NCBI GenBank assembly: GCA_000004985.1 | Contig: GG738854.1 | Source: Naegleria gruberi | Lineage: Eukaryota | Strand: one strand, 5' to 3' | DNA length: 64,000 bases | Program-made: the position numbers and the translations under genes | Part shown: positions 1 to 64,000 of the stretch, piece by piece | How the letters are laid out: each line of letters opens with the position of its first letter | Position numbering within the stretch: position 1 is the first letter of the stretch | Notes under the pieces: generated by a model | Databases searched by the model: none | Told to the model about the DNA's origin: nothing | The model's input: only the letters and a program-made list of their open reading frames with translations

Positions 1-1
1 A

Positions 2-973
2 TTTACCAAGCCAGATTTTACTAGTTTGGAGGTTTTGACATTTACATCAAGTGGTTTGCCAGCTGGTATCAATATTCCAAATCAATTCTTTATCAGAGAA
101 TCTCATGGTTTCAAGAATGTTTCTTTGGGTAATGTTCTCAATGCTCCAACTGCTCAAGGTGAAGAAATTACCTTCTTGAATGAGGAAGATAAGAAGATTT
201 TCAAGGACTACAAAGGAAAGGCATTTGAAATTCAAGTCTTGATTCACGAATTGCTTGGTCACGGAAGTGGTAAGCTCATGAAGGAAAATGACATTAAGGG
301 TATTATTCACCCAATTACCAAACAACCAATCACTACCTTCTATAAGGAAGGCGAAACTTTCAATAGTGTAATTGGTGAAATCAGTAATGCTTTTGAAGAA
401 TGTCGTGCTGAATGTACTGGTATCTATTTGTGCTTGGATAGAGAAATCTTAAAGATTTGTGGTGTTGAAGGTGAAGAAGCTAACAAGATTATCTATGCCA
501 ACTGGTTGCTCATGGTTAGATCTGGTTTGTTAGCTCTTCAATTCTACAACCCAGATACCAAGACTTGGAATCAAGCCCACATGATGGCCAGATATTCAAT
601 TCTCAGAGTTTTGATGGAAGCTGGATTGGTTAAAATCAGCAAGTTGGAAGATGATTTACAAATTGTTTTTGATGGTAGCAAGATTGAAACTGCTGGAAAG
701 GAAGCAATTGGAAACTATTTGCTCCATATCAATGTTTCAAAGGCTACTGCTGACAAGGCAGATGCTACTCAACTTTTTGGTAAATATACAGCTGTTAATG
801 AAGAATTTGTTGAGATGAGAAAGATTGTCTTGAATAAGAAACAACCAAGACGTGTGTTTGCTCAACCTCATACTGTCATTAATAAGGACGGTAAGGTTGA
901 ATTGCTAAACTTCCCAGCAACATCTGAAGGAATGATTAATGCCTTTGTTGCCCAAGCAAAGCTTAATCAATAA
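2..973 (+). CDS. DPP3: Dipeptidyl-peptidase III (peptidase family M49), C-terminal ~320 aa; 5' end lies outside the window
   Basis: HELLGH zinc motif (..VLIHELLGHGSGK..) and second motif EECRAE, both diagnostic for M49; the frame is open back to nt 2; stop TAA at 971-973. Confidence 0.85.
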   Translation, partial: FTKPDFTSLEVLTFTSSGLPAGINIPNQFFIRESHGFKNVSLGNVLNAPTAQGEEITFLNEEDKKIFKDYKGKAFEIQVLIHELLGHGSGKLMKENDIKGIIHPITKQPITTFYKEGETFNSVIGEISNAFEECRAECTGIYLCLDREILKICGVEGEEANKIIYANWLLMVRSGLLALQFYNPDTKTWNQAHMMARYSILRVLMEAGLVKISKLEDDLQIVFDGSKIETAGKEAIGNYLLHINVSKATADKADATQLFGKYTAVNEEFVEMRKIVLNKKQPRRVFAQPHTVINKDGKVELLNFPATSEGMINAFVAQAKLNQ

Positions 974-974
974 A

Positions 975-2325
975 TTATTTATTTATTGTCTTCCAAATTT
1001 CTGGATCGATCCAATCTGGTTGAGCCAGTTCACTCTTAAAATCATATTCTCCAACCTTGTAGTTGTACGAAAAGAGATTCAATTCGTCTGGTAGTTTAAA
1101 TTCTTGTTTATCCAAAACAGTATCTTGAAGAGCTTGCTTTTCAGCTTCTTGGCTAAAACCAAATCTTTCAAATAAATCCAATTTGTAGTTCCATATTTCA
1201 GATGCCTTTTCAGATCTTTGATATAAATAATCTGATTTCTCCTTGGAGGATGAAGAAATATCTCCAACAATAGTATAACCTCTTCCAATTAAATGTTCTC
1301 TTATTTGATGGTTTCTTCCTGTTATTGGACTGCAACTAAGTAGGGTTGTGTTTTCGTTAAAATCCTTGTGTAAAATTCGAAATATGGTTCTTCACAATCT
1401 TCCAACCAAGTTGAAAATTATTTGAAACTTACTTTGAGGGTTTTGGTTGAAATGCAACCCGATTCTTCTTACAAATCTCACGATATTCCTTTTCAACTTC
1501 CTTATTCGATATGGATTTGAAAATATTATCCCATCTCTGAATGCAGACAAGTGGGTCATTAATTTCAAATTGGGGTTTTCCTTTCACAATCCCATCAACC
1601 CTAGCAATATATTGTTTTTCGACTTGTTTCTCCTTCAAAAGTTTTTGGAAATACTTGGCTCCCTCAGATGTTTTTCCAACAATTAAAACTCCACATGTTT
1701 CCTTATCCAATCTGTGAATAGCTACATTATTCCAAAGTATTTTAAATATTCCAATATGATGAAATAATTATTACATACTCTTACAATGTAAATCATTTCC
1801 AAAGTGATGAGCATATTCATGTTCCAACATGTAAAAGAGTGAATTTTTGTGATATCTTTTAATGGGATGGACACAAATACCTGGTGGTTTGGTAACCACA
1901 ACAAAATCATTCTCCTCTTTGATAATTTCCAATTTATCAAAATGTTTAATAGGTCTATCCATTCTCATGTCCTTCACTTGAAAACAATCATCATCCTTTA
2001 ATTTATATTTCAATAACGATTTGGTAATTGGTTTTTCATTCAATGTAATGACATTCATTTCACACATTCTCCTAAAGGTACTCTCATCCACTCCATATTC
2101 TCTACAATACGACTCTTGGAGAGTTTTATTCGTCATTCTTCCTTCATAATTTTCAACTTTTTGGTGATAGCAATGAACATAGGGAATTACGTGACGAAGA
2201 GTTGTAATTTTAGCATCCCGATCGTTCACAGTTGCTTTCCGAAGAATACCTCCTTCCAAGACATGTTTAGTTAAAACATACTCTCCTAACTTCTCAAAGT
2301 GAGAGTGAATCACTTGTTTACTCAT
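975..2325 (-). CDS. RluA-family pseudouridine synthase (RPUSD-like), at least 3 exons (approx 2325-1771, 1710-1439, ~1395-975)
   Basis: Motifs VVVTKPPGICVHP and HRLDKETCGVLIVGKT (catalytic Asp) in the first two exons. GRNHQIREHL (the GRTHQIR motif) appears in the last exon. The exons are joined by ~40-60-nt GTAAGT introns. The stop at 975-977 is 1 nt from the DPP3 stop. Confidence 0.8.
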
Positions 2326-2439
2326 TTTTTTTACAAAATATTTAAATATTTAACAAAATTTAATATTATTCCAAAAATTACAAAATAAGGAATTTTAAAC
2401 TCCTTCCTATTATCTCTAATGTGAAATATCTCTTTTTGA

Positions 2440-4121
2440 TTATTTTCCAAAACGTTTGTTAATAAAATTTTCATACAAGCTACTCTTTTTAAATCTGACA
2501 AAACTTCCCTTTTGCATATTTCTGATAACTTCCTCCTTAGCCTTATCAAAGGTTCTCATATTTGGTTTGGCAAGGTTTTTAGAAATTTCATCACGTAGAG
2601 CACCTGGAATATTGACCTCGAATGCTGATCCAATTTGAATATAAGTGTCAAAGAGATTTTTCGAAACTTCTTTCAGTGAATGGTCATCATCAATATCCAA
2701 TCCCTTGTAATGTTCCACTTCCATGCAAAACATCAAGCTCTCAACGTGAAATTCTCTCACTAAAAATTGTTTGAAAACCTCTCTAGCATTCACATCAGTT
2801 AAGAAAAACTCAAAGGTTTCATAAAGTGGTATAATTGGCTGCTCAGTTTTGGTTGTTGGAATTGGGTTTCGTTTCCTAAAGATGTTGAATTTAGACATGT
2901 CCATATTACGAGTCCATGTCGAAGAGAGTGGGAGAATAATGGAAATGAAAAAACTTCCTAACAATTCAATACCGAGGAAATAACCAATGGTTGGTTGTTG
3001 AGGCCAAAATTGATTCGGTACTGCAATTAAAACAATCATTGGTATGGCCACAACGAAAATACTGAAAAACAGCATGATTGTCATTTCCTTTCTAATGGAG
3101 AAGGCATCATTAATCTTTCTCATTTTCATTAAAAGATATCCAAATGGAATAATCAAAATAATGGTAATACAGACATAAACTCTGACAGCAATACCCTCTT
3201 GCTCATTACAACGTTTCTGACATGTTGGGTTGATAATATCAGCAGAAAATAACAGTACCATATGTATGATAAAAATCAAAGTTGCCCAAGTCAATAGCAC
3301 TACACTCAATAATATAACAAGAAATCTCTCAGAGAAGTAAAACTGATTCTTGAACAATTTAGAATACTTATCACTGTTGGCTACCGTCGTGTAGAGTGGC
3401 ATCTTTTTCAATCCAATATTACTATCGAGAGCAAAAGAGGTCACATCGCTCGAAACATCTGAACTGTCCAATAAACTTTCTCCCAATTCAGCTGCTAATC
3501 TTTTTTCTCTCCTATTGTTTCTTCGAATGTATGATGAGTTAAAACTCTGTAGAGCTATTGGTGATGATACCTCTTCATTCTCTTTCATAATTTGTGACTG
3601 AGCTTCAGCCAATTTATATTGCATAATAGTTCTGTAGCATCTGAAAATATATGGCAAAAAGTATGAAAATTGAATGAAACCAACAATGTAATACGTTATT
3701 GGGCAAACTAAAATCAAATCAAAATATAATCTCGAATACCTTTCCAATATTTCCAATAATTAAATTATTCGAATCTAAATTAAAATCCTTACATATAGGC
3801 CAAAGCAATAGATCCCGTAACTCCAGAAATTAATAATAAAAATACAGAACGATCCTTCAATGGCTGCTTATTTCTCCTCCAAATTGTCAGTGAAAAGGCA
3901 ACAACATAACACAACAATCCAAATCCGAAAATAAATCCCAACACATAGACTCTCCACGATTGATGAGGAGGAATTCTATTAATTCTCGATATATATAAAG
4001 GATAGGCATATGAACATTGATCCAAAATATCATGAGTTTGATCCTGATTCCAAGGTATTGGAGGTGAAACTATTATCGATGATAATAACTTGGTCATATT
4101 ATTCAGAATCGTGATGGACAT
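2440..4121 (-). CDS. Seven-transmembrane receptor with C-terminal RGS domain (GPCR-RGS hybrid), 2 exons (4121-3789 and 3756-2440)
   Basis: Multiple hydrophobic helices are followed by an RGS-domain-like C-terminal region (FLTDVNAREVFKQFLVREFHVESLMFCMEVEHYK ... GSFVRFKKSSLYENF). ORF 3789..4121 supplies the N-terminal TM segments. Confidence 0.7.
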
Positions 4122-4422
4122 TTTTTTCTTCTATTGATGATGTTTAATCGGAGTCTTGTGATTTGTGAAGTTGGGAAGAATTGTAATTGATTATTTAGAG
4201 TTCTTGTTTTACGTATTGTACATCTATGCTCAACTGAGTGATATCAACAAGGCATCATGGTGTGTGATGATTGATTTGAAGGCTTCTTTTTGTCTTTAGA
4301 AAATTTGGAGGGAACAAAGAAAAAATAACGAAATATTAATATTGAGAGGAATCCAGTATTGTTAAATTTTATATTTATTGTTGACTTCTGTCTTGTTTTT
4401 AGTCATCATAGATTATTGGAAA

Positions 4423-7400
4423 ATGTCTTCATCAAATTTGGAACAATTGGAAAGTAGTTCTTCTTCTATGGCTCCTTCCATGCATAAATACGGAGCATGT
4501 ATTGAAGAATTTAATGCAAATATTTCATTTGGAAATTCTATCAAGTGGTGCAAGGATGAAAATTATATTGCCATGCAAACAAATAATACAGTATATATTA
4601 AGAATGTAATTAATGAAAAAAGAGGAACCATAGTATTGAACAAAGAATCGGAATCGGAAGATGGCACAGTAACAACAAGTCAAGAGCCTAATAGAACATC
4701 TACACACTTTAAAGACAGAACAGTCATACATCCGAGTATGTTTGTTCGTTTTTTACAATCATCTTTTAGATCGATATGTTGGAGTTCTCCGATTGAAAAT
4801 TATGAAACTTTTGAAATTACAAATGAAATTGGATGTTTAATATCATGTATTACAAGTGATAATAATTGCAGAATTTACAAGAGGCCAACCCAAGGATATA
4901 CCACAAATTGGGAGCTTGTTTGTGATGTTAGAGCCATTTTGCAAGATAATGACAAAATTCTTCTCTCAATTGAAAATGACAATGATGTCATCGTGACTCC
5001 ACAAGGAATTATTACAACAAATGGATTGGTCAATGAAGGTGAATTGATTACTAACAAGAAAACCAGAAATCATGTCTCTAAAAAGACATCTTCTGTTATG
5101 GGTTTGGAACAACAATTCTTTTCTCATTTCTACAAATCATTTACTGATGCATCTGGATTCGATCCAACAAAGCAGGAATATCAGGTTGGCTATAGAAAAT
5201 GGACAGATGAGGAACAAAAAATCTATGATAAGGTCTTGGAGAGTTCATTGGAATATTTCAAACCACAACTTGAGGAAAATTCACTTTCAACGGAAAGTCT
5301 CACTAAGAATTTGTATGTAAAACTGAGAACCAAAATGAGAAAGGATAAGGAAAAAGGAAAATTAACTGACACCAATATCAGTTCATCAACAAGAGAAACT
5401 AGAAGAACATCAACAGGATCTACAACTGAAGATCTTACCCAAGAAGATGTTGTAGAAACACCAGAAAAAAAGAGAAAAGAATCCCCATCTGAATCACAAC
5501 AACCAAAAAAGCTGAAAAGACTTTACTTTTCCAGAGGAGTTGCTAGAGCCAAAGACGAGGAGGTCAATCAGTCAGAGTATAACCATTGCCTTTATATTAC
5601 AGAACTTATGTGTTCAGACTTTTCCCAACCTTTCAAAAAGTCTATTGATGGAGCATTTAGACAATCTCTTTACATGGTGTGTGGATCTAAAACTGGTTTC
5701 TTATCTATCTTTGTTATTACCAACTTTGATAGAAAACTTGAAGTTGAACTTGTTGGTTATTCAAAGATTTTCTCTAATTTCATATCATTTGTGAAATTCC
5801 TCCCCTCTAGATCTGGTGATGAATTCTTTCGAATTGTTGTTGCAAGTTGTGAAGGTCAAATCAAAATTTTATCCATTCCTAAAAGCTACACTCAATCAAT
5901 TGAAAAACTAGACGATTTGGTAACTCCTAAAGAAATTTGTAAAGAGTACTCCTCATACTTTGAATCTGACAGTATCCCTCTTACAAGTTTGGAGACATTC
6001 TACGTTTCAAAGGATCAATCTAAAAAAGCGCTAGATGAAATGTACATGTGTTATTCGAAAGGCACGAATCTCTATGTGTGCAAATTTGAATTCCAAGATC
6101 AAGAAACTCTCTTGACTTGGCGAAAGAAATTTTCATGCCAAAACTTTACAATTTCTTCCATCTCGATGCAATACATAACAATTGACCGATCTGATAAGGA
6201 AAACAGTACTATTAATACCTTACTTGTATATACAACCTCTTTGGATGGAAGTCTTGTTCAGTGGAAGATTAATGAGGATACTACAGATGATGGATACACT
6301 TCAGTATATATTATTTCTAAAAATTTTGAATTACCAGTTTGGGGCTGTTCACTCTCTCCCAATAATGTTCAAATGGCTATTTCAGTTGAGAGACCTTCAA
6401 CCAGAGAAGTAAGAGCAGATTTGGAACATAGAAACAAGATTAGAATGTACATTCTCCCTCTATATTATCATGCCTTGAGAGCTATTTATCATATTCCTCA
6501 AACTGATCCAATTCCTTCACATTGTATTGTTGACTATTTCACAACTCTGTTGAGGAGAGGAATATTCAGAAAGCAACAAGCTTTTGATATTGCTGATTGT
6601 CTTTCCTCGAGTGATATGGTTGAGTACATTGAAAAGATTTTATCCAATGTATATGACACTGCCAATAATCTACCTCTGAAAAAGATTTTATACTTCATCT
6701 ATTCATGGATTTGTCGTGAGAAGAGTTATCCTCTCAGAGAAACTCTATTGGAACGAAAGGCCATCTTGGAAGAAGAATTGAGATATATTTATTCTGTGAC
6801 ACTCTTTGATATTCAATCTAAAAAGCAAGAAAAACCAAACTTGACTCAATATCTTCTCTGTGATTGGATCCTGCTGTACTATCAAGATTTTGTTGCTGAA
6901 CATTTTCCATCCAACAACCTTAATAATATGACTCCTTACATTCTCCAACAAGTGGCACAATTTTTACCAATCCTAGATTCTATAATCAAGACACTAAAGA
7001 ATGAAGATAATGCTGAGAAGAATTTGAAGGAAATTCAATTCGCTCAAAAACTCTTTGCATTATTTACTAGAGTATCGAACAAGGAAGATCATGCAGCAAG
7101 CATTTCGAATGAAATTATCAGTGAGACTAATTTCATCACTCCCCGAGATTCATGTTCTGTTTGTAAGCCAACAAGTGAAGAAAGATTTGTTCCAATTGTT
7201 TTTGGTTCCCAATTTTCACATGCCACTTGTTGTTCAACGAGAAAACATCCAATTGCTAGGGATGGTTTTACATTTGAGATCATCAGAGATGTTTATCAAA
7301 TGTTGGAGTGTTCTTGTTGTTGCCAACAGACAAGCCGTGATGGATTATTCTCTGTCTTGTACAGAAATTGTACTCAACATAATACTACTGCTGTTGTTGG

Positions 7401-7557
7401 AGGAGAAGAACAACATAATCAACCATCGGAAGAAGTTGTTGTTGATGAGAATTTGATGAGTCTGTTGTGTCCATCCCACAAGGATGTTCACATTGAAGCT
7501 TGTTCTTTTAAGATTGAATGTTGTTTGTGTGGTTCCTCTTTCAATGCAAAAGTTTGA
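4423..7557 (+). CDS. Large (about 1045 aa) intronless uncharacterized protein with beta-propeller-like middle region and C-terminal Cys-rich cluster
   Basis: Single 3.1-kb ORF; the first ATG is at 4423 (the ORF-track start at 4378 is TTG). C-terminal ~150 aa has many Cys/His (CSVCKP...HATCCSTRKH...CSCCCQQ...CPSHKDVHIEACSFKIECCLCG). No family recognised with confidence. An architecture reminiscent of TFIIIC tau91/GTF3C4 is only a weak guess. Confidence 0.55.
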   Translation: MSSSNLEQLESSSSSMAPSMHKYGACIEEFNANISFGNSIKWCKDENYIAMQTNNTVYIKNVINEKRGTIVLNKESESEDGTVTTSQEPNRTSTHFKDRTVIHPSMFVRFLQSSFRSICWSSPIENYETFEITNEIGCLISCITSDNNCRIYKRPTQGYTTNWELVCDVRAILQDNDKILLSIENDNDVIVTPQGIITTNGLVNEGELITNKKTRNHVSKKTSSVMGLEQQFFSHFYKSFTDASGFDPTKQEYQVGYRKWTDEEQKIYDKVLESSLEYFKPQLEENSLSTESLTKNLYVKLRTKMRKDKEKGKLTDTNISSSTRETRRTSTGSTTEDLTQEDVVETPEKKRKESPSESQQPKKLKRLYFSRGVARAKDEEVNQSEYNHCLYITELMCSDFSQPFKKSIDGAFRQSLYMVCGSKTGFLSIFVITNFDRKLEVELVGYSKIFSNFISFVKFLPSRSGDEFFRIVVASCEGQIKILSIPKSYTQSIEKLDDLVTPKEICKEYSSYFESDSIPLTSLETFYVSKDQSKKALDEMYMCYSKGTNLYVCKFEFQDQETLLTWRKKFSCQNFTISSISMQYITIDRSDKENSTINTLLVYTTSLDGSLVQWKINEDTTDDGYTSVYIISKNFELPVWGCSLSPNNVQMAISVERPSTREVRADLEHRNKIRMYILPLYYHALRAIYHIPQTDPIPSHCIVDYFTTLLRRGIFRKQQAFDIADCLSSSDMVEYIEKILSNVYDTANNLPLKKILYFIYSWICREKSYPLRETLLERKAILEEELRYIYSVTLFDIQSKKQEKPNLTQYLLCDWILLYYQDFVAEHFPSNNLNNMTPYILQQVAQFLPILDSIIKTLKNEDNAEKNLKEIQFAQKLFALFTRVSNKEDHAASISNEIISETNFITPRDSCSVCKPTSEERFVPIVFGSQFSHATCCSTRKHPIARDGFTFEIIRDVYQMLECSCCCQQTSRDGLFSVLYRNCTQHNTTAVVGGEEQHNQPSEEVVVDENLMSLLCPSHKDVHIEACSFKIECCLCGSSFNAKV

Positions 7558-7753
7558 TGATGGTTTAAGAGGAGAAGATTTGTCATTGAATTTGTGATGG
7601 TCATTTTATTAATAGCTTGCCAAAAACTTTCATTGTAAAAATCTATCAACCAAGAGCAGTTTTAATAAAATTTGTTTCGAAAAAAAAATCTCAAAGTCAC
7701 AAAAGTATGTATTGCTGCTGTTGAAAAATTTTATTAACACGCTTCTTTAATAG

Positions 7754-8536
7754 ATGGGTAAGAGAATTAGAGCTCAAAGAAAGGGTAACGGTGCTGGTCC
7801 ATACAAGACTAGATCTATCTACAAGATCGCCAAACCACAATACAGACATTTGGACTACTCTGAAAGAGAAGGTTTCATGAAGGGTGTCGTTAGACAAATC
7901 GTTCACGAACCAGGTCGTGGTGCTCCATTGGCTGAAGTTGCCTTCAGACATCCATTGAAGCCAAAGAAGGATATCCAATACTTCCTTGCTCCAGAAGGTT
8001 TATATACTGGTCAATTCGTTTTCTGCGGTCAAAAGGCTGAATTGAAGATTGGTAACGTCCTCCCAATTGGTAACTTGCCAGAAGGTACTGTCTGTTGTAA
8101 CGTTGAAAGAAAGACTGGTGATAGAGGTGCATTGGCTAGAGCTGCTGGTGAATCCGCTGTTATTATTGCCCACTCTGAAGATGGTAAGACTAGAGTTAAG
8201 CTCCCATCTGGTGTCAAGAAGACTCTCCCATCCGATAACAGAGCTACCATTGGTGTTATTGCCTGTGGTGGTAAGACTGAAAGACCTGTCTTGAAGGCTT
8301 CAACCAATTACTTCAGATTCAAGGCTAAGGGTAGAAAGCAATGGCCAAGAGTTAGAGGTGTTGCCATGAACCCTGTTGAACATCCACACGGTGGTGGTAA
8401 CCATCAACACATTGGTAAGCCATCTACTGTTTCCAGATTGACACCTGCCGGTAGAAAGGTCGGTTTGATCGGTGCCAGAAGAACTGGTAGAATTAGAGGT
8501 GGTAAGGCCAACGTCAACCAAGTTGAAAAGGATTAA
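7754..8536 (+). CDS. RPL8: 60S ribosomal protein L8 (uL2), intronless, complete
   Basis: [11 protein letters not shown]...GRGAPLA...[24 protein letters not shown]... matches the eukaryotic uL2 family along its whole length. Strongly biased codon usage (AGA, GGT, CCA, AAG) indicates high expression. Confidence 0.97.
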
Positions 8537-8751
8537 ATTTAAAGCTCCAAACCCTATTAAACAAAAAAATTATCTTAAAAAACAATTATCTGTGTTATTT
8601 ATTTTCAAAAACAATAACGATTACTATCCCAACTTAGTTTCAACTTTGTTTTTAGCCTACTAATACCTTGCTTGACAAAGGTTTACATGATTTTTCTAAG
8701 GGAAAAGCATAATATTTTAAATTGTTTAGAATAAATAAGATACTTGTAATT

Positions 8752-9670
8752 TTATTGACAACACTTTTTCTTTTCCTTTGGTTTGGTGTTGGTTTCTTGA
8801 TTGAGATTGACTTTGGTTGTGGTTGGTTCTGTAGGGGGTGTTTGTTGTGGAGTGGTTTCATCATTTTGAGCTTGTTCGAGTTTGTTATAATAATCAATGG
8901 CTATGGTTTGGAAAACTAAACATGATGATTAAAATTTGAGAAGGGTAATAATGTGATAACTTACTTTCCTTAACATTCAAATTTTCTTTCACACTAGCTC
9001 TGAAAAATTTAATACCCAACTCTGTGGCAAGTACTTCTGCTTCTGAACTATTGAAATGTGTCAAATAAAAATTCGAAATAAACTTACGGCTGTATGACAG
9101 CTTGGTCTATCAAATCAATCTTATTTTGAATTAAAACTTTACATAAATTAGTGTCGTCACATTGAGTATCCACTTTTTCATTCCAAGCTTTGATGGCTTC
9201 GAAACTTCTACGATCAGTTGTTGAAAATACCAGAATGGCTCCTTTGGCTCCTCTATAGTATTGTCTGGTCATGTCAGCAAATTCTAAATTCCACACACAA
9301 AATTAGTTTTCATTAATTAAATATATTTACCTTCCTAAAATAATACAGTTATTAATTACTCAACATTCCAATATCGTTTTTTGATAAACTTACTTGTCCA
9401 GCAGTGTCCCACAACATGAAAGTTACTATTTATCAATTAAAAGTTTGATGAAATTAAAAGGTTTGATGAAGGCAAGTCATTAAAAATCCATCAAATATTA
9501 ATTCCATTCTACATACCTGCCTCGTTTATAGGATCGGGTATATATTGTTGTTTTTCTTTGAAAGCAACTCCAATAGTTTGTCTATAATCAGGATCATATT
9601 TTGAATCGACAAATCTTCGGACCAAACTGGTTTTACCAACTTGACCGTCTCCAACAATAATTACTTTCAT
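8752..9670 (-). CDS. RAB23: Rab23-like small GTPase, 5 exons (approx 9670-9512, 9420-9398, 9296-9091, 9040-8964, 8915-8752)
   Basis: G1 VGDGQVGKTS, G3 WDTAGQ on a 23-nt exon, then YYRGAKGAILVFSTTDRRSFEAIKAWNEKV, NKIDL and SVKENLNVKEIF. This is about 60% identical to human RAB23 over the core. C-terminal KKKCCQ prenylation motif. Introns 44-90 nt with GTATGT/GTAAGT donors. Confidence 0.75.
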
Positions 9671-10604
9671 ATGTTCTGTTATTATTTTCCAAATATAACA
9701 ATTGTTCATAATAGTTTCATGGTTATCATTGAATATTCAATTTAAATTTGATCATCATCGTTAATTCCACATCATCACAATAATGAAAATTAATATTAAT
9801 GAATTAAATATAATGCGATTCGAATCATCATCATGCTGGTGGCTATCAAAAACCTACTCTCTAATTCCTCCATTTTTTTATATAGCTAATAGGTGTTCTT
9901 TGTCAGTGTGTGTTGATAGTTGTTGTTGTATTGAATTTATTCTACGGCTAGTGATGTTTTACTACTTTTTCTGATGAAGATTTGGCTCTGTAATAAAATC
10001 CCTCCAAAGAAGCAGCTGAATTTGCACAATAAAAAAAAGCGCGCCACAAGTGTAATCAAACATCAATCGTCGCCACTCAGCCAGGTAAAGTAAGGTATAA
10101 ACAAATGAATGAAACAGAGATTGTTATTTGACTATTAATCCAAGTAATGAAAGAATTAAAGATAATGTCATCTTTGAGTAGATGTTAATAGATATATTGA
10201 TGGTGGGAAAATTTCCTTATTATACTTTTAATGGCAAATATTTGAGATGAATATTTTGAGGATTGAATGGTAATTTAAGGTTAGAATGACAAATTTGTTC
10301 ATCAAAAGAAGAAGGGGCAATGGCAACCTATTACCATGATAGTGCACTTAATAATTGGCCAAATACTCCAGTTGGAAATTTCTCATCTTGATTCCGAAAT
10401 TCAATCATCATAATAATGTATTCAAAATTTATTATATTTTATAGTTCATACTAGCTAGAGAATTGTCATCCCGTAAATGACATTATTGATGTGGATGTGT
10501 GTAACAATGTACAATATATTATTTACATTAGTAATATATTTTCTATTACTACTAAATTACTATTCGATTTCGAATAAATGGTATTAGATAAAGATAATAC
10601 TATT

Positions 10605-10985
10605 CTAATTGAACATATTTGGGTCAGTAGCCTTGACGAAACTCTTGACAGGACTCTTGAAAGCATGAGTCAATTTGTTTATCGACTCTATCCAAACATT
10701 CCTTTCATTTTCCGATTCGGCATAAATCTGATAATCTCTACCAAGATTTGTCTTGACCAAGAATTCATAATAATTCTTTCCTTTGATATTTTCTACATTA
10801 CCAGTATTCTCAGCACATACAATAAGTCTCAGATAAATTCTATCAATAGGAGGAGCACTAGTCGATGAAACATCATCGAAATAGGCCAATTCCTCATCGG
10901 TCAGAATGAGCCATCTCTTCTTTGTCGACTTGAACAACCCTCCCTTCTTGAAGATGTATCCACTTCTATGTGTTTTAATAGCCAT
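10605..10985 (-). CDS. Small PH (pleckstrin-homology) domain protein, 126 aa
   Basis: GYIFKKGGLFKSTKKRWLILTDEELAYF...YEFLVKTNLGRDYQIYAESENERNVWIESINKL fits the PH-domain pattern, including the C-terminal Trp helix. ATG at 10985-10983. Confidence 0.7.
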   Translation of the reverse strand: MAIKTHRSGYIFKKGGLFKSTKKRWLILTDEELAYFDDVSSTSAPPIDRIYLRLIVCAENTGNVENIKGKNYYEFLVKTNLGRDYQIYAESENERNVWIESINKLTHAFKSPVKSFVKATDPNMFN

Positions 10986-11529
10986 GTTGTTTGTGTTCGG
11001 TCTTTGTTCTTTGTATTTTGGAAAAAGAGGTGACAGTATTCCAGTGTTTACTACAAAGGTGTTGTGTTCTTTTTTCTGTTGAAATGAAGAAGTGATGTGG
11101 TCTGCTCTTTCGTAATGTTGAGAAACAGAAATAGCAAATTCTGCAATTCTCGAAGTTGACTGGATATTTTGGGAAGTGTTTGGTTAGACTTGGAAGAATC
11201 TGTCACAATATTGATATTGAGCAAGGTGGTGGGTTATCTATTGAATGTTAATAAACTCAAGATGATTCGGCTGGTATTTAAACTCAATATTTAATTTTAA
11301 AAAATGTCAAAAGTGTTCATAAAATGTTAGACTTGTCATTTCATAGGAGCTTTCAATGACATCCTTAAACAGCTAGACATTCCATATTTATTTTTTTGAG
11401 AATTTTGAATTCTCATTGTTATTTCATCATCTACAGCCTTTAACTAATACTTCCAGAACAGTATTTATTAATACAATTGATTTATTCAATATAGTATTAA
11501 TTTTTTTAATTATTGCAAATTTAAAAAAA

Positions 11530-12488
11530 ATGAATGAAAATGAATCGAGCCAATTTGATGAAATTCAAGTATTGCAATCAATGTACACTACCGAAGAATT
11601 AAAACCTCGGACGGGAATGGATAGATGTTGGCTCATTCCGATAAATGTTAATAATAATATTGATGATGATGAAACGACAGGATTGTTGGATTGTTTGGTT
11701 TTTGAATTTTGGTTTCATAGAAATTATCCTTCTGAATCGGAACCATTCTTTGAATTGAAAGGAGCTAAAAATTGGATTAATTTACCATATAATCAATTTA
11801 AGAATAATAACTATTTTGCTCAATCGGGATTGGATGAATTGGATAAAATTACTATAAAGGAGGCTCTGCAGATGGAGTTAAAGGCCATGTTCTCTCTTGG
11901 AGTACCAATTGCTTTTACTTGGATTGAGTTTTTGAGAAATGATTTATCGAACATGTTGGACGTAAATGAGATTTATAATCATGTTAAATTGAATCAAAAG
12001 GTTGTATCAATTCAACCAAATTCAAGAAAGTCTAACGAGGATAAAATCTCAACAAGGGTATTGGATATTATTCATGGGGAATCATTCACAGAAAAGAAAT
12101 CCAAATTTGTTGGACATGTGGCAATTGTAAAATCTTTGGAAGATGTCAACTTGATGCTGTCTCAATTATTGGAAGATGATAAAGTGGCAAATGCTACTCA
12201 CAACATTTATGCATATAGAATACGGCAAGGTGATCAAATTTTGGAAAATAGAGATGACGATGGAGAGACTGGAGCTGCTGATCAAATTCTTTATCTGATG
12301 CAAATCTCCAATGCAGAGAATGTATGCTGTGTGGTGACAAGATGGTATGGTGGTATAAAATTGGGAGCAGATAGATTCAGAGTAAGTAGTTCATTTCTAA
12401 TTGTTCATTGAACTAGGTTATCCATGATGAAACAATGAAAATTGAAATAGATCATTACAAACGTTGCCAAAAAAGTACTGCAGGATAA
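11530..12488 (+). CDS. IMPACT: IMPACT/Yih1 family protein (RWD domain + IMPACT/UPF0029 domain), 2 exons (11530-12381, 12417-12488; 35-nt intron)
   Basis: DEIQVLQSMY (RWD start); KSKFVGHVAIV...ATHNIYAYRI...DDDGETGAADQILYLMQI...VCCVVTRWYGGIKLGADRFR matches the IMPACT family signature. Confidence 0.8.
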
Positions 12489-12628
12489 TAACTTTATTGC
12501 TACGAGAAAGTAATCATTTCCATTGCAGCAATCGAAACATTTTGATTTCTTCTAGATTTCATCAAGATAATGATTTTGATCTTTTCAATTTCCCGCCTTT
12601 TTTTATTTGTTTTTAACTTGAATAAAAA

Positions 12629-13489
12629 ATGAGTCAAAGCCCACCTTCTGTTACATCCTCTATTGAAAACCAATTTTTGGATGACCAAATCTTTATCGGA
12701 GTCAGTGGTATGATTGGTTCAGGTGAGTATAATATCAATTTCGTCTGTTGTTTAACAATAATTTAATTAATAATAGGAAAGGTAAATATTTAGCCTATTT
12801 TTGTAAATTCATAAAATCAATATTCTTTAGACCACTCTCGCTAAAGCACTCGCTGAAAAGATTGGAGTTGGAGTACATTATGAACCAGTTATTGATAATT
12901 CCTACTTGGCTGATTTTTATTCTGATATGAAGACTTATTCTTTCCGTTTGCAAGTTTATTTGTTGAATAAGAGATTCGAACAACACCAGAAAATTATTTG
13001 GGGATCAAATGGAGGAGTTCAAGATAGAACTATCTATGAAGATGCTATCTTTGCCAAGGTTTTGATGGATACTGGAATGATGGAAAAGAGAGATTATGAA
13101 ACCTATGTTTCCCTTTTCAGAAACATGTCGAAGGTATGTTGTTATTGTGGTGATTTTTAATGAAGCCTTTTATGTTAAAATAGTTTATGAAACACAATAC
13201 AATGATTATTCACTTGGATGTTTCTCCAGAAACAAGCATGGAAAGAATCAAGATGAGAGGAAGAGAATGTGAAAGTGGAATTACTCTCGAATATCTTCAA
13301 AAGTTGCATAGTGGATATGAAGAATGGCTCACCAAGATTTCAAAGATTATTCCAGTTATTAAGGTTAATTGGAGTCAATTCAGAAGTCTTGAAAATGTTT
13401 TGGAAGAAGTTATGAAAGCCTATAATCAAATTCAAAATATTCAACATGTTACTTTTGAAAATAAGGATACCAGCAGTACAGTTCTCTAA
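12629..13489 (+). CDS. Deoxynucleoside kinase (dCK/dGK/TK2 family), 4 exons: 12629-12722, 12777-12781 (5-nt microexon), 12831-13133, 13184-13489
   Basis: The P-loop GMIGSGKTTLAKALAE is only reconstructed if the 5-nt exon GAAAG (between a GTGAGT..AATAG intron and a GTAAAT..CTTTAG intron) is included. Later motifs are DRTIYEDAIFAKV and LDVSPETSMERIKMRGRECESGITLEYLQKLH. Exon lengths sum to 708 nt in frame. Confidence 0.8.
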
Positions 13490-13660
13490 ACATACAAGAT
13501 TCACTCTTTCAGAGATTTTACATTATAGTCTTGAATAATACTCAAAACTATCATTGGAAAAATGATCCAACATGAAAGGATCAAAGATTTTGAAGAGTTT
13601 ATAAAAACACTTAGTTTTCTCGATTCATCTATCGGCATTCTTATGTACATTGCCTGTATT

Positions 13661-14792
13661 TTACACATTTTCAATCCCTCCAACTTTAGCTGATTCACTT
13701 TCTAATAATTGTTGCCAAGAAATACTAAGAACAACCATTCCTCTCGTCACAACTGGTTCTGTTTTGGCCAAATCTTTCAGCTCATCAATCATCATTACTA
13801 ATTCTTGAGCTACCTCATTATTTTCACTTCGTCTTTCTTCGTCAGCCAAAAACTTTATACAATAAATAAAATCGTCCACTGCCAGGATGTCATCTTCGTT
13901 CTGGTGGTGAATTGTCACAGAGCCCGAGCAACAAAAAAGTGATAAGGCATTCTCTAGTACTGTAAACAATGAATGGGCTGTAAGGGTGATGCAATAAATA
14001 ATGAATTTGTTGTACTCAATTGCAGATTCATTCTCCATAGACCTAGACTTTTCAATAAGAACTTCCAATATTTTTGGTTGTATGGCAACCCTATTTCCAA
14101 GAATTGTTTTAAGTCTGTCAATATTGACTAATCCATTTGGTTGAAGGATTCTGGTCTTTAAAACTAGATCATACATCTGAGAGACACTTTCCAGAGTTAA
14201 CCAATCTTTACTTCTTTCCCCATAGTCTATTGATTGAGATTAGAATTTTGAACATGAATAAATACAAACCCTTTTCTTCTTCCTCAAAGAACTTAATGGC
14301 AATTTTTATGGATTCCAAATCAAGGGGGGAGTTGGCATCAATCTTACGTTTCAATCTATCCCTAATCATTACTTTTCCTAATTTTTTAATTACTGACTGA
14401 AGGGCTGTTGTTATTTGTTGACTTGTTTCCTTATCTACTCCACTCAGAGTAGACCTGCTCGAAAGATTTGATGAAGGTCTCGATGTTTCCGAGCTGTTTG
14501 TACGATCCCTATACGAAGATAAAGGACGAGTATCTTCGTCATAGGCATGGTCAAACCTTACTTGTCTCCTCTCACTCATCCTACTACTTGAACGTAAAAC
14601 ACTCTCCCTATTTGTTGTTTCCTCTTCATCCTCAACACTATTTGTTTCAAATTCATCACCACTCATCCCAAGCCTAGTAAATTTATTTCTCTTCTCTCCT
14701 TCTCCATCTTCCTCAATATTAAATTCATTATTATTCTCTTCGCCATATTCTCCATCAGAGAGTTCATCCATATCCACACTTTCTCGAATCAT
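13661..14792 (-). CDS. Hypothetical protein(s): acidic/Ser-rich N-terminal ORF (14792-14208) followed by a 171-aa ORF (14176-13661); possibly one gene
   Basis: Two adjacent same-strand ORFs 31 nt apart. The first is Glu/Asp/Ser-rich low complexity. No recognisable domain. The junction could not be resolved by eye. Confidence 0.35.
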
Positions 14793-14930
14793 TTTTATGT
14801 AGTGTCGACAATTGATGGTATTTTGTTTTGCTTGTTTTTTTTTGCAACTTTTTAGGGTAAATTTTTGGCGCCAAAGTTCGCTTTCATGAAGTTTTAAACA
14901 ATTAGCTGTAAAGTTTGAAAGAAGATTAAT

Positions 14931-16042
14931 TTATTGCTCAGCAGATTCATCTTCCACTTGCTCACCTTGATTCTCTTGATGTTTCCTCTTTCGTTTTGGA
15001 ATGATTTTTTCAAGAGCTTGACCCCAAATTTCAAAATTAGTGAGCTCTGGTTTGGTTTGTTTCAATTCGATACAATCAGCAATGATTTCTACACATTGGT
15101 TGGTGGTCAGAACACTACATGCCTTCATGTCAATGTGCTTATCGAGTGGGAATTTAGCTGTTGGAATGTTATATTCTTTGGTGGCAATTTCATTACACAG
15201 ATTCTTGTGTCTGTTTCTATCAATAATACCTCCACTATTATTTTGTAATGAATATTTAAATTGTAAAATTTGAAAACTTACATTACATAGACATGTCCTT
15301 TTTCAAATTCTGTAATTTCATTCTCAGCATCAGCAGAAAGATAAATCACCTTATTTTCCTTCAATTTGTCCTCAAATTCCTTTGTAAAATGTTGATCTGT
15401 TAATTTCATCATCCACTTTTCAGGAAATCCTTCAAATTTCTTTAAACTATTGTATAATTCACCTTGTAAGGATGTAAATGTCATATAGAAAGGATTCTCC
15501 ATTCTCTTATAGGCAGCATAGCATTTTCCAAGTTGTTGAGCCAATGAAATAACTTCATTATTTGTCATCTTATCATTAAAGGAACAATCCACATTTATGC
15601 AAACATTGCAATCATTGGTTATTCCATTTTCTGTGGCTTGTTTCAACTTGTTGATGAGGTTCTCCTTTTTCATTCTTTGTGAACGAATTCTTTCTTCCTT
15701 CTTCTTTTTATTTTCTTCCACCAATTTTTCAAATTCCTCTGGAGCCAATTCGTCTCTCATCTTGGTGAAAAAATCATCACTATTCTTTTTCTTTTGTTCT
15801 TGTTTAACTTCCTTTTTTTGCTTTTTATGTTTCTTGAAATTATTCTTCCTGGTTTCCCATCTTTCCTTTCTCTTTTGCAATTTTTCATCCTTTGATGGTT
15901 TGTTTTCCGAATTTTCAGAAGTGTCATTACTGGCTTCCGATGGTGGTAATGTTATATTATTTTCTGCCATTGTTGATTGTTCCGATTTTTGTTCTTGCTC
16001 GACAAAATTTGATGAATTTCCTTCTGTTTGATGTTCAGTCAT
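14931..16042 (-). CDS. TRM10: tRNA (guanine9-N1)-methyltransferase Trm10/TRMT10 (SPOUT), 2 exons (16042-15282, 15234-14931; 47-nt intron)
   Basis: Lys-rich N-terminus, then VCINVDCSFNDKMT...FYMTFTSL... Across the GTAAGT...AATAG intron this continues ..HVYVIGGIIDRNRHKNL.. (matches TRMT10 VYIIGGLVDHNHHKG). Exon lengths 761 and 304 nt sum in frame. Confidence 0.85.
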
Positions 16043-16140
16043 TTTTTTGAATTTAAAAAGTGCAATTTTGTAATTTCATAAATATTTGAAATATATTTTG
16101 TTAAAACTTGAAGGGAGAGTGGTATTTATTTATGAGTCAA

Positions 16141-19100
16141 TTAAATGACAAATTCATTTTCAACCTTTTCATTGATAGTAATGAAAGGAATTTGTGTTTC
16201 CTTAACAATGGAGGGACCATCAACTGGACACGATTTACCAATCATTTCATCGAGACGTTTACTGGCATTCTTGAATTCTAATTGCCAGTAGAGTTGAGTC
16301 TTTTCACTTCCATCATTCATTGCTTCGGCCAATTCTAAACGAGCCTTGTGCCAATTTTCATAGGTCTCTTCAAGGAGATTGAGCCTTTTGTAGAGGGCAT
16401 TTCTTTGGTCTGCTTCTTCTTGGGTAAAGATTGGATTGATTTCTGACAATTTGAATCTTCCTTGTTTGATATCTTGGATGTTAAATTCAATTTGCCTAAC
16501 CTTCATTTGAAGTGTTGCAATTTCACTTTCCTTTTCTGCCTTATCTACTGATCGTTTGAGTCTTTCTAACTTTCTTTGTTTCTTGAGTTTCTTTTCTTCG
16601 AGGTGTGTCAAGTTTTCATTCACTGCCTCTTCGATAGCAGTTTGTTGAGCCTTATCTTCAATGGCAATCAATTGATTCTTGAGTTGGTGCTTGTTGATTC
16701 TATAGAGACAGTTCAAGTGGAATTTTTGACCTGATGGGAATACATAGAAGAAGTAATTCTTTCTCTCGTTTGGATCTTGAAGGTTAGGAAGGAGGACTCT
16801 TGATTTACACCTTTCACAAGTGTCATCATAGTCAATATCATAGTAAATATTCATAGATGATAAATCATTTCTGATCAATTCAGCATCATTGGTGGCATCT
16901 CTCATTTGGACTTCAACTCTGTTATTTTGGAATGAATAGGTATCCAAAATCGATTCAACATCTTTCAAGAGTTCATCGAGTTGAATCTTGGATGGGAAAT
17001 ATTTGATAACATCATCCAACAATAAGACATCACCAAAGTCTGTAATGAGATCGAGTGCTTTCTTGTAATTTTCTTCCTTGACATAGTATTTTACAATCTT
17101 GATAGCAAGTTTACGTTTGAGTTCTGGGTCTTCAACAAATTGAAGAACTGTTTCTTCTGCAAGCTTGACATTGTTAACTTTAGAGTCAAGAGCCAAGTCA
17201 ACTGCTTCCTCATAGAGTTCCAAAAGTCTGTATAACAATACACATGCTTTCCATTTTCTTCCTTCAATAGCCAATCTGAGTGCATATTCTTTAGTAAAGT
17301 AGATATTTTCGGATTCTTTAGTTTCCTTTAGGTAAGTTTCTAACAAGTCAGTATTTCTTTGATTGACCAGCAAGTAGACAAAGAGATCGTGAACAGTTCT
17401 ATTTTCATTCTTTTGATCCTCAATACACCATTTCAAATATTCTAATACTTGAGATTCCTCTTGTCTAACAGATCTTCTTCTTGTTTGACCAGCTTGAGAT
17501 CTGGTAATGTAGTCATATTTCAATATGGCTGGGACCAAATCTCTTGGGTTAAGGAATTGCAAACGTTTGAATGATTTAACAATTTCATCTCTCTTCTCAT
17601 AATTCATCAAAAGTGGAGTGTATCTGTACCAAATCAAGTTTTGAGGAGAAATACCTTCAGACTTTTCAGAGAAGGCATTTGGCTCAGTACAAAAGCTATT
17701 CAGGATAGTGTAGGCATTCTCGTAGTATCCAAGTTCCTTAGAGTGATTGGATTCGTATTCAGAGCTCTTAGCCATAGTAACACAATATTGAATAATTGTC
17801 AAATAATCACCAATAGCACTTGCAAAGAAGAGGAATTCTCTGACAAAGTTATTACTCAAAAAGATGTCATAAACAACGTCCTTGGCTTTTGCTAACAATT
17901 CCTTCTTATTGTAGGTAAACTTTCTCATAACAGCCTTAATTTTGTGAAGTTGTTGTTCTGCCTTGGTTTTTTCTTCCAATTGTTCTCTGTATTGATCTTC
18001 AGAGCATGCAACAGTAATAAATTTACCCATGATATGTCTCTGTTGATTCATCTTGAAGCACAATAATTCAACAATCCAAACAGCAAGAATGACACTCTCA
18101 GGACATTCTTCAATTTTCTTATCATTCTTCTAATTTCAAAGTTAGAAAATTCATAAAATTATTGCAAACTTACAAATCTGTGAAGCATATAGTACAAGTA
18201 GTTGTAGAGACCATTCTTCTTATCTTCTGGATCAACTTCCATGAATTTCATGGCAATTTCTTCAAAGTTTCTGTTTGTTCTGGCATAATCAAGAGCAGCA
18301 GTGTTGAAATCTCCCTTCTTAAAATGGTGATCAGCTTTAGCAGAGTAGATAGCCATTCTATTTTCCTCTGAGTTCATATCAAAAAGAGCTGACAAGTGAA
18401 GGGCCATCTTGAAGTATTCAGACTTGATCGATTCCATATCCTTGTCTTCAATTTCCAAAGCAGCATCAAGGAAAATTCTCCAAAATCCTTTAGCTTGATC
18501 ATCAATTGAAACTCTGTATAATTTCGAAGAGTTGAAAACAAAAACTGATTGATTACTCTCTTCTTTGGATTTGTCAATAAAGGATCTGTCAATCTTTACA
18601 CCGAGTGTATTAATCATTCTAACACCAAGAACGTGCTTACTCAACAATGAATACCTTGAATTACTTGGTGGAAGGAATGCAGGTTGCATAATAACATAAA
18701 ATTCGTCCTTGTAGCACACAAACAAATGGAAGCTGTTGAGTTCAATATCAACTGGTACATCATTTGGATTCTTGTGAGGTAATTTACCGGCCTTGTCGAG
18801 AGTCTTTTGAGAATCAGCGTAAATTCTACCAAAGACAACTTGTTTGGCTGTAATACAGGCAAAACAGAGTGAGTCATAGATTTTAAGAACACTCTTGTGC
18901 ATAATCTTTGGCTTCTCCAAATCGAGATGATCATCCTCATCGTAATTCTTGAAAGATGGAATGGCTGATTGCTCTGGGCCATACCTATCGAAAATATCAG
19001 TAATTTCACCACTTCCAGTAAATACTGCAACACCAGCAACACTTGAAACAAAAGCCATAAATTCGTTTCTTTCCTTAATTTCTGCAAATTCAATACTATC

Positions 19101-20456
19101 AATTCCAAAACCTTGCAAGTGAGAGTGAATAATAATTTGCTTCTCATTGTACAAGGTATCCATATTATAAACTTCTTCGCAGAGCATCTTGTCCATATTC
19201 TTCTTAAAATTAATGTGCCAGTCGTATTCTTCTCCTTCCACATTAAAGTCAACCTTGTAGATAGCACGTCCAGGAGAGACAGCCATAAACAACACCTTTC
19301 TTGTGGTGATATCATCTTGAACAATAGAGTGTGGAAAACCAATAGCTGTAATATATCGAGATCCATCCAAAACTAAATTCTTTTGTGTTCCAATTAATTT
19401 TGGTTCGAATTTGTAATAGTCAAAAGTGAGAGGATCCTTCACATCGGCCTCACTATCAGATTGTTCCAATTTTTGCTTATCAATATCAATAACATAATGA
19501 ACATAGGTTTCAGTTTCAGGATTTTCCAACACTACATAACATTCGAATCCATATGGAATACTGAGGAAAATCTTCTTGACATTGTAACCTTTCAATTCCT
19601 TTCTCTTATCAAACTTGACTTCAATACAGTGATCGTACTCATCGACAAACATTATTCTATCCTTAAAAGCAACAACGTGTAAAATTCTATCAGAAATTTC
19701 ACTCGATTCCACACTTGACATGGCATAATCAATAATTTGACCATAAAGTTTCAAACGATCAACTTCACCAATGGTAAATTTGGATTGCATTTCACGTCTT
19801 TCCTGAATAAAACGTTGAACATATTCATTCTCCTGAGAAACCATGAATGTTTGATTTTTAGATTCAGATTGATCATCTTCCTCATCATCAGAAAAATCAT
19901 CATCAGTTAAACTTTCACTTTCAGATTCTTCCTTTTCTTCTGCTTGTGGTTTAACATCTTCATAATTGGATTTTAATTCAGAAACTTTGGCATCATATTC
20001 AGCATCTTCGTGATCGACAGAGTGTGCCTTCCATCCATCAAAACCACCATCATCACTCATTGAATAATCAGAATAGAAAGAAGCTCCCGTCATTAAATCT
20101 CTCTTTCTCAATCTACTTTCTTCCTTTCGTTGGAGCATGAGTCTTTCCTGTTCCAATCTTTCCTCTTCATTATCTCCAAAGAATCGATTGAACATTTTAC
20201 GAAGTCCACCTCTCTTTCTCTTTGGTTCTTCCTTCTTGTTGTCATTTGATGGAGAAGGAGGATTTTGTGTTGTTGTATTGTTATTGGAAGAATCATTGTT
20301 TGTTGTTGTTGTTGTTGCTGAATTATTTGCTTCTTGATTTATTGTTGTTGAAGGTTGTTGATCGGCAACTGTGGGTGATGCTGATTGTGGAGATGATGTT
20401 GTTGGGAGAACTGTCAGGGTAATGTCATCAGCAGCTGCAAGGTTTGATGAAGACAT
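16141..20456 (-). CDS. VPS18: VPS18/Pep3 (HOPS/CORVET core subunit), ~1420 aa, 2 exons (20456-18174, 18129-16141; 44-nt intron); N-terminal ~230-aa S/T/N-rich and acidic extension
   Basis: YALRLAIEGRKWKACVLLYRLLELYEEAVDLALD is near-identical to human VPS18 (YALRLCAEHGHHRACVHVYKVLELYEEAVDLALQ). Also FEEIAMKFMEV vs FEEIALKFLE, and C-terminal RING-like C-x2-C...H-x2-C (CERCKSRVLL...QKFHLNCL) followed by a coiled coil. The two ORFs join in frame through GTAAGT...AAATTAG. Confidence 0.85.
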
Positions 20457-20517
20457 TTTTTATTATGATAGACAGCTGATGGGCAGTGCAAGACCTGAAG
20501 TGGGTTTTTCAGTTCTT

Positions 20518-23215
20518 TTACTTCCAATATCCTGCAAATCTGTGCATAATATCATGAACTGCAAATAGGGTTCTTTCAGAATCTGTAATAACACTCCTCA
20601 TGAATTGAATGGCTTCCTCCTCAGTGAGTTCGAGACATAGACGTTGCTGAACTGTGAGAATGTTAAGGAGCTGCTCACCAATTTTTGAATCTCTCGAAAT
20701 ACCATGATCAATATTTGGAATACCTGCATCAATCATTAAAATGAACAAATTGAGAATCATTCTAGAGTGTTGTCTTAATATATTGTAGGCGCTGCAGCAA
20801 TTTTTGATGAAACTCTTGTACCTTTCACTTCCAGAACCTCCCATTCCCAAGACCATGTCAGCACAGAGTTTCATTGGTGGAGGATACGGTTTTGGATCGT
20901 GGCCTAGAATGAATCCAAAATCAATGTGGAATAGTTTTCCATCAGGAGTCAGCAAAATATTATCCAAGTGTCTATCTCCAATTCCAAGAATATATGTAAT
21001 GACACAATATCCTGCACAACTCTTCATAAAGTTATCGAGAACTTCGTTCATCTCTTGATGAGATTTGTTCTTGTTCTGGTCTTTGAGCCATTCTTCAATG
21101 CTTTGTTTTTCAATTATTTTGGCAAATGGCGTGCTTGGAAGAACACACTCCAAAAATCCCTCCTGCTTTCCACAAGCTAACACTCTGTATGGTGTCAACT
21201 TTAAATCCATACCATTGTCTTTCAGAATAGTATCCATAGTATTAATAATTTGAATAATTAACTGATCTTGTCTCAAATCGTCGCCAATTTTAAAGATTGC
21301 ATGATATGTGCTCTTAGGACTGGTCTTGAATGCCAACTTCATTGGTCTAGCATTACTACTGAAAATAGTCACACCTGTAGGATCTACATTATTAACAGAA
21401 ACTCTTGGATCCAATGGAAGTATCAGTGATGAATTATCTTCAAATATACCATCCCATGAAGAGACTTTTCTTTCTGCTATTTCTCTGAATTTTTCCTTTA
21501 CAATTTCAGTGCTATTTCTATTGGTCTTACCAAAGAGACAAATTTCACTAAGGTTTTGAACCATCTTTGTTTGTCTTTGTAACATTTTTACAGTCTCGTG
21601 TTGTTTTTTCTAAATTAAATTTTTAGAATAATGTCATTCAATGTATTTAAACTTACCGTCTTGTAATTTTCTAGCACTCTAGCTCTGTAAGAATAGTAAA
21701 ATTCACCCATTATGCTATCCTCACATGCTATTGTCAAGTACCAGTATAAATCGTTCGATACCATTAAAGATCTCTCTGCCTTCTCAATTAAAAGATCTGC
21801 CAATTTACAAGTTCTCATATCATGCTCATATCTCAATGCTTGAACTAATTGGAGTAAGACAGACAATATATCTTGTTCTGGGGCGTCTTTCAGTACATTA
21901 ACAGCGTGATTTCTTACAGAATCCACTCCTTTGAAATATTTACTCAGCAAGAACAGAGCATCAGGTATATCAATCTTGGTCCAACCTTGCATTAATGAAG
22001 CAGCTTCCTTAGCTTCTCTGTCAATACTCCAATCCACAGATCGTAAAAATTTTGTAAGAGCTTTGGTTCCAATTCTCTTTTCTGATTGCAAGAATTTTCT
22101 ATACCTCCACAATAATGTCTTTTCATCCACTGAAATTTCTTGCAATGGTGACTTTTTCACAATTGCCTCAAGCATTTTCTTATCCCTTGCTTCTGGGTAA
22201 AGTAATAGATTATCATCCAAATTCATGGTCATCTTGAAATGCTTTACGGCTGATGGATTTTCCTTATCCCTGGCAACTTCTGGGTCTATGAAGAATTGAA
22301 CACCCTTTGTTTCAAAGCACTTGATCATTTGCTCTGCTCCATTGATATTACTCTGTTGTTTAAAGCTATTGAGTGTTGTAGGAGGAACTTCACGATTGAG
22401 CATGGAATAAGTTTCATTTTCAAAGAAAATTACTGGTGCTGAAAAATCACAAAATTCCAAATCCAAAAAAGCTATTCCTTTTCTCACAAGCAGACCCTCT
22501 CGTCTCATATTATTGATGGATTTTAATGAGGCCTCTCTCAGCCACTTTGAATTTTCATCCCATATATCCTTACAGGAATCAATTTCAATTTGAGTGAGTA
22601 AATCTGTAACAATTCCATCTTCTTCAAACACCGATAAAGGATTAGGTGCTACCCGTGGTGAAAGTAGGCATTTGTGATTGCCCGATCGCATAAGTCTTTA
22701 GATTCAGTTATTAATTCCATAAATTTCATCAAAATTACATACTTGCTTCTCAAATCAAAAACTGAATAGGAAGAACTGGCAACTATAATAGGCTTTCTTG
22801 GAGTAAATATATCATAAATTGTAACACATAATACAGTATCTACTGGAAGTTCGCTATACTTTACAGGAAATGAAATCCATTCCTTCCAACTGAAAATATT
22901 AATAATACAAATCAATAAATTCATACCTTTTCACAGATTTCATTTGATTTTTGTAACATGTCCTTGATGGTGGACATATCAGATGATTATTTACATAAAG
23001 GCCACATTCTACAAATAAATCCTCTAATTTTGGCAATAAAGAAGAGGAAGGCATTGTCGGATCAATAATAAATTCATTAATTTGATTTGCATAATTATTC
23101 TGATTCACTGAAACACTAAAATCAATTAAAACACCACTATTTGATTGATCAGTAGTAATTTTTCTAGCAAAGAAATCAGCATCCAACACTCCATCAATAT
23201 CTCCACTACATTAAT
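20518..23215 (-). CDS. VPS34: Phosphatidylinositol 3-kinase catalytic subunit type 3 (VPS34), multi-exon (C2, helical/PIK and kinase domains); 5' end approximate
   Basis: Kinase core HIDFGFILGHDPKPYPPPMKLCADMVLGMGG and IFKIGDDLRQDQLIIQI. Helical domain LLQLVQALRYE, DLYWYLTIACED. C2 region LYVNNHLICPPSRTCYK...WKEWISFPVKYSELPVDTVLCVTIYDI. All are collinear with human PIK3C3. Small GTAAGT introns separate the ORF-track pieces (one at ~21609-21655). Confidence 0.9.
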
Positions 23216-23646
23216 TCCGATCATATAGATGATTTATATTTAAATATATTTGTTGTTGTATTCCGAACCTACATCCTAACAGAAAAGTAACAATCCAAAT
23301 CACAACTCTTGATGGCTTTTATAGCCTTCAATCCGTTGAGTTTCATTTTTTTGAATTTTGCTTTTTATTAATAGCAGAAATTCTAATCGAAATACTGGAT
23401 GGAAAATAATTGAAACGTGATTAAGGTGGATTAAACGTGAATTTGTTTCATATGTTTGTTGCGAATTGTTGAGTTGATTGGGAATAAGAAATTAAAGTGG
23501 AATAGTTTAAGAATTATTGAGAATATTGAGTGTTTTAAATGTCTCGAAAAGGCAAAAATGTGTGTGATTGAGAAAGCACTTTCAATATTGAATTGAACTC
23601 GTATTCCAATCATAATGTACAAAATTTCAAGTGAGTGGATGAACAA

Positions 23647-24975
23647 TTAATCAAAAACTTTGAAAATAAATTGCATGAAACGATCAGAATAACTGCTTGG
23701 TGGAACTGTCGAGATGGTAGATGAATCATTCTTCATACTCTTGATATTGTTTGCTGCCTTCTTTCTCAGACCATACTTGGTGAAATAATCAATAAATCCA
23801 AAGTAATAAAATTCCTGAGAGTTTTTGGTGTTGGTAATTATTTGAAATTTGTCTCTTCCTTTTTCATTATTAGATTTGATATGATTTTGAATTGCTTCCA
23901 AAGTTCCCTCTTTTGGTGCCACAATGCCTGTGATGAGGGAATAGTCCATTACTATTTCACAAATTAGAAAGAGTTAGGTAAATTTGGATTATTTGAATTA
24001 CAAACCTTCACATGATGTGAAAAAGTTAACATCCTTCTTGAGTTGGAAAAGCATTTCTATTGACAAATCTTGCCCAATGTGGAACTTCATATTTTCATTA
24101 ATTAAATCCAAATCCTTCTTGATATTTTCTCCTTCCTTTGCAATTCTATCTGTTGTCGATCCTTTCAAATCATAAATCTTATTCATTTCAAAACCAACAT
24201 TAGGATCTTGAAGTTTGGCTCCAGAATTTGCAGTTGTTGGTGATGAAACTGAGCTGACACTCGAAGTTGTAGCAGTTGGTGCCTGGAACAAGTATTTCAT
24301 CACTACAAATCTAAAATCAGAGCCGTCCAATGTAAATTTGTGAAGTCCAAAAACTGGTACAATCAATGTATTTGGTTCATTCTTGATATATTCCATTAAG
24401 AGAGGTAAAATAACATTTCTAATAGTCTTGCTTTCATCCTTTGTCACTGTCTTGATGAGTAATTTCTTATCCTCTGTTACTGCAAACAAGGAACCACTTT
24501 TCCCATTCATTGTCTTCCATTCAAACTTGGTGTGACCTATTGAATTGAAATATTCTCTATCATTCATGCCACATGTTTTTCTCAAGTTTCCAAAATCGAG
24601 AGGACGAAAATCCTTGAATGAAAAAGCTTTGCAACTGTTGGTTTGTTTTTACATCATCACGAATCACATCAGACGTTTGATTGAAGTGCCAAAAAATCCA
24701 ATAATGGCCATGAAAAACCATCACGGATACAGATTATTTTAAATGATTTTACAACCTTTCCAATAAGAAGATTAGTATAATACTTACTCATTAGTCTTTG
24801 GCATCTTTAGTGATTTTTCCTTCTCAACTTCCTTTGCATATTTTTCACCTTCCTCAGCAGTTCTCTTCAATGAATATCTAATCACTGCTTTAATTTTAAG
24901 TTCAATTTCTTTAAAACGTGGTGAGTCCAAGGAGTTGTCACCAGGGCTATTTGTTGTTGGTGTTGAAGCCTTCAT
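23647..24975 (-). CDS. Phosphatidylinositol phosphate kinase (PIPK catalytic domain only, ~373 aa), 3 exons (24975-24788, 24634-24006, 23951-23647)
   Basis: GKSGSLFAVTEDKKLLIKTVTKDESKTIRN... and C-terminal MDYSLITGIV...YYFGFIDYFTKYGLRKK are PIPK signatures. Introns are 153 nt (GTAAGT..AACAG) and 54 nt (GTTTGT..AAATAG). Exon lengths 188+629+305 = 1122 nt in frame. Confidence 0.8.
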
Positions 24976-25619
24976 TTTTCTTTGTATTTCGTTATTCGAA
25001 ATTGGCCGAAACAGACTTGGGACCTTGTCAGTGTGTTTTGTTTGTTTTTAAAAGAGAAATTGTCTCTTGCTGTTTGTATCGTCTAAAATACAGAGATTCG
25101 TCAAAGTGTGCTCTACAGTTCGCTGTTTTTCCACAACATGAAGAAGAAAATGCACAAAAGGTCTCCTTGTTAATTTTGTAGCACCAATTTATCGAGATGA
25201 CAAACGTCACAATTTTTTTTGGACATGTTTGGTTGAGTATGTGCAACATTCCTGTTTGTGAAGGATAGCAAGGTCCTTAAGGTTTGAGGAAATTGTTTCC
25301 TTTGGAAGTGTTTTGTGTCTATTTACAAATCTTCCTTAGTGGATGCTTAACAGATAAGGACTAAAGGAAAGTAATATTCGGTTGATATTCGAAATGATGT
25401 GTTTACCCTTAACAATGAAAAAATGAGAGGATATTTAGATTTATGTGTGGTTTGAAATAATAGATCTGATCATTTAAGGGAGTTTGATAAGAAATAAACA
25501 AGGCATGTTCATACAATTTTAACTTTGAATAATATCTTTTATTGTTCTTTCAGGAAACTTTGATTCACAAACATTTAAATACATTGTAAGTGATGCTTCC
25601 TCATCACAGAACATTAGCA

Positions 25620-26582
25620 TCATTGAAGAGTTTCAACTCTCCAGCAGAATGCCTCATCTTTTACTCTGGAGAAAAACAATTCCATCTTATTTCTATCATA
25701 CAAATCTTCGTGCTCTTCTTCTTCTTCATATTCATCTGAATAATTAATGAAAGGATAGTTGTATGCTACAGCAAGCTTAATACCCTGACCGTAAGGTAAG
25801 AACTCCAGATAGAGATAGGTTTGATGTTCCTCCACGAAATACATCTTACATGATTCATCATACTTGAGAGTTTTTTGTTTCTTTCTACAAGATTCCTCTC
25901 TGGAAGTTTCTTCTTCATCAATAGCTACAGTTTCATCACTAGCACTTTGTGAATTCACTTCTTGTTCTCTAGTGTTGATTGAAATATCATAAAATCCCTT
26001 CGATATCTTCAATACTGAAATGTTTTCTAAAGGATTTTCTAGATATTGCTTAAAGTGATTATGTAGTTCATCATAACTTTTAAAATCAATTCGTTCTTCA
26101 AAAAAGCCTTCAATCTCAGTATACTCTTTAGGTATTGCAGAGCGAGCCATGCTGTTCGCAAATAGAGTAAACAACATATTTTTAATGCCAATTCCATTCA
26201 TTCCAAAGTTATCTTGAAAAAGTGGTTGGATAGCCTTAACCTTACTCTCATAACATTGCATTCCATTGATGCTCATTGCCTCATAAACAACATATAAACC
26301 AGCAATCATTTCGGAATCAAAGTAACCATAGAATTTCGATTCATTAACAATATTACCAAAGTCTTTCAAAGTGATAAACTCTTCGCCATTTTCATCTTTT
26401 TGAATAGCTGTACAGGATTTAATTTCTCTCAAGAACCAAGCCTGATTTCTTGTAGTCGATTCACTGAGGTATTTTCTAATCTTTTCTACCATTATTTTGC
26501 AATTACCTGTTGCCTTGATAAATTCACTAATATTGCCCATTTTTTTTACTATTGGTTTAATTTCTAGTTTTGCAACGAACAT
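25620..26582 (-). CDS. Hypothetical protein, 320 aa, acidic C-terminus
   Basis: Long ORF with coding-like codon usage; no recognisable domain. Confidence 0.4.
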   Translation of the reverse strand: MFVAKLEIKPIVKKMGNISEFIKATGNCKIMVEKIRKYLSESTTRNQAWFLREIKSCTAIQKDENGEEFITLKDFGNIVNESKFYGYFDSEMIAGLYVVYEAMSINGMQCYESKVKAIQPLFQDNFGMNGIGIKNMLFTLFANSMARSAIPKEYTEIEGFFEERIDFKSYDELHNHFKQYLENPLENISVLKISKGFYDISINTREQEVNSQSASDETVAIDEEETSREESCRKKQKTLKYDESCKMYFVEEHQTYLYLEFLPYGQGIKLAVAYNYPFINYSDEYEEEEEHEDLYDRNKMELFFSRVKDEAFCWRVETLQ

Positions 26583-26800
26583 CTAATTAACTGCTGTAGA
26601 ATGTTGTTGTGCTATGTATTCGTTCTACGAACAAAATTTTTAGAGTTGAGGAAAAGTAATTTTAATAAATAAATTATCATTCGATTCATTTGTGAATACT
26701 CTTCATTAGATTCCAACTCAACAAAGAAACCCCAAGAAATAGGCAACAAGGAAATAATTAGATGAAAGTTCAAAAGATCATTTATATTGTTTTTCAGTTA

Positions 26801-27565
26801 TTAGAAACTTTTCAATCTTTCATTTACTTGTTCTAAATTGAATTCACCTTCAACCTTCATATTCGTTTCATCAATTTCTCCTCCCTGTCCATCAATGCAA
26901 TAAACCAACCTATTCTCACCCAATGAATTATTCCTTTCTTCCACTAACTTTTCCTGTTTATCACTTTGCAATTCAATATTCACTTTCCACTCCTTTCCAT
27001 AAGTATAGAATAATTGCATTTCTCTATTCTTATCCTCTGCAAATACATCCTGCAATAGGAAGTCATGTTCTTCCTGAATGTGTGGAAAGTGTCGATGCGT
27101 GGCATTCTCACTACTCTCATACGACGGCATTTGGAGAATACTTTTAGTATTTCCATAGAATTTTCCAGAAGAATCAATATAGTAATGAGGATGAATTCGA
27201 TGAGTTTCATTATTCCAATCCAAAGCATCCATTACAATATTGAAAAAATAATGCAAATTGATGGTGGAAGGAACGTGAATCGTTCTGAAAAAGTGTGATA
27301 GATGGGAAACTGAAATTTTGAAAATCAAATAAGGGGATTCAGAGTGATCGATTTTGGAAACCTTGTTGGATGGTTGAGTATGTTCATTGAGTGATTCATC
27401 TTCGATGAATGAGTCTTTTTTGGTGTTGGGACTTGTGTTTTCAATGTTTGCACGCTTTTTATCGATATGATGGGATTCTTGTTCTTGCAGATGTTGTTGG
27501 TGAAGTTCAATTTTGTGAGGCAAGTGGTGATAAACCGAATCCTTTCGAATATTAGAAGTAGACAT
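26801..27565 (-). CDS. Protein with plasmid pRiA4b ORF-3-like domain (Pfam PF07929-like), His/Gln-rich N-terminus
   Basis: YLIFKISVSHLSHFFRTIHVPSTINLHYFFNIVMDALDWNNETHRIHPHYYI ... LFYTYGKEWKVNIELQ follows the PRiA4_ORF3 pattern (..IWRRilVP..tL.dLH.vIQ.AmGW...HLHeF.i ... F.YeYDFGD.WeH.i.lE). Recalled from memory, not searched. Confidence 0.5.
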   Translation of the reverse strand: MSTSNIRKDSVYHHLPHKIELHQQHLQEQESHHIDKKRANIENTSPNTKKDSFIEDESLNEHTQPSNKVSKIDHSESPYLIFKISVSHLSHFFRTIHVPSTINLHYFFNIVMDALDWNNETHRIHPHYYIDSSGKFYGNTKSILQMPSYESSENATHRHFPHIQEEHDFLLQDVFAEDKNREMQLFYTYGKEWKVNIELQSDKQEKLVEERNNSLGENRLVYCIDGQGGEIDETNMKVEGEFNLEQVNERLKSF

Positions 27566-27723
27566 TTTTTTTTAAGGTTTGAAAATCAAATTTAGGAATT
27601 TTCCAACTTTATTTCGTTCAATTTATTCAATGCAAGATTATCTTCAATATTCAAATTAAGATTACAATTTCAAAAATCAAGTTTATTTCAAAATATTAAA
27701 TTTAAAAAAAAATATTGAAATGA

Positions 27724-28979
27724 ATGAACGCTAACACTCACCACACAAAGCCATCAAGAACATCAAGCCTTGAGCAAAAATCTGTGATGAAAACAAATAA
27801 TCACAAAAGCAAGAACAAATCCTATGCTAACGATTCATCCATTGAAAGATTATTAGATGCACTCGATCAGATATTCTCCCTCTTGGAACAATTTTCCTTT
27901 GCCAATATTAGTCATTTCCTATCCATTCCGATGCAATATGTGGGAAAGATTGCGAGTCGATTGGCAATTTCGGGAGGAAAAGTAGGCTCCAATTTATTTG
28001 ATACAGTTTTGGATTTGCTAACGCCAGTTTCTACTCTCTTTGATCAGTATCAAACTTGTATGTATTTGTTTTTGTAATATATAGGAGGAATTTATGAAGG
28101 AATTATTTAATATTAAAAATTAAATAATATTTAATCATCATGATGAAAATTAGATTATGGATATTATAGAGGAAGTTCCTATTTTAATGCAAATGAATTG
28201 GTAGTAACGAGGATTTATAATTATTTGGAACGACAAATTGTTGGAGTGATGGAAAAATTCAAGAATTACTTTTCATCACAATCGAATGCAAACAAATTTG
28301 TGCTGAAGAGTTTCATTGTTGGAGGATTGCTTTTGATTTGGAGATTAATGTATGTCTATTGGAGATTTAAGAGAGATTATGAGAGAAATACATCAGCTAC
28401 AATGTATAATACGAATTTTATTGATGGACATGTTTCACAGACCTATGTTGATGATATGCCACTTGCTGAGAGACTGAAAAGGAGAAGTGAGTGGGAAAGA
28501 GAGAGGAAGGATCCATTCTCTAGATCAAATTCAGATATGGTTTATATGAACTCACCGAAATATTATTTACAAAATCCTTACTTTCCTCTTCAGGTTAGAA
28601 ATAACCCTCCTCAAGAAAGAAACTTTTTCACCTACTATCCTTCCTATAGAAATAGAGTTGAGGATTTGGAGTTTAGAGATGCATCATCCACCATTAATCG
28701 TTCAAACAATGGAAATAGAAGAATGAATGAGCACCGAACAGAACCTATACATCCTATAATGTAATGGAAGATGTTATGGAAAGGGATAGAAATCTGGTAG
28801 GATTGAGGAGAAGATCTCCAAATGATCCTTCTTCAGGAAATTCAAATGGCACATATCCAATGTTTTCACAACAACAGCAAGCATACTCTAATTCTTTTAA
28901 CCAATATGGAAATGGATATGGATCCTATGAAGGTTTTAATAATAATTATGGAGATGGATATGGATATTCAATCTAATTG
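27724..28979 (+). CDS. Hypothetical membrane protein with one TM segment and C-terminal Gly/Tyr/Asn-rich tail; probably 2-3 exons (ORFs 27724-28077, 28198-28764, 28764-28976)
   Basis: Three same-strand ORFs with coding-like composition. TM helix FVLKSFIVGGLLLIWRLMYVYW. YG-rich tail NQYGNGYGSYEGFNNNYGDGYGYSI. Exon junctions unresolved. Confidence 0.35.
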
Positions 28980-29068
28980 ATGCACATAACGAATAATTGA
29001 AATAGTGTTTATTATTTACATTGGACGATTAATTTACATTTGCTTAGTGATCATATGGGCTAGAAGGT

Positions 29069-29530
29069 TTAGTTTAGTTTAAATTTCAGAATAGATTCCA
29101 TGTCGACATCTAAAAATGAGTACCTTCTTCCCACGTATGCTCCATTTTGCTGCTCTGAAGCGTGAGAATCACTAGATGTATTAGATTGGTTACTTAATTC
29201 TGACATGGTACATTCGTCTATGATCTGATTATCGTCCTCGTTTGTATTTGCGAGTAACGAAAAGTTGGGGCTTCCACCAAATGAGGATTTACTGTTTTCA
29301 CACTTGTCACTCTTTGCAAAATTTGAGGATACAACACTCATGGTATCACGTGTCACTATTGATTGCTTTCTCTTGAGTGTCTTTTTGGTTTTGTTAATCT
29401 TTGAGTTATTGGGAAATGAGTAGGAATGCAGGTTCTTATCTACTTGCTCAGAGGTATTGGATGTTGGAACTATGGTTGTAGCTGGTAATCCCATCATTGC
29501 AGGGTTTGCTGGTTGATGATTTAATGCCAT
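29069..29530 (-). CDS. Hypothetical Ser/Thr/Asn-rich protein, 153 aa
   Basis: ORF only; low-complexity composition. Confidence 0.3.
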   Translation of the reverse strand: MALNHQPANPAMMGLPATTIVPTSNTSEQVDKNLHSYSFPNNSKINKTKKTLKRKQSIVTRDTMSVVSSNFAKSDKCENSKSSFGGSPNFSLLANTNEDDNQIIDECTMSELSNQSNTSSDSHASEQQNGAYVGRRYSFLDVDMESILKFKLN

Positions 29531-29733
29531 TCTTTTTTTTGTGGAAAAGTCAAAGCAGCCAGACAGTTATTTTAAACCGTGACCCAATGTGTTACTTAGT
29601 ACGGATAACGTATGGGTGATTAAAAAAGTACTGTTCCTGTTTGTTTGTTGTACAAGTTGAGTAATTTCTCAAAATTGATTGAAAACCCAAAAGCTAACAG
29701 AAAGCTAAAAATAAGTTTATTTTCTTATCCTTA

Positions 29734-31021
29734 TTACTTTTCTGGTTTTGGTGATTCTAAATTTCTGAGGAACTCTTCCTCTTTGCTTGAAGGTGGACAA
29801 ATAGAATTATTCAATGTGACAAAATCACCTTGATTATACAAACTCACTACAACAAACCAATTTCCATCAGCAAGTTCTTTTGTTAGACCATCAAAAGCAA
29901 CACCCATACTTCTTCCATTTCTGAAATATTCAACATAACCTAATGCTGTGTTTATATAAATACCAATTCTGTCACCTCTTTCACAACGTTCTCCATAATC
30001 CACTTGAGTCTTTTTTGAATACTTTTTCATTGACCAAACATTATATCCGTATGAGTTGGCAATAAATCCAACAGTCCATGAATCATTACTATTATTTTGG
30101 TTTGAAGTTTGTAAGAAAAATTCAACTAAATACATACAAATATGATGTTTTTTGTTTGCTGATACCAATTACAATATTGAAATTCTTAGTACTCTCAATT
30201 GTTACTTCATAATAATTCTTAATGTGGTATTTCAGTAATTTCATATTTCCGTAATATGTTGACAATTTTGAAGCTGTTATTTGTAATTCGTCTATTCTTT
30301 CATTTTCGAATGGTTTGTAAGATCCTACGGATGGTGATGTAATTTCTGGTCCAAGATAATTATTACCATCAGCACCAGCAACTTTGAGAATGTAATTATT
30401 ACTTGATGGAAACCCATTCACTTCCTCACTATCAGCAAAACATTCTTCCTCGATCTCTGGTTTTTCATCCAAATAACTCCAATCATCCATTTCAGAAGGT
30501 TGAGAGGACGAATAGTCCATAGCAATAATTGGATACCTTGCTGATACACTGTACCAATTCTTTCCAGTAGATTCCTTGCATATTAAGGTTTTTCCTCCAT
30601 CCACAACTACAACATTTGGGTGGCAGTTTGCCATTTGGAATCTCTTCTTTAAAAGCCACTTTTGAACAGTAAAGTAATCCACCAATTCTGTTAATCCATA
30701 ATATGATGCTTCCAATTGAACAGCCTTGGCAGTTACTGGTTGATACTTTACAGAAGGCAACATTGTAAGTGATAAATTACCTCCATTTCTCAAGTAATTC
30801 AAAAGGAAATGAAAATATGTTCCATCCCGATCAATAAATATATTTCCATCTCTATCTCGATCAACAGGGTGTCTTCCATTTGTCATTGAAGCCAACACAT
30901 GTTCCAGGTCATTCTTTCCAACCTGTTGAGTCAATGTAAATCTACTCGTAGTAAATAATTTACCACCCACATTCAATGTAATAACAGAAGGTTCCGACAA
31001 ATCAGCCGATAACAAGGACAT
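29734..31021 (-). CDS. BTB (KCTD/T1-type) + SPRY domain protein, 2 exons (31021-30138, 30088-29734; 49-nt intron GTATGT..AATAATAG)
   Basis: T1/BTB_2 region ITLNVGGKLFTTSRFTL...DRDGTYFHFLLNYLRNG. SPRY region after the intron: NDSWTVGFIANSYG...GDRIGIYINTALGYVEYFRNGRSMGVAF...WFVVVSLYNQGDFVTL. The in-frame ATG is at 31021 (the ORF-track start is upstream). Confidence 0.75.
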
Positions 31022-31608
31022 ATTAAAAATTAATGTAATATTATAATACAACGCAATCAGATGATTAAATATTTTACAACAACAAGACGTGAGGGAGAGA
31101 AGGTCCTAGGTAGACGTCGTCTTGTGTAGGCAATTTTTTTAGGCTTTGATTTATTAATAATTCGGAGGAGAGAAGCTTATTAGAGAGGAAGTACCTTTGT
31201 ACAGTTTTTCTCCACAACAAGAATAAGATTGAGGGTTTTAGCAATTAATCGATGAAGTAGTACTGGATGAGGTGTATTGATTTTTTCAGTACTTGGATTG
31301 GACAAGTTCATTTCAAAGATTGGTCCATTCGAGATGAAGCATCAATAATATCTATCTGTTGTATTGGTGTTGCCTTAAGGGGCAGGTATGATCGAATATA
31401 TTTTTGCATTACTAATAGCAAAGAGAGTTGAGTGTTCTTGTTGATAGAAGTAAAGCTGTTTACTTTTTTCGCTTTTAATTGTTGTTTTCCAAATATTTTC
31501 AAAATAAATTAATTAATTGTATGATGATGATTGTAATCCTAAATAATTTTCTATTCCTTTCATCAATATTAATTCCAATTTAATTTTCTCATCTAAGTGA
31601 TAATAAAT

Positions 31609-31929
31609 CTATTGCTTGTTGTGCTCGGAAGGAGTTTTGGCTTTAATAGAAAGAGCATGCAAACCACTCTTAAATTCCTCAGCAACAGCATCATTCACCA
31701 TACGATGACGTTCCAATAACCTCTTTCCTTGAAAGCTCTCACTCACAACAAGTAAATCAAAGTGAGTTTCTCCTGCACCTCCCGAATGTCTTGTTTCAGC
31801 ATGGTGAGCATGTCTATGTGATTGGTCTTCAAATTCCAACACGATTGGATTCAACTTTTCAGTGATTGCCTTTTGCATACGTAAGAGTCTTGTTGTTACT
31901 TGTGTGGCTTGGCTCATGATTTTGTTCAT
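31609..31929 (-). CDS. BolA-like protein, 106 aa
   Basis: HFDLLVVSESFQGKRLLERHRMVNDAVAEEF...HALSIKAKTPSE is the BolA signature. Confidence 0.85.
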   Translation of the reverse strand: MNKIMSQATQVTTRLLRMQKAITEKLNPIVLEFEDQSHRHAHHAETRHSGGAGETHFDLLVVSESFQGKRLLERHRMVNDAVAEEFKSGLHALSIKAKTPSEHNKQ

Positions 31930-32117
31930 TATTTTTGATTGTTGAAATTGATGGGATTATCCTCATCCAAAAATTTATTATTATCTGATGACGATGGATT
32001 TCTGTATTCTTTTGCTTCCACTGAATTAAAATTTGATCCTGTTAGTGCCTTTCTAATTTTCTAATGATGTGATTTTGGATGTTAATGTTGAATAATCAAT
32101 TGATTATTTAAATAATA

Positions 32118-32408
32118 TTATTTCCAAGGATTTATCCAAAAAGATGGCTTATACAGAGACACAACATCAATGGACTGATAATAGTCTTCCGATCTTGGAG
32201 GAGCCATCTCAAATTTCTTCATTTCGGAATCACTGATTTTTAGAATGGACTCAAACTTGTTGTTGAGATTTCCTTCAAACACTCCTTTACGTTCTTCCTT
32301 GCTTGGTTTTGTTTTGGCTTTTTGCTCTTTAGCTTGTTGTTTTTGCTCCTTTCTGAGTCTTCTCAGTTCATGCTTGTCTGTTGTTGTTGATGGCTGTGGA
32401 TTGTTCAT
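32118..32408 (-). CDS. Small basic Lys/Glu-rich hypothetical protein, 96 aa
   Basis: ORF only. Confidence 0.3.
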   Translation of the reverse strand: MNNPQPSTTTDKHELRRLRKEQKQQAKEQKAKTKPSKEERKGVFEGNLNNKFESILKISDSEMKKFEMAPPRSEDYYQSIDVVSLYKPSFWINPWK

Positions 32409-32529
32409 GTTGAGTTGATTTTTTTGAATATGAAAATATTTTTAGAAAACTTGTAAGATTTGAAATTGTAAAATTCGCTCAACTTCAAGATTTACAACCT
32501 CAAATTTAAACAATAAAAGAATTGAGTAT

Positions 32530-33396
32530 TTACTTGAATTTCTTGACAAACCCAGCAACATTTTTCAAATAAGGTAATAATTTTGTTACATGAGAGAGTT
32601 GACTTGCGACCTTTGGATCTGCTCCCAATCTCAAACTAGTAAATTCTACCAATTCAACAGCCAAAGACATTGGATCCAAACTATTCTTAATTACAATTTT
32701 AGAGACATCTTCCACAAGTTGATCCTTTTGCTCTTGGCTCAATAAATTGCTATATCTGATAGCCTCAAATATTATGTTCATTGATTGATAAATTACATAT
32801 TTAAACATGGTTTCTACATAAGAAATGAATGGAACCATATTCAATATTTTCGATAACCCTGATTTCTCTATTTTCATTTGATGTATTGGATGATCTTGAC
32901 TCTGAAATAAATCTTGGAAGGATTTTAAAAACTTATTTTGAGTTTCTTGATTCGTTTTCTCTTGTTCAGTTTCACATTTATCCGTTTGTTTCTGATATAC
33001 TACAAGGGCCTTTTCCTCTGCTTCCTTTTCCAATTTTTCAATGTTAATCTCCTTCAAATAGGCAATCAAATTATTAAAATACTGAAGAATATTAATGTTT
33101 GAGATTGTTTCACCAGCAGAGACAACACTTTCCTTCACCTGATTAATATATCCACCCAAATTTGCTCCAACATTTCCCATCCACTTAGAAGCAGCAGCAG
33201 AAGATGACGATGGCTGTGTATTCTTTTCATCTTCATTTTCCTTCTTCCAAAATTCATACATTTTGCATTGATGAAAATTCCTCCCAGAAAATTCTCCACT
33301 AATTCCCTTCATCATCATTGATCGGAATAGCAATCTATTCGAGGATCTTGATTGTAGAGTGGATACAACACGAACCAATGAGAAACACTTTTGCAT
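32530..33396 (-). CDS. Hypothetical protein with N-terminal mitochondrial-presequence-like segment and coiled-coil middle
   Basis: N-terminus MQKCFSLVRVVSTLQSRSSNRLLFRSMMM (Arg/Ser-rich, no acidic residues); no domain recognised. Confidence 0.4.
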   Translation of the reverse strand: MQKCFSLVRVVSTLQSRSSNRLLFRSMMMKGISGEFSGRNFHQCKMYEFWKKENEDEKNTQPSSSSAAASKWMGNVGANLGGYINQVKESVVSAGETISNINILQYFNNLIAYLKEINIEKLEKEAEEKALVVYQKQTDKCETEQEKTNQETQNKFLKSFQDLFQSQDHPIHQMKIEKSGLSKILNMVPFISYVETMFKYVIYQSMNIIFEAIRYSNLLSQEQKDQLVEDVSKIVIKNSLDPMSLAVELVEFTSLRLGADPKVASQLSHVTKLLPYLKNVAGFVKKFK

Positions 33397-33487
33397 TTTT
33401 TTTTAAATCTAATATTAAAAGTTCAATCAAAATGGAAAATCAAGATTTTACAATGGACAGTATGGTATGGTGTTTATAAAGATCCAA

Positions 33488-34603
33488 TTATAAGGCATTC
33501 AAAATTTCTTCCAACCCCTTAACAACTCTCGAATAATCATCTTCATATCCAATTGCTAATCTGATGAAGGTGTGACCGTCATGCTCTTCAGGCCAGGGGT
33601 CAGTTCTTGATGTTTTACCTCCAAATGACGTTTTGTGTTCAATAATCTTGACACGAGTCAATACACCCAAAATTTGAGATTTACTTCCTTTAACCTTGAA
33701 AGTGAAAACACTTGGTACTAGAAATTCATCCAGCACCTTAGAGAAATACTTGGAAACTAGGGTATTTGTTGGATGTGTAGAAATCATAGGATGATTAATT
33801 TCCAATACTTTTGGGTGTTTGCTCAAGTATTCGGTAATTAACCTTTTAGTCAACTTGGAAGAGTTCTCAATCCTCTCATCGATACTGTACATTTGTTGAG
33901 TAATCAATTCACAATGGAATGGAGAGACATGATTTCCATTCACTATCATCCATTCTTCAATGTGTTTCAGTGCATTCTTTGACCTAGCCAAAACATAACC
34001 TCCAATACAAGTTCCAGCACTATAGTACTTTGTCATTGACGAGACAACATAATCGACTTGTTTCACACTAAATGGATTGAAAATAGTTTCAGTCAACCAA
34101 GTATTATCCACAATAGTTGTCAATGACTTTGAAAGTGATTCCAATTTCTGTAAAATTGAAAAATCAAATATTTTACCATTTGGATTAGAACACGATTCAA
34201 AGAACAAGACATTCACTTGTTTCAACAACTTTTTGTCTTGAAATTGTGAAATAATTTGCTGAGGTTTACCAACATCCACACTCACCAAGTTAATCTTAAA
34301 GCTTTTAGCCAACCAATTGAATAATCTTGGCGAATCACAATACAGTTCATTGGAATAGATTAAATTAATTGGTCCAAACTTATTTTGACTTATAATTCCA
34401 TGGAGAGTAGCACTAATGGATTGAATTCCAGAAGATACCAATTGACAAGCTTTTGCATGAGGTTCATGTCTCTTGATGAGTAATTCTTGGAGTTCAATAT
34501 TCTCTGGTGATGATGACCGATTGTAGAAGAATTTTCCTTCAGACCCTTCACCGAGAACTAGATGTTCATCTTGGAATCGTTCGTTGGTGTGTTGTTGCAT
34601 CAT
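33488..34603 (-). CDS. Cys/Met-metabolism PLP-dependent enzyme (cystathionine gamma-synthase / beta-lyase family)
   Basis: PLP-lysine motif VDYVVSSMTKYYSAGTCIGGYVL (equivalent to SATKYxxGHsDvvxG); N-terminal fold-type I pattern. Confidence 0.75.
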   Translation of the reverse strand: MMQQHTNERFQDEHLVLGEGSEGKFFYNRSSSPENIELQELLIKRHEPHAKACQLVSSGIQSISATLHGIISQNKFGPINLIYSNELYCDSPRLFNWLAKSFKINLVSVDVGKPQQIISQFQDKKLLKQVNVLFFESCSNPNGKIFDFSILQKLESLSKSLTTIVDNTWLTETIFNPFSVKQVDYVVSSMTKYYSAGTCIGGYVLARSKNALKHIEEWMIVNGNHVSPFHCELITQQMYSIDERIENSSKLTKRLITEYLSKHPKVLEINHPMISTHPTNTLVSKYFSKVLDEFLVPSVFTFKVKGSKSQILGVLTRVKIIEHKTSFGGKTSRTDPWPEEHDGHTFIRLAIGYEDDYSRVVKGLEEILNAL

Positions 34604-34748
34604 TTTTTTTGATAGATGAATGAATATTCGGAAAGGTATCTGTTTATTACTTTAATTGTTTCAAATTCGAAATTGAAAAAGTCAAATTGAAGTTGATTGC
34701 ACAATGAATGTCTTTTCGAATGATTTCGAATAGTAATGAAGATCAGAT

Positions 34749-37700
34749 TCAATCTCTTTTATTGACAAGTTCAAAAGATGCAACATTAGAATACGATGTC
34801 AAATATTTGCAAATTGATTCACATGATTTGAAAGATTGCTGATTATCAAGAATGAAACTGAGACATGAAATGATTCTATCGCAAGAAACATCATGATTCT
34901 TAAATTCCTGCTCTGAGAATTGTTTCAATATTTGGAATGCATGACCAACATATCCAACAGCATCAGATTGTGAAAGATTTTCATGAGCTTTCCAATATTG
35001 AGTGGTGAAAAGATCAAATACCTTTGAGTATTCTTGGAATTTGTTATTCTTTTTGGAATTTTCCAAAGAGTACAACCATTCGTCATCTTGATCATCTAAC
35101 TTTTGAGCAATGACATCATATATTGTGAAAATTGAATCGTCTGAAGTTTCGGTTACTTTTTGAATCCTATCTAGAGGTCTATACACTAATTTCTGTGAGG
35201 AGGAAATTGAGCAATCGTCAGTAATGATTTTAACATTGAATTTAGAGGCCAATTGAGAGGTCTTTGCCTGTTCAGAAACTGAGCCAACCATACTGAAATA
35301 TCTTGCAGTTGAAGATCCAATATTTCCAACATAACCATCTCCAATAGAAACACCAACCCTGGCTGTGATTTTCTTTTGTAAACTTTCAATTACCTTTACA
35401 ATTTTCAAAGCTGCATCAAATGCCTTTTCTTGAAGTCTTACATCTACACTGTTACTATTCAGTGATAATTGAAATTCATCACATGAGAAGACGTTTAAAT
35501 TTCCTTGAGATAGTTTTACAATTGGACCAAGAAGGTTTACAATATCTCCAAAAATAGTTGTAATACTGTCAGGAGATTTTGATGACAGTCCATCAATTTT
35601 GACATGAATAACTGCACAACCCTTCTTGGATAAACCCATCTTGAATAAATTGGAGGCGTGCTGACCCTTTTTCATTGTGCTCTTACTTGAAAAGTGACTT
35701 CTGGAGGCGTTTGAGGCAGAAATTGAATTTCTTGATATTTCTGCATTCTTTTCCAATTCTTGTTGATTTTCAACATGTTCTAAGTGTTCATTTTGAATCT
35801 GTTCAAATACTGATTGAGGAATGAAAGTTTTAATTTCAGCAAGCCACTCAACTGTATTCTTCAAATTATTGAAAATTGAGTTCACTTCTCTAAACATGGA
35901 ACTGTTATTCGAAACACTACCCAAATCAAGAACTTTGATTCTTTCGAATTGCTTCTCCAAGAACTTCATAGGTCTCGAAACAACTAGTCCAGTAACAAAA
36001 CTTCCAACAATTCCAAGAACAATAATTCCAACAGTGACACCAATAGAAATTGAAGTTGTCAAAATCAAAGCTTCAGTCACCTCTGATTCGTACAAAACAA
36101 AGAAAATGTTCCACTGCATATTTTCCAAAACATACTTGTACGGAGTAATGATATAGCTAACACCATCAGATTCTCCCACAATTTTCATCACAGATGGCAA
36201 AATACTAAATGTTCTATTGTTCAACTCGTAGAATTGTTTCATTAGTGAACCAGCATTTCTCGACTTGACATCAAAGATGTTTGTGCTATTTAAACCATCT
36301 CCTGAAATGGTATCGATGGATCCACCAATGACAATGAAATTGTCCTGAGCTACCAGAACGTAACCTCTTCCCAGTAATTCAATCTTGGAGAGAAAGTTTA
36401 CAATCGTTTCTAGTGAAAGATTAACTTTGGCCAATCCAACCAATGATTTCGTCTTGTTTAGTTTGTAAATTTCTGGATCGTACATTAATTGAGAATAATA
36501 AATGGCAACTGTACTTCCCAAAACCTTGTATGGTTCTCCATACACTCCTTCCAACCCCTTTTCGTAATAGTTTTTCAATGTATAAATGAAGAAATCTTGT
36601 TTGGCAGGTACGTAAGGAGTCAAGTCAACTGTAGAATTGACTTTTACAATGTCTCCTGTGGTGATGTTCACAATATCTCTCAATGGTGCCTGGATATCCA
36701 AGAGGGTAATATGTATCCGTGTTATCCAGCCAACGCTGGATTGAAAGGATTTTGTCAGATGGGATCCACTGTAAGTGGATCCCATCAAGACAAAGCCAGG
36801 ATAAAATGGATAATGGATGGATATTTCCGATTTTATTGGATTCTGCAAAATACAATTTAGTACACAGAAGAGCTGCTATTATTTCAGTTGGCAAACTAAC
36901 ACAGAAAGACTCATATCTACAAGCAACAGATCCAATTCATCACGTGAATCAAGTCAACATATTGGAATTGGTAGAATTGGTAGAATCGGAAGTTAATCAC
37001 AAATTTATTCATCTAGTGATTGTATTAAGAGAGATCAAACAAAAATAACAATAAATGATATGATTATAATTCAAATTGGAAATAGTTGGAAAAAAAGCAA
37101 GATTTAATAGAAGAGTTTGAGTGAATGTGCAGTGTTATTTTCTTTGCAGAACTAATAAGAAATGCACAAGATGGTAAATTGCAAGATCTTAGCCATGAAT
37201 TCCATTGGCTATACGAAAGTTTTGAATCAGTTTAATGATGGTATTGATTGGTTACTCGCCCCCCTTTAATTTTATCCATTAAATCCAGATTTTTCCTTGA
37301 TTTATCTGATTTATCCAGATAAAAATCCACTGGCAGTCGACGGAATCCACTTACATCTGACAAAATCCTTTCAATCCAGCGTTGGCTGGATAACACGGAT
37401 ACATATTACCCTCATATCCAAAAGGTTGATAGGCAAAAACTGGAAATGGATTACTCGTGGTTCCACTAATAGTATAGGTGTATCTGGATGGGAGAGGAAC
37501 ACTGAAGAAGAATCCACAACCAGTAGTTCGAAATTCTACAAACTTTGGAAACAAGTAATTTCTAAACATGGGAATGGTCACAACACCTGTGGTATATTCT
37601 CTGGCCATGGTTTTGGTCAATTTGGCGATTGGTGTCATAACACCATCTAGATAGGTTATAATCTTTCTTCCAGATTCGTTTATGAGCTTGGTCGACAAAT

Positions 37701-37998
37701 CATTAATTGCCTTCTCTGTTACCAGATAAGAAGATAGCCAAACCAATAAACACCCACTTAGAATCATTACTGAAATAATTGAAACAATAAAGAGATTGAG
37801 TGGAATAATACCTGTGCAGCAAGTACGCGGCTGTGTCTTTGGATTGAGTGGTTCTTTGATGGCCACAACGGATGGAGTTGTCTGTTCCTCATACTCACTT
37901 CCTGATGGTGCAACTTTAGTCATTGAAACTGAAGGATGATGATGATGTTTTTTCTTATTGTTTTTCAATACAATTACGAAAGAGCTGCTAATTTGCAT
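34749..37998 (-). CDS. Receptor-type nucleotide cyclase-homology protein (N-cyto - TM - Cache-like extracellular domain - TM - class III cyclase-homology domain); reading frame interrupted by a 712-bp transposon at 36702-37413
   Basis: ORF 37998-37351 gives an N-terminal cytoplasmic segment, TM1 (IIPLNLFIVSIISVMILSGCLLVWLSSYL) and the start of a Cache-like sensor. ORF 36848-34749 continues the sensor, then TM2 (ILTTSISIGVTVGIIVLGIVGSFVTGLVV), then a cyclase-homology domain (..TTIFGDIVNLLGP.. and RVGVSIGDGYVGNIGSSTARYFSMVGSVSEQA). The ends of both ORFs are encoded by the transposon TIRs. Confidence 0.65.
36702..36790 (+). repeat. Left terminal inverted repeat of the MITE-like element (contains internal mini-palindrome GGATCCACTGTAAGTGGATCC)
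   Basis: Exact inverted match to 37413-37354; diverges after a 10-nt insertion. Confidence 0.8.
37330..37413 (-). repeat. Right terminal inverted repeat of the MITE-like element
   Basis: Reverse complement of 36702-36761 and beyond. Confidence 0.8.
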
Positions 37999-38231
37999 TA
38001 GGGAAATTAAAAGTTGTTTGAGGGAAATGATGGAAAGAAGTTTCGCTTATTAGATGCAAACTGTCAATTACTATCAGTTTATTGTATTAATATTAATACG
38101 AAGCAATTGTCTTTTGCCATTAGTATGGAGTGACTGTCAATAAACCTCAATTCTGACTTGGGCAGTACGCATGTTATTATGGATTGAAAACTATTCAACA
38201 AATCTCGTGCTTGAGTACTCTCCAATTAAAA

Positions 38232-39924
38232 ATGTCGGAACCAACTAACAGCAACATTCTGGACGGCACGCAAGAAATTACGTGGGAGGAAACGCCTAAT
38301 AAAGAAGCCGAGGAAATTGAAGAAATACTTCGACGATTTTTGCACTCATTGTGTGATATTTATAATACAAAGTCTAAAACAAATCATACAATCGGTGCTA
38401 TATGTGATACAATTTTCACCAAGAATGGAATTGAGTTGTTTGTTGATAGTTGCACAGAGAGTAAGGCAAAAGGAATTGAAATAATTGAACAATTATTAAT
38501 GATGGAGCCTGCTAATAGTTGTTGTGAAGGGAAAATTATTGAGGAGGAGATTCAACAACTAAATCACAACGACAACACTAGTACCTACAAAAAAGTACTG
38601 GCTGAAGAAAATAGAACATTCTTGGATCAACATAATGTAAAGTTGGATGATAATACTTTCAATTTTTGTGTAAACTTTCAAATATGTTTCAAGATTGAAC
38701 CAACAACCAGTAATATTGCAGACACAACAAGGATTTCCAGATTTGATGGCACTTCTTCATCCAATACTCGAATATTTTCTCTATTCGATCCTTTATTAAA
38801 CTATTCTAAATTCACAAAAGCTGGAATAGAAAACGAGTGGACATATCTGACTTGCATTATTGAAAATGCATGTTTAAGTAACGATCAGCTTTTATTCCAA
38901 ACGTAAGTACTAGTTCTGTTTAAAACAACAACTTTGAAGAGATGGCCCCTTTAACATGGTAGACGAATGTTTGGATCGAGCCCTGAAATTTTGTGACATC
39001 CCATCCTATTCTTTCACGTCATCTTTGAAAAGGGATTGTCATGTAATTGCTTCAGTTGATACCACTCTAAATCACATATGCCTTGTTATAGAACACCAAC
39101 GAGACAATTGCTCTTCCATTTGGAAACACAAAGACTTTGCAAAAATCCTCTTATTGATGAGAACATGTTTGAAATCTTCCATGTTAACAGCTCAAAGAAA
39201 CAGAAAACATTGCCCAAAGCCGTTAAGAACATTTGGAATTTTGTCTTCTAGAGACAATATATTCATACTCTGCATGCAAGCCGATTTACTTTCTGTTGAG
39301 AATGTTCAAATCGAGACTTTTGGAATTGAGTACGCATTGACCTCACATGCATTCTCGTTGAACAAAGAAGAGGAAAGAGAACAATTTATCGAGAAACTTA
39401 CAGCTCATTTAGATTATTTCAGAGCTATTTCTCTTGTTGAAAAGGAATACCAATTTTTGTCATCACCTAACACATCAATAAGCAAATTGAGAAGAGGACG
39501 CTCTGTGATGGTTTATGAAAGTTTTTTAACATCAGATAATAATATGATCAATGTTTATCCACAACTTTCAAGTATGAAAGAATATTTCAAAAATTATGAT
39601 TTTGAATTCAAAAAAGAAATTGGTATTGAAAAACCAATGTTTGAAAAGCAAACAACACATTTAGCGGTTATCCCTTATTCGAAACTGAATGAATTTGAGT
39701 TGAATTCGTACACCAAAGTAATGGTTGTTGGTTTTGTAGCAACAACCAATTTGCAAGGTTTTATATTTACTAAAAACAAAACTTCCAAATTGCAAAAAAA
39801 GGATTCAAATTATACAAAATATACTGCTGATGATGAAGAAAAATTGACAAAGATGATGAAGATTACAAAGAAAAACCAAATACATTCAATAAGAGAAATA
39901 GGAATACCAAAGGAACAGGATTAA
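38232..39924 (+). CDS. Hypothetical protein, probably 2 exons (38232-~38906 and ~38944/38956-39924)
   Basis: Two consecutive same-strand ORFs (240 and 322 aa) separated by a GTAAGT-containing ~40-nt segment; no recognisable domain. Confidence 0.4.
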
Positions 39925-39974
39925 AGAAACAAAAAGTATCAACCATCACCAAAGAAATTAATTACTCTGATAAT

Positions 39975-40781
39975 TTGAAAGAAATAGTTCAAGGATATGG
40001 AATTAATGGTAAAACAGCTACCAAAATACGAAATAATGACAAGATAGCTCTATATTTTAAACTTGAAAGTGGGTTTTTAAAGATAGTTCACTATTTTGAT
40101 AATAGTTCAGAGAATGTGAATGGTATGGAAATTGTCAAATCCATTCAACATGACAATATTAATAAGATTTTTCAATTTAAGAAACACTCTATAACTAGTT
40201 CGCAATTGGATGAATTGTTTTTTGAAAGCATTCCACTTACAACCCAATTAGAACCAACAATTTTTGTAACATTTTCACAATTTGTTGGGGATATTGTTAC
40301 TTTCTATATTTACCTTAACCAGAAAGATTTCAACACCAAGTTATTGTGTTTTATCAAGTTAATGATGGACGCTATTGAGGCAATTAACATTTTACATGAA
40401 AATAACATTATTCATAGTGATATTTCTATTAGAAATGTTGGTGTGTTATTTACAAAACCTGTCATGACAGCTCATGCCAAAGAAAAAAGTACAATACTGG
40501 AACAATTGCCGAAAGTTTCTAACTTTAATTTCATTTTACTTGATTTCAATCATTGTAAAGTGGAAGGACAAGAACAAGCCACATTTCCAGAATGTAACAA
40601 CAATTCTGAAAATATGTTCTTTCCATTTATATCAGAGCCATACTGTCCTCCAAACGAATTAGTTCAATTTACAAAAGAACATGATTATTATAGTATTGGA
40701 TTAGTGTTGGCACAATTATTTTTGACAATTGTTTGCAATGTGCCAATTTCTAAAATTTTTAAATGTAAAAGGGAAATTTAA
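39975..40781 (+). CDS. Atypical protein-kinase-like protein (degenerate catalytic motifs)
   Basis: Kinase-fold landmarks: catalytic-loop-like INILHENNIIHSDISIRNVGVL, DFG-like LLDFNHC, APE-like YCPPNELV followed by DYYSIGLVLAQLFLT. The ORF-track start is TTG, so the true start is uncertain. Confidence 0.5.
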   Translation: MKEIVQGYGINGKTATKIRNNDKIALYFKLESGFLKIVHYFDNSSENVNGMEIVKSIQHDNINKIFQFKKHSITSSQLDELFFESIPLTTQLEPTIFVTFSQFVGDIVTFYIYLNQKDFNTKLLCFIKLMMDAIEAINILHENNIIHSDISIRNVGVLFTKPVMTAHAKEKSTILEQLPKVSNFNFILLDFNHCKVEGQEQATFPECNNNSENMFFPFISEPYCPPNELVQFTKEHDYYSIGLVLAQLFLTIVCNVPISKIFKCKREI

Positions 40782-41295
40782 AAGAAAGAATAGTGAGTGA
40801 GCTCAATAAGAAAAAGAAGGAATTCAATAATATAGGAGTGATTGTTCAAATGTTGAAGGATGTTATTGAGAATGAGGGTAAATCTGAGATTTTCCATTTC
40901 AAGAAAACATTCAACTGCTTTACAAGTACTTGGAGTTTTTGAGCAAATTGGTTAACATTCCAAAGCTGGTCAATTATTTGTTAACAACAATACCCGCATA
41001 CTTCCATGGCATGGAAGACTTGTTTCTACTGGCATATACTCATCTTTGAAATTTAGGAATTTTTGATGAGTAGTTTTGAGTTTCGAATTGTTAAAATCAA
41101 TAATGCCTCAAATTCCTATAGCAGAACGATTGGAAGACTTACATCACAATGAATAATTTTCAAATCATGCAAATCTTTTTTCGATAACATATCAACACTT
41201 CTTTCAGAAAACCAAATTTTGTAATAATAAAGGAAGCGGTACTGAATAATCATAAATTAAAGTATAAATATTCTGAATTATTGTAATTCCATTGG

Positions 41296-44202
41296 ATGGT
41301 GGAAAGAAAACAAAAAAAAATGGCTCCAAAGCGAAAGCTTGATTTTCTAACGATTGAAATTGAAGCTAACCATGATCAACCACCAGTAAAATTATCAAAA
41401 CCATCATCATCATCAGAAGAAGAAGAAGACAATGTAATAATTATTTTGGATGAAACACATGCTTCCGATTGGCTAGAAATTAAACTCCAAAGCACACAAT
41501 TTCTTGTGGCTCTCCTTCCACAATTAGATTCATTTCTACAAGAATTTGGCTACACCATCATTGATGATCCGATGGTGAGAAGTTGTCTGGCTAGAATTAC
41601 TGGAAAATGTTTGTTGCCCAATTCCGAACGTTATGCAGAGTTTGGCAAAATTAATTTAAAAGCACAAAGGCTTATTATTAGTGATAGAACTTTTGTTCTA
41701 CACCTTTCCGATTCGCTGTACAGGCTGGGTGAATCCTATATTCAATCAATAGGAGCAGCTTATCATAATGATATTGATGTGGTTTATCGATACAAAAACC
41801 ATTTAAACAAATTTATCTTCATGAAACCATCAACTGCTATTCAATTGTTAAGAAAAAATCCTCAAACTCTGTTATCGATTCCTGAAAGATTTTATGAAGA
41901 TTCTGAATTTCTTTCAGAGGCTATTTCTACAGAAATAGAACTATTGGAAAAAATTCAAGATCCTACCAAGAATGAATTATTAATACCCCCAATACTACTA
42001 TGTCAAAACAAAGTTCTTACGAAAGCACTTGAACTTGGATTATTCAAGCCAGTTAAAAGTAGTATCCAATACGAAAGTTTAAACAACAGAGAATTAGTAA
42101 TTACTTTACTCAATTTTGGATGTGATGTAATGTTGTATAGTATTTTACAACTTTATTCCAACGACAAAGAAATTTTAAAGATATGTAATGAGAAGTTTCC
42201 ATATTTAATTAACAACAACCAATATTTGAATCTTGTAGAATCTCCAACTAGCTTCAAGTATCTCGACCATGAAACTAGAAACGACAAGGATTTTGTTTTG
42301 AAAATAGTTGAAAAATGTCAGATTTATAATTACCTTTCTTCTGATCTTCAGAAAGATCGTAGTATTGCTTTAAAAGCAGTCCGTGGAAACCCTGGTTATT
42401 ACAAGTACTTACCCAGAGAGCTCAGACGTGACAATGAGATCGCTTGCATAGCAATTTCTAATAATCCAGACATGTACTTTTATGTATCAGAGAATTTGAA
42501 AGATGACCATAATATTATTGAAATTTTCAAAAATAACATTCACAAGTTGAGTCATTTTCATATTGATTTAAGATATTTACCTCCTGATTTTAGAAAAGAT
42601 AAGGAAATAGTATTAAAATCAGTTAAAAGTAGTGGGGAAATGATATTATTGGCATCAGAAGAATTATTAAACGATAGAGAAGTACTTTTATTGGCCTGCA
42701 ACACATATACATACTATTACGACAAGAAAGATTTTAGAATTCCATACTTTATTCCAGAAACATTTCGAAAGGATGCCTCCTTTATGTTAGAAATATCAAA
42801 GACAAATCCTATTTGTTTTGAGTTGGTTCATGAGGAATTAAGGAACGACAAGACTTTTCTATTAGACTTTTTCAAGGTAATTGAACGATTTCTCAACATG
42901 GCATTAACTACAGATGATGATGATTATAACGATCGAGATAACGTTGAAAAATTGATTATGCAAAACGTCTTTAAACTCATTCCTAACAAACTTCTTAATG
43001 ATAGGAATTTTTTATTGGAATCTCTAGAAATTAATGTGACATTGATTAATTTCTTTCCTTATGAATGGGGAAATGATATTTCAGTCATAACATTAGTGTT
43101 GAAACAGAAGCCTGAATATTATAACAATTTAACCAACTTTAGGGAACACAAGGATATTGTCATGCTAGCGCTTGCTGATCCAAATATGAAGATTCCATCT
43201 AAATTCATGTCTGACAAAGATATTGTAATGAAAGCAATGGAATATAATGCATCAAAAACATTTAAAGTAGCTCACAAAAAACTACAAAAAGATAGAGATG
43301 TAATTTTACATTATTTAACGCACAATACTAATAGCTGTTATGGGCAGACCATCAATGATATATTTTTTCAAAATCCAAACCTACGAAATGACCGTGAAGT
43401 AATGCTAGCTCTTTTGCAACATAGAATGTTGCACTTTAAACATATTGACGAAAAATTGAAAAAAGATCCAGAGTTTGCTTTCCAACTGATTGAAAAAAAA
43501 TGTAATGTTGATGTAAGAGGAACTAAAATATCAAAACAAGAACTCATGAAAGCAAATTCCATTGATTCATTCATAGAATTTTATCTCAAAGATGAAGATG
43601 ATTCACACTTTTCTTCTGTCAAGAAACAAGTATTTGGTGCATTAATCAAGCTTTTTTCTAATGAGAAAAGAGTAACAGAATCACTTAAGGTTCACCACCA
43701 AAATTTATTTAAAAATGACAAAGAATTTACATTACAATGCTGTTTGTATGAAGGATTTGGTTCCTGTCTGGGTAACGCATTTGTAAATGATGTGGAGTTT
43801 ATGAAAAGAGCAACTTTATTGAATTTCAATAATGTAATATACTCAAAAGATTTCTTCATGGAATGTTGGACAAGTTACTTAAATGAAAAACTGAATTACA
43901 AACGAATGAGGAAGTGTTTCAATTATTTGAGTAGTCATTCTTTTGATACAACAGGATGGAACGAGGACCCACGATCACAAAGGGTAAACACTTATTTGGA
44001 TTCAAATATTTTGAAAGGTTGTAATCGTGTGACTACTGAAACTAGATCTACTATTTTAAAATTTTTGACAGGTATTTCAATTCTTGAAGAAAAAGTTCTC
44101 ATTCACGAAGAAGTCACTGATGGTCAAAAGATAAAAATTTACTTCCATATGGATCACACAAACAAAAAATGGAAAAAGATTATGCAGAAGCAATCCCTAT
44201 AA
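41296..44202 (+). CDS. DUF4116-repeat protein, 968 aa, intronless
   Basis: At least 12 tandem ~28-35-aa repeats of the form L(R/K)(N/D)D(K/R)E(I/V)(V/A)L.A(V/I)..N...(F/Y).(Y/F) (e.g. LRNDREVMLALLQHRMLHFKHIDEKLKKDPEFAFQLI; LQKDRSIALKAVRGNPGYYKYLPRELRRDNEIACIAI). Acidic N-terminus. Confidence 0.7.
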   Translation: MVERKQKKMAPKRKLDFLTIEIEANHDQPPVKLSKPSSSSEEEEDNVIIILDETHASDWLEIKLQSTQFLVALLPQLDSFLQEFGYTIIDDPMVRSCLARITGKCLLPNSERYAEFGKINLKAQRLIISDRTFVLHLSDSLYRLGESYIQSIGAAYHNDIDVVYRYKNHLNKFIFMKPSTAIQLLRKNPQTLLSIPERFYEDSEFLSEAISTEIELLEKIQDPTKNELLIPPILLCQNKVLTKALELGLFKPVKSSIQYESLNNRELVITLLNFGCDVMLYSILQLYSNDKEILKICNEKFPYLINNNQYLNLVESPTSFKYLDHETRNDKDFVLKIVEKCQIYNYLSSDLQKDRSIALKAVRGNPGYYKYLPRELRRDNEIACIAISNNPDMYFYVSENLKDDHNIIEIFKNNIHKLSHFHIDLRYLPPDFRKDKEIVLKSVKSSGEMILLASEELLNDREVLLLACNTYTYYYDKKDFRIPYFIPETFRKDASFMLEISKTNPICFELVHEELRNDKTFLLDFFKVIERFLNMALTTDDDDYNDRDNVEKLIMQNVFKLIPNKLLNDRNFLLESLEINVTLINFFPYEWGNDISVITLVLKQKPEYYNNLTNFREHKDIVMLALADPNMKIPSKFMSDKDIVMKAMEYNASKTFKVAHKKLQKDRDVILHYLTHNTNSCYGQTINDIFFQNPNLRNDREVMLALLQHRMLHFKHIDEKLKKDPEFAFQLIEKKCNVDVRGTKISKQELMKANSIDSFIEFYLKDEDDSHFSSVKKQVFGALIKLFSNEKRVTESLKVHHQNLFKNDKEFTLQCCLYEGFGSCLGNAFVNDVEFMKRATLLNFNNVIYSKDFFMECWTSYLNEKLNYKRMRKCFNYLSSHSFDTTGWNEDPRSQRVNTYLDSNILKGCNRVTTETRSTILKFLTGISILEEKVLIHEEVTDGQKIKIYFHMDHTNKKWKKIMQKQSL

Positions 44203-44479
44203 CCAAATCATGCTGGATGTTTCAATTTAAATGATTCCTAAATTGATTTGAAAGAAGATTAGAATTGGATTAAGAAACATTACAATTATTGTAAAAATCC
44301 CGAGGACTTCGTATCTCAACTATTCGCTTTCCGAAATTAAGAAATCAAATCTTGAACACTAATTGGAAGATATATCGAATTGGAACTCCTCCTTTATGTA
44401 ATCGGATCCTAGTACTTAACATACTTTAAAACTTGGCCCAAACCACTCTCTAGCACTAGTGTGAAAAAAATAACTCAAA

Positions 44480-46093
44480 ATGGTAGTCACTGAACTAAGC
44501 TCTTCACTTGATGGTTTATTTCAAGTCATGTACCTAATCATTGGCTTAGTACTAATTTATATCATGATTCATACCTTTAGATTTATAAGAATCTACTTGA
44601 AATATAAACACATACCTGGTTATGTCTCATTCTTCCCTTCAATTATAGATTCACTCATGCATGGAGATCCAATGTTTGTTTACTATGGTTATTTGTGTAG
44701 CATGCAAGCTTTTACAAAACATCCAAATGCAGCAATGATTAAAGTTCAACAAGGATCAGAGATATTTTTCACAATAGCCAGGGATAAGGAAATGATCAAG
44801 GATGTTCTTGTTAGAAAGTATAAATCTATTGGAAAGGGTGAGCTATTGGCTCCAGTTGGTTTGTTTGGAGCGAATCTATTCTCAGCTGATTCTAATAATC
44901 CACTTTGGAAAAAGCACAGAACATTGGCTAATCCAGTATTCAGTAACAGTTCTCATTTAAGGAATGTTTTTAGAGTTACAATGGAGGAATTAGCAAAGAT
45001 GATTCCATACTGGACCAAATATAATGATTCAGATTCTAATGGAAATATTCGAAATGTTAACACTACACAAGAGTTGAAGTCTATTACATTAAGCATTATC
45101 AATAGAGTTGCATTCGATTTCAATATAGAGATATTTGATAAGAATCCTGAACACAGAGACGAAGTACATGGTTGGATTTCTGATTTATTAGTTGGTTTAT
45201 TATACAAGTTTGTATTCCCTGAATGGTTATTCGAATATGTTCCTTTTGGAATTTTCAAAAGATTTAAAGATGCAAAGAATAGATTCAGAGAGACAGCCAT
45301 GAAGATGATTCTCAAAAAGACAAAGGAATATGAGAATGACAATCAAGTGAAAGAAGATGAAGATTTACTAAGCTTATTGTTGAAAAGCTCCAATAATGGT
45401 AAATTAACAGAGGAAGAACGTTTGACAAATGACGAATTGGTTAGTGCCATTTTCATTATTTTCTTTGCTGGATTTGAAACAAGTTCCAATTCTTTGAACT
45501 TCATGTTGAGATTGTTGGCAACCAGACCAGAAATACAAGAAAAACTCATTGAAGAAATTGATAATGAAATTCCATCCATGGATTCAATCAAATTTGAAGA
45601 TGTCACTGAAAAACTTCCATATTTGACATCATTCATTAAGGAGGCATTTAGAGCCAAACCAATTGTTGGTGATACCACAAGAATAATTACCAAGAAGGGA
45701 GGTGAAACTATTGGTGGACAAATCCTTGAAGAAGGAACGGTTGTTAACGTTGGAATATATGCTCATCATAAGCTGTCTCATAATAATGCTATGGATGATT
45801 TCAAATTTGATCGTTTCTGCATTCCAAATAATATCGAGAAGGGAACTATGGGAAATTTATCTATTGATTTCCAAAAAGAAGATTTAATTACCTTCTCTAT
45901 TGGCCCAAGGGATTGTATTGGAAGAAGAATGGCATTAATAGAAATCAAATTAATCCTTGTTTATTTGTTGAAACAATACAGGATTAAGGTTCCAGAGCAT
46001 TTGAAAGAACAACAATCAAACATCAAAGAAACATACATTATTACAAGAACTGTTTTAGAGCCATTCATATTTGATTATGAAAAGAGAGTTTAA
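44480..46093 (+). CDS. Cytochrome P450 monooxygenase, 537 aa, intronless
   Basis: N-terminal membrane anchor; heme-binding loop FSIGPRDCIGRRMALIEIK (FxxGxRxCxG); AGFETSS oxygen-binding motif (A/G-G-x-E/D-T-T/S); EAFR (ExxR). Confidence 0.9.
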   Translation: MVVTELSSSLDGLFQVMYLIIGLVLIYIMIHTFRFIRIYLKYKHIPGYVSFFPSIIDSLMHGDPMFVYYGYLCSMQAFTKHPNAAMIKVQQGSEIFFTIARDKEMIKDVLVRKYKSIGKGELLAPVGLFGANLFSADSNNPLWKKHRTLANPVFSNSSHLRNVFRVTMEELAKMIPYWTKYNDSDSNGNIRNVNTTQELKSITLSIINRVAFDFNIEIFDKNPEHRDEVHGWISDLLVGLLYKFVFPEWLFEYVPFGIFKRFKDAKNRFRETAMKMILKKTKEYENDNQVKEDEDLLSLLLKSSNNGKLTEEERLTNDELVSAIFIIFFAGFETSSNSLNFMLRLLATRPEIQEKLIEEIDNEIPSMDSIKFEDVTEKLPYLTSFIKEAFRAKPIVGDTTRIITKKGGETIGGQILEEGTVVNVGIYAHHKLSHNNAMDDFKFDRFCIPNNIEKGTMGNLSIDFQKEDLITFSIGPRDCIGRRMALIEIKLILVYLLKQYRIKVPEHLKEQQSNIKETYIITRTVLEPFIFDYEKRV

Positions 46094-47040
46094 TAAACTT
46101 AAATATTTTACAACACTCAATTTAGCGCTTATTTTCTTGTAAACGTTTCACGTTAATCAAAATTCCAGTTAAACAATAAAATGAATCTCCTGAATATGTG
46201 AGGGTCTTGAGATGGAAATTGAAATATACGAATACCATCCTTATTAATTTCAACATCGCTTATCATTTGGGAATGGATAAGAGTGTACAGCATGGCATCT
46301 GGGAAATTGGAAATTTTATCTGTGCTCAATTTAAATTGAGAAAATCCTACTTAAACAATAATATTATCGTCAGTGCTGTCCATATTATTTGACCCATAGC
46401 AATACTTTTCTCTAATGAGTCTTCTTTCTTCTAGTTTCCATGTCCTTTCTACTAATCTATCAATGGAATAAAATGGTATTAAACAAGAGGCCAATGTACA
46501 TTCTCCTATTATTCTCATGTTTCAACAGATTTATCAGTTATGTGGTTTAATAGGTTATACTTCAGCTATGAATATGGGACCACTTGCGTTGACTGGAGCT
46601 TTTCTTGGTTTTGAGTTTGCTGGTTATTTATTGAGCTTGACCTTGTGGATATATTGTCAGGCAGTCATCACCAAAGTTCTTTATGGTGTCTACTTTAATG
46701 AAAATCAGGCATGGATGAGACTTTCGAAAGTTCATTCTATTTGTAAGAAAGTGGTACTAATCTGGTTGCATTTTTCAATTCATTGTTGATATTGACTTTT
46801 ATCCTAATAGGAATGATTTTTTTAATTTGTCGGCCCCCCATGAATATTTCGTTTGTACCATTGACCAAAAGGAAATCAACAAACAAGAATGAGGTTGAAA
46901 AAAGGGATGAAAAGGCAAAAGTTTCTAACAAGATTATGGCTGAAACAATTGTAGACACAATCGAACCAACAATTACAAACACTGTGCAATAAAATCCCTT
47001 CACTTATCTATTAATCACCATTTCAAATCCTTTTTTTCAT

Positions 47041-47046
47041 CTTAAA
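47041..47046 (-). terminator. Pol III oligo-T terminator of 5S copy 1
   Basis: AAAAAA on the plus strand immediately 3' of the 5S gene (T-run on the coding strand). Confidence 0.6.
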
Positions 47047-47166
47047 ACAAAAAAGACTACAACACCACAGGTTCCCAAGTTGTCTCCAACCTCAGTACTG
47101 ATGTGGCTCGACGATGCTTAACTTCTCAAATCGGACGGGATGAGGTGCATTCATCGTGATATGGCC
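47047..47166 (-). rRNA. 5S ribosomal RNA gene, copy 1 (120 nt)
   Basis: Reverse complement reads AUGGCUACGGCCAUAUCACGAUGAAUGCACCUCAUCCCGUCCGAUUUGAGAAGUUAAGCAUCGUCGAGCCACAUCAGUACUGAGGUUGGAGACAACUUGGGAACCUGUGGUGUUGUAGUC. This is the canonical 5S helix I-V layout with box A (AAGUUAAGCA). It is followed by a T5-6 Pol III terminator. TATA-like TTTATATATTA lies ~25 nt upstream. Confidence 0.9.
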
Positions 47167-47442
47167 GTAGCCATCAATAATCTAAATTTCTAATATATAA
47201 ATCTAGTATAGGGTGAGTAAAAGTTGTTCACAAAAATTCAATTATTATTAAGGATTATTAAGACGAAAAGCCTGCCAGGAATATGGCGACGATCCCGCTG
47301 CAGTCTTTGACTGTATGAACATTGTTCAATGTGAATTCAAGAGTTCTTGGTTGATCAGCCCTATATTTATTCACAATTAGACCTGTTGAATCGCTTGACT
47401 GTTTTTCTCCAGAAAGCTGAATTCAGCATTTACAACAAATAA

Positions 47443-47492
47443 NNNNNNNNNNNNNNNNNNNNNNNNNNNNNNNNNNNNNNNNNNNNNNNNNN
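47443..47492. other. Assembly gap (50 N)
   Basis: Run of n characters. Confidence 1.
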
Positions 47493-47793
47493 ATTTTAAG
47501 TTTATCTCTTAAACCACTGAGAAAATAAACAAACGACACCCTCTTCCTATTCTTTGCTTTTTCAAGTTCCAAGTTCCTTGCCTATCTTTCAAATTATTTC
47601 CGCTTATCCATCAAACTTGAAACAATTCTATTGGTTAATGCACAACCAATCTTTCAAAATTGTCTCCTTTCTACTCCCAAATTGCAACAAGTCCACTTCA
47701 AAATAAATATAAATACTTGCATTGTGTTCGAAACTTTTGAAAAACAACAACAAAACAAATATCTAAACAACTAAACAACTCAAACTAATCAAA

Positions 47794-48246
47794 ATGATGC
47801 TTAATTGTCAATTCAGTGATGAAATTATCAAAACCTATGAAGAAATGAGAATGGGAAAGGGTTCGAATAAGGATAAAAAGTTTCTCGTATTAAAAATGCA
47901 AGAAAGTTCCATTCAAATAGATCAAGAATTGTCCCAACTCTCTTCATTGGACGAATTAACTGCCAATCTCCCACCAAAGAATTCTCGTTTCGTTTGCTAT
48001 CATTTAAGTTTCGAAATGCCATCCCAAAACGAAACTTGTCAAATCAGAGAAGGAACCAGAACCAAAATGATGTTTCTCACTTGGTGTCCAAACGAAACCA
48101 ATGTTAAGGAAAAGTTTCAAGTTGCTGCCACTGTCAAAACAGTTAAACAAAAATTAAATGGTCTGAGTGCAACTATTCACTGCTCAACCAAGAGTGAAAT
48201 TGATGAAAAGTCAATGATTGAAAAATGTTTAACTTTTATGAAATAA
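47794..48246 (+). CDS. ADF-H domain protein (cofilin/ADF/GMF-like), 150 aa
   Basis: SDEIIKTYEEMRMGK...KFLVLKM... then KMMFLTWCPNETNVKEKFQVAATVKTVKQKLNGL fits the ADF-H pattern (equivalent of K.vFI.WsPd...K.KM.YAss). Confidence 0.7.
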   Translation: MMLNCQFSDEIIKTYEEMRMGKGSNKDKKFLVLKMQESSIQIDQELSQLSSLDELTANLPPKNSRFVCYHLSFEMPSQNETCQIREGTRTKMMFLTWCPNETNVKEKFQVAATVKTVKQKLNGLSATIHCSTKSEIDEKSMIEKCLTFMK

Positions 48247-48728
48247 TAGACATGAAAACCAACAATTATAAAAATGTAAATAAATGTAAATACTAATAGA
48301 TGTAATTATTCCAACAAAGCTGAACTCTAAAATTGAATCATATTTTAATTATTAATAAATTCAAACCACATGCAAAGAAATGCAGAAATAACATCACTTT
48401 GTAATAGCGATGAATTTTTACATGGTTCATAAGAAACATAACTGCAACCCAAACCAACAACAACGTCTGCTGTCCAAAAATCTGTTTCTGTTCAAAATAT
48501 CTTTTCATTTTGCCGTGCAATTTTAAAATCAATCGGAAACTATCTCTGGACATTGTTATTATATGAAAACATCTATTAAGAAAAACCTTAAAAGACTCAG
48601 ATCAGAATTTTAACACTTGTATTAATAGCTGTACAATTGCAGCAAAATAGGCAAAATTGTTGTTTAGCCATATTTCAAACTTGATAAAGGACTTTGGCAA
48701 TAAGCTTAGTGTAAAATGCAAAATAGGC

Positions 48729-48733
48729 AAAAA
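48729..48733 (-). terminator. Pol III oligo-T terminator of 5S copy 2
   Basis: AAAAA on the plus strand immediately 3' of the gene. Confidence 0.6.
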
Positions 48734-48853
48734 GACTACAGCACCACAGGTTCCCAAGTTGTCTCCAACCTCAGTACTGATGTGGCTCGACGATGCTTAA
48801 CTTCTCAAATCGGACGGGATGAGGTGCATTCATCGTGATATGGCCGTAGCCAT
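48734..48853 (-). rRNA. 5S ribosomal RNA gene, copy 2 (120 nt; one substitution relative to copy 1, A/G at 47054 vs 48741)
   Basis: Same 120-nt sequence as copy 1 except one base; followed by a T5 run; GATATAAT upstream. Confidence 0.9.
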
Positions 48854-49067
48854 TCATTATATCAACTTGTGAAATATGAATCAGTTCACTCCTTTTTCTT
48901 TACCTTTCTGAACTGCTATGAAATTGAGTGTATATAGCTCCATTAGAAAGTTACAAATGACTTGTTTTTGGATGTTGATTAGTATATTGAATAAATTTTA
49001 CTCATGTTCACTATTCAATAAATAATTTATTGACAATAATTGAGAGAATCTATGATATTTTGCTAAC

Positions 49068-49526
49068 TTAACCACCTCTCAATCTCAATACTAAATGCAC
49101 AGTTGAATCCTTTTGAAGATTGTAATCACCAATAGTTCTTCCATCTTCCAATTGCTTACCGGCATAAATCAATCGTTGTTGATCTGAAGGAATACCTTCC
49201 TTATCAAATATCTTTTGTTTCATATTCTCAACAGTAGCATTCGATTCCATTTCAATAGTGATTGTCTTTCCAGTTAAAGTTTTTACAAAAAGTTGCATTC
49301 CTCCTATTAATCTCCACACCAAATGAAGTGTTGAATCTTTCTGAATGTTATAATCATTAATAGTTCTGCCATCTTCCAATTGTTTTCCAGCAAAGATGAG
49401 TCTTTGTTGATCTGGAAGAATTCCTTCCTTATCATGTGCCTTTCTTTTCACATTTTCAATTGAATCATTAGATTCAACCTCCAAAGTGATAGTTCTTCCA
49501 GTGAGTGTCTTGACAAATAATTGCAT
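49068..49526 (-). CDS. Head-to-tail di-ubiquitin-like protein (two divergent 76-aa ubiquitin-fold repeats, second ending RLRGG-stop)
   Basis: Each repeat is ~75% identical to canonical ubiquitin ([10 protein letters not shown](R/K)TIT(L/I)E(V/M)ES...DQQRLI(F/Y)[14 protein letters not shown](I/L)QKDST(L/V)HLV). The repeats differ from each other. Repeat 1 ends WRLIGG and repeat 2 ends LRLRGG. Confidence 0.85.
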
Positions 49527-50026
49527 TCTGTTTGTTGTCTTGTTTTTTTTCTTATTATTTTTCTTGAATTCAAAACACTGCGGTTCCTTTCTTTTTATAC
49601 TTTTGAAAACTGATTATTTTTAGAAAGTAGTTCTTGAAGCGATGGCAATTTGAAATTCTGTCAATGAACTGATTTTTTGTTTCTGGACGCAAACTTGGTT
49701 CAACATGTTTTGTAAGATAATTGAGCAACTCTATTGTTGGTATGTACAATTCAATATTTCAAAAAGTGCCTTAGATGTCCACCATTTCATAACAGTTTCA
49801 AATCTGAAATAGAATATTACAAGTGCGCACGAGGAGTTGAAATCCACGTCACATTAACAATAAAAAAACCAATCATCTTCAAGTAGTAAACTTTTTATCA
49901 TCATCAAACTTTTATATATTCCACCACCCTATTATTTATTATTATTATTGAATAAAAACGAGAGAGGAATTATTTCGCATCACATATTATAAACAAAATT
50001 TAAATAATAAAAACATATAACCGAAA

Positions 50027-50548
50027 ATGTTATCATCATCATCAAATAGTAATAATAATAATTCTTTAGAAGAAGAACAAGAATTAGCATCACTAGCAAC
50101 ACCTACCTACAATGATCAATTATCATCCTACAGAGAAAAACACAGAGTCTACAAGGAAAAGAAGAAGAATCAAGATATGGCCTCCCTCACAGCCTTCCTC
50201 ATTGCCTCCAAATACGACCCACAAACATCATTGACTTCATCGGGTCTGGAACGTTACACTCCAAAGGCTACTGGATTCTGTGGCAATACACCAACCAATG
50301 CTACGAGGAGTAAGGTGAGTTTCAGAGCATCGAATGTGAGAGGGAGAGGTCTACCAACTGTGCAACCAGGAAGTTGGTTTAAACCTTCAATACAACAAGA
50401 ACATCATGTTGATGAACAACAAGAATTGGCTAAAGATGAATCAGCAACAGTAGTGGAAGCATCGTTGAGTAATTTGTCATTGAAAGAGGAGGTTGTTGTT
50501 TCTTCTTCTTCTTCTAGTTTGAATGTTGTTCCTGTTAGAAGATTGTAA
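50027..50548 (+). CDS. Hypothetical Ser/Asn-rich low-complexity protein, 173 aa
   Basis: ORF only; poly-Ser/Asn tracts. Confidence 0.3.
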   Translation: MLSSSSNSNNNNSLEEEQELASLATPTYNDQLSSYREKHRVYKEKKKNQDMASLTAFLIASKYDPQTSLTSSGLERYTPKATGFCGNTPTNATRSKVSFRASNVRGRGLPTVQPGSWFKPSIQQEHHVDEQQELAKDESATVVEASLSNLSLKEEVVVSSSSSSLNVVPVRRL

Positions 50549-50720
50549 ACTAATCATATAAATTATATTTATTGAAATTTACTTGTGTTATTGAACTAGT
50601 AAATGATGTTTTGAATTAAATTTGTTATCCAATGCTTCGGATGATGAAGATATGAATCAGAGTTTCACTGCATTTCATCACAGACATTCATTCTGTCATT
50701 TGTCATTCAACACAAAACAA

Positions 50721-51473
50721 ATGCCATCACATAAAATACGAGAAAATTCAACAACTCCATCCATCATTCTTTGTATTATCCTTGGACTTTCACTAATTCA
50801 ATGGGTATCTTCTGCATCATCTCCTCTGCCGAAATGTGCCTCCTGTGGTTCAATTCCAAGTGATTTATCATTTTGTAAAAATTATGTACCAACGAGTGGA
50901 AATATGTATGTTTGCAATCATCATTATTGATTTTAATTGTAATTGGATTGATAGTTGTATACCAGATAAATATTTAGAGGTGGAAAAGAATATTTCCAAT
51001 ATTTATGATAGTACTAATCAATTTTTGCCATTCGAAAGTTCATGTAGAGATGCTTGGAAGAATTATGCATGTGCAAGAGCTTTTCCACGATGCACAATTT
51101 CGAATAATGGAACATCGGATATCTATACTCCCTATGAAATTTGTTACTCTGTCTGTAAACAGTACGCTTACAATGTATGTAAATTGTAATTTGTGAAATT
51201 TCAATTTTTACTAATTATTGACTGTAACTATTTTGTTTCAACAATATTCAGTGTTGGGCTAGAGATGGTGGAGCAATTAATTGGGCTATTCAACCAATTT
51301 GGGATGTTGCCACATTAAACAAGAAATTGGACTATTTCTGTTCACAGGAAGTTGGATCTGATGGAGCTATTTGTTCATTGGGAGGTAAAAAAATTAATGG
51401 AGGAAATTCAATTTGGAATTCTATTACTCTTATATCTTCAATTGTTGGATTTACTTTATTAGTAGCCCTCTAA
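50721..51473 (+). CDS. Secreted Frizzled-type cysteine-rich-domain (CRD)-like protein with C-terminal GPI-anchor-like signal; 3 exons (50721-50905, 50955-51174, 51252-51473)
   Basis: N-terminal signal peptide IILCIILGLSLIQWVSSA. Cys spacing CRDAWKNYACARAFPRCT...PYEICYSVCKQYAYN resembles the Fz CRD (C..l.f.lCs.y.P.C...PCrs.Ce.v...C). C-terminus GGNSIWNSITLISSIVGFTLLVAL-stop (small residues then a hydrophobic tail). Introns GTATGT..GATAG (49 nt) and GTATGT..ATTCAG (77 nt); exon lengths sum in frame. Confidence 0.5.
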
Positions 51474-51479
51474 AATAAA

Positions 51480-53237
51480 TTAATTTCCAAATACCACTCG
51501 GATGATATTGTTGGCATCTTTCTTGAAAAAGGAATGTTCTGCAATCTTTCTTCCATCCATTCCTTCTACGAAATAATTTGGAAGAATTGGCTTACCTGAC
51601 TCGTTCAATGTTAACTTGTCGGCAGGTATGATTGATCTGTAAAATTTGCTTACAAAACTCTTTACAGAACTGCCATGTCTCATTAGGGCAACATCTTCAA
51701 ATACCTTTACATCAACATCCTCTCTAAGTTTCAGATTCTCAGCCAATTGTGGAATATTCTGATTCACTGGATAAATGACAACTGGAGATTGTAAATTAAC
51801 AGCCTTTACAATAGCTTCCAATACACCTGTAGTGTCAAATCTTGCCAAGACAAAATCTCTGATATTCTTCAAAATTCCGACATTCTTTTCATCCTTAATT
51901 GGTTTCAACAGTTTCTAAACATTTCAATAATATGTTAAATCAGTTCCAATGCAATCAGAATTTTACAAACCTTTTCTTCCTCATCTTCGCATTCCTCAAA
52001 TGTTTTGAAATCACTATCTCCTTCATGGTAGATAATATGACCCTTCTTTCTCATGGTCTTCAAGAAACATTCTGACAAGGCAGATGTCAAAACAATCTTA
52101 TCCATATCATATCTTTCAAAGAATTTGTTAATGTACTTTGAACTGGCCTTGTGGTCAATCTTATTTAATGCATAAATGCAAGGGAATCTAAAGGCAATAA
52201 ATAGTGAGACACATGTATGAACATCTGCTTCCTCCCATTTTTCAAGAGGTTTCATATGCTTTGAAAAATCAATTTCCTTATTAGAGGTCTGATTGGAGAG
52301 TTCATCTTCAGTTTGGAACATTTTTGTAGAGATGTGATCACAGAACGCAACAATGAATTTTCTGTTACATCCATAACCACTCAATTGTTGTGAAAAGGTG
52401 TCTACAAGGGTATTTTTACATTGTCTATGTCTTCTTACGATAGTATCCCATCTATTCCACAAATTGTTAAAGATCCAATCATGAATTTCCTTTTCCAACC
52501 ATTCTACATCTCCAATAGGATCATAATTTTCAGTATTTTCTCCCTTTTCATTTGTTGTTCCACTGACATCTATCCCAATAAATTTATAATAAATTCTCAT
52601 TCAAAACATACCCAAAACATGAATCAAAACTTGAGCATGACGCAAATCATCCAAGAATTTGTTTCCCAATCCTTTACCCTAATCAAATATGAAATCATTA
52701 AGTAAAATAACCATCAAAACATACCAATGAAGCTCCTGGAATCAAACCAGCAACGTCCATCACACTAATAGGAATATATCTCACAGAGTTTACACATTTA
52801 CCATATTTTGGAGAGCAATACTTTTGTAAACCATATTCAGCACAAGGACATGGAATACTTGAACGATACAATGCAATACCCTAATTGTAATATGTAATTA
52901 TTGAAAATTATTCCAAACACAAACACCTACATTATTTGGTTCAATAGTTGTAAATGGATAACTTCCTATAATAAATATTTCATCAATAAATTCCATAATC
53001 ATCATCACTCACCAGTTTTTGCATTTGCATCCGAAATTGCATTCAAAAGAGTTGATTTACCTAAATTCCGATCATTAATTTTCTCCAATCATTATAAAAA
53101 ATCATCACACATACCCGCCGAAGGTTTTCCAATAATACCAATTTTAATAAATGAACTAATCCCAAAGTAACAGCATGAATCATTAGAGCATTAATAAATC
53201 CGAACATGAAATAAGCCCACCCACCTATTTGTACTCA
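51480..53237 (-). CDS. Obg-like GTPase of the YGR210/archaeo-eukaryotic subfamily, at least 6 exons; 5' end approximate
   Basis: Reconstructed across short introns: G1 GIIGKPSAGKSTLLNAISDANAKTG; G2 YPFTTIEPNNVG; Cys-rich insert IPCPCAEYGLQKYCSPKYGKC; G3 [39 protein letters not shown]; G4 FPCIYALNKIDH. The C-terminal ORF 51480-51908 completes the gene. Confidence 0.65.
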
Positions 53238-53588
53238 TTTTTTTTCTATTTGAATTTTTATTAAAATTTTAAACTTTGCGTAAATATTTGATTTTCAAAT
53301 TCGAATTTGAAAGAAGCAACTTTCAACTTGGAATTTGAAAACAGAATGAATTTTATTATACACTGATTCAAGATCAGACATGAAGACGAACTGTGCATTG
53401 GCACTTTTCTCCACTTACCAAAATTACCAAAAATTAACAAATGCCATAAAAATCCCAAAAAGTGGATCAGTAAAAAAGGGTGGACAATTGGGACATCAGT
53501 TAAGAAGAAAAATAACAAACACAAACAATCCACCTTATTTGCAAATGAGTCTCAATCATTTATACGCAACAGACAACAATAAAACAAA

Positions 53589-54961
53589 ATGACTCAAAAC
53601 CATGAGGAGCAGCAGAATCATCAGGAGCATCATCAGATGATGGAAAACACTGCAGAGACAAACCTTACTTCCTCCATAACGAATGATGAAGATTATATTA
53701 TTGTTGATATTTGTGATTCATGTGCTGCTGCTGGAAAACAAGATTGTTCGATTTCAATGCCTCAATCAGCAATATCAATTTCAGAGAGGATAAATGTTAA
53801 GGAAAAACAAAAGCATAAACAATATCAGAAAAAGGAAAATGTTCAAAAGCAAGAGACGGTTGTGAAACAGCCAGAGATTGTGTTATTTAATACTCCAAAA
53901 CAAGTATTGGAAAAATTTAAAACTGATGGGGTACGGAAATCCAAGTTGACCTTTGATCAAATGACAATCCTATCCTTGTTTGCAGGAATATTTATTGGAC
54001 TGGCTAGTGCTTTGGGATTGGTTGTGGGTGGGAATGTACCAAGCATTGAGAAAGAAAATCCTGGATTGCAGAAATTGTTAACTGGAATGTAGGTTTAGTC
54101 TCATTTCAATTCTAATGTTGTTGAAAGTGTTTTTCCATTGGGATTGATACTTATTGTAATGACTGGTTCTGAACTATTCACAGGAAATGTATTAGTGGTT
54201 CTTATTGGGTTATTTTCAAGACGGTGGCGATCTAAAAAGTTTCTTCTCCAGTAAGTAATCAAGATTCGAGTTAATTGACCATCAAATGATTAGATATGCT
54301 TTATTCTCAAAGAATATTCTGTTCAGTTATGTTTTCAATTGTGTGGGATCGTTTTTATTTGCTTATTTCTTCATGTATTTACCTCAACCTTGTTGCTCTG
54401 CCTATTGGATTAGTTATGTGCAAACTATTTCTGAAAATAAGGTGAAAAAAGCATTTGGAAGTTTAGTTCTGCTTGGAATTATGTGCAATGTGTTAATTAC
54501 CATTGCTGTTTGGTGTGCAGCAGCAGCAACAACTCTTTCAGGGAAATTTCTTGGCATTTGGTTCCCAAGTAAGTTTAATCTACGTTCATATTTAATTGAA
54601 ACTTGACAATTTCACAGTTTTAGCATTTAGTTGTTTGGGTTATGAACAAAGCATTGCAAATGCATTCTACATTCCACTGGCAATGCTTTATGGAGCTAAT
54701 ATCACAGTATACGACTTTTTAATTACAAACATGATTCCAGTAACTATTGGAAACATTATAGGAGGTGCATTAATCAATGGGTGCCTAATGTATTATGTTC
54801 ATGATTTTAGAGTCAGAAAACCAAAGGTGATATTTTCTTGGTGTAAAAAGTTGTGGAAACGTCTCACAAGTAAGAAAGTCGAAATGTTGCCAACTACTAC
54901 TACACCAAACAAATCAATAGAAATGGATTTATCGACAAATAATATTATTGGAATAAAATAA
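53589..54961 (+). CDS. Formate/nitrite transporter (FNT, FocA/NirC family), 413 aa, 4 exons (53589-54088, 54128-54250, 54294-54568, 54618-54961)
   Basis: ILSLFAGIFIGLASALGL.., FPLGLILIVMTGSELFTGNVLV.. and GYEQSIANAFYIPLAML...ITNMIPVTIGNIIGGAL are hallmark FNT segments. His/Gln-rich ~100-aa N-terminal extension. Introns 39, 43 and 49 nt; exon lengths sum to 1242 nt in frame. Confidence 0.8.
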
Positions 54962-54967
54962 GCCCTA

Positions 54968-55990
54968 TTAATCAGAATATGAATCCGATAGAGCAAGTTT
55001 AGGATACTTTTTAGAAAGGAGAGATTTCAATTCTTGCTCTTGCTTCTCATTCACATCGTTATTGCTAATAAACAACTTCTTCAATTGGGATAAAAGTGGC
55101 CAATCAATAATGGTTTGACATTCTTCAAAGGTTAGTCCACAGGAGTGAAGTCTCAATGTCTCTAATTTTGGTAAGGGACTATTCTTCAATAATTCTAACC
55201 CATTTTCTCCAAAGGAATTATATGCTACTGAAAGAAACTTGAGCTCTCTGAAATTTTCACTTGAGCCAATGAGTGCAATACCTTCCTCATCTATTTCATT
55301 ATTTTCCAAGTCCAAATGAGTTAATTGCTTCAGATATTTACTCTTGGCAATATGTTCAAGTCCTGTATTACCAATAGCATTGTTATACAGATCTAAAAAT
55401 GTCAAATTACTCATTATTGGACTGTTTGCCAACATTTTTACTCCTGTTTCACCAATGTCACTGTATTCCAAGGCTAAAGTTTTCAATTTCTTCAAACAAG
55501 ATCCATCTGAAACCATATTTGCAATACCCTCACTTCCAATAGTGCAATGATTCAAGTAGAGCTCTTCTAAATTGTATAAGTATTTACTCTTAGCCAACCA
55601 CTTGGTACTGCTTTCATCCATTTCACAATTTTCCATATTCAAACATGTAGTGTTGGCAATGTTTGGACATTGACAAACAATCTTCAAATTGTAAGTCTCT
55701 GTATCTTCTTCTTCATCTTCATCCTCATCCTTGTCCTCTTCTTCAGCAATAATGCACTCGCAACCTGGTAAATCGAGTGATAATCTAACATTAGCAGAAG
55801 CTTCTTTCCATTCTTTTGAAACCAACATTGCACTTTGTAAAATAAACTTGAACTTGGAAAAGGACAAGATGTTGATCAGGACATCTTTGTAAAAGATTGT
55901 CTGCTGGTAAATTGGTGAAGAATTATTCTTTCTCTTCTTTGATGGAGGTTCCAGAAGCGTATTATCGGAAGACATTTTTTTCTCTTTCAA
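54968..55990 (-). CDS. F-box-like / leucine-rich-repeat (RNI-type LRR) protein, 340 aa
   Basis: N-terminal F-box-like DVLINILSFSKFKFILQSAMLVSKEWKEA, then at least 7 LRRs of the ribonuclease-inhibitor type (LxxLxLxxNxIGxxGxxxL..), acidic linker. Confidence 0.7.
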   Translation of the reverse strand: MKEKKMSSDNTLLEPPSKKRKNNSSPIYQQTIFYKDVLINILSFSKFKFILQSAMLVSKEWKEASANVRLSLDLPGCECIIAEEEDKDEDEDEEEDTETYNLKIVCQCPNIANTTCLNMENCEMDESSTKWLAKSKYLYNLEELYLNHCTIGSEGIANMVSDGSCLKKLKTLALEYSDIGETGVKMLANSPIMSNLTFLDLYNNAIGNTGLEHIAKSKYLKQLTHLDLENNEIDEEGIALIGSSENFRELKFLSVAYNSFGENGLELLKNSPLPKLETLRLHSCGLTFEECQTIIDWPLLSQLKKLFISNNDVNEKQEQELKSLLSKKYPKLALSDSYSD

Positions 55991-56445
55991 GCTAGATATT
56001 TAAATATCTCCGCACACCATTACAATGGCCAATAAAAATATTAATAATGTAACAATACTAATAATTTATAATATTAATTAAATATTGTGGCAACGTTAAG
56101 AGAGCTGTTGAACAATAATTTCATCACCAATCCTAAAACACTTTTATAGAAAATTGGATAATTAAATTTTTCTTCACAAATTGATGGATCTAAAATTAGG
56201 CTCGTTTTTTGCTTGCAATGATTTTTGAGAAGAGTTTGAAAAAAAATATCAACAACACACTCAATATTTGTGGATTTTAATTCGCCTCTTTTATTATTGT
56301 CGTCTTTGATAATTGTTATATCATCTCATCAACGGACGATATTTGTTGGTGGATTTTATCATCATCACTATAGATTTTTTCTAATAATATATAAATATAT
56401 TTATTTAATAATTTAAAAAAGCGAGAGAAATTGATCATCTAGAAA

Positions 56446-59000
56446 ATGTTGACTACATCAAGGAGTTCATCATCACTGAGTTTACAGTCCTTTTCTAGTG
56501 GTTCAAAGTTAATGTCCTTTGAACAATTTAATGAAAAGTTTAATCAACCAAAATTACTCTATCAACATTCATCAGATGTTGTTCAAGTTTATCAATATAA
56601 TGAAACATCATCATCAACACATAGCTGTTTGGTGTTTGTACATCACGGTACACTTCTTCAAACAGGTAGATTATTTAAGAAATTAATTGATAACAACAAG
56701 TTAATGCCAAACGTAATGCCATACGATGAAGCATATAAAGACGAGGAGGAATATGACGCATCATATTATATGGTCTGTAGAGACTCTAGTGTTTTGAATG
56801 CCTATCAGTCACAACAGGTTAAAACTCTTGAGGATGTTTTCAATGATCCTACTGCCATTCACATGTTAAATGATTTTGTAGCATTGAAGAATCTGATATT
56901 GGATATTGCTAACGGCCTCAGACAATTGCACAGATCTGAATTGACTCACAATAATTTATATGCCTATACTGTTTTACTTGTTAATAACAAAAATTACGAT
57001 GGAACTGCTAGGTCACAGGCTAAGAGAGCCATACTTCAATTCCCTGGTATTGGTATTTCCTATTTATTACATATTGGATCAGATATTAATTATGCTCCAG
57101 AAGTCACTCACCACACAGAATTCTCTAAAGAAAATGATGTATTCATGTTTGGTTTGTTGGTTCTCAAAATATTGACATTCAGAGATTTGAATATTCATGC
57201 AGAAAACTTTGAATGGAAGAAGGATGTGCAAGAAAAAATAGCAGCTAGATTTGGAGCTAAAGCCTCTTCGCCCTTCATTAGATCTCTAACTGCTTTAGCT
57301 AAGGAATGTGTTCTTTCTCAATTCAGACCAACTTCGGATCATTTAGTTTCTAGAGTTAATGCTTTATCGGAAAAGGACGAAAAAGTGACACAACCAGTTA
57401 TGGATGATTACGACTATGAGGATAGCTTTGCTTCTCTTGGTGTTGGTAGCTCACATTACTTTGATTCTTCGGACGCTCCTCATTTGAATAATTATGGTGA
57501 GGAAGATTTCCAAGTACATAACTTTGATGCAGGTCCAGTCATTATTGATATGGACGAAGATGATGAAGAATCTGATACTTTAAGTGGAGAAGTATTCGAT
57601 AAAAGAAGAAAATCAAGTAGAATGGTAAGTGAAAATTTGGATTTATTAATAACTGTAATTTTTAGTCTGCCAATTTGAGTAGTATGAAGGACACATTAAA
57701 GGATAGACTCAATGAACTGAATCCGGAAGAGGAAGTAAAACTAACAGGTATTAAGAAATTATTTGCCTGTTTCTTTGGAGGTCATGAAAAGATTGACCAT
57801 GATGGAGCTAACAGAATTGATTTATATACAGCAACAGCTAACGAACAATCACAGGAGGATGCTCTCCCTGATTATTTGATTGAAGGTAAAAAGAAAAGAG
57901 AAACACTGTTTTGCGAGAAATTAATCAGAAGAGTACCTAGTGGATCAATCATTCTTGTAAAGGATGAAAAGACAAGAACCAACATGACAATGAAAAAATG
58001 TACAAAGGGAAATGAGGAATTTTATGAAAGGGAAATCAAAGCTTTGAAACAAATGGATCACCCACGTATAACCAAGTATATTGATAGCTTTGACTATACA
58101 GACGATGACCACTATACCGATCACATTTCAAAACACATAGTTCTCAAGTACTATCCAAATAGTGACTTGGAAGATTGTTTCCTTAGAAAGAAGCCAAAGT
58201 TTGTGCTGTCACCTGTTTTATTTATGAAGATAATAACTCAATCATTTGAGGCTCTAGCCTATTTGAATGAAATTTCGCGTGTTCATGGTAATATAACCCC
58301 AGCAAATATTGTATTGGATGATTCGATGAATGTTGTGTTTGTCGATTTTGCTTTCAGTTGGAGAAAGGATGAAAAGATTACGTTTGTAGTTAAAAGTAAC
58401 TACACAGCTCCAGAACAAAAGATTGGAGCTTTAGCAAATCCAATGTCTGATATTTTCAGCTTGGCTACCTCTATGCTTGAATTATTAATGGGAGAAAGAA
58501 TAGATATCAAGACTTTGAAAAATCAAAATATGACAGTAACAGATGCTCTGCGATTAATTTTGGGCAATGATAATTTTACTCACAAATTTTCAGTATTGCT
58601 CAATAACCCAAACCTCAACACTAAGAATATTGGAGAAATATTAAGAGATGCCTCTGCCTTGGATGTTCAAAACAGAAAACCAGCTGCACAGATAGCTAAG
58701 GATTGTGCCAACCTGAGAGAACAAGTAGCAGCAATAGCTATTCAAAGATATTATCGTGGTTCAAAAGTTAGAAAACAGTACAAAGACAAATTACCTAAGA
58801 AGGAGCAAAAACAAAATCTCACCAGAAGAGAGATTAGAAGAATCAAAGCAAGTCAAAGTAATTACGCAATCAGTTCCATTTCCAAAAGTAGTAGCAGTTA
58901 TGGCATTGCATTACACAACAGAACTAACTCTGCCACAATGACAGGTATCAGCAGATCAACCAGTATTGATGATTCTATTGCTCGATCACTCATGCTCTAA
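56446..59000 (+). CDS. Tandem pseudokinase protein with C-terminal IQ motif, ~837 aa, 2 exons (56446-57624, 57666-59000; 41-nt intron)
   Basis: Domain 1 has catalytic loop LTHNNLYAYTVLL and APE-like YAPEV...DVFMFGLLVLKIL. Domain 2 has VHGNITPANIVLD (HRD to HGN), DFG to VDFAFS and YTAPEQ. Both lack the catalytic Asp. IQ motif IQRYYRGSKVRKQYK near the C-terminus. ORFs join in frame via GTAAGT..TTTTAG. Confidence 0.65.
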
Positions 59001-59190
59001 ATTATCAAGCCAACCCACTACCAAACCATCCCAAATACTTCCACACTCTAAATTAAACCACCATAATGTACAAACAAATACTACTATTATATTGCAATTA
59101 TATTATTGTGACTGTCATCCAACGGTCGAGTTACAGTAAATCCATGAGCTTAATAGTGGGAGTCTTATTTCCCTCAATCACCCACAAAAA

Positions 59191-60968
59191 ATGTTTGAAT
59201 CACCTTCATTGTCTCCGCCCTCTGTTCGTTCCTCACGTTCCTCATTATCTTCTCTCTCCAGTAACTCATCTCACCAATATCATAGAACATCTTCTTCCCT
59301 ATTGAATTCTTCACCACCTTCACAGAAGGATTTTTCTCGTCCAATTTCAGCAAGTTCTGGGGTGAGTTTGTTATCGGACAAGTCTCTTGAGAGAAAAGCC
59401 AAAATCAAATCCTTCCTTGCCATGTCTAAGGCGCACAATTTGGTTGATATGGCAAAAGTGAATATCTCAACAATTACTCGTTCACAAATGAAGGAAATCA
59501 ATGAGTTTGTACCATCAATTTTCTGCCGTATCATTCAATTTAAGGATCAAGAACAGGCGAACGATAGTGATGAAACGGAAGGATCGATCGGATCAAGCTA
59601 CTCTAAAAAACTGTTAAATCAAACCTTAAATTTAGATGATGTCATTATAAGTGAAATTGAATTTCCAGAATTAAGTAAAAAGGAAAAGATGGAAGGTTCT
59701 AAGGTGATCCATTCATATCCTCCAGAGGTTTCGTTAAAAACAGTCACTTGTGGATTGGGACACTATGTATTTGTATTTAGGTAAGTAGTTAAGCTATAGA
59801 AAGTATTAAGTCAAAAAGTAATGGATCAGTTTTTGTGTTGGGAAAGAATTATCATGGAGAGATTGGACTTGGATATGAAATTGAGAGCATTCATGGGTTT
59901 AATGCAAAGAAGAATACATTCTTTGATGTTGATAAGAAGAGAGGATGTTTGGATGCATCTTGTGGAGCTTCTCATTCAATATTCTTTTGTGAAGATGGGT
60001 ATTATTATGGTTGTGGAAGGTAGGTTGTTTGTGGATTGGCAGCTGTGTTGTGAACTTTAATAGTAATCAATTTGGTCAATTGAATTCTTATTTAAAAACA
60101 TCAGGGGATTGGATTATACCTAATTCATGTCTCTATGAGCCAACCAAGTTGTTAATTGGAGGATTTAGTTCACTTGTAAGATCACTCGGAGAATATGCCA
60201 CAATTGAATATCAAAATTATCAGACACGAGTTTGTGGAGCTAATTTTAATGGAACTATTGGACCAAAATCTAGGAAGATCATTGAGGAAATGAAAGAATT
60301 AGTTGATTCAGCCATGTTGGATGAAATTCACGTACAGAAAACTATTAACATGACTCTGAGAAGGAAGGATGTTGTGTTTGTTGCAGCAACTGCCACTCAA
60401 ACTTGGTTTGCTGTTGATAGAACAGAAATGGCTGTGGATTATTGTTTGGAAATTGGTAAAATTGAGAATGGAGTTATGAAATATATTTTCACATTTGATG
60501 ATCCAGATCACATGGTTGGAATTCATTGTACAAAGTACTATCCATTAATTCATTGTTGTAAGTTTCAATAACTTTTATCCCTTGTTCTCATTTCAATTAT
60601 TTCAATATCAATTATTCCAAAAAGATGACAGAAAAAGTAAATGTGAAGGAATCATTGTTCCATTAGATGTTGCCAAGTTCTTAGAAAGTACACCATCAAG
60701 AACCATTCCAACATCCAAATGTAAACTTGTCTTTGTACCTTTCATTAGTTTCATCAACACGGATTCAGAAATTGAAAGAGTGGAAGCATCTCCATACAAT
60801 GGTCATGTATTCTTCTATGAAAGAGGAGGAAAGACAGCATGGCTATTGAATGATTCATTTGAAATTACTCGTCTCGAAGCAACAGGTCTCATTGGAGGAG
60901 AATGTTATGAAATGTCTATGCATTTAAGATCTAGTCAGGATAGAACAATTCTCTTCTTGAAGAATTAA
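59191..60968 (+). CDS. RCC1-repeat protein with Ser-rich N-terminal region, 4 exons (59191-59780, 59819-60019, 60064-60557, 60625-60968)
   Basis: Introns 38, 44 and 67 nt (GTAAGT/GTAGGT donors). The spliced product contains RCC1-type blades (..CGLGHYVFVFSNGSVFVLGKNYHGEIGLG.., ..CGASHSIFFCEDGYYYGCGSNQFGQLN..). Exon lengths sum to 1629 nt in frame. Confidence 0.65.
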
Positions 60969-61054
60969 TTGAAATTCAATACTCGGAATATTAAACATTT
61001 CAAAATTATTGTAATGTACATTAAAGCGATCTCTATTTTTAAAATACAAAAAAA

Positions 61055-62113
61055 ATGATCAACGGATTACCTGATGAGATTATTTGTGTGATTGCTTCGT
61101 TTCTTTCATTCCGAGGCTTGAATAGGCTTTCTAAAGTGAATAGAAAACTTCATGAATTGATAATGGAAGATGAGGATTCGTTGGATTGTTTGTGGGCTCC
61201 GATTGCTCAGTCAATTAATGAAAATTATTTCTGGATGTTCGGAGCTGCTTCTAATCATTGTCCTATTCAAGTAACATCGGATCAATGTAAATTAATTGAA
61301 AAAATTGATGATGTTGATGATGACGATATATTGATCAATTCTCCTCTGAAATCATCTTCAGTGCTGAAATTTAGAAAGAATATTCAAAATTTTAGAGGAA
61401 AAATGATCAAGATTACACCTAGGGCCTTGTTATCGAAATCAGCATATTTGATTGGATCAGATAATGGATTTGGTGCTGCAAAAATTGACAGATCAGTTAT
61501 AAAGACAATGGCTGACTTGGTGACTAGTAGTTCCATAACTTTGAGTTTGTGGTTCAAGATTGATGATATTTGCAATGGAGGTGTTCTTTTCGGAGTACAA
61601 AATCAAGACTTTAGTAGTGGCTCAGCTTTTGTTCCAGTTATTTATTTGACCTACTCTTTGGCCTTAAGAGCAACATTTTGGGGAGCTAGAGCTCTGGTTT
61701 ATTCTGATTTGAAATCTAATGGTAAATGGCAACACGTGGCTCTCACAAAACACAAGAATGAACAGAAGCTTTATGTTAATGGAATCATGGTAGATTCAAG
61801 CACATCTAATCAATTTACACATCACGAACATCGCTTATATTATGGTCAATTAGGAAGTGGATTATGTGACAGGTGGCCAGGAGCAGATATGAATTATAGA
61901 ACTAATTGTTACACACTTTCAGGAGGTAAAATCTCAGATGTTTGTATCCTGAATAAGGCTCTGGACGCCACAGAGTTGAAGCAATTAATGATCAATCCTC
62001 ATTCATCAAATTCAATTGCACACTTTGACTTTATTCAAGACAAAAAGGTAACAATTGTTGGTGACTGCATTAGTATTGGAACTGATTTTGAAGGATTTAT
62101 CAAAAATGAATAG
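61055..62113 (+). CDS. F-box domain + concanavalin-A-like lectin/LamG-like domain protein, 352 aa
   Basis: N-terminal F-box LPDEIICVIASFLSFRGLNRLSKVNRKLHELI. C-terminal ~200 aa with a LamG/pentraxin-like pattern (..ITLSLWFKIDD...GGVLFGVQNQ...WQHVALTKHKNEQKLYVNGIMVDS..). Confidence 0.55.
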   Translation: MINGLPDEIICVIASFLSFRGLNRLSKVNRKLHELIMEDEDSLDCLWAPIAQSINENYFWMFGAASNHCPIQVTSDQCKLIEKIDDVDDDDILINSPLKSSSVLKFRKNIQNFRGKMIKITPRALLSKSAYLIGSDNGFGAAKIDRSVIKTMADLVTSSSITLSLWFKIDDICNGGVLFGVQNQDFSSGSAFVPVIYLTYSLALRATFWGARALVYSDLKSNGKWQHVALTKHKNEQKLYVNGIMVDSSTSNQFTHHEHRLYYGQLGSGLCDRWPGADMNYRTNCYTLSGGKISDVCILNKALDATELKQLMINPHSSNSIAHFDFIQDKKVTIVGDCISIGTDFEGFIKNE

Positions 62114-62120
62114 TAATTCT

Positions 62121-63269
62121 CTACATGCCCTTGATAGTTTTCATAAATATTCTATGAGTTGGAATTAATTCTGAACAAACACATAATTCCATCTCTCTGA
62201 AAAGACTAACATTGAAAACACCTCCTCCCTCTGCATCTTGAATTTCCTTTCCAATAATAGAAACCATAGCTTTGTTGATATACCTGAATGATTGTTTTCT
62301 TTCCACTAAAAACTTTTGATAGATATGATTAGCTTGAGTTTTCATGTCAGCCTCATCTTTCATCTTATTGAAATTCATAATTTCAGCCAATAAGAAGTAG
62401 GAATCTGTTTTTTTCTCTGTAGTACATGCTTGTTTGAAAAATTTGGACATGGTTGAATCATTCATTGTATCCATTAACTGAATAACTCTTGAATTTTGTA
62501 AAGTTTCAGTTAGAGTTGATTCTCTTCTAATATTCAAAATGGTCATCACGATAACAATTGGAATTACAACAGCCAACGAAACACAAACAACTATCAAAGT
62601 ACCTGTTGATGAATTATAGACCAAATCATCTTGATCTCTGGAATCTGTCTTGACAGAATTAAACACAGTTGACTGTTGTTTGTACCATGTAGTAGTTGCG
62701 TTCTGATAAGTTCCTCCCTGATACAATTCAAAAGCTCTATCATAATTGTTCTGTTTCAGTAATATAATAATTTCTTCCATCAATGGTAATGTATACATGT
62801 CAACACCATTCTTACTTCCATTATTGAAATTTGAGAGTTTAACAACTGGATCAACATATTCAAAGAATCTATCGAGTGCATCAATCATCTGTTCTTTATA
62901 GACATACCACTTGTCAACCTCAGAGTTGTTACGAGATAGAGCTCCAACTCTAACAATATCGAGCATTAATTCATTGGTATTGAGAGCATCACCTCTTGCT
63001 ATCAATACTTTCGAGAATGAATTTTGAGTTATATTAAACATGTCAATGGTTACTCCCGCAACAATAATAAAGGCAGCAATATTAATAAATAAACTGATTA
63101 GTGACAGTAATCGCATACAATCAAGTTCTAGCACTCCACAACATAGTTTAATTTTAAAACTTAGAGAAGAAATGGTTCCTTTGCTGATCTTTGATGTTCT
63201 AGATGTTTGGGTGAAGGCAGTTGACTTGGTTTTGTTCTGAATAATTTGAGAGTTGGTTGATTTGTCCAT
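62121..63269 (-). CDS. Two-pass membrane protein with ~190-aa extracellular domain between TM helices and ~110-aa cytoplasmic tail
   Basis: TM1 LLSLISLFINIAAFIIVAGV and TM2 LIVVCVSLAVVIPIVIVMTIL, with an N-glycosylation-sequon-rich segment between them. Same topology as the N-terminal half of the receptor cyclase at 34.7-38.0 kb. No catalytic domain. Confidence 0.45.
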   Translation of the reverse strand: MDKSTNSQIIQNKTKSTAFTQTSRTSKISKGTISSLSFKIKLCCGVLELDCMRLLSLISLFINIAAFIIVAGVTIDMFNITQNSFSKVLIARGDALNTNELMLDIVRVGALSRNNSEVDKWYVYKEQMIDALDRFFEYVDPVVKLSNFNNGSKNGVDMYTLPLMEEIIILLKQNNYDRAFELYQGGTYQNATTTWYKQQSTVFNSVKTDSRDQDDLVYNSSTGTLIVVCVSLAVVIPIVIVMTILNIRRESTLTETLQNSRVIQLMDTMNDSTMSKFFKQACTTEKKTDSYFLLAEIMNFNKMKDEADMKTQANHIYQKFLVERKQSFRYINKAMVSIIGKEIQDAEGGGVFNVSLFREMELCVCSELIPTHRIFMKTIKGM

Positions 63270-64000
63270 TTTTTTTGTATGGTTTGGAAAGGGATCTCGT
63301 GCCTTTCGAATAAGATATCGTTATCGTTTGTACAACTACGAAAGGTACCTTCCATCTTTGGTTAAATCAAATTTATTTTTTGCATTTCAAATGCAATCAC
63401 AATAAATTTACAGTTGACACGATTGTATAAAAGAATGCATAAGCGCAATAATAGGGAATATCTTCTTTTCGTTTTATTGAACTTCCAAGGTCCTTGGTAA
63501 GGACATTCTTGCTTGTTAGAGTCATGACGATCACATCTGGTCTATTAAGGAAATTGATAGTTAAATAACACAGTGTGAACAGTGTTCATCTACAGTTGTT
63601 AGGTTAAAAAAACCGTAGTTTGTTAAAAGTACATATGAAGAGAGTTTCAATACTTAGATCAACTTTGATCACTCGAGAGTTTTGTTATCGATTAAAAAGC
63701 TCACCAAGAGATTTTCTAGATGGTGGTTAGGTGTTGTATTGATTATTTTGGATTCAACAGCAGCAGAATAATGCAACATTTTCTGAATATTCAAAACTCA
63801 AAGTTGAAGGTACATGTAACGTGCTGAATCTAATTGGACTATTTCACTAATGTGCGTTTGTAAAACTGTAAATTACATTCGGTTAAATTAAAACTAAAGT
63901 TTACAATTGAGTATGTTCAACATGATTCTCAAGTAACGACAAGAGTACATAAAGCTCACAATAGTTCGCCCACAATAATCCTTAAGCCTCACGATTTTGA

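Follow-up and report, generated by a model that had tools for sequence, protein, structure and literature searches.

How can a gene encode a catalytic loop whose codons are interrupted by 108 nt of apparently intervening sequence? The question is raised by a kinase gene of Naegleria gruberi on contig GG738854.1 (assembly GCA_000004985.1), within the 64,000-nt stretch of DNA that we analyzed as a whole (hereafter the window), which is ~33% G+C and contains eukaryotic genes with short introns. We propose that the P-loop of this kinase would be split over three exons, the middle one being the 5-nt GAAAG, and from comparative sequence we put the probability that GAAAG is a genuine spliced exon of a P-loop so encoded at roughly 90%.

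A single splice path yields the Walker A motif

The gene lies on the plus strand, and its first exon (12629..12722) extends from the ATG to a splice donor, coding for MSQSPPSVTSSIENQFLDDQIFIGVSGMIGS and supplying the initial G of the Walker A Gly codon; its 3' end reads ...GGT ATG ATT GGT TCA G (12722), with GTGAGT directly after. The 108 nt between exons 1 and 3 consist of a 54-nt GT...AG unit (intron 1, 12723..12776, phase 1, GTGAGT...AATAATAG), the GAAAG microexon (12777..12781) and a 49-nt GT...AG unit (intron 2, 12782..12830, phase 0, GTAAAT...TTCTTTAG). The flanks of the microexon are canonical, with AG directly 5' and GT directly 3' (AATAATAG/GAAAG/GTAAAT; here and below, slashes within splice-site sequences mark exon boundaries). 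Exon 3 (12831..13133) opens with ACC ACT CTC GCT AAA GCA CTC GCT GAA and codes for the core of the dNK domain (TTLAKALAEK...FRNMSK); a further intron (intron 3, 13134..13183, 50 nt, phase 0, GTATGT...AAAATAG) separates it from exon 4 (13184..13489), which codes for FMKHNTMIIHLDV...TSSTVL, includes the Arg-rich, LID-like stretch RIKMRGRECE and closes with the stop codon TAA at 13487-13489. A preliminary description of this DNA had placed a 5-nt exon between two short introns, and its coordinates and sequences for all three proved exact. Its statement that this exon splits the codon of the catalytic Lys was wrong: the codon split by intron 1 is that of the preceding Gly (G/GA), of which the microexon supplies bases 2-3, while the Lys codon (AAG) of the Walker A motif, GxxGxGK(T/S), lies wholly within the microexon, and intron 2 follows directly after it.

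Joining 12629-12722, 12777-12781, 12831-13133 and 13184-13489 creates an open frame of 235 codons, for a 235-aa protein with GMIGSGKTTLAKALAE. With the microexon spliced in, the protein reads ...GVSGMIGSGKTTLAKALAE... across the junctions and has the Walker A sequence GMIGSGKTT, which is found in the microexon-containing product only. Skipping the microexon gives ...GMIGSDHSR followed by a stop, four codons past the junction, consistent with the earlier claim that the frame breaks and the Gly-Lys pair is lost without it; retention of either intron also meets a stop within a few codons, that of intron 2 giving ...SGKVNI and a stop, and unspliced RNA would be translated as ...SGEYNINFVCCLTII, ending ...CCLTII before a stop. 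We enumerated all GT-AG paths with at most two introns, each intron being at least 25 nt long: exactly one N. gruberi path, that through the microexon, produces G..G.GK[ST], and the microexon path is likewise the sole GT-AG path to a Walker A motif in N. fowleri and N. lovaniensis. The proposal that this motif can be assembled only by way of the 5-nt exon therefore holds in all three species.

The spliced product resembles deoxyribonucleoside kinases

The gene had been called a deoxynucleoside kinase from the letters alone, and profile and structure searches bear this out. The spliced product matched the Pfam dNK profile (PF01712) with an E-value of 9.5e-51 and 172.9 bits (cut-off 27), over profile positions 1-200 of 203. 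The nearest solved structure was 8PUU (E 3.7e-76), the deoxyadenosine kinase of Giardia intestinalis (PMC11662666), which is colinear with the Naegleria protein over residues 18-227 and aligns without gaps through the exon junctions. Within this span lie the P-loop, the DR(S/T)IYED motif, where QDRTIYED pairs with QDRSIYED of 8PUU, and the Arg-rich LID stretch, where RIKMRGRECE pairs with RIKERSRNCE. Giardia genes are essentially intron-free, and the comparison is one of proteins alone. The gene is a predicted non-TK1-type deoxyribonucleoside kinase, closest to the Giardia deoxyadenosine kinase; 'deoxyadenosine kinase' is a label carried by its homologues only, and the activity and substrate preference of the N. 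gruberi enzyme are putative.

The best homology matches came from Naegleria fowleri (82%) and Willaertia magna (78%). The motif G..G.GK[ST] is present in 120 of the 124 homologues retrieved, and every full-length homologue retains GK. Of the four that did not match the motif, two are the N. fowleri and N. gruberi models, which have no P-loop, one is a W. magna model that starts at the internal Met of MIGAGKS, and one is a GLIAAGKTT variant.

The microexon is identical in three Naegleria species

Intron positions in orthologues, which the preliminary description had named as a check on its claim, agree with it: N. gruberi, N. fowleri and N. lovaniensis share an identical AG/GAAAG/GT, placed at the same codon in each. 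The N. fowleri microexon, GAAAG with AG before and GT after, is located at 3157-3161 of L001 (VFQX01000063.1), where the DNA reads ...ATT GGC TCA G/gtatgg...(65 nt)...ataaaag/GAAAG/gttggt...(136 nt)...ttggtag/ACC ACT CTT. That of N. lovaniensis, with the same flanking dinucleotides, is located at 3152-3156 of L003, within ...TCA G/gtatgt...(60 nt)...atacag/GAAAG/gttggt...(45 nt)...gattag/ACC ACT CTT.

The introns on either side of the microexon have diverged to near-random similarity and vary in length. Intron 1 measures 54 nt in N. gruberi, 65 nt in N. fowleri and 60 nt in N. lovaniensis, and its between-species identity is 0.60-0.68 as compared to 0.56-0.58 in shuffled controls; intron 2 measures 49, 136 and 45 nt in the same order, cannot be aligned, and has a between-species identity of 0.30-0.51 as compared to 0.27-0.52 in shuffled controls. 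Exon identity among the three species is 76-95%; over its whole length the N. gruberi protein shares 82% identity with the N. lovaniensis orthologue, and the frame is undisrupted. The protein sequence of exon 1 is kept in N. fowleri, N. lovaniensis and Willaertia (SSIENQFLNDQIFIG.SGMIG). Within the last 21 coding bases of exon 1, N. gruberi differs from N. fowleri and N. lovaniensis at three bases, all of them synonymous third positions (GTC/GTG, GGT/GGA, GGT/GGC); since the differences are synonymous only, these 21 nt are coding.

A metagenome scan for heterolobosean orthologues returned 16 loci, 15 of them distant (32-47% identity) and uninformative. One locus, L020 (contig Ga0124853_1033966, 380-480), is Naegleria-like, with ~72% DNA identity and many 1-base deletions. 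It has the same two-intron layout, with the same exon 1 donor and a second short intron, and its LID region is interrupted by an additional intron not present in N. gruberi. The microexon region of this locus reads AAAG-CAAG-GTATGT and is too error-ridden to be read with confidence; it may represent AG/GCAAG/GT with one G lost, a synonymous Gly variant, and we do not rely on it.

Chance occurrence and the character of the flanking introns

The pattern AG-GNAAR-GT stands for any completion of the Gly codon plus a Lys codon, placed between splice dinucleotides. AGGNAARGT is expected ~3.8 times in 128 kb (both strands), or ~3e-5 per position. When the 108-nt stretch of N. gruberi was shuffled in 100,000 trials, a usable AG/GNAAR/GT (leaving both introns at least 25 nt long) arose in 0.10% of them; by species, the frequencies in shuffles were 0.1% for N. 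gruberi, 0.3% for N. fowleri and 0.7% for N. lovaniensis. Chance is thus an unlikely source of the pattern.

A crude scan of the 64-kb window for short GT-AG units that join open frames identified 18 candidate introns, with a median length of 49 nt, an interquartile range of 45-65 nt and AT-rich 3' ends. The AATAATAG acceptor of intron 1 recurs in two of these candidates, at 30089-30137 and 15235-15281. For N. lovaniensis, a median intron length of 80 bp has been published (PMC6125883). By these measures, lengths of 54 and 49 nt are typical, and the AT-rich acceptors of introns 1 and 2 also match those of the candidates. Most candidates have GTAAGT or GTATGT donors, and those of intron 2 (GTAAAT in N. 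gruberi; GTTGGT in the other two species) are weaker. A search for a branch-point motif in the 18 candidates revealed no clear consensus past AT-richness.

Folding of the N. gruberi, N. fowleri and N. lovaniensis sequences revealed no conserved RNA structure that would bring the splice sites together, the z-scores being -0.34 for N. gruberi and -0.39 for N. fowleri. Intron 1 of N. lovaniensis (L003 3092-3151) contains a strong inverted repeat, GUUGAAUAUAUUC...GAAUAUAUUCAAU, with a z-score of -3.08. We rejected a hairpin in intron 1 as a common aid to splicing: it occurs in N. lovaniensis only and is absent from N. gruberi and N. fowleri.

Two of three public Naegleria gene models miss the microexon

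The public models of this gene differ exactly where the microexon lies. The N. gruberi reference protein (XP_002680197.1 / EFC47453.1, 'predicted protein, partial') has 202 residues that correspond exactly to exons 3 and 4; it begins at 12831, the first base after intron 2, and has neither a start codon nor a P-loop. Its 'partial' label is what a gene caller gives out when a 5-nt exon cannot be bridged. The N. fowleri protein (XP_044557784.1 / KAF0973071.1) reads ...NDQVFIG/TTLAKALAE..., with the nine residues VSGMIGSGK missing: in this model (L001 3001-4024), a GGA/GTGAGT donor 21 nt upstream (3070) is joined to the exon 3 acceptor (3298). Corrected to include the microexon, the N. fowleri protein would read MMKQDILSSSIDNQFLNDQVFIGVSGMIGSGKTTLAKALAEK.... 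By contrast with these two models, which miss the microexon, the N. lovaniensis protein (C9374_008210; XP_044545833.1 / KAG2378571.1) reads ...GVSGMIGSGKTTLAKALAE..., with GMIGSGKTT present, and, the microexon path being the only one to Walker A, the annotated model therefore contains the 5-nt exon. The cluster of the N. fowleri protein at 90% also includes N. gruberi and N. lovaniensis entries.

How much weight does the N. lovaniensis model carry? That genome was annotated with BRAKER1 and RNA-seq (PMC6125883), and the N. fowleri genome by the same approach (PMC6831594). The N. fowleri model nevertheless skips the P-loop, which shows that prediction guided by RNA-seq can miss the microexon. 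We regard the N. lovaniensis model as supportive of the microexon and not as proof, and a minor isoform without the P-loop is possible in N. fowleri. Neither the exact spliced protein nor the guessed protein without the P-loop was present in a collection of 15 billion proteins, homology searches returned no transcriptome-derived Naegleria copy, and a homology search with the N-terminal 74 aa gave a single match, unrelated, at 43% identity.

Competing readings of the locus

Three other readings of the locus have to be weighed. In one, the main mRNA would use a cryptic donor within exon 1, GGA/GTCAGT (12701), together with the acceptor at 12830, removing VSGMIGSGK in frame and leaving a catalytically dead, dNK-like protein without its P-loop. 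In N. gruberi this path (12701 to 12831) keeps an open, uninterrupted frame, N. fowleri and N. lovaniensis have equivalents of it, and the N. fowleri model XP_044557784.1, a product of RNA-seq-guided BRAKER1, has precisely this structure. We nonetheless judge it very improbable: the 21 nt that it would treat as intron show nothing but synonymous third-position differences, whereas the true introns have diverged to random level; it would give no reason for the conservation of the 9-nt AG/GAAAG/GT; GK is kept in every full-length homologue; the GTCAGT of N. gruberi is a weaker donor than the GTGAGT at 12723; and the path stays in frame merely by arithmetic (22 + 5 = 27 nt) and owing to a Val codon that starts with GT. 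Still harder to credit is that the upstream ORF (12629-12722) lies outside the gene, which would then be truncated or decaying and lack a P-loop. That the N. gruberi reference XP_002680197.1 is marked partial and starts at 12831 fits such a view, but this label is expected of a caller that fails to bridge 5 nt, and the protein-level conservation of exon 1 as far as Willaertia, together with the intact frame and 82% identity to the N. lovaniensis orthologue, argues against it. We rejected the pseudogene, cryptic-donor and 5'-truncation readings on these grounds of conservation.

The last of the three accepts the microexon as real and supposes that it is alternatively included, such that skipping leads to a premature stop and acts as a post-transcriptional on/off control of kinase production. 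Skipping does run into a stop, four codons beyond the junction, intron 2 has sub-optimal donors (GTAAAT, GTTGGT), and competition between flanking introns, with retention or skipping, has been described for plant microexons (PMC8831610). Against this, the flanking introns look like ordinary Naegleria introns, and no conserved intronic element or structure was found among the three Naegleria species; we consider regulated inclusion improbable, and it is in any case an addition to the best explanation and not a replacement for it. The paths predict distinct junctions in the mRNA: inclusion would give ATGATTGGTTCAG-GAAAG-ACCACTCTCGC (junction k-mer ATGATTGGTTCAGGAAAGACCACTCTCGC), skipping TTCAG-ACCAC (junction k-mer ATGATTGGTTCAGACCACTCTCGC), and use of the cryptic donor at 12701 ATCGGA-ACCACT (junction k-mer TTTATCGGAACCACTCTCGC).

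Proposed stepwise removal of the two flanking introns

In the reading that we prefer, that of a genuine microexon, the major spliceosome would take out the two ordinary short introns (GT-AG; 54 and 49 nt) that flank GAAAG, and the joining of ...GGT TCA G, GA AAG and ACC ACT... would produce GMIGS-GK-TTLAKALAE. An exon of 5 nt leaves no room for spliceosomes on both flanking introns at once; with splice sites 5 nt apart that could not be occupied simultaneously, introns 1 and 2 would therefore be removed one after the other. The first removal, in either order, would fuse GAAAG to an exon of normal size, and the fusion would then serve as the exon for the second reaction. We infer this sequence of events from what is generally known of how spliceosomes assemble and from arguments made for plant microexons (PMC8831610). 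The microexon is probably constitutive: when it is skipped, the reading frame runs into a stop and the catalytic Lys is lost.

Outgroups and the origin of the microexon

Both copies of the gene in Willaertia magna (L002 3001-3060; L004 3163-3225) have one phase-1 intron, in the Gly codon of MIG; it sits 6 nt upstream of Naegleria intron 1, in the same phase, and is followed by an uninterrupted GCT GGA AAG TCA. The W. magna model KAL9655451.1, whose first residue is the internal Met of MIGAGK, is probably truncated at its 5' end relative to KAL9643583.1. In Paratrimastix the gene has introns elsewhere and a P-loop without an intron, and in Eukaryota sp. GEM-RC1 it is intronless. Among the gene loci compared, the microexon was thus absent from Willaertia, Paratrimastix and Eukaryota sp. 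GEM-RC1, and it is restricted to Naegleria or to a clade only slightly wider. As Willaertia lacks it and has just one intron, 6 nt upstream, the microexon appears to have arisen within or just before the genus Naegleria; Naegleria intron 1 may descend from the Willaertia intron by a 6-nt shift or may have been gained independently.

A more far-reaching scenario, which we offer tentatively and think unlikely as a whole, is that the microexon would be a recent, genus-specific invention made after the split from Willaertia, through intron gain or shift inside the P-loop codons, with obligatory, ordered two-step splicing and possibly with regulated skipping that leads to a premature stop and turns the kinase off. 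If true, the locus would provide a compact natural system, of three exons with introns of ~50 nt, for how an intron-defined spliceosome copes with a 5-nt exon and for the birth of microexons.

Known parallels and consequences for annotation

One parallel is the same gene in N. lovaniensis (C9374_008210), in which the GAAAG exon and its codon position are the same and the species and the intron sequences differ. In land plants, 2,398 exons of 1-15 nt have been described, mostly unannotated and often within core motifs (Yu et al., 2022, PMC8831610), among them a cluster of 5-nt phase-1 microexons in Peptidase M1 genes (PMC8831610). The Naegleria exon resembles these in size class (down to 5 nt in phase 1), in its canonical AG and GT flanks, in forming part of a core motif, in being conserved between species, and in belonging to a kind of exon that reference annotations routinely miss or mis-model. 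It differs from them in that it is heterolobosean, belongs to another gene family, has very short flanking introns (45-136 nt), is conserved within one genus as far as compared, and is known from sequence alone.

Smaller exons still are on record, namely the single-nucleotide exons of Arabidopsis APC11 (PMC4674806) and Fusarium CYP621A (PMC12940212). Like the probably constitutive Naegleria microexon, these are constitutive exons far below the presumed size for recognition that were discovered by way of a conserved protein that needs them; unlike it, they are 1 nt long, and that of APC11 has been validated experimentally, whereas the 5-nt Naegleria exon is backed by comparison among species.

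Recursive splice sites are zero-length exons, of the form AG/GTAAGT. They share with the Naegleria arrangement a 3' splice site that lies almost against a 5' splice site inside an apparently longer intron, and stepwise removal; in Naegleria, however, 5 nt lie between AG and GT that would have to be retained in the mRNA. We rejected a recursive splice site at this locus: a zero-length junction would break the frame.

Among the searched publications that mention Naegleria together with microexon or micro-exon, none concerned this dNK feature. The microexon is already implicit in one public gene model, that of N. lovaniensis, exons this small are rare but already on record as a kind, and no new mechanism is involved. 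Its consequences are nearer to hand: in both N. gruberi and the pathogen N. fowleri, the reference protein is without the ATP-binding loop of a nucleoside-salvage kinase, and uncorrected models of this kind would mislead predictions of activity, structural work and ideas for nucleoside-analogue drugs, in that the enzyme looks dead or incomplete. Corrected models would restore a normal dNK, of 235 aa in N. gruberi. The case would also bring a heterolobosean entry to the few known exons of at most 5 nt that code for catalytic residues, and an exon restricted to one genus would bear on the origin of microexons while leaving knowledge of splicing unchanged.

Neighboring genes in the window

The upstream neighbor of the kinase gene, on the plus strand at 11416-12490, is an IMPACT/YIH1-like gene with RWD and UPF0029 domains (E 4e-10 and 5e-28, respectively). 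One short intron interrupts it near 12382-12450, and ~140 nt separate its end from the start codon of the kinase gene. The 5' neighbors in N. fowleri and N. lovaniensis (F-box-like, WEMBL/GAS), read by eye, look different from that of N. gruberi, and synteny on the 5' side may not be conserved. Downstream, two adjacent ORFs of 171 and 194 aa without a Pfam match occupy 13661-14792 on the minus strand; they are probably two exons of one gene, and, going by position only, they may correspond to the domain-less 332/314-aa gene that follows the kinase gene in N. fowleri and N. lovaniensis. ARAGORN detected no tRNA genes in the 64-kb window. Two full-length 5S rRNA genes (Rfam RF00001; 102.8 and 105.4 bits) lie on its minus strand, ~1.7 kb apart, at 47054-47172 and 48733-48851.

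Follow-up and report, generated by a model that had tools for sequence, protein, structure and literature searches.

Positions 16141-24975 of a 64,000-nucleotide window of the Naegleria gruberi genome (GCA_000004985.1 GG738854.1) hold VPS18, a VPS34-type PI3-kinase gene and a PIPK gene in succession on the minus strand, within 8835 nt. Does this arrangement reflect a regulated endolysosomal unit, or are the genes neighbours only by inherited order? Functional grouping of core membrane-trafficking genes by pathway would be unusual in a free-living eukaryote, and might hint at operon-like regulation outside Euglenozoa. A literature search found no publication on this locus. The three consecutive genes had been proposed in an earlier reading made from the sequence alone, and gene models built by hand confirmed them, with no further plausible gene between VPS18, VPS34 and PIPK. 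The features are as follows.

16141..20456, minus strand: VPS18/Pep3 homologue, 1423 aa, two exons (20456-18174, 18129-16141)
20457..20517, minus strand: VPS34-VPS18 spacer, 61 nt, from the VPS34 stop codon to the VPS18 ATG
20518..23346, minus strand: class III (VPS34-type) PI3-kinase, 876 aa, five exons (23346-23273, 23205-22927, 22889-22743, 22695-21657, 21609-20518)
23347..23646, minus strand: PIPK-VPS34 spacer, 300 nt, from the PIPK stop codon to the VPS34 ATG
23647..24975, minus strand: stand-alone PIPK of the type I/II family, with a PIP4K-like activation loop, 373 aa, exons 24975-24788, 24634-24006 and 23951-23647 (introns of 153 and 54 nt)

The sequence-only reading had placed the spacers at 62 and approximately 430 nt. 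The first value was close to the 61 nt found here. The second was too long: VPS34 has an extra 5' exon at 23346-23273, followed by a 67-nt intron, and an ATG at 23346 leaves a PIPK-VPS34 spacer of 300 nt. All three gene identities in that reading were correct, based on a PDB search for VPS18 and on Pfam for VPS34 and PIPK.

Analysis of the VPS34 exons using Pfam revealed PI3K_C2, PI3Ka and PI3_PI4_kinase, in that order, and no other domain. The predicted architecture is that of a class III enzyme, without Ras-binding or adaptor-binding domains, and the translated model contains the GDRHLDN and HIDFG motifs. The introns measure 67, 37, 47 and 47 nt. The model aligns with the 881-aa N. lovaniensis orthologue at 64% identity and 100% coverage, and the public N. 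gruberi model (536 aa) is 100% identical over 61%. Outside Heterolobosea, the best matches were plant VPS34 proteins (36% identity, 90% coverage); an Acrasis 'VPS34' was also among the best matches of the gene. Naegleria contains two VPS34-type paralogues, the second of which also occurs in Willaertia and is nearer plant VPS34 (45-46% identity, about 520 bits versus about 450). The gene in the window is the more divergent of the two.

The VPS18 gene has a single 44-nt GT..AG intron and encodes a low-complexity, acidic N-terminal extension of roughly 210 aa. Searched against all PDB chains with phmmer, the protein matched Vps18 of C. thermophilum (8dit_C, E=2.5e-42, query residues 645-1238) and then yeast Pep3 (7zu0_C, E=5e-20); phmmer and hmmsearch returned Vps18/Pep3 only, and the remaining chains of the same HOPS entries did not match the query. 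The alpha-solenoid part is the portion that aligned to Vps18. Judged from these alignments, the homology is specific to Vps18, and not to Vps11, Vps8, Vps39 or Vps41, which have a similar architecture. Identity to the orthologues is 79% in N. fowleri and 68% in W. magna, and UniRef names the N. lovaniensis orthologue 'Pep3/Vps18/deep orange domain-containing'. Neither the N. gruberi exons nor the N. fowleri protein had a significant Pfam match, and no Pep3_Vps18 or Clathrin/VPS repeat model exceeded threshold for VPS18; the Willaertia orthologue has a sub-threshold Clathrin repeat match (18 bits versus a cut-off of 29.6). The C-terminal RING is degenerate, as the domain aligns with about three zinc-ligand positions substituted. 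Specifically, a CxxC is kept, 'FPSGQKFH' replaces the canonical 'FPCxHxFH', and 'CPVD' replaces the final CxxC. The C-terminus thus lacks the complete zinc-ligand set of a RING-H2 finger, and N. fowleri and Willaertia carry the same substitutions. Residues 205-761 were modelled with AlphaFold2 from a three-sequence alignment; the model was beta-rich and then helical, and is unreliable at a mean pLDDT of 35.8.

The PIPK model is identical to public N. gruberi protein P0036 (100% identity over 100% of its length). Its 373 aa contain the Pfam PIP5K domain and no other, in keeping with the earlier description of a catalytic-domain-only PIPK. The G-loop GKSGS and the IKT, DLKGS, MDYSL and FID motifs are present, and the predicted catalytic core has an intact G-loop and catalytic motifs. 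The best PDB matches were PIP4K2B, 2A and 2C (E about 1e-34), with scores of 121 bits for PIP4K2B, 80 bits for PIP5K1A and 30 bits for the PIKfyve kinase domain (E=2.6e-6). The specificity position of the activation loop is Ala, with KKAANNIK aligned to KKAAHAAK of PIP4K2B. This Ala is kept across Naegleria; among the 148 best homologues, the position is Glu in 124 and Ala in 22. In a neighbour-joining tree of 147 PIPK domains, the protein lay beside protist Ala-type PIPKs (Bonamia, Soliformovum) and separate from animal-type PIP4Ks, at bootstrap values of no more than 16%. Compared with the animal type II PIP kinases PIP4K2A/B/C, it likewise consists of the kinase domain only and shares the motifs and the Ala, whereas its grouping with holozoan PIP4Ks in the tree is unsupported. 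The protein thus looks like a PIP4K within the type I/II family. In Khadka & Gupta 2019 (PMC6523245), the PIPK of N. gruberi is described as ancestral, an undifferentiated PIP4K/PIP5K.

An assignment to the type III (Fab1/PIKfyve) enzymes was ruled out by the scores and by the 373-aa size; the protein has no domain besides the kinase, whereas type III enzymes combine a Fab1-type kinase domain with FYVE, CCT-like and CCR domains. The suggestion that this PIPK converts PI3P to PI(3,5)P2 does not agree with the 30 bits to PIKfyve against 121 to PIP4K2B, nor with the PIP4K-type Ala. As the enzyme is not a PI3P 5-kinase, it would not act directly on the VPS34 product. In animals, PI5P is made from PI(3,5)P2, and PI5P is the likely substrate of a PIP4K-like enzyme. 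An indirect pathway link from PIPK to VPS34 therefore exists.

We compared the gene order with that of relatives. PIPK lies directly beside VPS34 in N. gruberi only, so that this adjacency, which had been put forward for a synteny check, fails even within the genus. Two to five genes intervene in the other Naegleria genomes: an erythromycin-esterase-like gene and an RNase_T gene in N. fowleri, the same layout in an environmental contig related to N. fowleri, and five genes (about 9 kb) in N. lovaniensis. PIPK is within 10 kb of VPS34, with strand and order unchanged, in all Naegleria genomes examined, and on another contig in Willaertia, where the orthologue appears catalytically degenerate. 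Synteny of VPS34 and VPS18 stood within Naegleria, the two being adjacent in N. gruberi, N. fowleri, N. lovaniensis and the environmental Naegleria L011 with a spacer of at most 118 nt in every Naegleria genome examined, but not in Willaertia, Acrasis or a distant environmental relative. In Willaertia magna, the two genes are about 170 kb apart on one 337-kb contig, and tblastn/tblastx found no VPS18 in the 3.9-kb unannotated gap downstream of VPS34. Neither Acrasis kona nor the more distant environmental relative has the genes adjacent. Loss of adjacency in relatives, which the sequence-only reading had named among the signs against a functional cluster, is thus seen for PIPK-VPS34 even within the genus and for VPS34-VPS18 outside it.

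The flanking genes provide a measure of how such adjacencies are retained. They are the following.

14976..16042, minus strand: TRM10-type tRNA m1G methyltransferase (Pfam tRNA_m1G_MT)
13667-14429, minus strand: orthologue of an N. fowleri 332-aa gene
12813-13480, plus strand: dNK-like gene
11416-12411, plus strand: IMPACT/RWD gene

From PIPK to IMPACT, seven genes are collinear with N. fowleri in the same order and orientation, four of which (TRM10, the 332-aa gene, dNK and IMPACT) are unrelated to the pathway. Of the six neighbour pairs that make up this block in N. gruberi, N. fowleri keeps three side by side, namely VPS34-VPS18 and two unrelated ones. TRM10, located 98 nt downstream of VPS18, has tblastx matches in N. 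fowleri, W. magna and environmental Naegleria; it has no functional tie to VPS18, VPS34 or PIPK, yet is collinear with them in relatives. VPS18 and TRM10 are adjacent in N. gruberi, L011 and Willaertia (Willaertia spacer, 51 nt), so an unrelated pair is conserved more deeply than VPS34-VPS18. Indeed, VPS34-VPS18 is kept no better within Naegleria than unrelated neighbour pairs. Against plain inherited order, the VPS34-VPS18 tandem persists in every Naegleria genome examined, despite the low overall synteny reported for N. gruberi and N. fowleri (bioRxiv 10.1101/2020.01.16.908186). Adjacency beyond background synteny, as a selected cluster would show, was not seen in the relatives examined.

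The strand arrangement and spacing are equally general. About seven minus-strand genes, VPS18, VPS34 and PIPK among them, form a run at 13.6-27.6 kb, and a second minus-strand run follows at 29-38 kb; the same-strand run is not peculiar to the three genes. Same-strand spacers in annotated relatives measured 51, 65, 80, 84, 100, 119, 140, 143 and 153 nt. Same-strand runs and spacers of 50-150 nt are normal in these genomes; the 61- and 300-nt same-strand spacers would fit an operon, but such spacers are general here. A published analysis of Heterolobosea reports about two genes per directon, no polycistronic units, and intergenic lengths that are equal inside and outside directons (bioRxiv 10.64898/2026.07.29.740908). 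Over 12-29 kb, scans with Rfam (E<=1) and for tRNAs gave two sub-threshold chance matches and no tRNA, and revealed no hidden RNA gene in the spacers or the long PIPK intron. An A-run before the ATG is a general feature of the window. Aligned across four Naegleria lineages, the VPS34-VPS18 spacer is conserved over its final ~35 nt, next to the VPS18 ATG, and variable in its 5' part, both in sequence and in length (61-118 nt), a pattern that fits a gene-specific promoter or 5'UTR. The three genes probably have separate promoters and monocistronic transcription. In 61 nt, though, there is little room for a 3' end as well as a promoter, and the VPS34 and VPS18 transcripts probably overlap or interfere as a result.

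This last point bears on an alternative that we consider unlikely: VPS34 and VPS18 are transcriptionally coupled, by a read-through or bicistronic transcript or by a VPS18 promoter in the VPS34 3' end, and the pair is kept by selection. Coupling would tie PI3P synthesis to the supply of the HOPS/CORVET core subunit. Four Naegleria lineages keep the pair on one strand, in one order and 61-118 nt apart, which is consistent with this, as is the variation between species in the genes directly flanking the pair. The hexamer AATAAA is found 5-10 nt ahead of the VPS18 ATG and could mark a VPS34 3' end that overlaps the 5' end of VPS18, although it is often expected by chance at 33% GC. The pair is, however, broken in Willaertia, Acrasis and another relative; unrelated neighbour pairs are conserved as well or better; unrelated genes are separated by equally short spacers; the conserved element just upstream of the VPS18 ATG suggests a promoter of its own; and Heterolobosea reportedly have no polycistronic units (bioRxiv 10.64898/2026.07.29.740908). 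That the pair is a coupled unit, with read-through or overlapping transcripts, co-dosing PI3P production and the HOPS/CORVET core is a shade more doubtful still. If true, it would make VPS34-VPS18 a lineage-specific operon-like pair in an otherwise monocistronic eukaryote.

A selected endolysosomal phosphoinositide cluster of all three genes, held together by shared chromatin or co-regulation, is highly improbable. The genes do share strand and order in N. gruberi, N. fowleri and N. lovaniensis and remain within about 10 kb of one another, and a PIP4K-like enzyme could, from what is known in animals, act downstream of PI3P along the PI(3,5)P2 and PI5P route. Against this, the genes between PIPK and VPS34 elsewhere (esterase, RNase_T and others) are unrelated, Willaertia has neither the linkage nor an intact-looking PIPK, and unrelated genes of the block are retained equally well. 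In addition, the PIPK is not a Fab1-type enzyme, and the VPS34 in question is the more divergent paralogue. Of the possibilities raised by the sequence-only reading, co-regulation or read-through fared poorly, and the evidence favours chance and inherited gene order.

Very probably, then, VPS18, VPS34 and PIPK are independent housekeeping genes that are neighbours by inherited order in a compact genome and form no regulated unit. The VPS34-VPS18 tandem would have arisen in the Naegleria lineage, or been lost in the relatives, and would have persisted inside a larger collinear block carrying unrelated genes. The direct contact of PIPK with VPS34 would be confined to the N. gruberi lineage and would stem from gains or losses of the two to five genes that intervene elsewhere. 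Nothing in the comparison with relatives points to selection for the adjacency. Three adjoining genes from one loosely defined pathway are uncommon for any single pre-specified pathway; such an adjacency is expected somewhere in a genome scan over many pathways. The practical value of the locus is in annotation only: the public N. gruberi model of VPS34 is cut short, Pfam misses VPS18, which is called 'hypothetical protein' in relatives, and PIPK is labelled 'PI4P 5-kinase' though its activation loop is of the PIP4K type.

Finally, the locus can be set beside known systems. Like the eukaryotic gene clusters (fungal and plant biosynthetic clusters, yeast GAL and DAL), it comprises three non-homologous adjoining genes from one broad pathway; unlike them, the triple occurs in one species only and concerns housekeeping trafficking rather than a dispensable conditional pathway. 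With the polycistronic units of Euglenozoa and nematodes it shares the common strand and a short (61-nt) spacer, and its host belongs, like trypanosomatids, to Discoba. It differs from those operons in that Heterolobosea have ordinary intergenic regions and small directons, VPS18 has a conserved gene-proximal element, and unrelated genes are separated by spacers of the same length. No difference was detected from neutral microsynteny, in which adjacency likewise decays with distance, here from Naegleria to Willaertia to Acrasis. As in the microsynteny blocks of congeneric protists, the same seven genes are collinear, with indels of genes and a mixture of unrelated functions. On this evidence, the grouping of VPS18, VPS34 and PIPK is a by-product of a compact genome and retained gene order, that is, ordinary microsynteny.

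Minus-strand gene models were built by hand from an ORF map and splice sites. The window is AT-rich and eukaryotic (GC about 33%), with short GT..AG introns, and database matches assign it to N. gruberi NEG-M. The three minus-strand neighbors are real, and the gene calls of the sequence-only reading were good. That reading had overlooked the first VPS34 exon and therefore gave a PIPK-VPS34 spacer of ~430 nt; the actual spacer is 300 nt. A search of the three-gene region for hidden RNA genes found none.

Gene models and spacers of the three-gene region
24975-24788, 24634-24006, 23951-23647, minus: PIPK, 373 aa; introns of 153 and 54 nt
23347-23646: PIPK-VPS34 spacer, 300 nt
23346-23273, 23205-22927, 22889-22743, 22695-21657, 21609-20518, minus: VPS34-type PI3K, 876 aa; introns of 67, 37, 47, and 47 nt
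20457-20517: VPS34-VPS18 spacer, 61 nt
20456-18174, 18129-16141, minus: VPS18 homolog, 1423 aa; intron of 44 nt

The VPS18 homolog had no match in a Pfam search. Among all PDB chains, searched using phmmer and a four-sequence profile, the only matches were C. thermophilum Vps18 (E=2.5e-42) and yeast Pep3 (E=5e-20), spanning the alpha-solenoid and RING region. The RING is degenerate, with about three zinc ligands absent (FPSGQKFH, CPVD), in both Naegleria and Willaertia. The N-terminal extension of ~210 aa is acidic and of low complexity, and a structure model of the N-terminal region, a putative beta-propeller, was of poor quality. The homologs in N. fowleri (L008 10001-14430) and W. magna (L009 10001-14302) are annotated as "hypothetical protein", and the exact 1423-aa N. 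gruberi sequence was absent from a collection of 15 billion proteins.

The VPS34 model contains, in order, the Pfam domains PI3K_C2, PI3Ka, and PI3_PI4_kinase. Full-length orthologs occur in N. lovaniensis (881 aa, 64% identity), N. fowleri (881 aa), W. magna (55%), and Acrasis kona (41%, annotated VPS34); identity to plant VPS34 was 36%. Part of the model is matched at 100% identity by the public N. gruberi entry XP_002680329.1, named "phosphatidylinositol 3-kinase". That entry, just 536 aa long, is truncated at its N-terminus (locus concerned: 21657-23346, minus) and has no C2 domain, whereas the 876-aa model and the 881-aa orthologs of N. fowleri and N. lovaniensis contain this region. A second class-III-like PI3K paralog of 1051-1098 aa occurs outside the window, in N. 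lovaniensis (P0009) and W. magna (P0008), and shares 45-46% identity with plant VPS34 (about 520 bits, versus about 450 bits for the window gene). The window gene is a VPS34-type kinase but need not be the sole or canonical one, and the two paralogs suggest a heterolobosean duplication of VPS34.

Gene order in N. gruberi and relatives, in the PIPK to VPS18 direction
N. gruberi (window): PIPK, VPS34, VPS18, TRM10, 332-aa gene, dNK and IMPACT (both on the opposite strand)
N. fowleri: PIPK, esterase-like, RNase_T, VPS34, (83 nt), VPS18, zf-A20/Ank, TRM10, 332-aa gene, dNK, F-box, 2OG/actin, IMPACT
Environmental contig L005, related to N. fowleri: PIPK, esterase-like, RNase_T, VPS34
N. lovaniensis: PIPK, five genes (about 9 kb), VPS34, (118 nt), VPS18, zf-A20/Ank
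Environmental Naegleria contig L011: VPS34, (77 nt), VPS18, TRM10
Willaertia magna: VPS34 and VPS18 ~170 kb apart on one 337-kb contig; PIPK on another contig; TRM10 51 nt after VPS18
Acrasis kona and a more distant environmental relative: VPS34 neighbors unrelated

The sequence-only reading had raised co-regulation, read-through transcription, or chance as reasons for the clustering and had suggested synteny as a check. The triple is not conserved in the relatives compared: genes intervene in N. fowleri, L005, and N. lovaniensis, and the three are dispersed in Willaertia. Adjacency of all three is therefore unique to N. gruberi, and the VPS34-VPS18 junction is genus-wide but not older than Naegleria. 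This junction is enclosed in a seven-gene collinear block, in which the unrelated pairs TRM10/332-aa gene and 332-aa gene/dNK are retained as well as VPS34-VPS18. VPS18 and the tRNA methyltransferase gene TRM10, a functionally unrelated pair, are kept more deeply than VPS34-VPS18: they are immediate same-strand neighbors, 51-98 nt apart, in N. gruberi (14976-20456), L011 (520-5911), and Willaertia (L009 10001-15473).

The likelihood of such a triple arising by chance was estimated roughly, assuming a loosely defined pathway of ~200 genes in a genome of about 15,700, the number reportedly given in the N. gruberi genome paper. On these assumptions, a genome should contain roughly 2.5 adjacent pairs from the same pathway (200^2/15,700) and, for any one pathway, roughly 0.03 consecutive triples (200^3/15,700^2). 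By this rough measure, the triple is uncommon for a single pre-specified pathway and unsurprising over many pathways and windows. Spacers of 50-150 nt divide unrelated same-strand genes in every annotated relative, and the three genes lie in a minus-strand run of ~7 ORF-defined genes (13661-27571). Transcriptional coupling of the VPS34-VPS18 tandem, which occurs throughout the genus, appears quite improbable. In a recent analysis of Discoba, heterolobosean directons were reported to comprise ~2 genes, with polycistronic units absent (bioRxiv 10.64898/2026.07.29.740908). Within the tandem's spacer, conservation among Naegleria is confined to the ~35 nt preceding the VPS18 ATG, and the remainder is variable. 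The conserved element, CCyrTCA ... TCyATCAy ... AAAAAATG (20457-20495, minus), abuts the ATG and is common to four Naegleria lineages (spacer alignment A1). CATC-like motifs similar to it occur upstream of several other window genes, and an A-run ahead of the ATG is general within the window. The conserved ~35 nt and A-run would be consistent with a compact promoter or 5'UTR specific to the gene, and the element may act as a core promoter or initiator. Neutral microsynteny within a compact genome is, with high probability, the best explanation of the arrangement. Apart from the annotation corrections, nothing here is new.

Elsewhere in the window, a second minus-strand run of ~6-7 ORF-defined genes (29069-38046) is separated from the first by a single short plus-strand ORF pair; both runs are longer than the directons of ~2 genes described in Heterolobosea. 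The ORF at 26801-27565 (minus), located two genes upstream of PIPK, encodes a PRiA4_ORF3 domain (E=1.9e-10); this family takes its name from a bacterial plasmid protein. A short segment is present twice within 47046-48877 (about 47.05-47.18 kb and 48.68-48.88 kb), with tblastx matches at unrelated positions in Willaertia (L002 16823-17008) and environmental Naegleria (L005 2489-2641); it is a repeated domain or element of some kind.

PIP5K is the sole Pfam domain of the PIPK model, which is 100% identical over 100% of its length to the public N. gruberi "phosphatidylinositol-4-phosphate 5-kinase" (P0036). Its top PDB matches were human PIP4K2B, 2A, and 2C (E 4e-34 to 4e-29), followed by zebrafish PIP5K1A (about 2e-21). 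A Fab1-type PI3P 5-kinase was rejected, the match to PIKfyve (2.6e-6) being far behind; the conversion of PI3P to PI(3,5)P2 suggested in the sequence-only reading is not supported. The activation loop, KKAANNIK, has Ala at the PIP5K Glu position, kept across Naegleria; the 148 best homologs in a 1.84-billion-protein library include 124 with Glu at this site and 22 with Ala. For the phylogenetic placement proposed as a check, a neighbor-joining tree put the enzyme among the Ala-type PIPKs of protists such as Bonamia and Soliformovum, a grouping that had no bootstrap support. According to Khadka & Gupta 2019 (PMC6523245), the PIP4K/PIP5K split is holozoan and the N. gruberi enzyme ancestral. The protein is accordingly classed as a type I/II PIPK with PIP4K-like features. 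The Willaertia ortholog (P0038, L007 10001-11232) has lost the G-loop (GKSGS to TKNNL), DLKGS, and the KK motif of the activation loop, and is probably a pseudokinase. Small Ala-type PIPKs occur in Naegleria (23647-24975, minus), Bonamia (Rhizaria), and Soliformovum (Amoebozoa) (P0070, P0071); such enzymes outside Holozoa would fit awkwardly with the view that the PIP4K type is confined to Holozoa (PMC6523245).

Follow-up and report, generated by a model that had tools for sequence, protein, structure and literature searches.

A non-autonomous 712-bp DNA transposon probably inserted recently into a receptor-cyclase exon of Naegleria gruberi

Introduction

In a 64,000-nt stretch of the Naegleria gruberi genome (the window), a receptor-cyclase gene is broken by a segment whose ends are complementary to each other. 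Is this segment a native part of the gene, an intron, or mobile DNA that has disrupted a working reading frame? Our preferred reading, with a probability of about 0.8, is that a 712-bp non-autonomous cut-and-paste DNA transposon recently entered an exon of the receptor gene. An initial annotation had left the choice between an intron and a gene-disrupting insertion. Our comparisons speak against the first and support the second.

The interrupted gene

The host gene is located on the minus strand, has no introns and encodes a dCache-type receptor whose class III cyclase domain is divergent. The segment divides it into two halves, and the start codon of the public gene model is found between them.

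37414–37998, minus strand: upstream half of the gene, comprising the N-terminus, the first transmembrane segment and the initial portion of the sensor
34749–36693, minus strand: downstream half, comprising the remaining Cache-like sensor, the second transmembrane segment, a linker and the class III cyclase-homology domain
36783–36785, minus strand: ATG inside the transposon, start codon of the public N. gruberi model P0001 (678 aa)

The family profile matches class III cyclases in the PDB (E = 2e-9), and the gene family aligns with a dCache_1 + Guanylate_cyc protein over 453 columns at 98.9% probability. Transmembrane segments are predicted at residues 59-93 and 402-436. The reading frame is split after codon 195, within the Cache-like sensor domain and between the two segments, in agreement with the earlier placement of the insertion in the region coding for the extracellular sensor. 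The paralogues begin with MTK..., which corresponds to ~37923 in the host gene. The frame of the upstream half continues for 20 codons into the transposon and terminates at a TAA stop (37353-37351). The minus-strand readings first given for the two halves, ...FGYEGNMYPCYPANAGLKGFCQM* upstream and ...HITL followed by LDIQAPLRD... downstream, are both correct.

The gene is 100% identical to an N. gruberi predicted protein. The downstream half is annotated as a gene by itself, and the first 28 residues of P0001 are encoded by the transposon. The public model is thereby corrected: its start lies within the transposon and masks a split allele, probably dead, of a gene from the large receptor-cyclase family.

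Structure of the 712-bp element

The element is defined by perfect terminal inverted repeats (TIRs) and by the 8-bp duplication described below.

36702–37413, no strand: whole non-autonomous DNA transposon, 712 bp, 34.6% GC, without a protein-coding remnant
36702–36761, plus strand: left TIR, 60 nt, first bases GAGGGTAATATG, 100% complementary to the right arm in an inverted-repeat search
37354–37413, minus strand: right TIR, 60 nt, exact reverse complement of the left TIR

The arms are complementary at 60/60 positions and separated by 592 nt; the initial annotation had delimited the element and its perfect repeats in the same way. It had also noted ~15-25 matching nt past a 10-nt indel, and we find 17 nt at 88% followed by 30 nt at 77%. 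When gaps are allowed, recognisable similarity between the arms extends to about 110-140 bp, of which 60 bp are perfect, and the tip of the element reads GAGGG.

Within the 64-kb window, each 30-nt half of the TIR matches the two arms only, and none of 100 shuffles gave any match. Further copies in the window were found neither by exact and 3-mismatch searches with both TIR halves nor by a blastn search at sensitive settings with the element as query and the masked window as subject. A search for the tip motif recovered only 36702-37413, and a generic scan of the 64 kb for TIRs with a duplication returned the element as the sole structure of its kind. Exact-pattern scans of public DNA (JGI metagenomes, two scans; IMG/VR) gave 0 matches to the element or its TIR. 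That no second copy was found in the window, the JGI metagenomes or IMG/VR counts against a mobile family, and we infer such mobility from the structure.

The interior contains several repeats.

36762–36842, plus strand: left subterminal region, a degenerate continuation of the TIR, with TGGAT at 36776, 36807, 36814, 36818 and 36837
37272–37353, minus strand: right subterminal region, with ATCCA at 37274, 37283, 37313, 37325 and 37345
36758–36786, no strand: perfect 13-bp palindrome GATGGGATCCACT gta AGTGGATCCCATC, from the inverted-repeat search and the arm alignment
36965–36986, plus strand: internal tandem repeat GAATTGGTA x2.4, from a tandem-repeat search
37298–37315, plus strand: right subterminal tandem repeat TGATTTATC x2, from the same type of search

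One more TGGAT is located inside the left TIR (36737) and one more ATCCA inside the right TIR (37374). The element contains 16 TGGAT/ATCCA motifs where 3.1 are expected, in mirrored orientation and at most ~140 bp from each end. The palindrome stems from the 10-nt segment that is exclusive to the left arm, and it contains the ATG taken as start by the public gene model.

The short tandem subrepeats noted initially are thus both present. The view that the interior has no open reading frame holds only in part: small ORFs of up to 109 aa exist, none of which has a protein relative. A search with the concatenated six-frame translation of the element among 5.8 billion proteins (E <= 10) matched only the local model P0001, which leaves no room for a decayed transposase in its interior. 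With TIRs, subterminal repeats and an 8-bp duplication but no coding capacity, the element is non-autonomous, as had been claimed. Its size, TIRs, target-site duplication and zero coding capacity also agree with the description of a MITE (<~800 bp). A MITE family would in addition comprise many homogeneous copies; the 64 kb contain one.

Target-site duplication and empty site

The element is flanked on both sides by identical direct repeats, reported before and recovered here at exactly 8 nt.

36694–36701, no strand: left copy of the target-site duplication, ATATCCAA (coding strand TTGGATAT), fitting nTnnnnAn on both strands
37414–37421, no strand: right copy, ATATCCAA; the homologue has a single TTGGATAT at the same point

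On either side the flanking match breaks off after exactly 8 nt; with the local base composition, agreement at 8/8 positions would arise by chance with a probability of 3.5e-5. A duplication of 9 bp, or a shorter one with shifted boundaries, is contradicted by the bases at the TIR edges and by the single-copy site of the homologue.

Comparison with the empty site in cyclase paralogues had been proposed as a check on the insertion. Removal of the element and one duplicate leaves TTT GGA TAT CCA GGC ACC ATT, encoding ...FGYPGTI..., so that the reconstructed empty site of the locus reads ...CCTTTTGGATATCCAGGCACC.... At this point L001, which carries the uninterrupted homologue, reads TTT GGA TAT CCA GGA ACC ATT, a match of 20/21 nt and 7/7 residues. 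The agreement at the protein level and at 20 of the 21 nucleotides identifies the repeats as a genuine target-site duplication that is exonic and not intronic. The alignment of the paralogues P0002-P0004 is ungapped across the insertion site. Since the gene is colinear here with both these paralogues and the metagenomic homologue, the insertion is placed in an exon and an element residing inside an intron is rejected.

The same comparison bears on whether the inverted repeat has a native function in the gene or its transcript, for instance as a regulatory hairpin or structured RNA, instead of being mobile DNA. The minus-strand RNA is predicted to fold at -256.5 kcal/mol (z = -12 against shuffles), as such a reading would suggest, but a 60-nt perfect inverted repeat produces a fold of this strength automatically. 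All Rfam families scored below threshold, so that a known structured RNA or ribozyme is rejected as well. The segment is missing from four homologues that are colinear across the site, and the flanking 8-bp duplication would have no role in a native hairpin. We regard this explanation as hardly credible; the homologue comparison already contradicts it.

A second lesion next to the insertion

Excision of the element and one duplicate does not join the two frames, as the initial annotation had observed. The mismatch is caused by a separate lesion and not by a flaw in the duplication.

~36681, minus strand: a single additional base (coding strand ATT-G-AGA), 13 nt downstream of the target-site duplication

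Because of this base, ...PGTI and RDIVNITTG... are read in different frames. When it is removed together with the element and one duplicate, a single ORF of 842 codons is obtained that is colinear with the paralogues. The gene therefore contains two frame breaks, the split introduced by the transposon and the +1 nt at a distance of 13 nt. A 2-nt deletion in place of the +1 is rejected as the less parsimonious reading, since every paralogue lacks an extra residue at this position.

The additional base could be a consensus error of the assembly. A broader explanation of this kind takes the entire structure as an assembly or cloning artefact, arising when a clone is chimeric or palindromic or when a repeat has been collapsed, with the +1 nt possibly being a separate consensus error. 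It is true that the locus is known from a single assembly (one member sequence, one contig) and that the +1 nt is close to the repeat boundary. However, an artefact offers no route to an exact 8-bp host duplication whose removal restores the sequence of the homologue at 20/21 nt, or to symmetric subterminal repeat arrays, and the base composition of the element is ordinary for the locality. We consider an artefact of the whole structure very improbable.

Could the element be spliced out?

The transposon may be real and the gene still working if splicing excises most of the element, which would then act as a new spliceosomal intron in a Ds-like or introner-like manner. We consider this unlikely. 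Two sites in the element could hypothetically be used.

37349–37354, minus strand: consensus-type donor GTAAGT where the upstream TIR meets the interior, with the first in-frame stop (TAA) inside it
36769–36776, minus strand: candidate acceptor ACTTACAG, mirror image of and complementary to the donor region

In model A, splicing from the donor at 37354 to the acceptor at 36769 would remove a 586-nt intron and retain 134 nt of TIR and duplication in the mRNA. Together with the +1 nt this gives 135 nt, a 45-codon in-frame insertion. Under this model, the +1 nt would be a compensatory mutation. Model B (GT 37409 to AG 36690, 720 nt) would give the product FGYEGTIRD... and is in frame only if the +1 nt is a sequencing error. 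In model C (GT 37409 to AG 36677, 733 nt) the +1 nt leaves with the intron, and the product would be FGYEDIVNITTG....

Models A and C, as well as the corrected model B, each yield one ORF without internal stops. That several GT..AG removals would leave the frame open counts against a loss of function of the gene. The donor of model A corresponds to the local consensus GTAAGT (local introns have GTAAGT or GTATGT donors) and contains the first in-frame stop. The only other lesion in 2.5 kb is found 13 nt from the insertion, where restoration of the frame would be needed, a coincidence of ~1% if the two are unrelated. Precedents are said to exist: Wessler et al. reportedly described in 1987 that exon insertions of maize Ds, Mu and dSpm can be spliced via sites in the element ends, and the introner elements of Micromonas and Aureococcus reportedly behave similarly, according to Huff et al. 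in 2016.

Several observations oppose splicing. In-frame GT..AG pairs make up 80 of 240, the one third expected by chance; the in-frame removals need, or span, the +1 nt, and only 1/3 of frames are open through the 5' TIR. The introns that cleanly join ORFs in the window are 44-57 nt long, while the proposed ones measure 586-733 nt (>10x). The RNA arms form a 60-bp perfect stem in which the donor GTAAGT pairs with the acceptor ACTTAC, so that both splice sites would be masked. Model A would place 45 foreign residues where the alignment of all paralogues has no gap. A full-length protein model of the gene is absent from the protein collection searched.

Introners occur as many near-identical copies, each precisely spliced, in unrelated genes. 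Like the introners of Micromonas, Aureococcus, dinoflagellates and others, the N. gruberi element is a short non-coding TIR transposon with a duplication inside coding sequence, and it carries a consensus GTAAGT near one end together with possible in-frame removals. Unlike them, it is found here in one copy and is known from its DNA sequence alone, its putative intron is >10x the local length, and as assembled the frame remains closed after excision of the element and one duplicate. That ~586 nt are spliced out (GTAAGT/ACTTACAG) and 134 nt retained, with the +1 nt as the compensatory change through which the gene survives the insertion, is distinctly improbable. If true, it would represent transposon-driven intron gain and exonisation caught in the act in a heterolobosean, a lineage without reported introners. 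A spliced element would be a natural example of intron birth; otherwise it is an ordinary insertional mutation.

Insertion mechanism and age

Returning to insertion into an exon as the preferred reading, the allele as assembled is most likely non-functional, judging from its reading frames. A transposase encoded elsewhere in the genome would recognise the 60-bp TIRs and the TGGAT subterminal repeats. The element would be excised from its donor site and its ends joined to a target cut with an 8-nt stagger at TTGGATAT, and gap repair by the host would afterwards make the two ATATCCAA copies. That the event is very young is shown by TIRs and a duplication free of mismatches and by 842 codons that are otherwise intact. 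It is an ordinary kind of event, yet rare in the transposon-poor genome of N. gruberi.

Possible source of the transposase

None of the 29 ORFs of at least 200 aa in the window encodes a transposase, including those of the hAT and MURA types. An autonomous hAT partner would share the ends of the element and encode a transposase with DDE and hATC dimerisation domains. hAT elements usually have TIRs of 10-30 bp that end in YARNG. The tip GAGGG fits this motif at 4/5 positions, the first base being G instead of C or T, and the TIRs are much longer, with 60 bp perfect and a further ~50-80 bp degenerate. The element resembles non-autonomous hAT elements and hAT-derived MITEs, such as maize Ds1 and the Ac/Ds deletion derivatives, in its exact 8-bp nTnnnnAn duplication, in its short subterminal repeat arrays at both ends (candidate binding sites for a transposase BED domain) and, as in Ds1-type elements, in its sub-kilobase size without a protein-coding ORF. 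Like Ds, it is inserted in an exon and has splice-like sites in its ends. The transposase Hermes prefers nTnnnnAn 8-bp targets, and hAT transposases bind short subterminal repeats (PMC10368747). In ATATCCAA as in its complement TTGGATAT, position 2 is T and position 7 is A, a fit to nTnnnnAn that arises by chance in ~10% of cases and is weak evidence. The exact 8-bp duplication fitting this motif and the subterminal repeats together favour a hAT-type enzyme, which is most likely the source of the transposase. A Mutator-like enzyme, or one from another superfamily with 8-bp duplications, may have acted instead.

MULEs typically generate 9-11-bp duplications and have TIRs of 100-200+ bp; the repeat of maize Mu begins GAGATAATTGCC, and the element here begins GAGGGTAATATG. 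It shares long TIRs starting with GAG/GGG and a non-coding interior with MULEs and their long-repeat non-autonomous derivatives, but its duplication is exactly 8 bp and its perfect TIRs of 60 bp are shorter. P superfamily elements combine an 8-bp duplication with the TIR tip CANRG; the duplication length matches, while GAGGG does not fit the tip. Merlin elements have an 8-9-bp duplication and a terminal 5'-GG (PMC8101967, which does not mention Naegleria). The duplication length again agrees, but the terminus of the element is GA and not GG.

The Submariner MITEs of Pandoravirus and Acanthamoeba are derived from Tc1/mariner, generate TA duplications and are multi-copy, with an autonomous relative in the host (PMC4495683). 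The N. gruberi element is likewise a short non-autonomous TIR element of an amoeba-related genome within a gene, as Submariners sometimes are, but it has an 8-bp duplication.

Naegleria genomes are very transposon-poor, with a transposon content of 0.28% for N. gruberi (the figure of one pipeline) and 0.68% DNA elements for N. lovaniensis, where the only classes named are CMC-EnSpm and piggyBac. hAT is absent from the classes named in the Naegleria repeat tables consulted. In the full-text literature searched, we found no description of Naegleria MITEs, hAT/MULE families or introners. An element of perfect structure, flanked by an 8-bp duplication, indicates that N. gruberi very recently had an active cut-and-paste transposase of a third type, hAT-like or similar. 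The 60-bp TIR provides a concrete query for locating the family and its autonomous partner.

The receptor gene and its insertion

Two open frames adjoin the element, both on the minus strand. Joined, they match the N. gruberi predicted protein P0001 (678 aa, 665-kb contig) at 100% identity; further matches are four N. gruberi paralogues and the metagenomic homologue P0002 (49% identity). The cyclase domain is weakly matched by Pfam. Searched with the family profile, the PDB yields nucleotide cyclases of class III (E = 2e-9); the profile also aligns, with 98.9% probability across 453 columns, to a protein annotated as dCache_1 and Guanylate_cyc. The insertion follows residue 195, between hydrophobic segments at residues 59-93 and 402-436, which places the element within the extracellular sensor domain, in agreement with the initial annotation.

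The models of two paralogues outside the window are irregular: P0005 fuses RCC1 repeats to just the C-terminal two thirds of a receptor, and P0003 lacks ~50 residues of the cyclase core. Further members of the receptor family may be damaged or mis-modelled.

Structure of the element

The 712-bp stretch at 36702-37413 is bounded by perfect reverse-complement arms, as described earlier for a MITE-like transposon:

36702-36761, left arm, 60 nt, exact reverse complement of the right arm
37354-37413, right arm, 60 nt, exact reverse complement of the left arm

Each 30-nt arm half is found at these two sites only in the 64-kb window (up to 3 mismatches), and shuffled windows contain no arm-half matches. 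Inward of the perfect repeats, the left arm has 10 additional nt, beyond which a degenerate inverted repeat resumes (88% over 17 nt, followed by 77% over 30 nt), as the indel and further match reported previously had indicated. Across the element, TGGAT and its complement are found 16 times, where 3.1 would be expected, and these pentamers are grouped within ~140 bp of either end in mirrored orientation. The short tandem subrepeats noted in the interior are also present, both small: GAATTGGTA (x2.4) and TGATTTATC (x2). A generic scan of the 64-kb window found no second structure of inverted repeats with a flanking duplication, and a sensitive blastn search with the element as query gave only noise elsewhere in the window.

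The left arm also contains a perfect 13-bp palindrome (36758-36786) with two BamHI sites (GGATCC), which arises from a 10-nt segment absent from the right arm.

Target-site duplication and empty site

The sequence ATATCCAA is located directly outside both arms (36694-36701 and 37414-37421), with the identity ending at exactly 8 nt on each side. Given the base composition, the probability of an 8/8 match by chance is 3.5e-5. Without the element and one ATATCCAA, the coding strand reads TTT GGA TAT CCA GGC ACC ATT. As the empty-site reference we used the uninterrupted, single-exon homologue on metagenome contig L001, which reads TTT GGA TAT CCA GGA ACC ATT at the same site; both encode FGYPGTI. 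At the protein level, P0002, P0003 and P0004 align across the insertion point without a gap. The ancestral gene therefore had neither intron nor insert here and a single TTGGATAT. This refutes the proposal that the element lies inside an intron and shows the 8-bp repeat, present once in the L001 homologue, to be the target-site duplication originally proposed.

The target sequence GGATATCC (36692-36699) is palindromic over its 8 nt and lies 2 nt out of register with the duplicated TTGGATAT. L001 is a 4946-bp contig of JGI metagenome 3300002220; its source is probably a different heterolobosean amoeba sampled from the environment. Its homologue (820-3210, 796 aa, 49% identity to the receptor) adjoins a Ras-family gene.

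A second lesion and the public gene model

Removal of the element and one duplicate does not restore a common frame, as had been observed, because of a second, separate lesion. After ...PGTI the window reads ATT-G-AGA-GAT, while the homologue has ATT-CGT-GAT; the extra single nucleotide at ~36681 moves the frame to RDIVNITTG.... Without it, one 842-codon ORF is obtained that is colinear with the paralogues, so the assembled allele has two lesions. The extra nucleotide is 13 nt from the target-site duplication; apart from it and the insertion, ~2.5 kb of coding sequence is free of defects. The proximity of the two lesions may reflect error-prone repair of the gap when the element integrated, a compensatory mutation, an error in the assembly consensus, or coincidence. 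The identity of the arms (60/60) and of the duplication (8/8), together with 842 codons that have no further defect, indicates that the insertion is very recent.

The public model P0001 sidesteps the frame problem: its start ATG lies inside the element (36785-36783, minus strand), and the transposon encodes its first 28 residues. No public model covers the upstream half (37414-37998; the first 195 codons of the ancestral gene). As a gene model, P0001 is an artefact created by the insertion.

Possible splicing of the element

Splicing could in principle remove the element and rescue the receptor gene. We enumerated all GT..AG pairs able to connect the upstream frame with the downstream one; of these 240 pairs, 80 keep the reading frame, the proportion expected by chance. 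Three candidate removals are:

37354 to 36769, minus strand, removal A, GTAAGT to ACTTACAG, 586 nt
37409 to 36690, minus strand, removal B, GT to AG, 720 nt, yields FGYEGTIRD...
37409 to 36677, minus strand, removal C, GT to AG, 733 nt, yields FGYEDIVNITTG...

In favour of a rescue, GTAAGT is the local donor consensus, and the extra nucleotide sits where a frame-restoring change would be required. Removal A keeps 134 nt of repeat and duplication in the mRNA, which with the extra nucleotide amounts to a 45-codon in-frame insertion; however, this would place 45 foreign residues in a conserved ungapped block. Removal B is in frame only if the extra nucleotide is an error. Also against a rescue, the transcript would fold into a 60-bp perfect stem, pairing the donor with the acceptor region, a full-length protein model for the gene is absent, and the clean ORF-joining introns of the window span just 44-57 nt. 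Considering all versions together, we regard a rescue by splicing as improbable. The wider significance is modest unless transcripts show the element to be spliced.

The clean ORF-joining introns begin with GTAAGT or GTATGT, and most end in TAG:

1722-1778, minus strand
13134-13183, plus strand
15235-15281, minus strand
18130-18173, minus strand
21610-21656, minus strand
30089-30137, minus strand
50906-50954, plus strand
54569-54617, plus strand

Superfamily and occurrence

The element contains no coding remnant: its pooled six-frame peptides of at least 18 aa, searched against 5.8 billion proteins (E ≤ 10), match P0001 only. No Rfam family matches it. Judged by its structure, it is a non-autonomous cut-and-paste DNA transposon, which supports the original reading of a MITE-like element inserted into the sensor-coding part of a receptor-cyclase gene. 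The likeliest superfamily is hAT-like (roughly 45%), with a MULE-like or another 8-bp-duplicating superfamily as the alternative. In favour of hAT, the duplication is exactly 8 bp, ATATCCAA matches on either strand the nTnnnnAn pattern of hAT targets, and hAT enzymes employ short subterminal repeat arrays (PMC10368747). The 60-bp terminal repeats and the first base G speak against a straightforward hAT assignment. The repeat length and initial G resemble Mutator-like elements, but these normally generate 9-11-bp duplications rather than 8 bp. The P-type tip, CANRG, is mismatched by the element. So is the GG tip of Merlin-type elements (PMC8101967).

Exact scans of JGI metagenomes and of IMG/VR returned no match to the element, and in the searchable literature we found no account of MITEs, introners, or families of hAT or MULE elements from Naegleria. 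Two papers portray Naegleria genomes as very transposon-poor: one gives a transposon content of 0.28% for N. gruberi, the second 0.68% DNA elements for N. lovaniensis, with CMC-EnSpm and piggyBac the sole ones named. No transposase is present among the 29 ORFs of at least 200 aa in the window. To our knowledge, neither CMC-EnSpm nor piggyBac produces 8-bp duplications. The element belongs to a known type that is rare in this genome.

Other genes in the window

The other genes are ordinary eukaryotic ones (peptidase M49, RGS, ribosomal L2, PI3-kinase, P450, kinases and DUF4116 repeats). One of the short introns separates the PI3Ka ORF from the PI3/PI4-kinase ORF, which together form a single PI3-kinase gene. 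At 38184-40781 (+), ORFs of 240, 322 and 268 aa follow in succession with ~50 nt between them. The first gap is intron-like (GTAAGT...TAG) and the last ORF is weakly similar to protein kinases; the three probably form a single gene interrupted by short introns. The region 41296-44202 (+) encodes a 968-aa protein, most of it DUF4116 repeats (E = 5e-58; 9 matched stretches).

Follow-up and report, generated by a model that had tools for sequence, protein, structure and literature searches.

The stretch of Naegleria gruberi DNA analyzed here (the window, 64,000 nucleotides) contains, at positions 34749-37998 on the minus strand, a single receptor-type gene that fills this region. Taken as a whole, the gene is probably best explained as encoding a sensor pseudo-cyclase with a Cache-transmembrane-cyclase-homology architecture, derived from dCache-HAMP cyclases and split by a transposon in the haplotype present in the window. 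The following features were identified, given in the order of the gene, with the methods in brackets (TM, transmembrane segment; CHD, cyclase-homology domain).

37422-37923, minus strand: first part of the coding sequence, with the likely start ATG, the cytoplasmic N-tail, TM1, and the N-terminal ~100 aa of the ectodomain (ORF list, paralogue starts, translation)
37720-37809, minus strand: TM1 (hydropathy scan)
37414-37421, minus strand: upstream copy of an 8-bp target-site duplication, TTGGATAT on the gene strand (read from the sequence)
36702-37413, no strand assigned: MITE-like non-autonomous DNA transposon of 712 bp, within the ectodomain-coding region (repeat search)
36769-37354, minus strand: putative intron of 586 nt, wholly inside the transposon, GTAAGT...TTACAG (read from the sequence)
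36694-36701, minus strand: downstream copy of the 8-bp target-site duplication, TTGGATAT (read from the sequence)
36681, minus strand: extra G, 12 nt downstream of the target duplication (comparison with P0007)
36072-36693, minus strand: rest of the double-Cache (dCache_1-type) ectodomain (profile against PDB, Pfam matches of homologues)
35979-36071, minus strand: TM2, ALILTTSISIGVTVGIIVLGIVGSFVTGLVV (hydropathy scan, translation)
35808-35978, minus strand: HAMP-like segment, SRPMKFLEKQ...EIKTFIPQSV, with family-invariant Pro, Glu, and C-terminal Pro
35631-35807, minus strand: low-complexity Ser/Asn/Glu-rich linker, ending in a conserved LFKMGL motif (alignments, translation)
35103-35630, minus strand: degenerate class III CHD (PDB profile, Foldseek, hhalign, MAFFT)
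35598-35600, minus strand: Asp1 position, occupied by Lys605 (HMMER to sAC C2, MAFFT, hhalign)
35490-35492, minus strand: substrate Lys position, occupied by Val641 (MAFFT, hhalign)
35478-35480, minus strand: Asp2 position, retained as Asp645 in "SCDEF" (MAFFT, hhalign)
35271-35273, minus strand: Asn position, occupied by Glu714 (MAFFT, hhalign)
35259-35261, minus strand: Arg position, occupied by Thr718 or a gap (MAFFT, hhalign)
34749-35102, minus strand: D-E-W-x-Y-E-L-E motif, helical (TPR-like) tail, and stop codon (family column statistics, AF2)

The ORF list gave two open reading frames for the receptor, 37998-37351 and 36848-34749, which lie in different frames with the 712-bp insertion between them, and the region is thus not one uninterrupted coding stretch. 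A spliced model, computed to be in frame, comprises 887 aa, and receptor residue numbers (e.g., Lys605, D645) refer to this model. The N. gruberi protein P0001 was 100% identical to the window protein. We take the ATG at 37923 as the likely start codon because every paralogue begins at the equivalent of M26, and it is therefore preferred to the ATG at 37998 with which the earlier annotation had opened the gene; that in-frame upstream ATG probably falls within the 5'UTR. Pfam matches to NucS_C, EPL1, and Latarcin (E 0.01-0.4) were sub-threshold and at odds with the architecture and were set aside as chance, as was an Rfam BtsR1 match at 35503-35567, which reached 29 bits where the gathering score is 66. 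The gene at 62121-63269, previously described as a neighbor of the same topology, does have a TM-ectodomain-TM layout, but it lies 24 kb away, its ectodomain is not homologous to that of the receptor, and it carries a C-terminal RGS domain.

Exactly two hydrophobic segments were identified by hydropathy scan, at residues 64-93 and 448-478 of the 887-aa model, separated by a loop of ~309 aa (354 aa counting the transposon-derived insert). The cytoplasmic sides carry basic residues, and of the 11 N-x-S/T sequons 7 fall between the two segments. A 5-sequence ectodomain alignment gave nothing significant against PDB; matches came after deepening to 21 sequences, when profile A6, headed by the P0007 ectodomain, identified the chemoreceptor dCache 6mni (E 1.1e-6), followed by 6iop (E 1.3e-3), 7w0w, and 3lib. 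No Pfam dCache_1 (PF02743) match was found for the window protein itself in the Pfam search, and the ectodomains of the homologues P0045, P0051, and P0074 matched dCache_1 at E values of 4.9e-10, 5.9e-7, and 1.9e-6, all under the 45-bit gathering score. The AF2 ectodomain model (P0007 and 4 paralogues) had a pLDDT of 41 and was unusable, with a secondary-structure order compatible with the two stacked PAS-like modules on a long N-terminal helix that mark a dCache fold, so that the dCache assignment is based on sequence profiles. On these profiles, we consider the assignment of a dCache_1-type extracellular ectodomain between the two TMs confirmed. Amino-acid-sensing dCache domains form a subclass that additionally requires Y, R, W, Y, and D residues. 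The R-x-W-Y signature of the distal dCache module was lost in the window protein (Y-V-P-A-K-Q-D-F-F) and its subfamily (KQDFF) and retained in the more distant relatives P0074, P0045, P0051, and P0055, as read from sequences and alignment.

HAMP domains span about 50 aa, with a conserved Pro and two amphipathic helices joined by a connector. The segment directly after TM2 fits a HAMP by its location and its invariant Pro. Profile A7 gave a full-length, in-register alignment to six structure entries for the Af1503 HAMP, yet at E 0.3-1.4 only, and Pfam HAMP gave no match for the receptor. Beyond the linker and the CHD, the D-E-W-x-Y-E-L-E motif was strongly conserved in 102 relatives (W 98%, E 90%, Y 89%). 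The tail that follows it was helical in the AF2 model, at low confidence, and weak Pfam TPR matches were found in the tails of a few relatives.

The C-terminal domain was confirmed as a class III cyclase-homology fold, of the beta-alpha-beta-beta-alpha-beta palm type, as originally predicted. The family CHD profile searched against PDB identified sAC (ADCY10) C2 as the best match (E 5e-9), with RhGC and CyaB at ~5e-6, Foldseek on the AF2 model of the CHD returned Cya2, CyaB, and tmAC (probability 1.0, E 1e-8), and hhalign against the canonical relative P0074 gave a probability of 97% (E 2.8e-11). The AF2 model itself had a pLDDT of 57, with ~75 across the first 100 residues and a poor C-terminal part of the CHD. 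Pfam Guanylate_cyc (PF00211) reached 15.7 bits on the window protein (E 0.011), below the threshold of 21.9, a partial match covering profile positions 77-148. Matches at E<0.01 were found in 21 of 48 relatives, and among the 11 relatives listed only P0074 exceeded the threshold (87.6 bits). The family is mostly below, and invisible to, Pfam thresholds. Together with the hydropathy scan, the placement of the sequons, and the dCache profile matches, the fold bears out the predicted order of TM, Cache-like ectodomain, TM, and cytoplasmic CHD.

The catalytic register was obtained from MAFFT L-INS-i and hhalign to P0074, which concur, and the HMMER alignment to sAC C2 concurs on Asp1. P0074 is fully canonical, with FTDIVQFT, KYIGD, RIGIH, and GDPVNASSR motifs, a Guanylate_cyc match at E 1e-24, and dCache_1. 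In the window protein, Asp2 (D645) and the beta4 Arg (R685) are still present, and Asp1, the substrate Lys, the Asn, and the Arg are lost. Both metal-binding Asp had been reported as present; one of them is, in a motif other than the one proposed. The Asp of "VKIDGLS", proposed as the first, is two residues out of register with the position where Lys605 aligns, and "IFGDIV" is located in helix alpha1 and is not catalytic, the earlier statement having gone wrong because the hand alignment was mis-registered. The reported loss of the Asn/Arg pair stands with a corrected register (off by two), the Asn position being E714 rather than S713 and the Arg position T718 or a gap rather than K717. In class III active sites, the two Asp come from one subunit and Lys, Asn, and Arg from the other. 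The canonical motifs are F-x-D-I-x-G-F-T in beta1 and G-D between beta2 and beta3 for the two metal Asp, and V-N-x-A-x-R for the transition-state Asn and Arg; the substrate-specifying residue, Lys in adenylate and Glu in guanylate cyclases, precedes Asp2 by four positions. With Asp1, Lys, Asn, and Arg all lost, the CHD would complete neither half-site, alone or with a partner, and these substitutions mark it as a predicted pseudo-enzyme.

The homologue search identified 822 representative relatives at E<1e-10. We examined the best 150 relatives, a set biased toward the query's own branch, and 102 relatives were aligned; a second search with alignment A1 as query added only P0007. Named members belong to N. 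lovaniensis, Willaertia magna, and Pharyngomonas kirbyi. Among the 102 representatives, neither Asp1 nor the Arg was retained in any sequence (Leu occupied the Arg position in 72%), Asp2 was an Asp in 38%, and Asn was found in 11. Positions elsewhere were strongly conserved in the same relatives, including G112 (100%), N113 (88%), G115 (98%), R/K120 (99%), and W195 (98%). By alignment, the catalytic losses extend across at least about 100 sequence clusters. Since the fold, the G-N-x-G/R/G core, and the new post-CHD motif are all strongly conserved, the family appears to be selected for a non-catalytic role. Our literature search found nothing specific describing a heterolobosean pseudo-cyclase family.

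We analyzed the interruption of the gene, as read from the assembly sequence of the reference strain, against a second N. gruberi copy, P0007, which lies on another scaffold, lacks the element, and has an uninterrupted QPYGYPGTIRDIVNITT (compared at the protein level only). Over 412 aa, P0007 differs from the window protein by one substitution, two junction residues, and a 45-aa insertion; the 45 aa correspond to the element and are missing from the paralogues as well as from P0007. The terminal inverted repeats, 60 nt each (36702-36761 and 37354-37413), were 100% complementary in the repeat search, with degenerate, GGAT-rich subterminal repeats located inward of them. Both repeats and the target-site duplication are perfect, and the element has no coding capacity and no transposase. 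The extra G at 36681 shifts the frame relative to P0007, which has PGTIRDIVNITT. An intact 817-aa ORF was regained by deleting the transposon, one copy of the target-site duplication, and the G at 36681; precise loss of the transposon alone was rejected as the ancestral state because the frameshift remains unless this G goes too. The gene in the window haplotype is thus broken up by a 712-bp MITE-like element that inserted very recently and, in addition, by a 1-nt insertion. P0007 is probably the other allele of the receptor gene and, being free of the insertion, probably the functional copy. The insertion distinguishes two near-identical copies within the reference strain, which are probably its two haplotypes. 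In the public gene model, P0001, the N terminus is truncated and the start lies inside the element because of the transposon insertion. The original prediction made no mention of the element. No further copy was found in the 64-kb window by repeat and sequence search, metagenome contigs had no exact match to a 24-nt sequence of the terminal inverted repeat, a protein homologue search with a 50-aa transposon-derived peptide returned no candidates, and the literature yielded nothing specific on MITEs of Naegleria.

The transposon-bearing copy might still be expressed if the element behaved like an intron, with GTAAGT...TTACAG excising 586 nt and the extra G restoring the frame, and the receptor would then carry a 45-aa insert in its membrane-distal Cache module. 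The canonical GTAAGT and YAG sites are placed symmetrically within both arms, and GTAAGTGGAT is present in both arms, reading inward. Removal of the putative intron was computed to join both ORFs in frame with the addition of 45 transposon-derived residues, an outcome that would fail without the 1-nt insertion at 36681; an alternative splice from GTAATA at 37409 to CCAG at 36690, worked by hand, did not restore the frame. However, an in-frame result would be expected by chance one time in three, the public gene model P0001 begins inside the element instead, and the spliced mRNA would retain both 60-nt arms, forming a 59-bp perfect hairpin of -112.8 kcal/mol within the coding sequence, which would probably block translation or trigger RNAi. 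We therefore consider expression of this copy unlikely.

The gene could also encode a working cyclase, with a non-canonical catalytic constellation or as a heterodimer subunit whose missing residues are supplied in trans, the latter having been raised in the original prediction. The fold is kept, D645 and R685 are retained, the best PDB match is the C2 half-domain of sAC, and class III heterodimers in which one of the sites has degenerated are well established (tmAC C1/C2, sGC alpha/beta, sAC C1-C2). Some class III cyclases with substituted Asn/Arg, e.g., Rv0386, keep weak activity, with both metal Asp retained there. However, K605 rules out a C1-like role and V641, E714, and T718 or a gap rule out a C2-like role, so that the CHD fits neither place in a heterodimer; none of these catalytic positions is conserved family-wide, which is unexpected for catalytic residues, and a six-frame CHD and ectodomain HMM scan of the 64-kb window identified no second CHD or ectodomain paralogue, only the gene itself. 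A working cyclase is thus very unlikely. Retention of a nucleotide-binding role would be another outcome, with the pseudo-CHD acting as an NTP- or cNMP-binding receptor module that couples nucleotide state to the ectodomain (inside-out) or gates the tail. The degenerate GGDEF domains of LapD, PelD, and PopA, of a related palm-type fold, bind c-di-GMP, and the layout of sensor, HAMP-like segment, and degenerate cyclase-fold domain parallels LapD. The G-N-x-G, R-K120, and G126 core, pocket-lining in canonical CHDs, is strongly conserved, but the purine-recognizing Lys is gone, as are the Asn and Arg that contact phosphate and ribose, which makes nucleotide binding decidedly improbable. The sensor pseudo-cyclase reading, put forward in the original prediction as one of two options, is the one favored by the catalytic losses in the window protein and across the heterolobosean family.

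A sensor pseudo-cyclase of this kind would be a plasma-membrane receptor consisting, from N to C terminus, of a cytoplasmic tail, TM1, dCache, TM2, a HAMP-like transducer, the CHD, and the DEWxYELE motif with its helical tail. What follows on its output mechanism we infer throughout. Ligand binding at the dCache module would be relayed via TM2 and the HAMP-like segment and would alter the geometry of a pseudo-CHD dimer, and the output would come from the pseudo-CHD and the DEW-motif/helical tail interacting with other proteins. This interaction could either recruit an effector or pair the pseudo-CHD with competent cyclase paralogues, silencing them.

A bolder proposal, which we hold to be doubtful, is that in Heterolobosea a bacterial-type dCache-HAMP adenylate cyclase gave rise to a large family of pseudo-cyclases, ligand-gated and with non-catalytic output, with the element perhaps being intron-generating and the 1-nt change compensating. 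If true, these receptors would signal without cyclic nucleotide, through effector recruitment by the DEWxYELE/helical tail or by poisoning active cyclase paralogues through heterodimerization, because a CHD dead in both half-sites would kill both active sites of a mixed dimer. As a receptor class, they would then act by inhibiting or scaffolding instead of by catalysis, and the element would be a transposon of the intron-generating kind, observed shortly after it had inserted.

The element resembles MITEs and other non-autonomous class II transposons with 8-bp target-site duplications (hAT-, P-, and Mutator-like) in its terminal inverted repeats, 8-bp duplication, and lack of coding capacity, and also in having an empty site, here in the near-identical second gene copy. 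Its likeness to intron-generating "introner" transposons lies in the splice-site-like motifs inside the element ends, splicing being putative here. For the receptor, LapD offers an analogy in using a sensor domain, a HAMP, and a dead nucleotide-cyclase-fold domain for signaling, but it is bacterial, belongs to the GGDEF family rather than the class III CHDs, and has a known ligand, c-di-GMP. The tmAC C1/C2, sGC alpha/beta, and ADCY10 C1-C2 pairs likewise have the class III fold with catalytic residues missing in one domain; in these systems each domain holds a complementary half-site and the pair is active, whereas the window CHD has lost both halves. Class III cyclases would thereby join the enzyme folds reused as pseudo-enzyme signaling modules in eukaryotic receptors.

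Free-living amoebae, including Naegleria, have very large receptor-cyclase repertoires, and these counts have been argued to show heavy reliance on cAMP and cGMP. A single Naegleria Cache-adenylate cyclase was noted by Upadhyay et al. 2016 (PMC4822843), and 67 kinase-cyclase-kinase receptors in Acanthamoeba (PMC4053784) and 64 cyclases in Physarum (PMC4758236) were reported. The Acanthamoeba and Physarum expansions are likewise large, lineage-specific, and transmembrane, and combine a sensor outside the cell with a CHD inside it, but they have a single TM and kinase domains on either side, and their members are counted among the cyclases, whereas the heterolobosean family is degenerate and mostly sub-Pfam-threshold. 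A sizeable conserved heterolobosean branch unable to make cyclic nucleotide canonically would mean that amoeba cyclase repertoires need rereading.

The closest likeness is to the bacterial-type dCache-HAMP class III adenylate cyclases, represented by M. tuberculosis Rv2435c, the one Naegleria Cache-adenylate cyclase of Upadhyay et al. 2016, and the metagenomic P0074, with which the window protein shares the domain order TM-dCache_1-TM-HAMP-like-CHD. P0074 combines the same ectodomain type, homologous at 108 bits to the A4 profile, with a homologous CHD, and the "VGN(I/V)GSS" strand is common to both proteins. These homologies indicate that the window protein descends from such cyclases. P0074 holds every catalytic residue, whereas the window protein holds only Asp2 and the beta4 Arg, and DEWxYELE follows the CHD in the window family and is absent from P0074. 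A canonical P0074-type protein and a DEW-motif pseudo-cyclase thus form a tractable pair for comparison.

The window is AT-rich (~33% GC), with tightly packed ORFs, and the receptor interval 34749-37998 consists of 2 minus-strand ORFs in different frames, 37998..37351 and 36848..34749. A protein search placed the window in the nuclear genome of N. gruberi, the lower ORF being 100% identical to P0001, a public 678-aa "predicted protein." A transposon (TE) was identified between the 2 ORFs:

36702-37413: TE of 712 bp, between the 2 ORFs, with perfect 60-nt inverted repeats at its ends
36694-36701 and 37414-37421: 8-bp target-site duplications (TSDs), TTGGATAT on the gene strand, identical on both sides

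The TE ends form the sole strong inverted repeat of the entire window, and both arms carry GTAAGTGGAT, reading inward. The perfect inverted ends and the flanking duplication therefore identify a non-autonomous, MITE-like DNA transposon inside coding sequence. No further TE copies were found in the 64-kb window, in metagenome contigs by exact search with the terminal inverted repeat, or by protein search with the TE-derived peptide. Paralogues lack ~45 residues exactly at the TE site, and P0007, a near-identical N. gruberi copy on another scaffold, is uninterrupted across it at the protein level (...QPYGYPGTIRDIVNITT...). Over 412 residues, P0007 departs from the window gene only by 1 Phe/Tyr difference, at 2 residues of the junction, and in lacking the 45 inserted residues. 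The insertion is a recent one. The simplest reading of P0007 is as the other allele of the window gene, with a very recent duplicate as the possible alternative.

Removal of the TE and 1 target-site copy leaves the frame broken, and relative to the TE-free P0007, an extra G is present at 36681, 12 nt downstream of the insertion site. With the TE, 1 TSD, and G36681 all removed, the ATG at 37923 opens an uninterrupted reading frame of 817 aa in a single exon. The TE also carries GTAAGT at 37354 and TTACAG ending at 36769; removal of the 586 nt between them is predicted to join the ORFs in frame with 45 added TE-derived residues, giving the 887-aa model1, to which residue numbers refer. G36681, which puts precise TE excision out of frame and the putative TE-internal splice in frame, may be a footprint of the insertion, may be compensatory, or may be coincidental. 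The predicted spliced mRNA keeps both 60-nt arms as a perfect 59-bp hairpin (-112.8 kcal/mol, z = -23). On these grounds, the TE-bearing haplotype of the receptor gene is probably crippled. P0001, the public model, has its start within the TE and is probably a gene-calling artefact. At the upper end, the first ATG of the ORF (37998) gives 25 extra residues, MQISSSFVIVLKNNKKKHHHHPSVS (window 37921-37998), present in no paralogue; the Met encoded at 37923 is where every paralogue begins, and by this comparison it is the likelier start codon. Other features of the window were as follows:

33488-34603, minus strand: PLP-dependent enzyme of Cys/Met metabolism (Pfam E 1.9e-44), only 145 bp downstream of the receptor stop codon, a gap that illustrates the compact genome
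38184-40781, plus strand: 3 adjoining ORFs with ~50 nt between them, divergent from the receptor gene, the last with a weak protein-kinase match (Pkinase E 4.4e-5) and an HSDISIRN motif; they may be a single gene with short introns
47050-47203 and 48729-48882: a 154-nt segment present twice, 1.7 kb apart, at 93% identity
49072-49527: 2 tandem repeats of a 228-nt unit, 75% identity
61055-62113, plus strand: F-box protein (F-box-like E 4e-6) that also bears a concanavalin/LamG-like domain (Laminin_G_3 E 1.8e-13)
62121-63269, minus strand: receptor-like RGS protein, with N-tail, TM, ~140-aa ectodomain, TM, and C-terminal RGS domain (Pfam E 4.5e-7)

Only 2 TM-grade hydrophobic segments were identified in model1 (residues 64-93 and 448-478), with basic residues beside the cytoplasmic sides of both and 7 of 11 N-x-S/T sequons between them, bearing out the N-in, ectodomain, C-in topology of the original prediction. 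The gene at 62121-63269 had been likened to it as a neighbor; it shares the TM-ectodomain-TM topology, but it lies 24 kb away, and its ectodomain is not homologous to that of the receptor.

The receptor ectodomain had been described as Cache-like. No Pfam matches were obtained in this region for the window protein or P0007, and its AlphaFold model, a check proposed at the outset, had a pLDDT of 41, too low for use. An HMM of close paralogues recognized 40 relatives over the whole length of their ectodomains, and several of these matched Pfam dCache_1 (P0045, E 4.9e-10; P0074, 5.9e-7; P0051, 1.9e-6). Further, an ectodomain profile of 21 sequences headed by P0007 matched solved dCache ligand-binding domains of chemoreceptors (6mni, E 1.1e-6; 6iop, 1.3e-3), with 7w0w and 3lib, a dCache histidine kinase, next in rank. 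These homology matches support the Cache assignment and point specifically to a double Cache. In more distant members the distal module keeps its R-x-W-Y signature, with K-Q-D-F-F instead in the window's subfamily. Following TM2, a stretch of 57 residues (SRPMKFLEKQ...) has a Pro that is invariant in the family and aligns full-length and in register to 6 Af1503 HAMP structure entries, at E values of only 0.3-1.4; we term this segment HAMP-like, as an unproven assignment.

Accessory domains were observed in some relatives. The public model of P0005 (N. gruberi NAEGRDRAFT_59796, outside the window) has RCC1 repeats fused N-terminal to the Cache/pseudo-cyclase body, which may reflect a genuine fusion or two genes merged in the model. 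The JGI environmental relatives P0051 and P0082 have a long N-terminal ankyrin-repeat region before TM1, dCache, and a degenerate cyclase-homology domain (CHD), marking the cytoplasmic N-tail as a site of domain accretion in the family.

The window CHD scored 15.7 bits against Pfam Guanylate_cyc, below the 21.9 threshold. A CHD family profile of 5 sequences matched the C2 domain of soluble adenylyl cyclase (sAC) ADCY10 (E 5e-9) and rhodopsin-guanylyl cyclase and CyaB (both E ~5e-6), and hhalign against the CHD of P0074 gave 97% probability (E 2.8e-11). The AF2 model of the CHD (pLDDT ~75 in the first 100 residues, 57 overall), searched with Foldseek, matched Cya2, CyaB, CyaC, and mammalian AC with probability 1.0. 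Together, these matches uphold the cyclase-homology fold of the C-terminal domain.

P0074, a metagenomic relative with the same dCache-TM-HAMP-like architecture, has a textbook CHD (Pfam E 1e-24; motifs FTDIVQFT, KYIGD, RIGIH, and GDPVNASSR) and provides a reliable catalytic register. MAFFT L-INS-i and hhalign concurred on all assignments, and the HMMER alignment to sAC C2 concurred on Asp1:

Metal Asp1: Lys605, lost; the Asp of VKIDGLS falls 2 positions late
Substrate Lys: Val641, lost
Metal Asp2: Asp645 (SCDEF), retained
Catalytic Asn: Glu714, lost
Catalytic Arg: Thr718 or a gap, lost

Both metal Asp had been read as present, in VKIDGLS and IFGDIV; only Asp2 is kept, and IFGDIV occupies the position of helix alpha1, irrelevant to catalysis. 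The predicted replacement of the Asn/Arg pair held, in a register that was off by 2. Because essential residues of both half-sites are absent, the window CHD fits neither subunit role, donor of the Asp pair or donor of Lys/Asn/Arg, and so the proposal of a cyclase completed in trans by a partner fails. No second CHD is encoded in the 64-kb window.

An exhaustive profile search returned 4546 representatives with E<=1e-3, of which 822 reached <=1e-10 and 92 reached <=1e-30. Named members among the proteins looked up were all Heterolobosea, namely N. gruberi (including P0009, whose scaffold, like that of P0001, is 665,159 bp), N. lovaniensis, Willaertia magna, and Pharyngomonas kirbyi; the rest were environmental sequences. 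Among 102 representatives with full CHD coverage, none had Asp at the Asp1 position or Arg at the Arg position (Leu in 72%), and 11 had Asn at the Asn position. Strong conservation was found at G112-N113-x-G115, R/K120, G126, F158, and R161-P162, and in D-E-W-x-Y-E-L-E just past the CHD (W 98%), a motif that P0074 does not have. That catalytic residues are lost while other positions stay strongly conserved, in genera that diverged deeply, indicates a pseudo-cyclase family under selection for a non-catalytic function rather than decay.

Beside the documented architecture, fold, catalytic-residue loss, family-wide pattern, and TE insertion, we propose a mechanism in which the dCache module would bind an extracellular ligand, TM2 and the HAMP-like segment would pass the change to a pseudo-CHD dimer, and the output would be protein-protein interaction via the pseudo-CHD and the DEW/helical tail. 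If the pseudo-CHD paired with a canonical CHD, neither active site of the mixed dimer would be complete, which makes ligand-controlled inhibition of active cyclase paralogues a concrete, testable possibility. Nucleotide binding without turnover, by analogy with LapD, is a weaker alternative to such inhibition.

A literature search returned no account of a receptor family of doubly degenerate pseudo-cyclases with the DEW motif, and N. lovaniensis homologues carry the automatic UniProt label "Guanylate cyclase domain-containing." A single Cache-containing "bacterial-type adenylate cyclase" has been noted in Naegleria (Upadhyay et al. 2016, PMC4822843), and Acanthamoeba and Physarum provide documented cases of amoebal receptor-cyclase expansion (PMC4053784, PMC4758236). 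Cache-HAMP cyclases are already known in bacteria.

Follow-up and report, generated by a model that had tools for sequence, protein, structure and literature searches.

Do two almost identical 5S rRNA sequences that lie in the same orientation on either side of a cofilin gene, close to an assembly gap, represent functional genes of Naegleria gruberi, and does their pairing mean anything beyond the chance proximity of two members of a dispersed family? An earlier note, made from the letters of a 64,000-nucleotide stretch of contig GG738854.1 (the window from here on), had described them as independent, dispersed copies with their own RNA polymerase III (Pol III) signals. We examined this description with covariance models, related metagenome contigs and the published genome-wide catalogue of N. 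gruberi 5S genes. The features at the centre of the question are as follows.

47054-47172, minus strand: 5S rRNA gene copy 1, 119 nt (RF00001, 102.8 bits, E=2.1e-21)
47443-47492, no strand: assembly gap of 50 N between copy 1 and the cofilin gene
47794-48246, plus strand: cofilin/ADF-H gene (PF00241, E=1.7e-24), between the two 5S genes
48733-48851, minus strand: 5S rRNA gene copy 2, 119 nt (RF00001, 105.4 bits, E=4.4e-22)

Scanning with the Rfam 5S_rRNA model (RF00001, cmscan) confirmed the two 5S genes on the minus strand, and the sub-threshold covariance score that the earlier note had named as grounds for doubt was found in neither, both copies lying far above the gathering score of 38. 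Each covers the full model (positions 1-120) and is not truncated, with no non-canonical pairs flagged in the alignment of either. The model gives a length of 119 nt, not the 120 nt first assigned, and the intervals had to be redrawn accordingly: that of copy 2 had been off by 1-2 nt, and that of copy 1 (47047-47166) had been shifted by 6-7 nt, omitting the first 6 nt of the RNA and including terminator bases. The copies had been said to differ at one base, and they do, the sole difference being RNA position 111, where copy 1 has U and copy 2 has C. Position 111 pairs with G8 in helix I, as G8-U in copy 1 and G8-C in copy 2, so the base pair is kept despite the difference, and the minimum-free-energy folds of both copies correspond to the standard three-helix junction (-39.0 and -41.5 kcal/mol). 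By covariance score and predicted fold, then, copies 1 and 2 are genuine, intact 5S rRNA genes. Elsewhere in the 64 kb, Rfam revealed no other credible RNA-family match even at E<=1, and no tRNA gene was detected by ARAGORN or by Rfam at E<=1. Weak matches to the bacterial sRNAs BtsR1 and CrcZ, which surfaced in a permissive Rfam scan, were far below their gathering scores and were dismissed as chance.

The minority base, U111 of copy 1, could be checked against an independent strain. The 4701-bp ENA metagenome contig L001, whose encoded P450 is 99% identical, is colinear with window positions 43111-47439 (94-99.6% identity), and its positions 3857-3975 hold the orthologue of copy 1, with the same score and the same U111. 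The variant is therefore not a sequencing error and, as judged from these two sequences, is real and stable across isolates. Copy 1 and this orthologue are identical at 119/119 positions and the flanking 337 nt contain six differences, a contrast that is only weakly informative given that about two differences would be expected in 119 nt.

Both genes are accompanied by the elements that would be expected of Pol III transcription units, which we located as follows.

47173-47203, minus strand: proximal upstream block of copy 1 (-31 to -1), with TATATAT at -27 to -21 (47193-47199), a putative TFIIIB/TBP-positioning element
47116-47123, minus strand: box A of the internal control region of copy 1 (RNA +50 to +57), AGTTAAGC
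47076-47093, minus strand: box C-like segment of copy 1 (RNA +80 to +97), GAGGTTGGAGACAACTTG
47049-47053, minus strand: oligo-T Pol III terminator of copy 1, TTTTT followed by G and a further TTTT, as read from the sequence
48852-48882, minus strand: proximal upstream block of copy 2 (-31 to -1), with ATATTT at -26 to -21 (48872-48877) and TATAA at -10 to -6 (48857-48861)
48729-48732, minus strand: oligo-T Pol III terminator of copy 2, TTTT, or five T with the last gene base counted

Box A matches exactly the consensus quoted by Feng et al. and recurs with the same bases at 48795-48802 in copy 2, while the box C-like segment, which carries two substitutions relative to the box C consensus, has the same bases at 48755-48772 in copy 2. 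Directly after the genes come TTTTTGTTTT in copy 1 and TTTTGCC in copy 2, so that both have the run of at least four T right after the 3' end that characterizes type 1 Pol III genes. The terminators and the upstream TATA-like elements proposed earlier for each copy were thus borne out, the former as TTTTT and TTTT immediately after the genes and the latter as an A/T-rich stretch near -26 in both. Together these features delimit a 5S unit of about 155 bp, made up of the A/T-rich element near -26, the 119-nt gene with box A and the box C-like segment, and a run of four to five T.

Such a unit would be expected to recruit Pol III through the joint action of its internal control region and the upstream A/T-rich element, the latter positioning TFIIIB; transcription would start at or beside the first G and stop in the T run, and the resulting 5S RNA would then join the large ribosomal subunit. 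This scheme draws on established knowledge of 5S genes and on the work of Feng et al., the sequence features themselves being those observed here. Since no TFIIIA was identified in the N. gruberi genome by Feng et al. (PMC3369914), the upstream element may count for more than usual in this organism, and it is in that setting that the short conserved block upstream of the two copies becomes of interest as a candidate promoter element.

Neither the genes nor their dispersal are new to this genome. Feng et al. (2012, PLoS One 7:e36878, PMC3369914) catalogued 279 putative 5S genes on 117 scaffolds (their Table S1) and described them as lying apart from the rDNA, equipped with an internal control region and an upstream TATA box, and terminated by T runs. 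The present copies share the organism and these features, their own internal control region being a putative one, and nothing substantive sets them apart. They can also be placed in the catalogue itself. Table S1 contains a pair on scaffold_10 at 271052-271169 and 272732-272848, whose spacing of 1680 compares with 1679 in the window; with an offset of 224,000, both entries fall on the window genes within 3 nt. On the basis of this coordinate spacing and offset, copy 1 is probably entry R22632 (scaffold_10:271052-271169) and copy 2 probably entry R33669 (scaffold_10:272732-272848). The copy 2 entry has the modal similarity value of 0.75, common to 160 of the 279 entries, and the copy 1 entry, with a similarity of 0.7438 and a length of 118 nt, falls in a class of three; copy 2, with C111, probably represents the majority genomic form.

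The lack of linkage to an rDNA repeat, also claimed earlier, is explained by the peculiar location of the other rRNA genes. In Naegleria, 18S, 5.8S and 28S are confined to an extrachromosomal circle of ~14 kb, of which there are thousands of copies (PMC5805870, PMC10586121). Chromosomal 5S genes are therefore unlinked to rDNA by default and, since the circle carries only 18S/5.8S/28S, the 5S supply must come from chromosomal copies. In line with this, there was no other rRNA match in the 64 kb, even at E<=1, and no 18S/5.8S/28S adjacent to the 5S genes in the manner of Saccharomyces cerevisiae. Taking these lines of evidence together, we consider it highly likely, with a probability of roughly 0.88, that both copies are functional chromosomal 5S rRNA genes of N. 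gruberi NEG-M belonging to its ~279-copy family. They are two members of a scattered family catalogued in 2012, and the locus, although real, is ordinary and already known: the arrangement that had been singled out as worthy of note is the normal, published state of this genome (PMC3369914). A reading of the sequence by itself was evidently able to recognize 5S genes and their Pol III signals; beyond that, the case matters little.

How the two genes came to lie so close together was examined at two scales. Within the window, a direct-repeat search found no further 5S copies, and the two do not form a tandem 5S rDNA array. Genome-wide, we parsed all 279 entries of Table S1 and found a minimum spacing between neighbours of 462 bp, a next smallest of 1104 bp and a median of about 34 kb, with no head-to-tail arrays among the entries. 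Adjacent spacings below 5 kb numbered 32, about 3.4 times the 9.4 expected from random placement on 41 Mb (2000 trials, maximum 22). The window pair is the fourth closest, and about 20 pairs at 1.5-3 kb occur elsewhere in the genome. Loose 5S pairs and triplets are thus a recurrent feature of the N. gruberi genome. The summary table of PMC3369914 scores a tandem arrangement as present, whereas the coordinates given in the same work yield scattered singles and loose pairs, and the pair studied here is likewise a loose one with a protein-coding gene in between.

The sequences around the genes bear on the same question. It had been stated that the flanks of the two copies are not similar, and this holds beyond about 30 nt but fails for the block at -31 to -1, where 21 of 31 positions are identical (68%). 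For comparison, A/T-matched 31-mers drawn from the window gave 10.1 +/- 2.5 identities, which corresponds to P of about 1e-4. The BLAST match between the copies accordingly extends to 154 nt, reaching from -31 as far as the T run. L002 (positions 539-657, 106.3 bits), another 5S gene of the Naegleria type and the third considered here, was the sole extra locus recovered when JGI metagenome data were scanned with a 24-nt Naegleria-specific 5S word; a scan of viral contigs for further Naegleria-type 5S genes gave none. L002 matches the shared upstream block weakly (15/31 and 14/31), having in common with the window copies an A/T-rich core near -24 to -17 and AT at -2/-1, and its terminator consists of four T if the last gene base is counted. 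It lies 165 nt from a 361-aa ORF in unrelated surroundings, and outside the gene and upstream block the flanks of copy 1, copy 2 and L002 are all unrelated to one another. Comparison of these three independent upstream regions suggests that the similarity at -31 to -1 reflects a conserved promoter, the remnant of a local duplication, or both. As close pairs are in excess genome-wide and the copies share the 31-nt block, local duplication of a small 5S unit is the most likely origin of the pair. Of the earlier description as independent dispersed copies rather than a tandem array, the absence of an array therefore stands, but independence is doubtful in view of the same block and of the 32 close pairs against 9.4 expected.

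The distance between the copies has to be read with the assembly gap in mind. The 50-N gap reported at 47443-47492 is there, and is the only run of N in the window. L001, after following the window up to the gap edge, runs on for 423 bp that have no match to the window even at a word size of 7 nt. From this extension, the real content of the gap is, on the L001 sequence, at least about 420 bp, which implies that the gap is undersized and that the true 5S spacing is at least about 2.05 kb. The separation of 1.69 kb given earlier thus agrees with the start-to-start spacing of 1679 bp in the assembly but, as that interval spans the gap, is a lower bound. The assembly spacing beside copy 1 is consequently too small, with at least about 420 bp hidden. 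It had also been suggested that the gap might conceal more 5S copies, a suggestion that finds no support in the 423 bp of L001 that fall inside it, where there was no further 5S gene.

These data allow the alternatives to a simple pair of functional genes to be weighed. The linkage of copy 1 to the cofilin gene and to copy 2 depends on the scaffold join across the gap, and the close pairing could in part be an assembly artefact if that join were wrong or the gap much undersized, as hinted by the failure of the 423 bp of L001 past the gap edge ever to reach the post-gap window sequence and by the resulting spacing of at least about 2.05 kb. We regard this as unlikely: one unbroken contig contains copy 2 together with the cofilin and di-ubiquitin genes, a second, which L001 confirms, contains the P450 gene and copy 1, and with about 20 similar pairs at 1.5-3 kb elsewhere, a true pair here would be unremarkable. 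Somewhat less likely again is that one or both copies are silent, intact-looking pseudogenes from which no 5S rRNA is made. Copy 1, with the minority U111, would be the likelier of the two to be silent, since its entry shares its class (0.7438, 118 nt) with just two others as against 160 entries at the value of copy 2. Nevertheless, copy 1 is full length, its change from G-C to G-U preserves the pair, and its terminator and upstream A/T-rich element are intact; the identity of its L001 orthologue at all 119 positions, next to six differences in 337 nt of flank, points the same way, if only weakly. Least probable of all is that the copies are 5S-derived mobile elements or retro-copies, whether SINE-like or carried inside a transposon. 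A family spread over 117 scaffolds with unrelated flanks is a pattern that mobile elements also give, and the earlier note had itself named evidence for a 5S-derived SINE or pseudogene as grounds for refutation. Both copies are, however, full length, covering model positions 1-120, and comparison of the 60-nt flanks on the two sides of each copy gave no direct word in common of 7 nt or more, and thus no target-site duplications. There is also no A-rich tail and no extra body sequence, the similarity stopping at the T run, and the block shared by the two copies lies upstream of the transcription start, where an RNA-mediated copy would not carry it. A SINE or retro-pseudogene origin is thereby largely ruled out, and two functional genes of the dispersed family remain our preferred reading.

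The neighbouring genes invite a different kind of proposal, in which the pair, besides producing 5S RNA, would serve the gene that it brackets. That gene is as first described, a cofilin/ADF-H gene between the 5S copies on the opposite strand (Pfam PF00241), and its ORF encodes a protein that matches N. gruberi cofilin EFC47457/XP_002680201 exactly, just as the neighbouring cytochrome P450 matches Naegleria gruberi NEG-M EFC47456 exactly. A small ORF has its stop codon 61 nt from the 3' end of copy 1, and that of the P450 gene is 960 nt away. The 3' end of copy 2 is 486 nt from the stop codon of the cofilin gene, and its 5' end 216 nt from the stop codon of the di-ubiquitin gene on the same strand. 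Pol III genes are known to act as barriers in yeasts, and the pair might also, as suggested earlier, form a Pol III-dependent chromatin boundary insulating the cofilin gene from its neighbours: the copies point the same way with just one gene between them, copy 2 is close to the stop codons on both of its sides, and close pairs are commoner than chance genome-wide. We think this very unlikely, and transcriptional interference, the other effect suggested earlier, is likewise speculative. With 5S copies occupying the narrow intergenic spacers of a compact genome, proximity to Pol II genes cannot be avoided; no 5S gene adjoins any of the cofilin loci obtained from related organisms (L003-L005); and local duplication accounts more simply for the excess of pairs.

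A broader version of the idea, a shade more improbable still, is that same-orientation 5S pairs bracketing one protein-coding gene are a recurrent functional arrangement, working either as Pol III insulators or as substrates for recombination between 119-nt direct repeats, with excision and reinsertion of circles containing a 5S gene plus the bracketed gene. We considered it because the 5S direct repeats here flank a gene with several near-identical paralogues, the cofilin family comprising four cluster members with >90% identity, one of them an exact duplicate on a second contig; if true, such circles could help explain these cofilin copies. The cofilin paralogues include EFC37212, EFC37627, EFC36819, EFC39596 and D2VTS0. 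A search for cofilin homologues yielded three metagenome contigs encoding relatives (L003-L005), and none of the three carries a 5S gene. Two ordinary members of the 5S family, probably related by local duplication, continue to be the reading that we favour for this locus.

Dispersed 5S genes have been described in several other lineages, and the Naegleria pair can be set against them; its nearest counterparts, apart from the other N. gruberi copies, are those of Acanthamoeba castellanii and of several fungi. A. castellanii, another free-living amoeba, likewise has many 5S genes, about 100 in all and spread over most chromosomes, which stand singly between protein-coding genes without linkage to 18S/28S; it differs in belonging to Amoebozoa rather than Heterolobosea, and in having chromosomal, subtelomeric 18S/28S rDNA (PMC9528979). 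With the classical tandem 5S rDNA of animals and plants, the pair shares the RNA itself, the layout of the putative internal control region and the type of terminator, but it lacks a repeated spacer, its two units cease to be similar ~31 nt upstream and at the T run, and they are separated by a Pol II gene. A parallel in gene design is with fungi such as Schizosaccharomyces pombe and Neurospora crassa, whose dispersed 5S genes are TATA-dependent: they have unrelated flanks, combine the internal promoter with an upstream TATA-like element near -25 to -30, and terminate at T runs. Experiments in these fungi have established that the genes depend on the upstream element, whereas for Naegleria such dependence is suggested by the position of the element and its similarity between the two copies.

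In Yarrowia lipolytica, too, 5S genes are scattered and not inside the rDNA, and some of them form dicistronic tRNA-5S genes; TFIIIA-independent expression has been proposed in this yeast (PMC2566860), a route of some relevance here because TFIIIA was not found in N. gruberi. The window copies differ in having no upstream tRNA gene, and a Yarrowia-type tRNA-5S fusion was discarded for the window on the ARAGORN and Rfam results (E<=1). The L001 extension beyond the gap edge does contain, on the opposite strand, a sequence that resembles tRNA-Asp(GTC) over its 5' two-thirds and lacks the 3' acceptor strand. As neither ARAGORN nor Rfam at E<=1 called it a tRNA gene, we treat it as a truncated fragment; besides being truncated, it departs from the Yarrowia tRNA-5S arrangement in lying about 600 nt away and on the opposite strand.

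Although N. gruberi 5S genes are scored 'tandem arrangement: yes' in Table 1 of Feng et al. (2012; PMC3369914), the coordinates in Table S1 of that paper distribute the 279 entries over 117 scaffolds, with neighbours no closer than 462 bp and a median spacing of ~34 kb, a layout of scattered single genes and loose pairs, without arrays, that is at odds with the 'tandem' score. Some 15 of these 279 entries, short at 80–106 nt, may be fragments.

A further Naegleria-type 5S gene is carried by L002, a JGI metagenome sequence:

L002 539–657, minus strand: Naegleria-type 5S gene, environmental
L002 823–1908, plus strand: 361-aa ORF

This gene is one base apart from the second window copy (48733–48851, minus strand), with A for T at about position 24. 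Like the 5S genes of the window, it is tightly embedded among protein-coding genes; it lies upstream of, and divergent from, the 361-aa ORF, which starts 165 nt away.

We compared the first window copy (47054–47172, minus strand) with its counterpart in L001, a near-identical ENA metagenome contig. The two genes are identical at 119/119 positions, unlike the spacer 5′ of them (window 47245–47442 and L001 4040–4290), where a 9-bp deletion, a 41-bp insertion and several substitutions separate the two isolates. The part of L001 equivalent to the assembly gap (window 47443–47492) holds, at 4583–4640, a tRNA-Asp(GTC)-like sequence, GGGTGTGGTATAGTGGTAGCATTCCAGACTGTCACTCTGGCGACCCGGGTTCAATT, in which A-box and B-box-like motifs are discernible and which stops within the T loop, followed by TGTTTTG. 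Neither ARAGORN nor Rfam (E<=1) returned a tRNA or RNA-family call there. Possible readings of the sequence are a tRNA pseudogene that has been truncated, a short Pol III unit, or an error in the assembly of the metagenome contig.

Protein-coding features of the window, other than the P450 and cofilin genes, include:

41296–44202, plus strand: 968-aa protein with eight DUF4116 repeats (Pfam E=4.7e-58)
46517–46992, plus strand: two small hydrophobic ORFs of 90 and 69 aa, between the P450 gene and the first 5S copy
49068–49526, minus strand: two-repeat ubiquitin-like gene with 228-nt halves

Both small ORFs are kept in L001, where they are called as genes (3231–3461 and 3604–3795). P450 and cofilin carry consecutive protein numbers in GenBank (EFC47456 and EFC47457), which suggests that the reference has no annotation at this position; a small membrane-protein gene may have been missed here, its end lying 61 nt from the 3′ end of the 5S copy. 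No exact translation of the DUF4116 ORF was found in the protein collection, and the reference gene model therefore probably differs from it. An exact translation of the ubiquitin-like ORF was likewise not found in that collection; its two halves share only 75% identity, and both have diverged from canonical ubiquitin.

In N. gruberi, cofilin (47794–48246, plus strand) belongs to a multigene family. Identity exceeds 90% for four members of the cluster, among them EFC37212, which duplicates EFC47457 exactly on a second contig and may reflect either a true duplication or an allelic scaffold; further paralogues show 88%, 74% and 65% identity.
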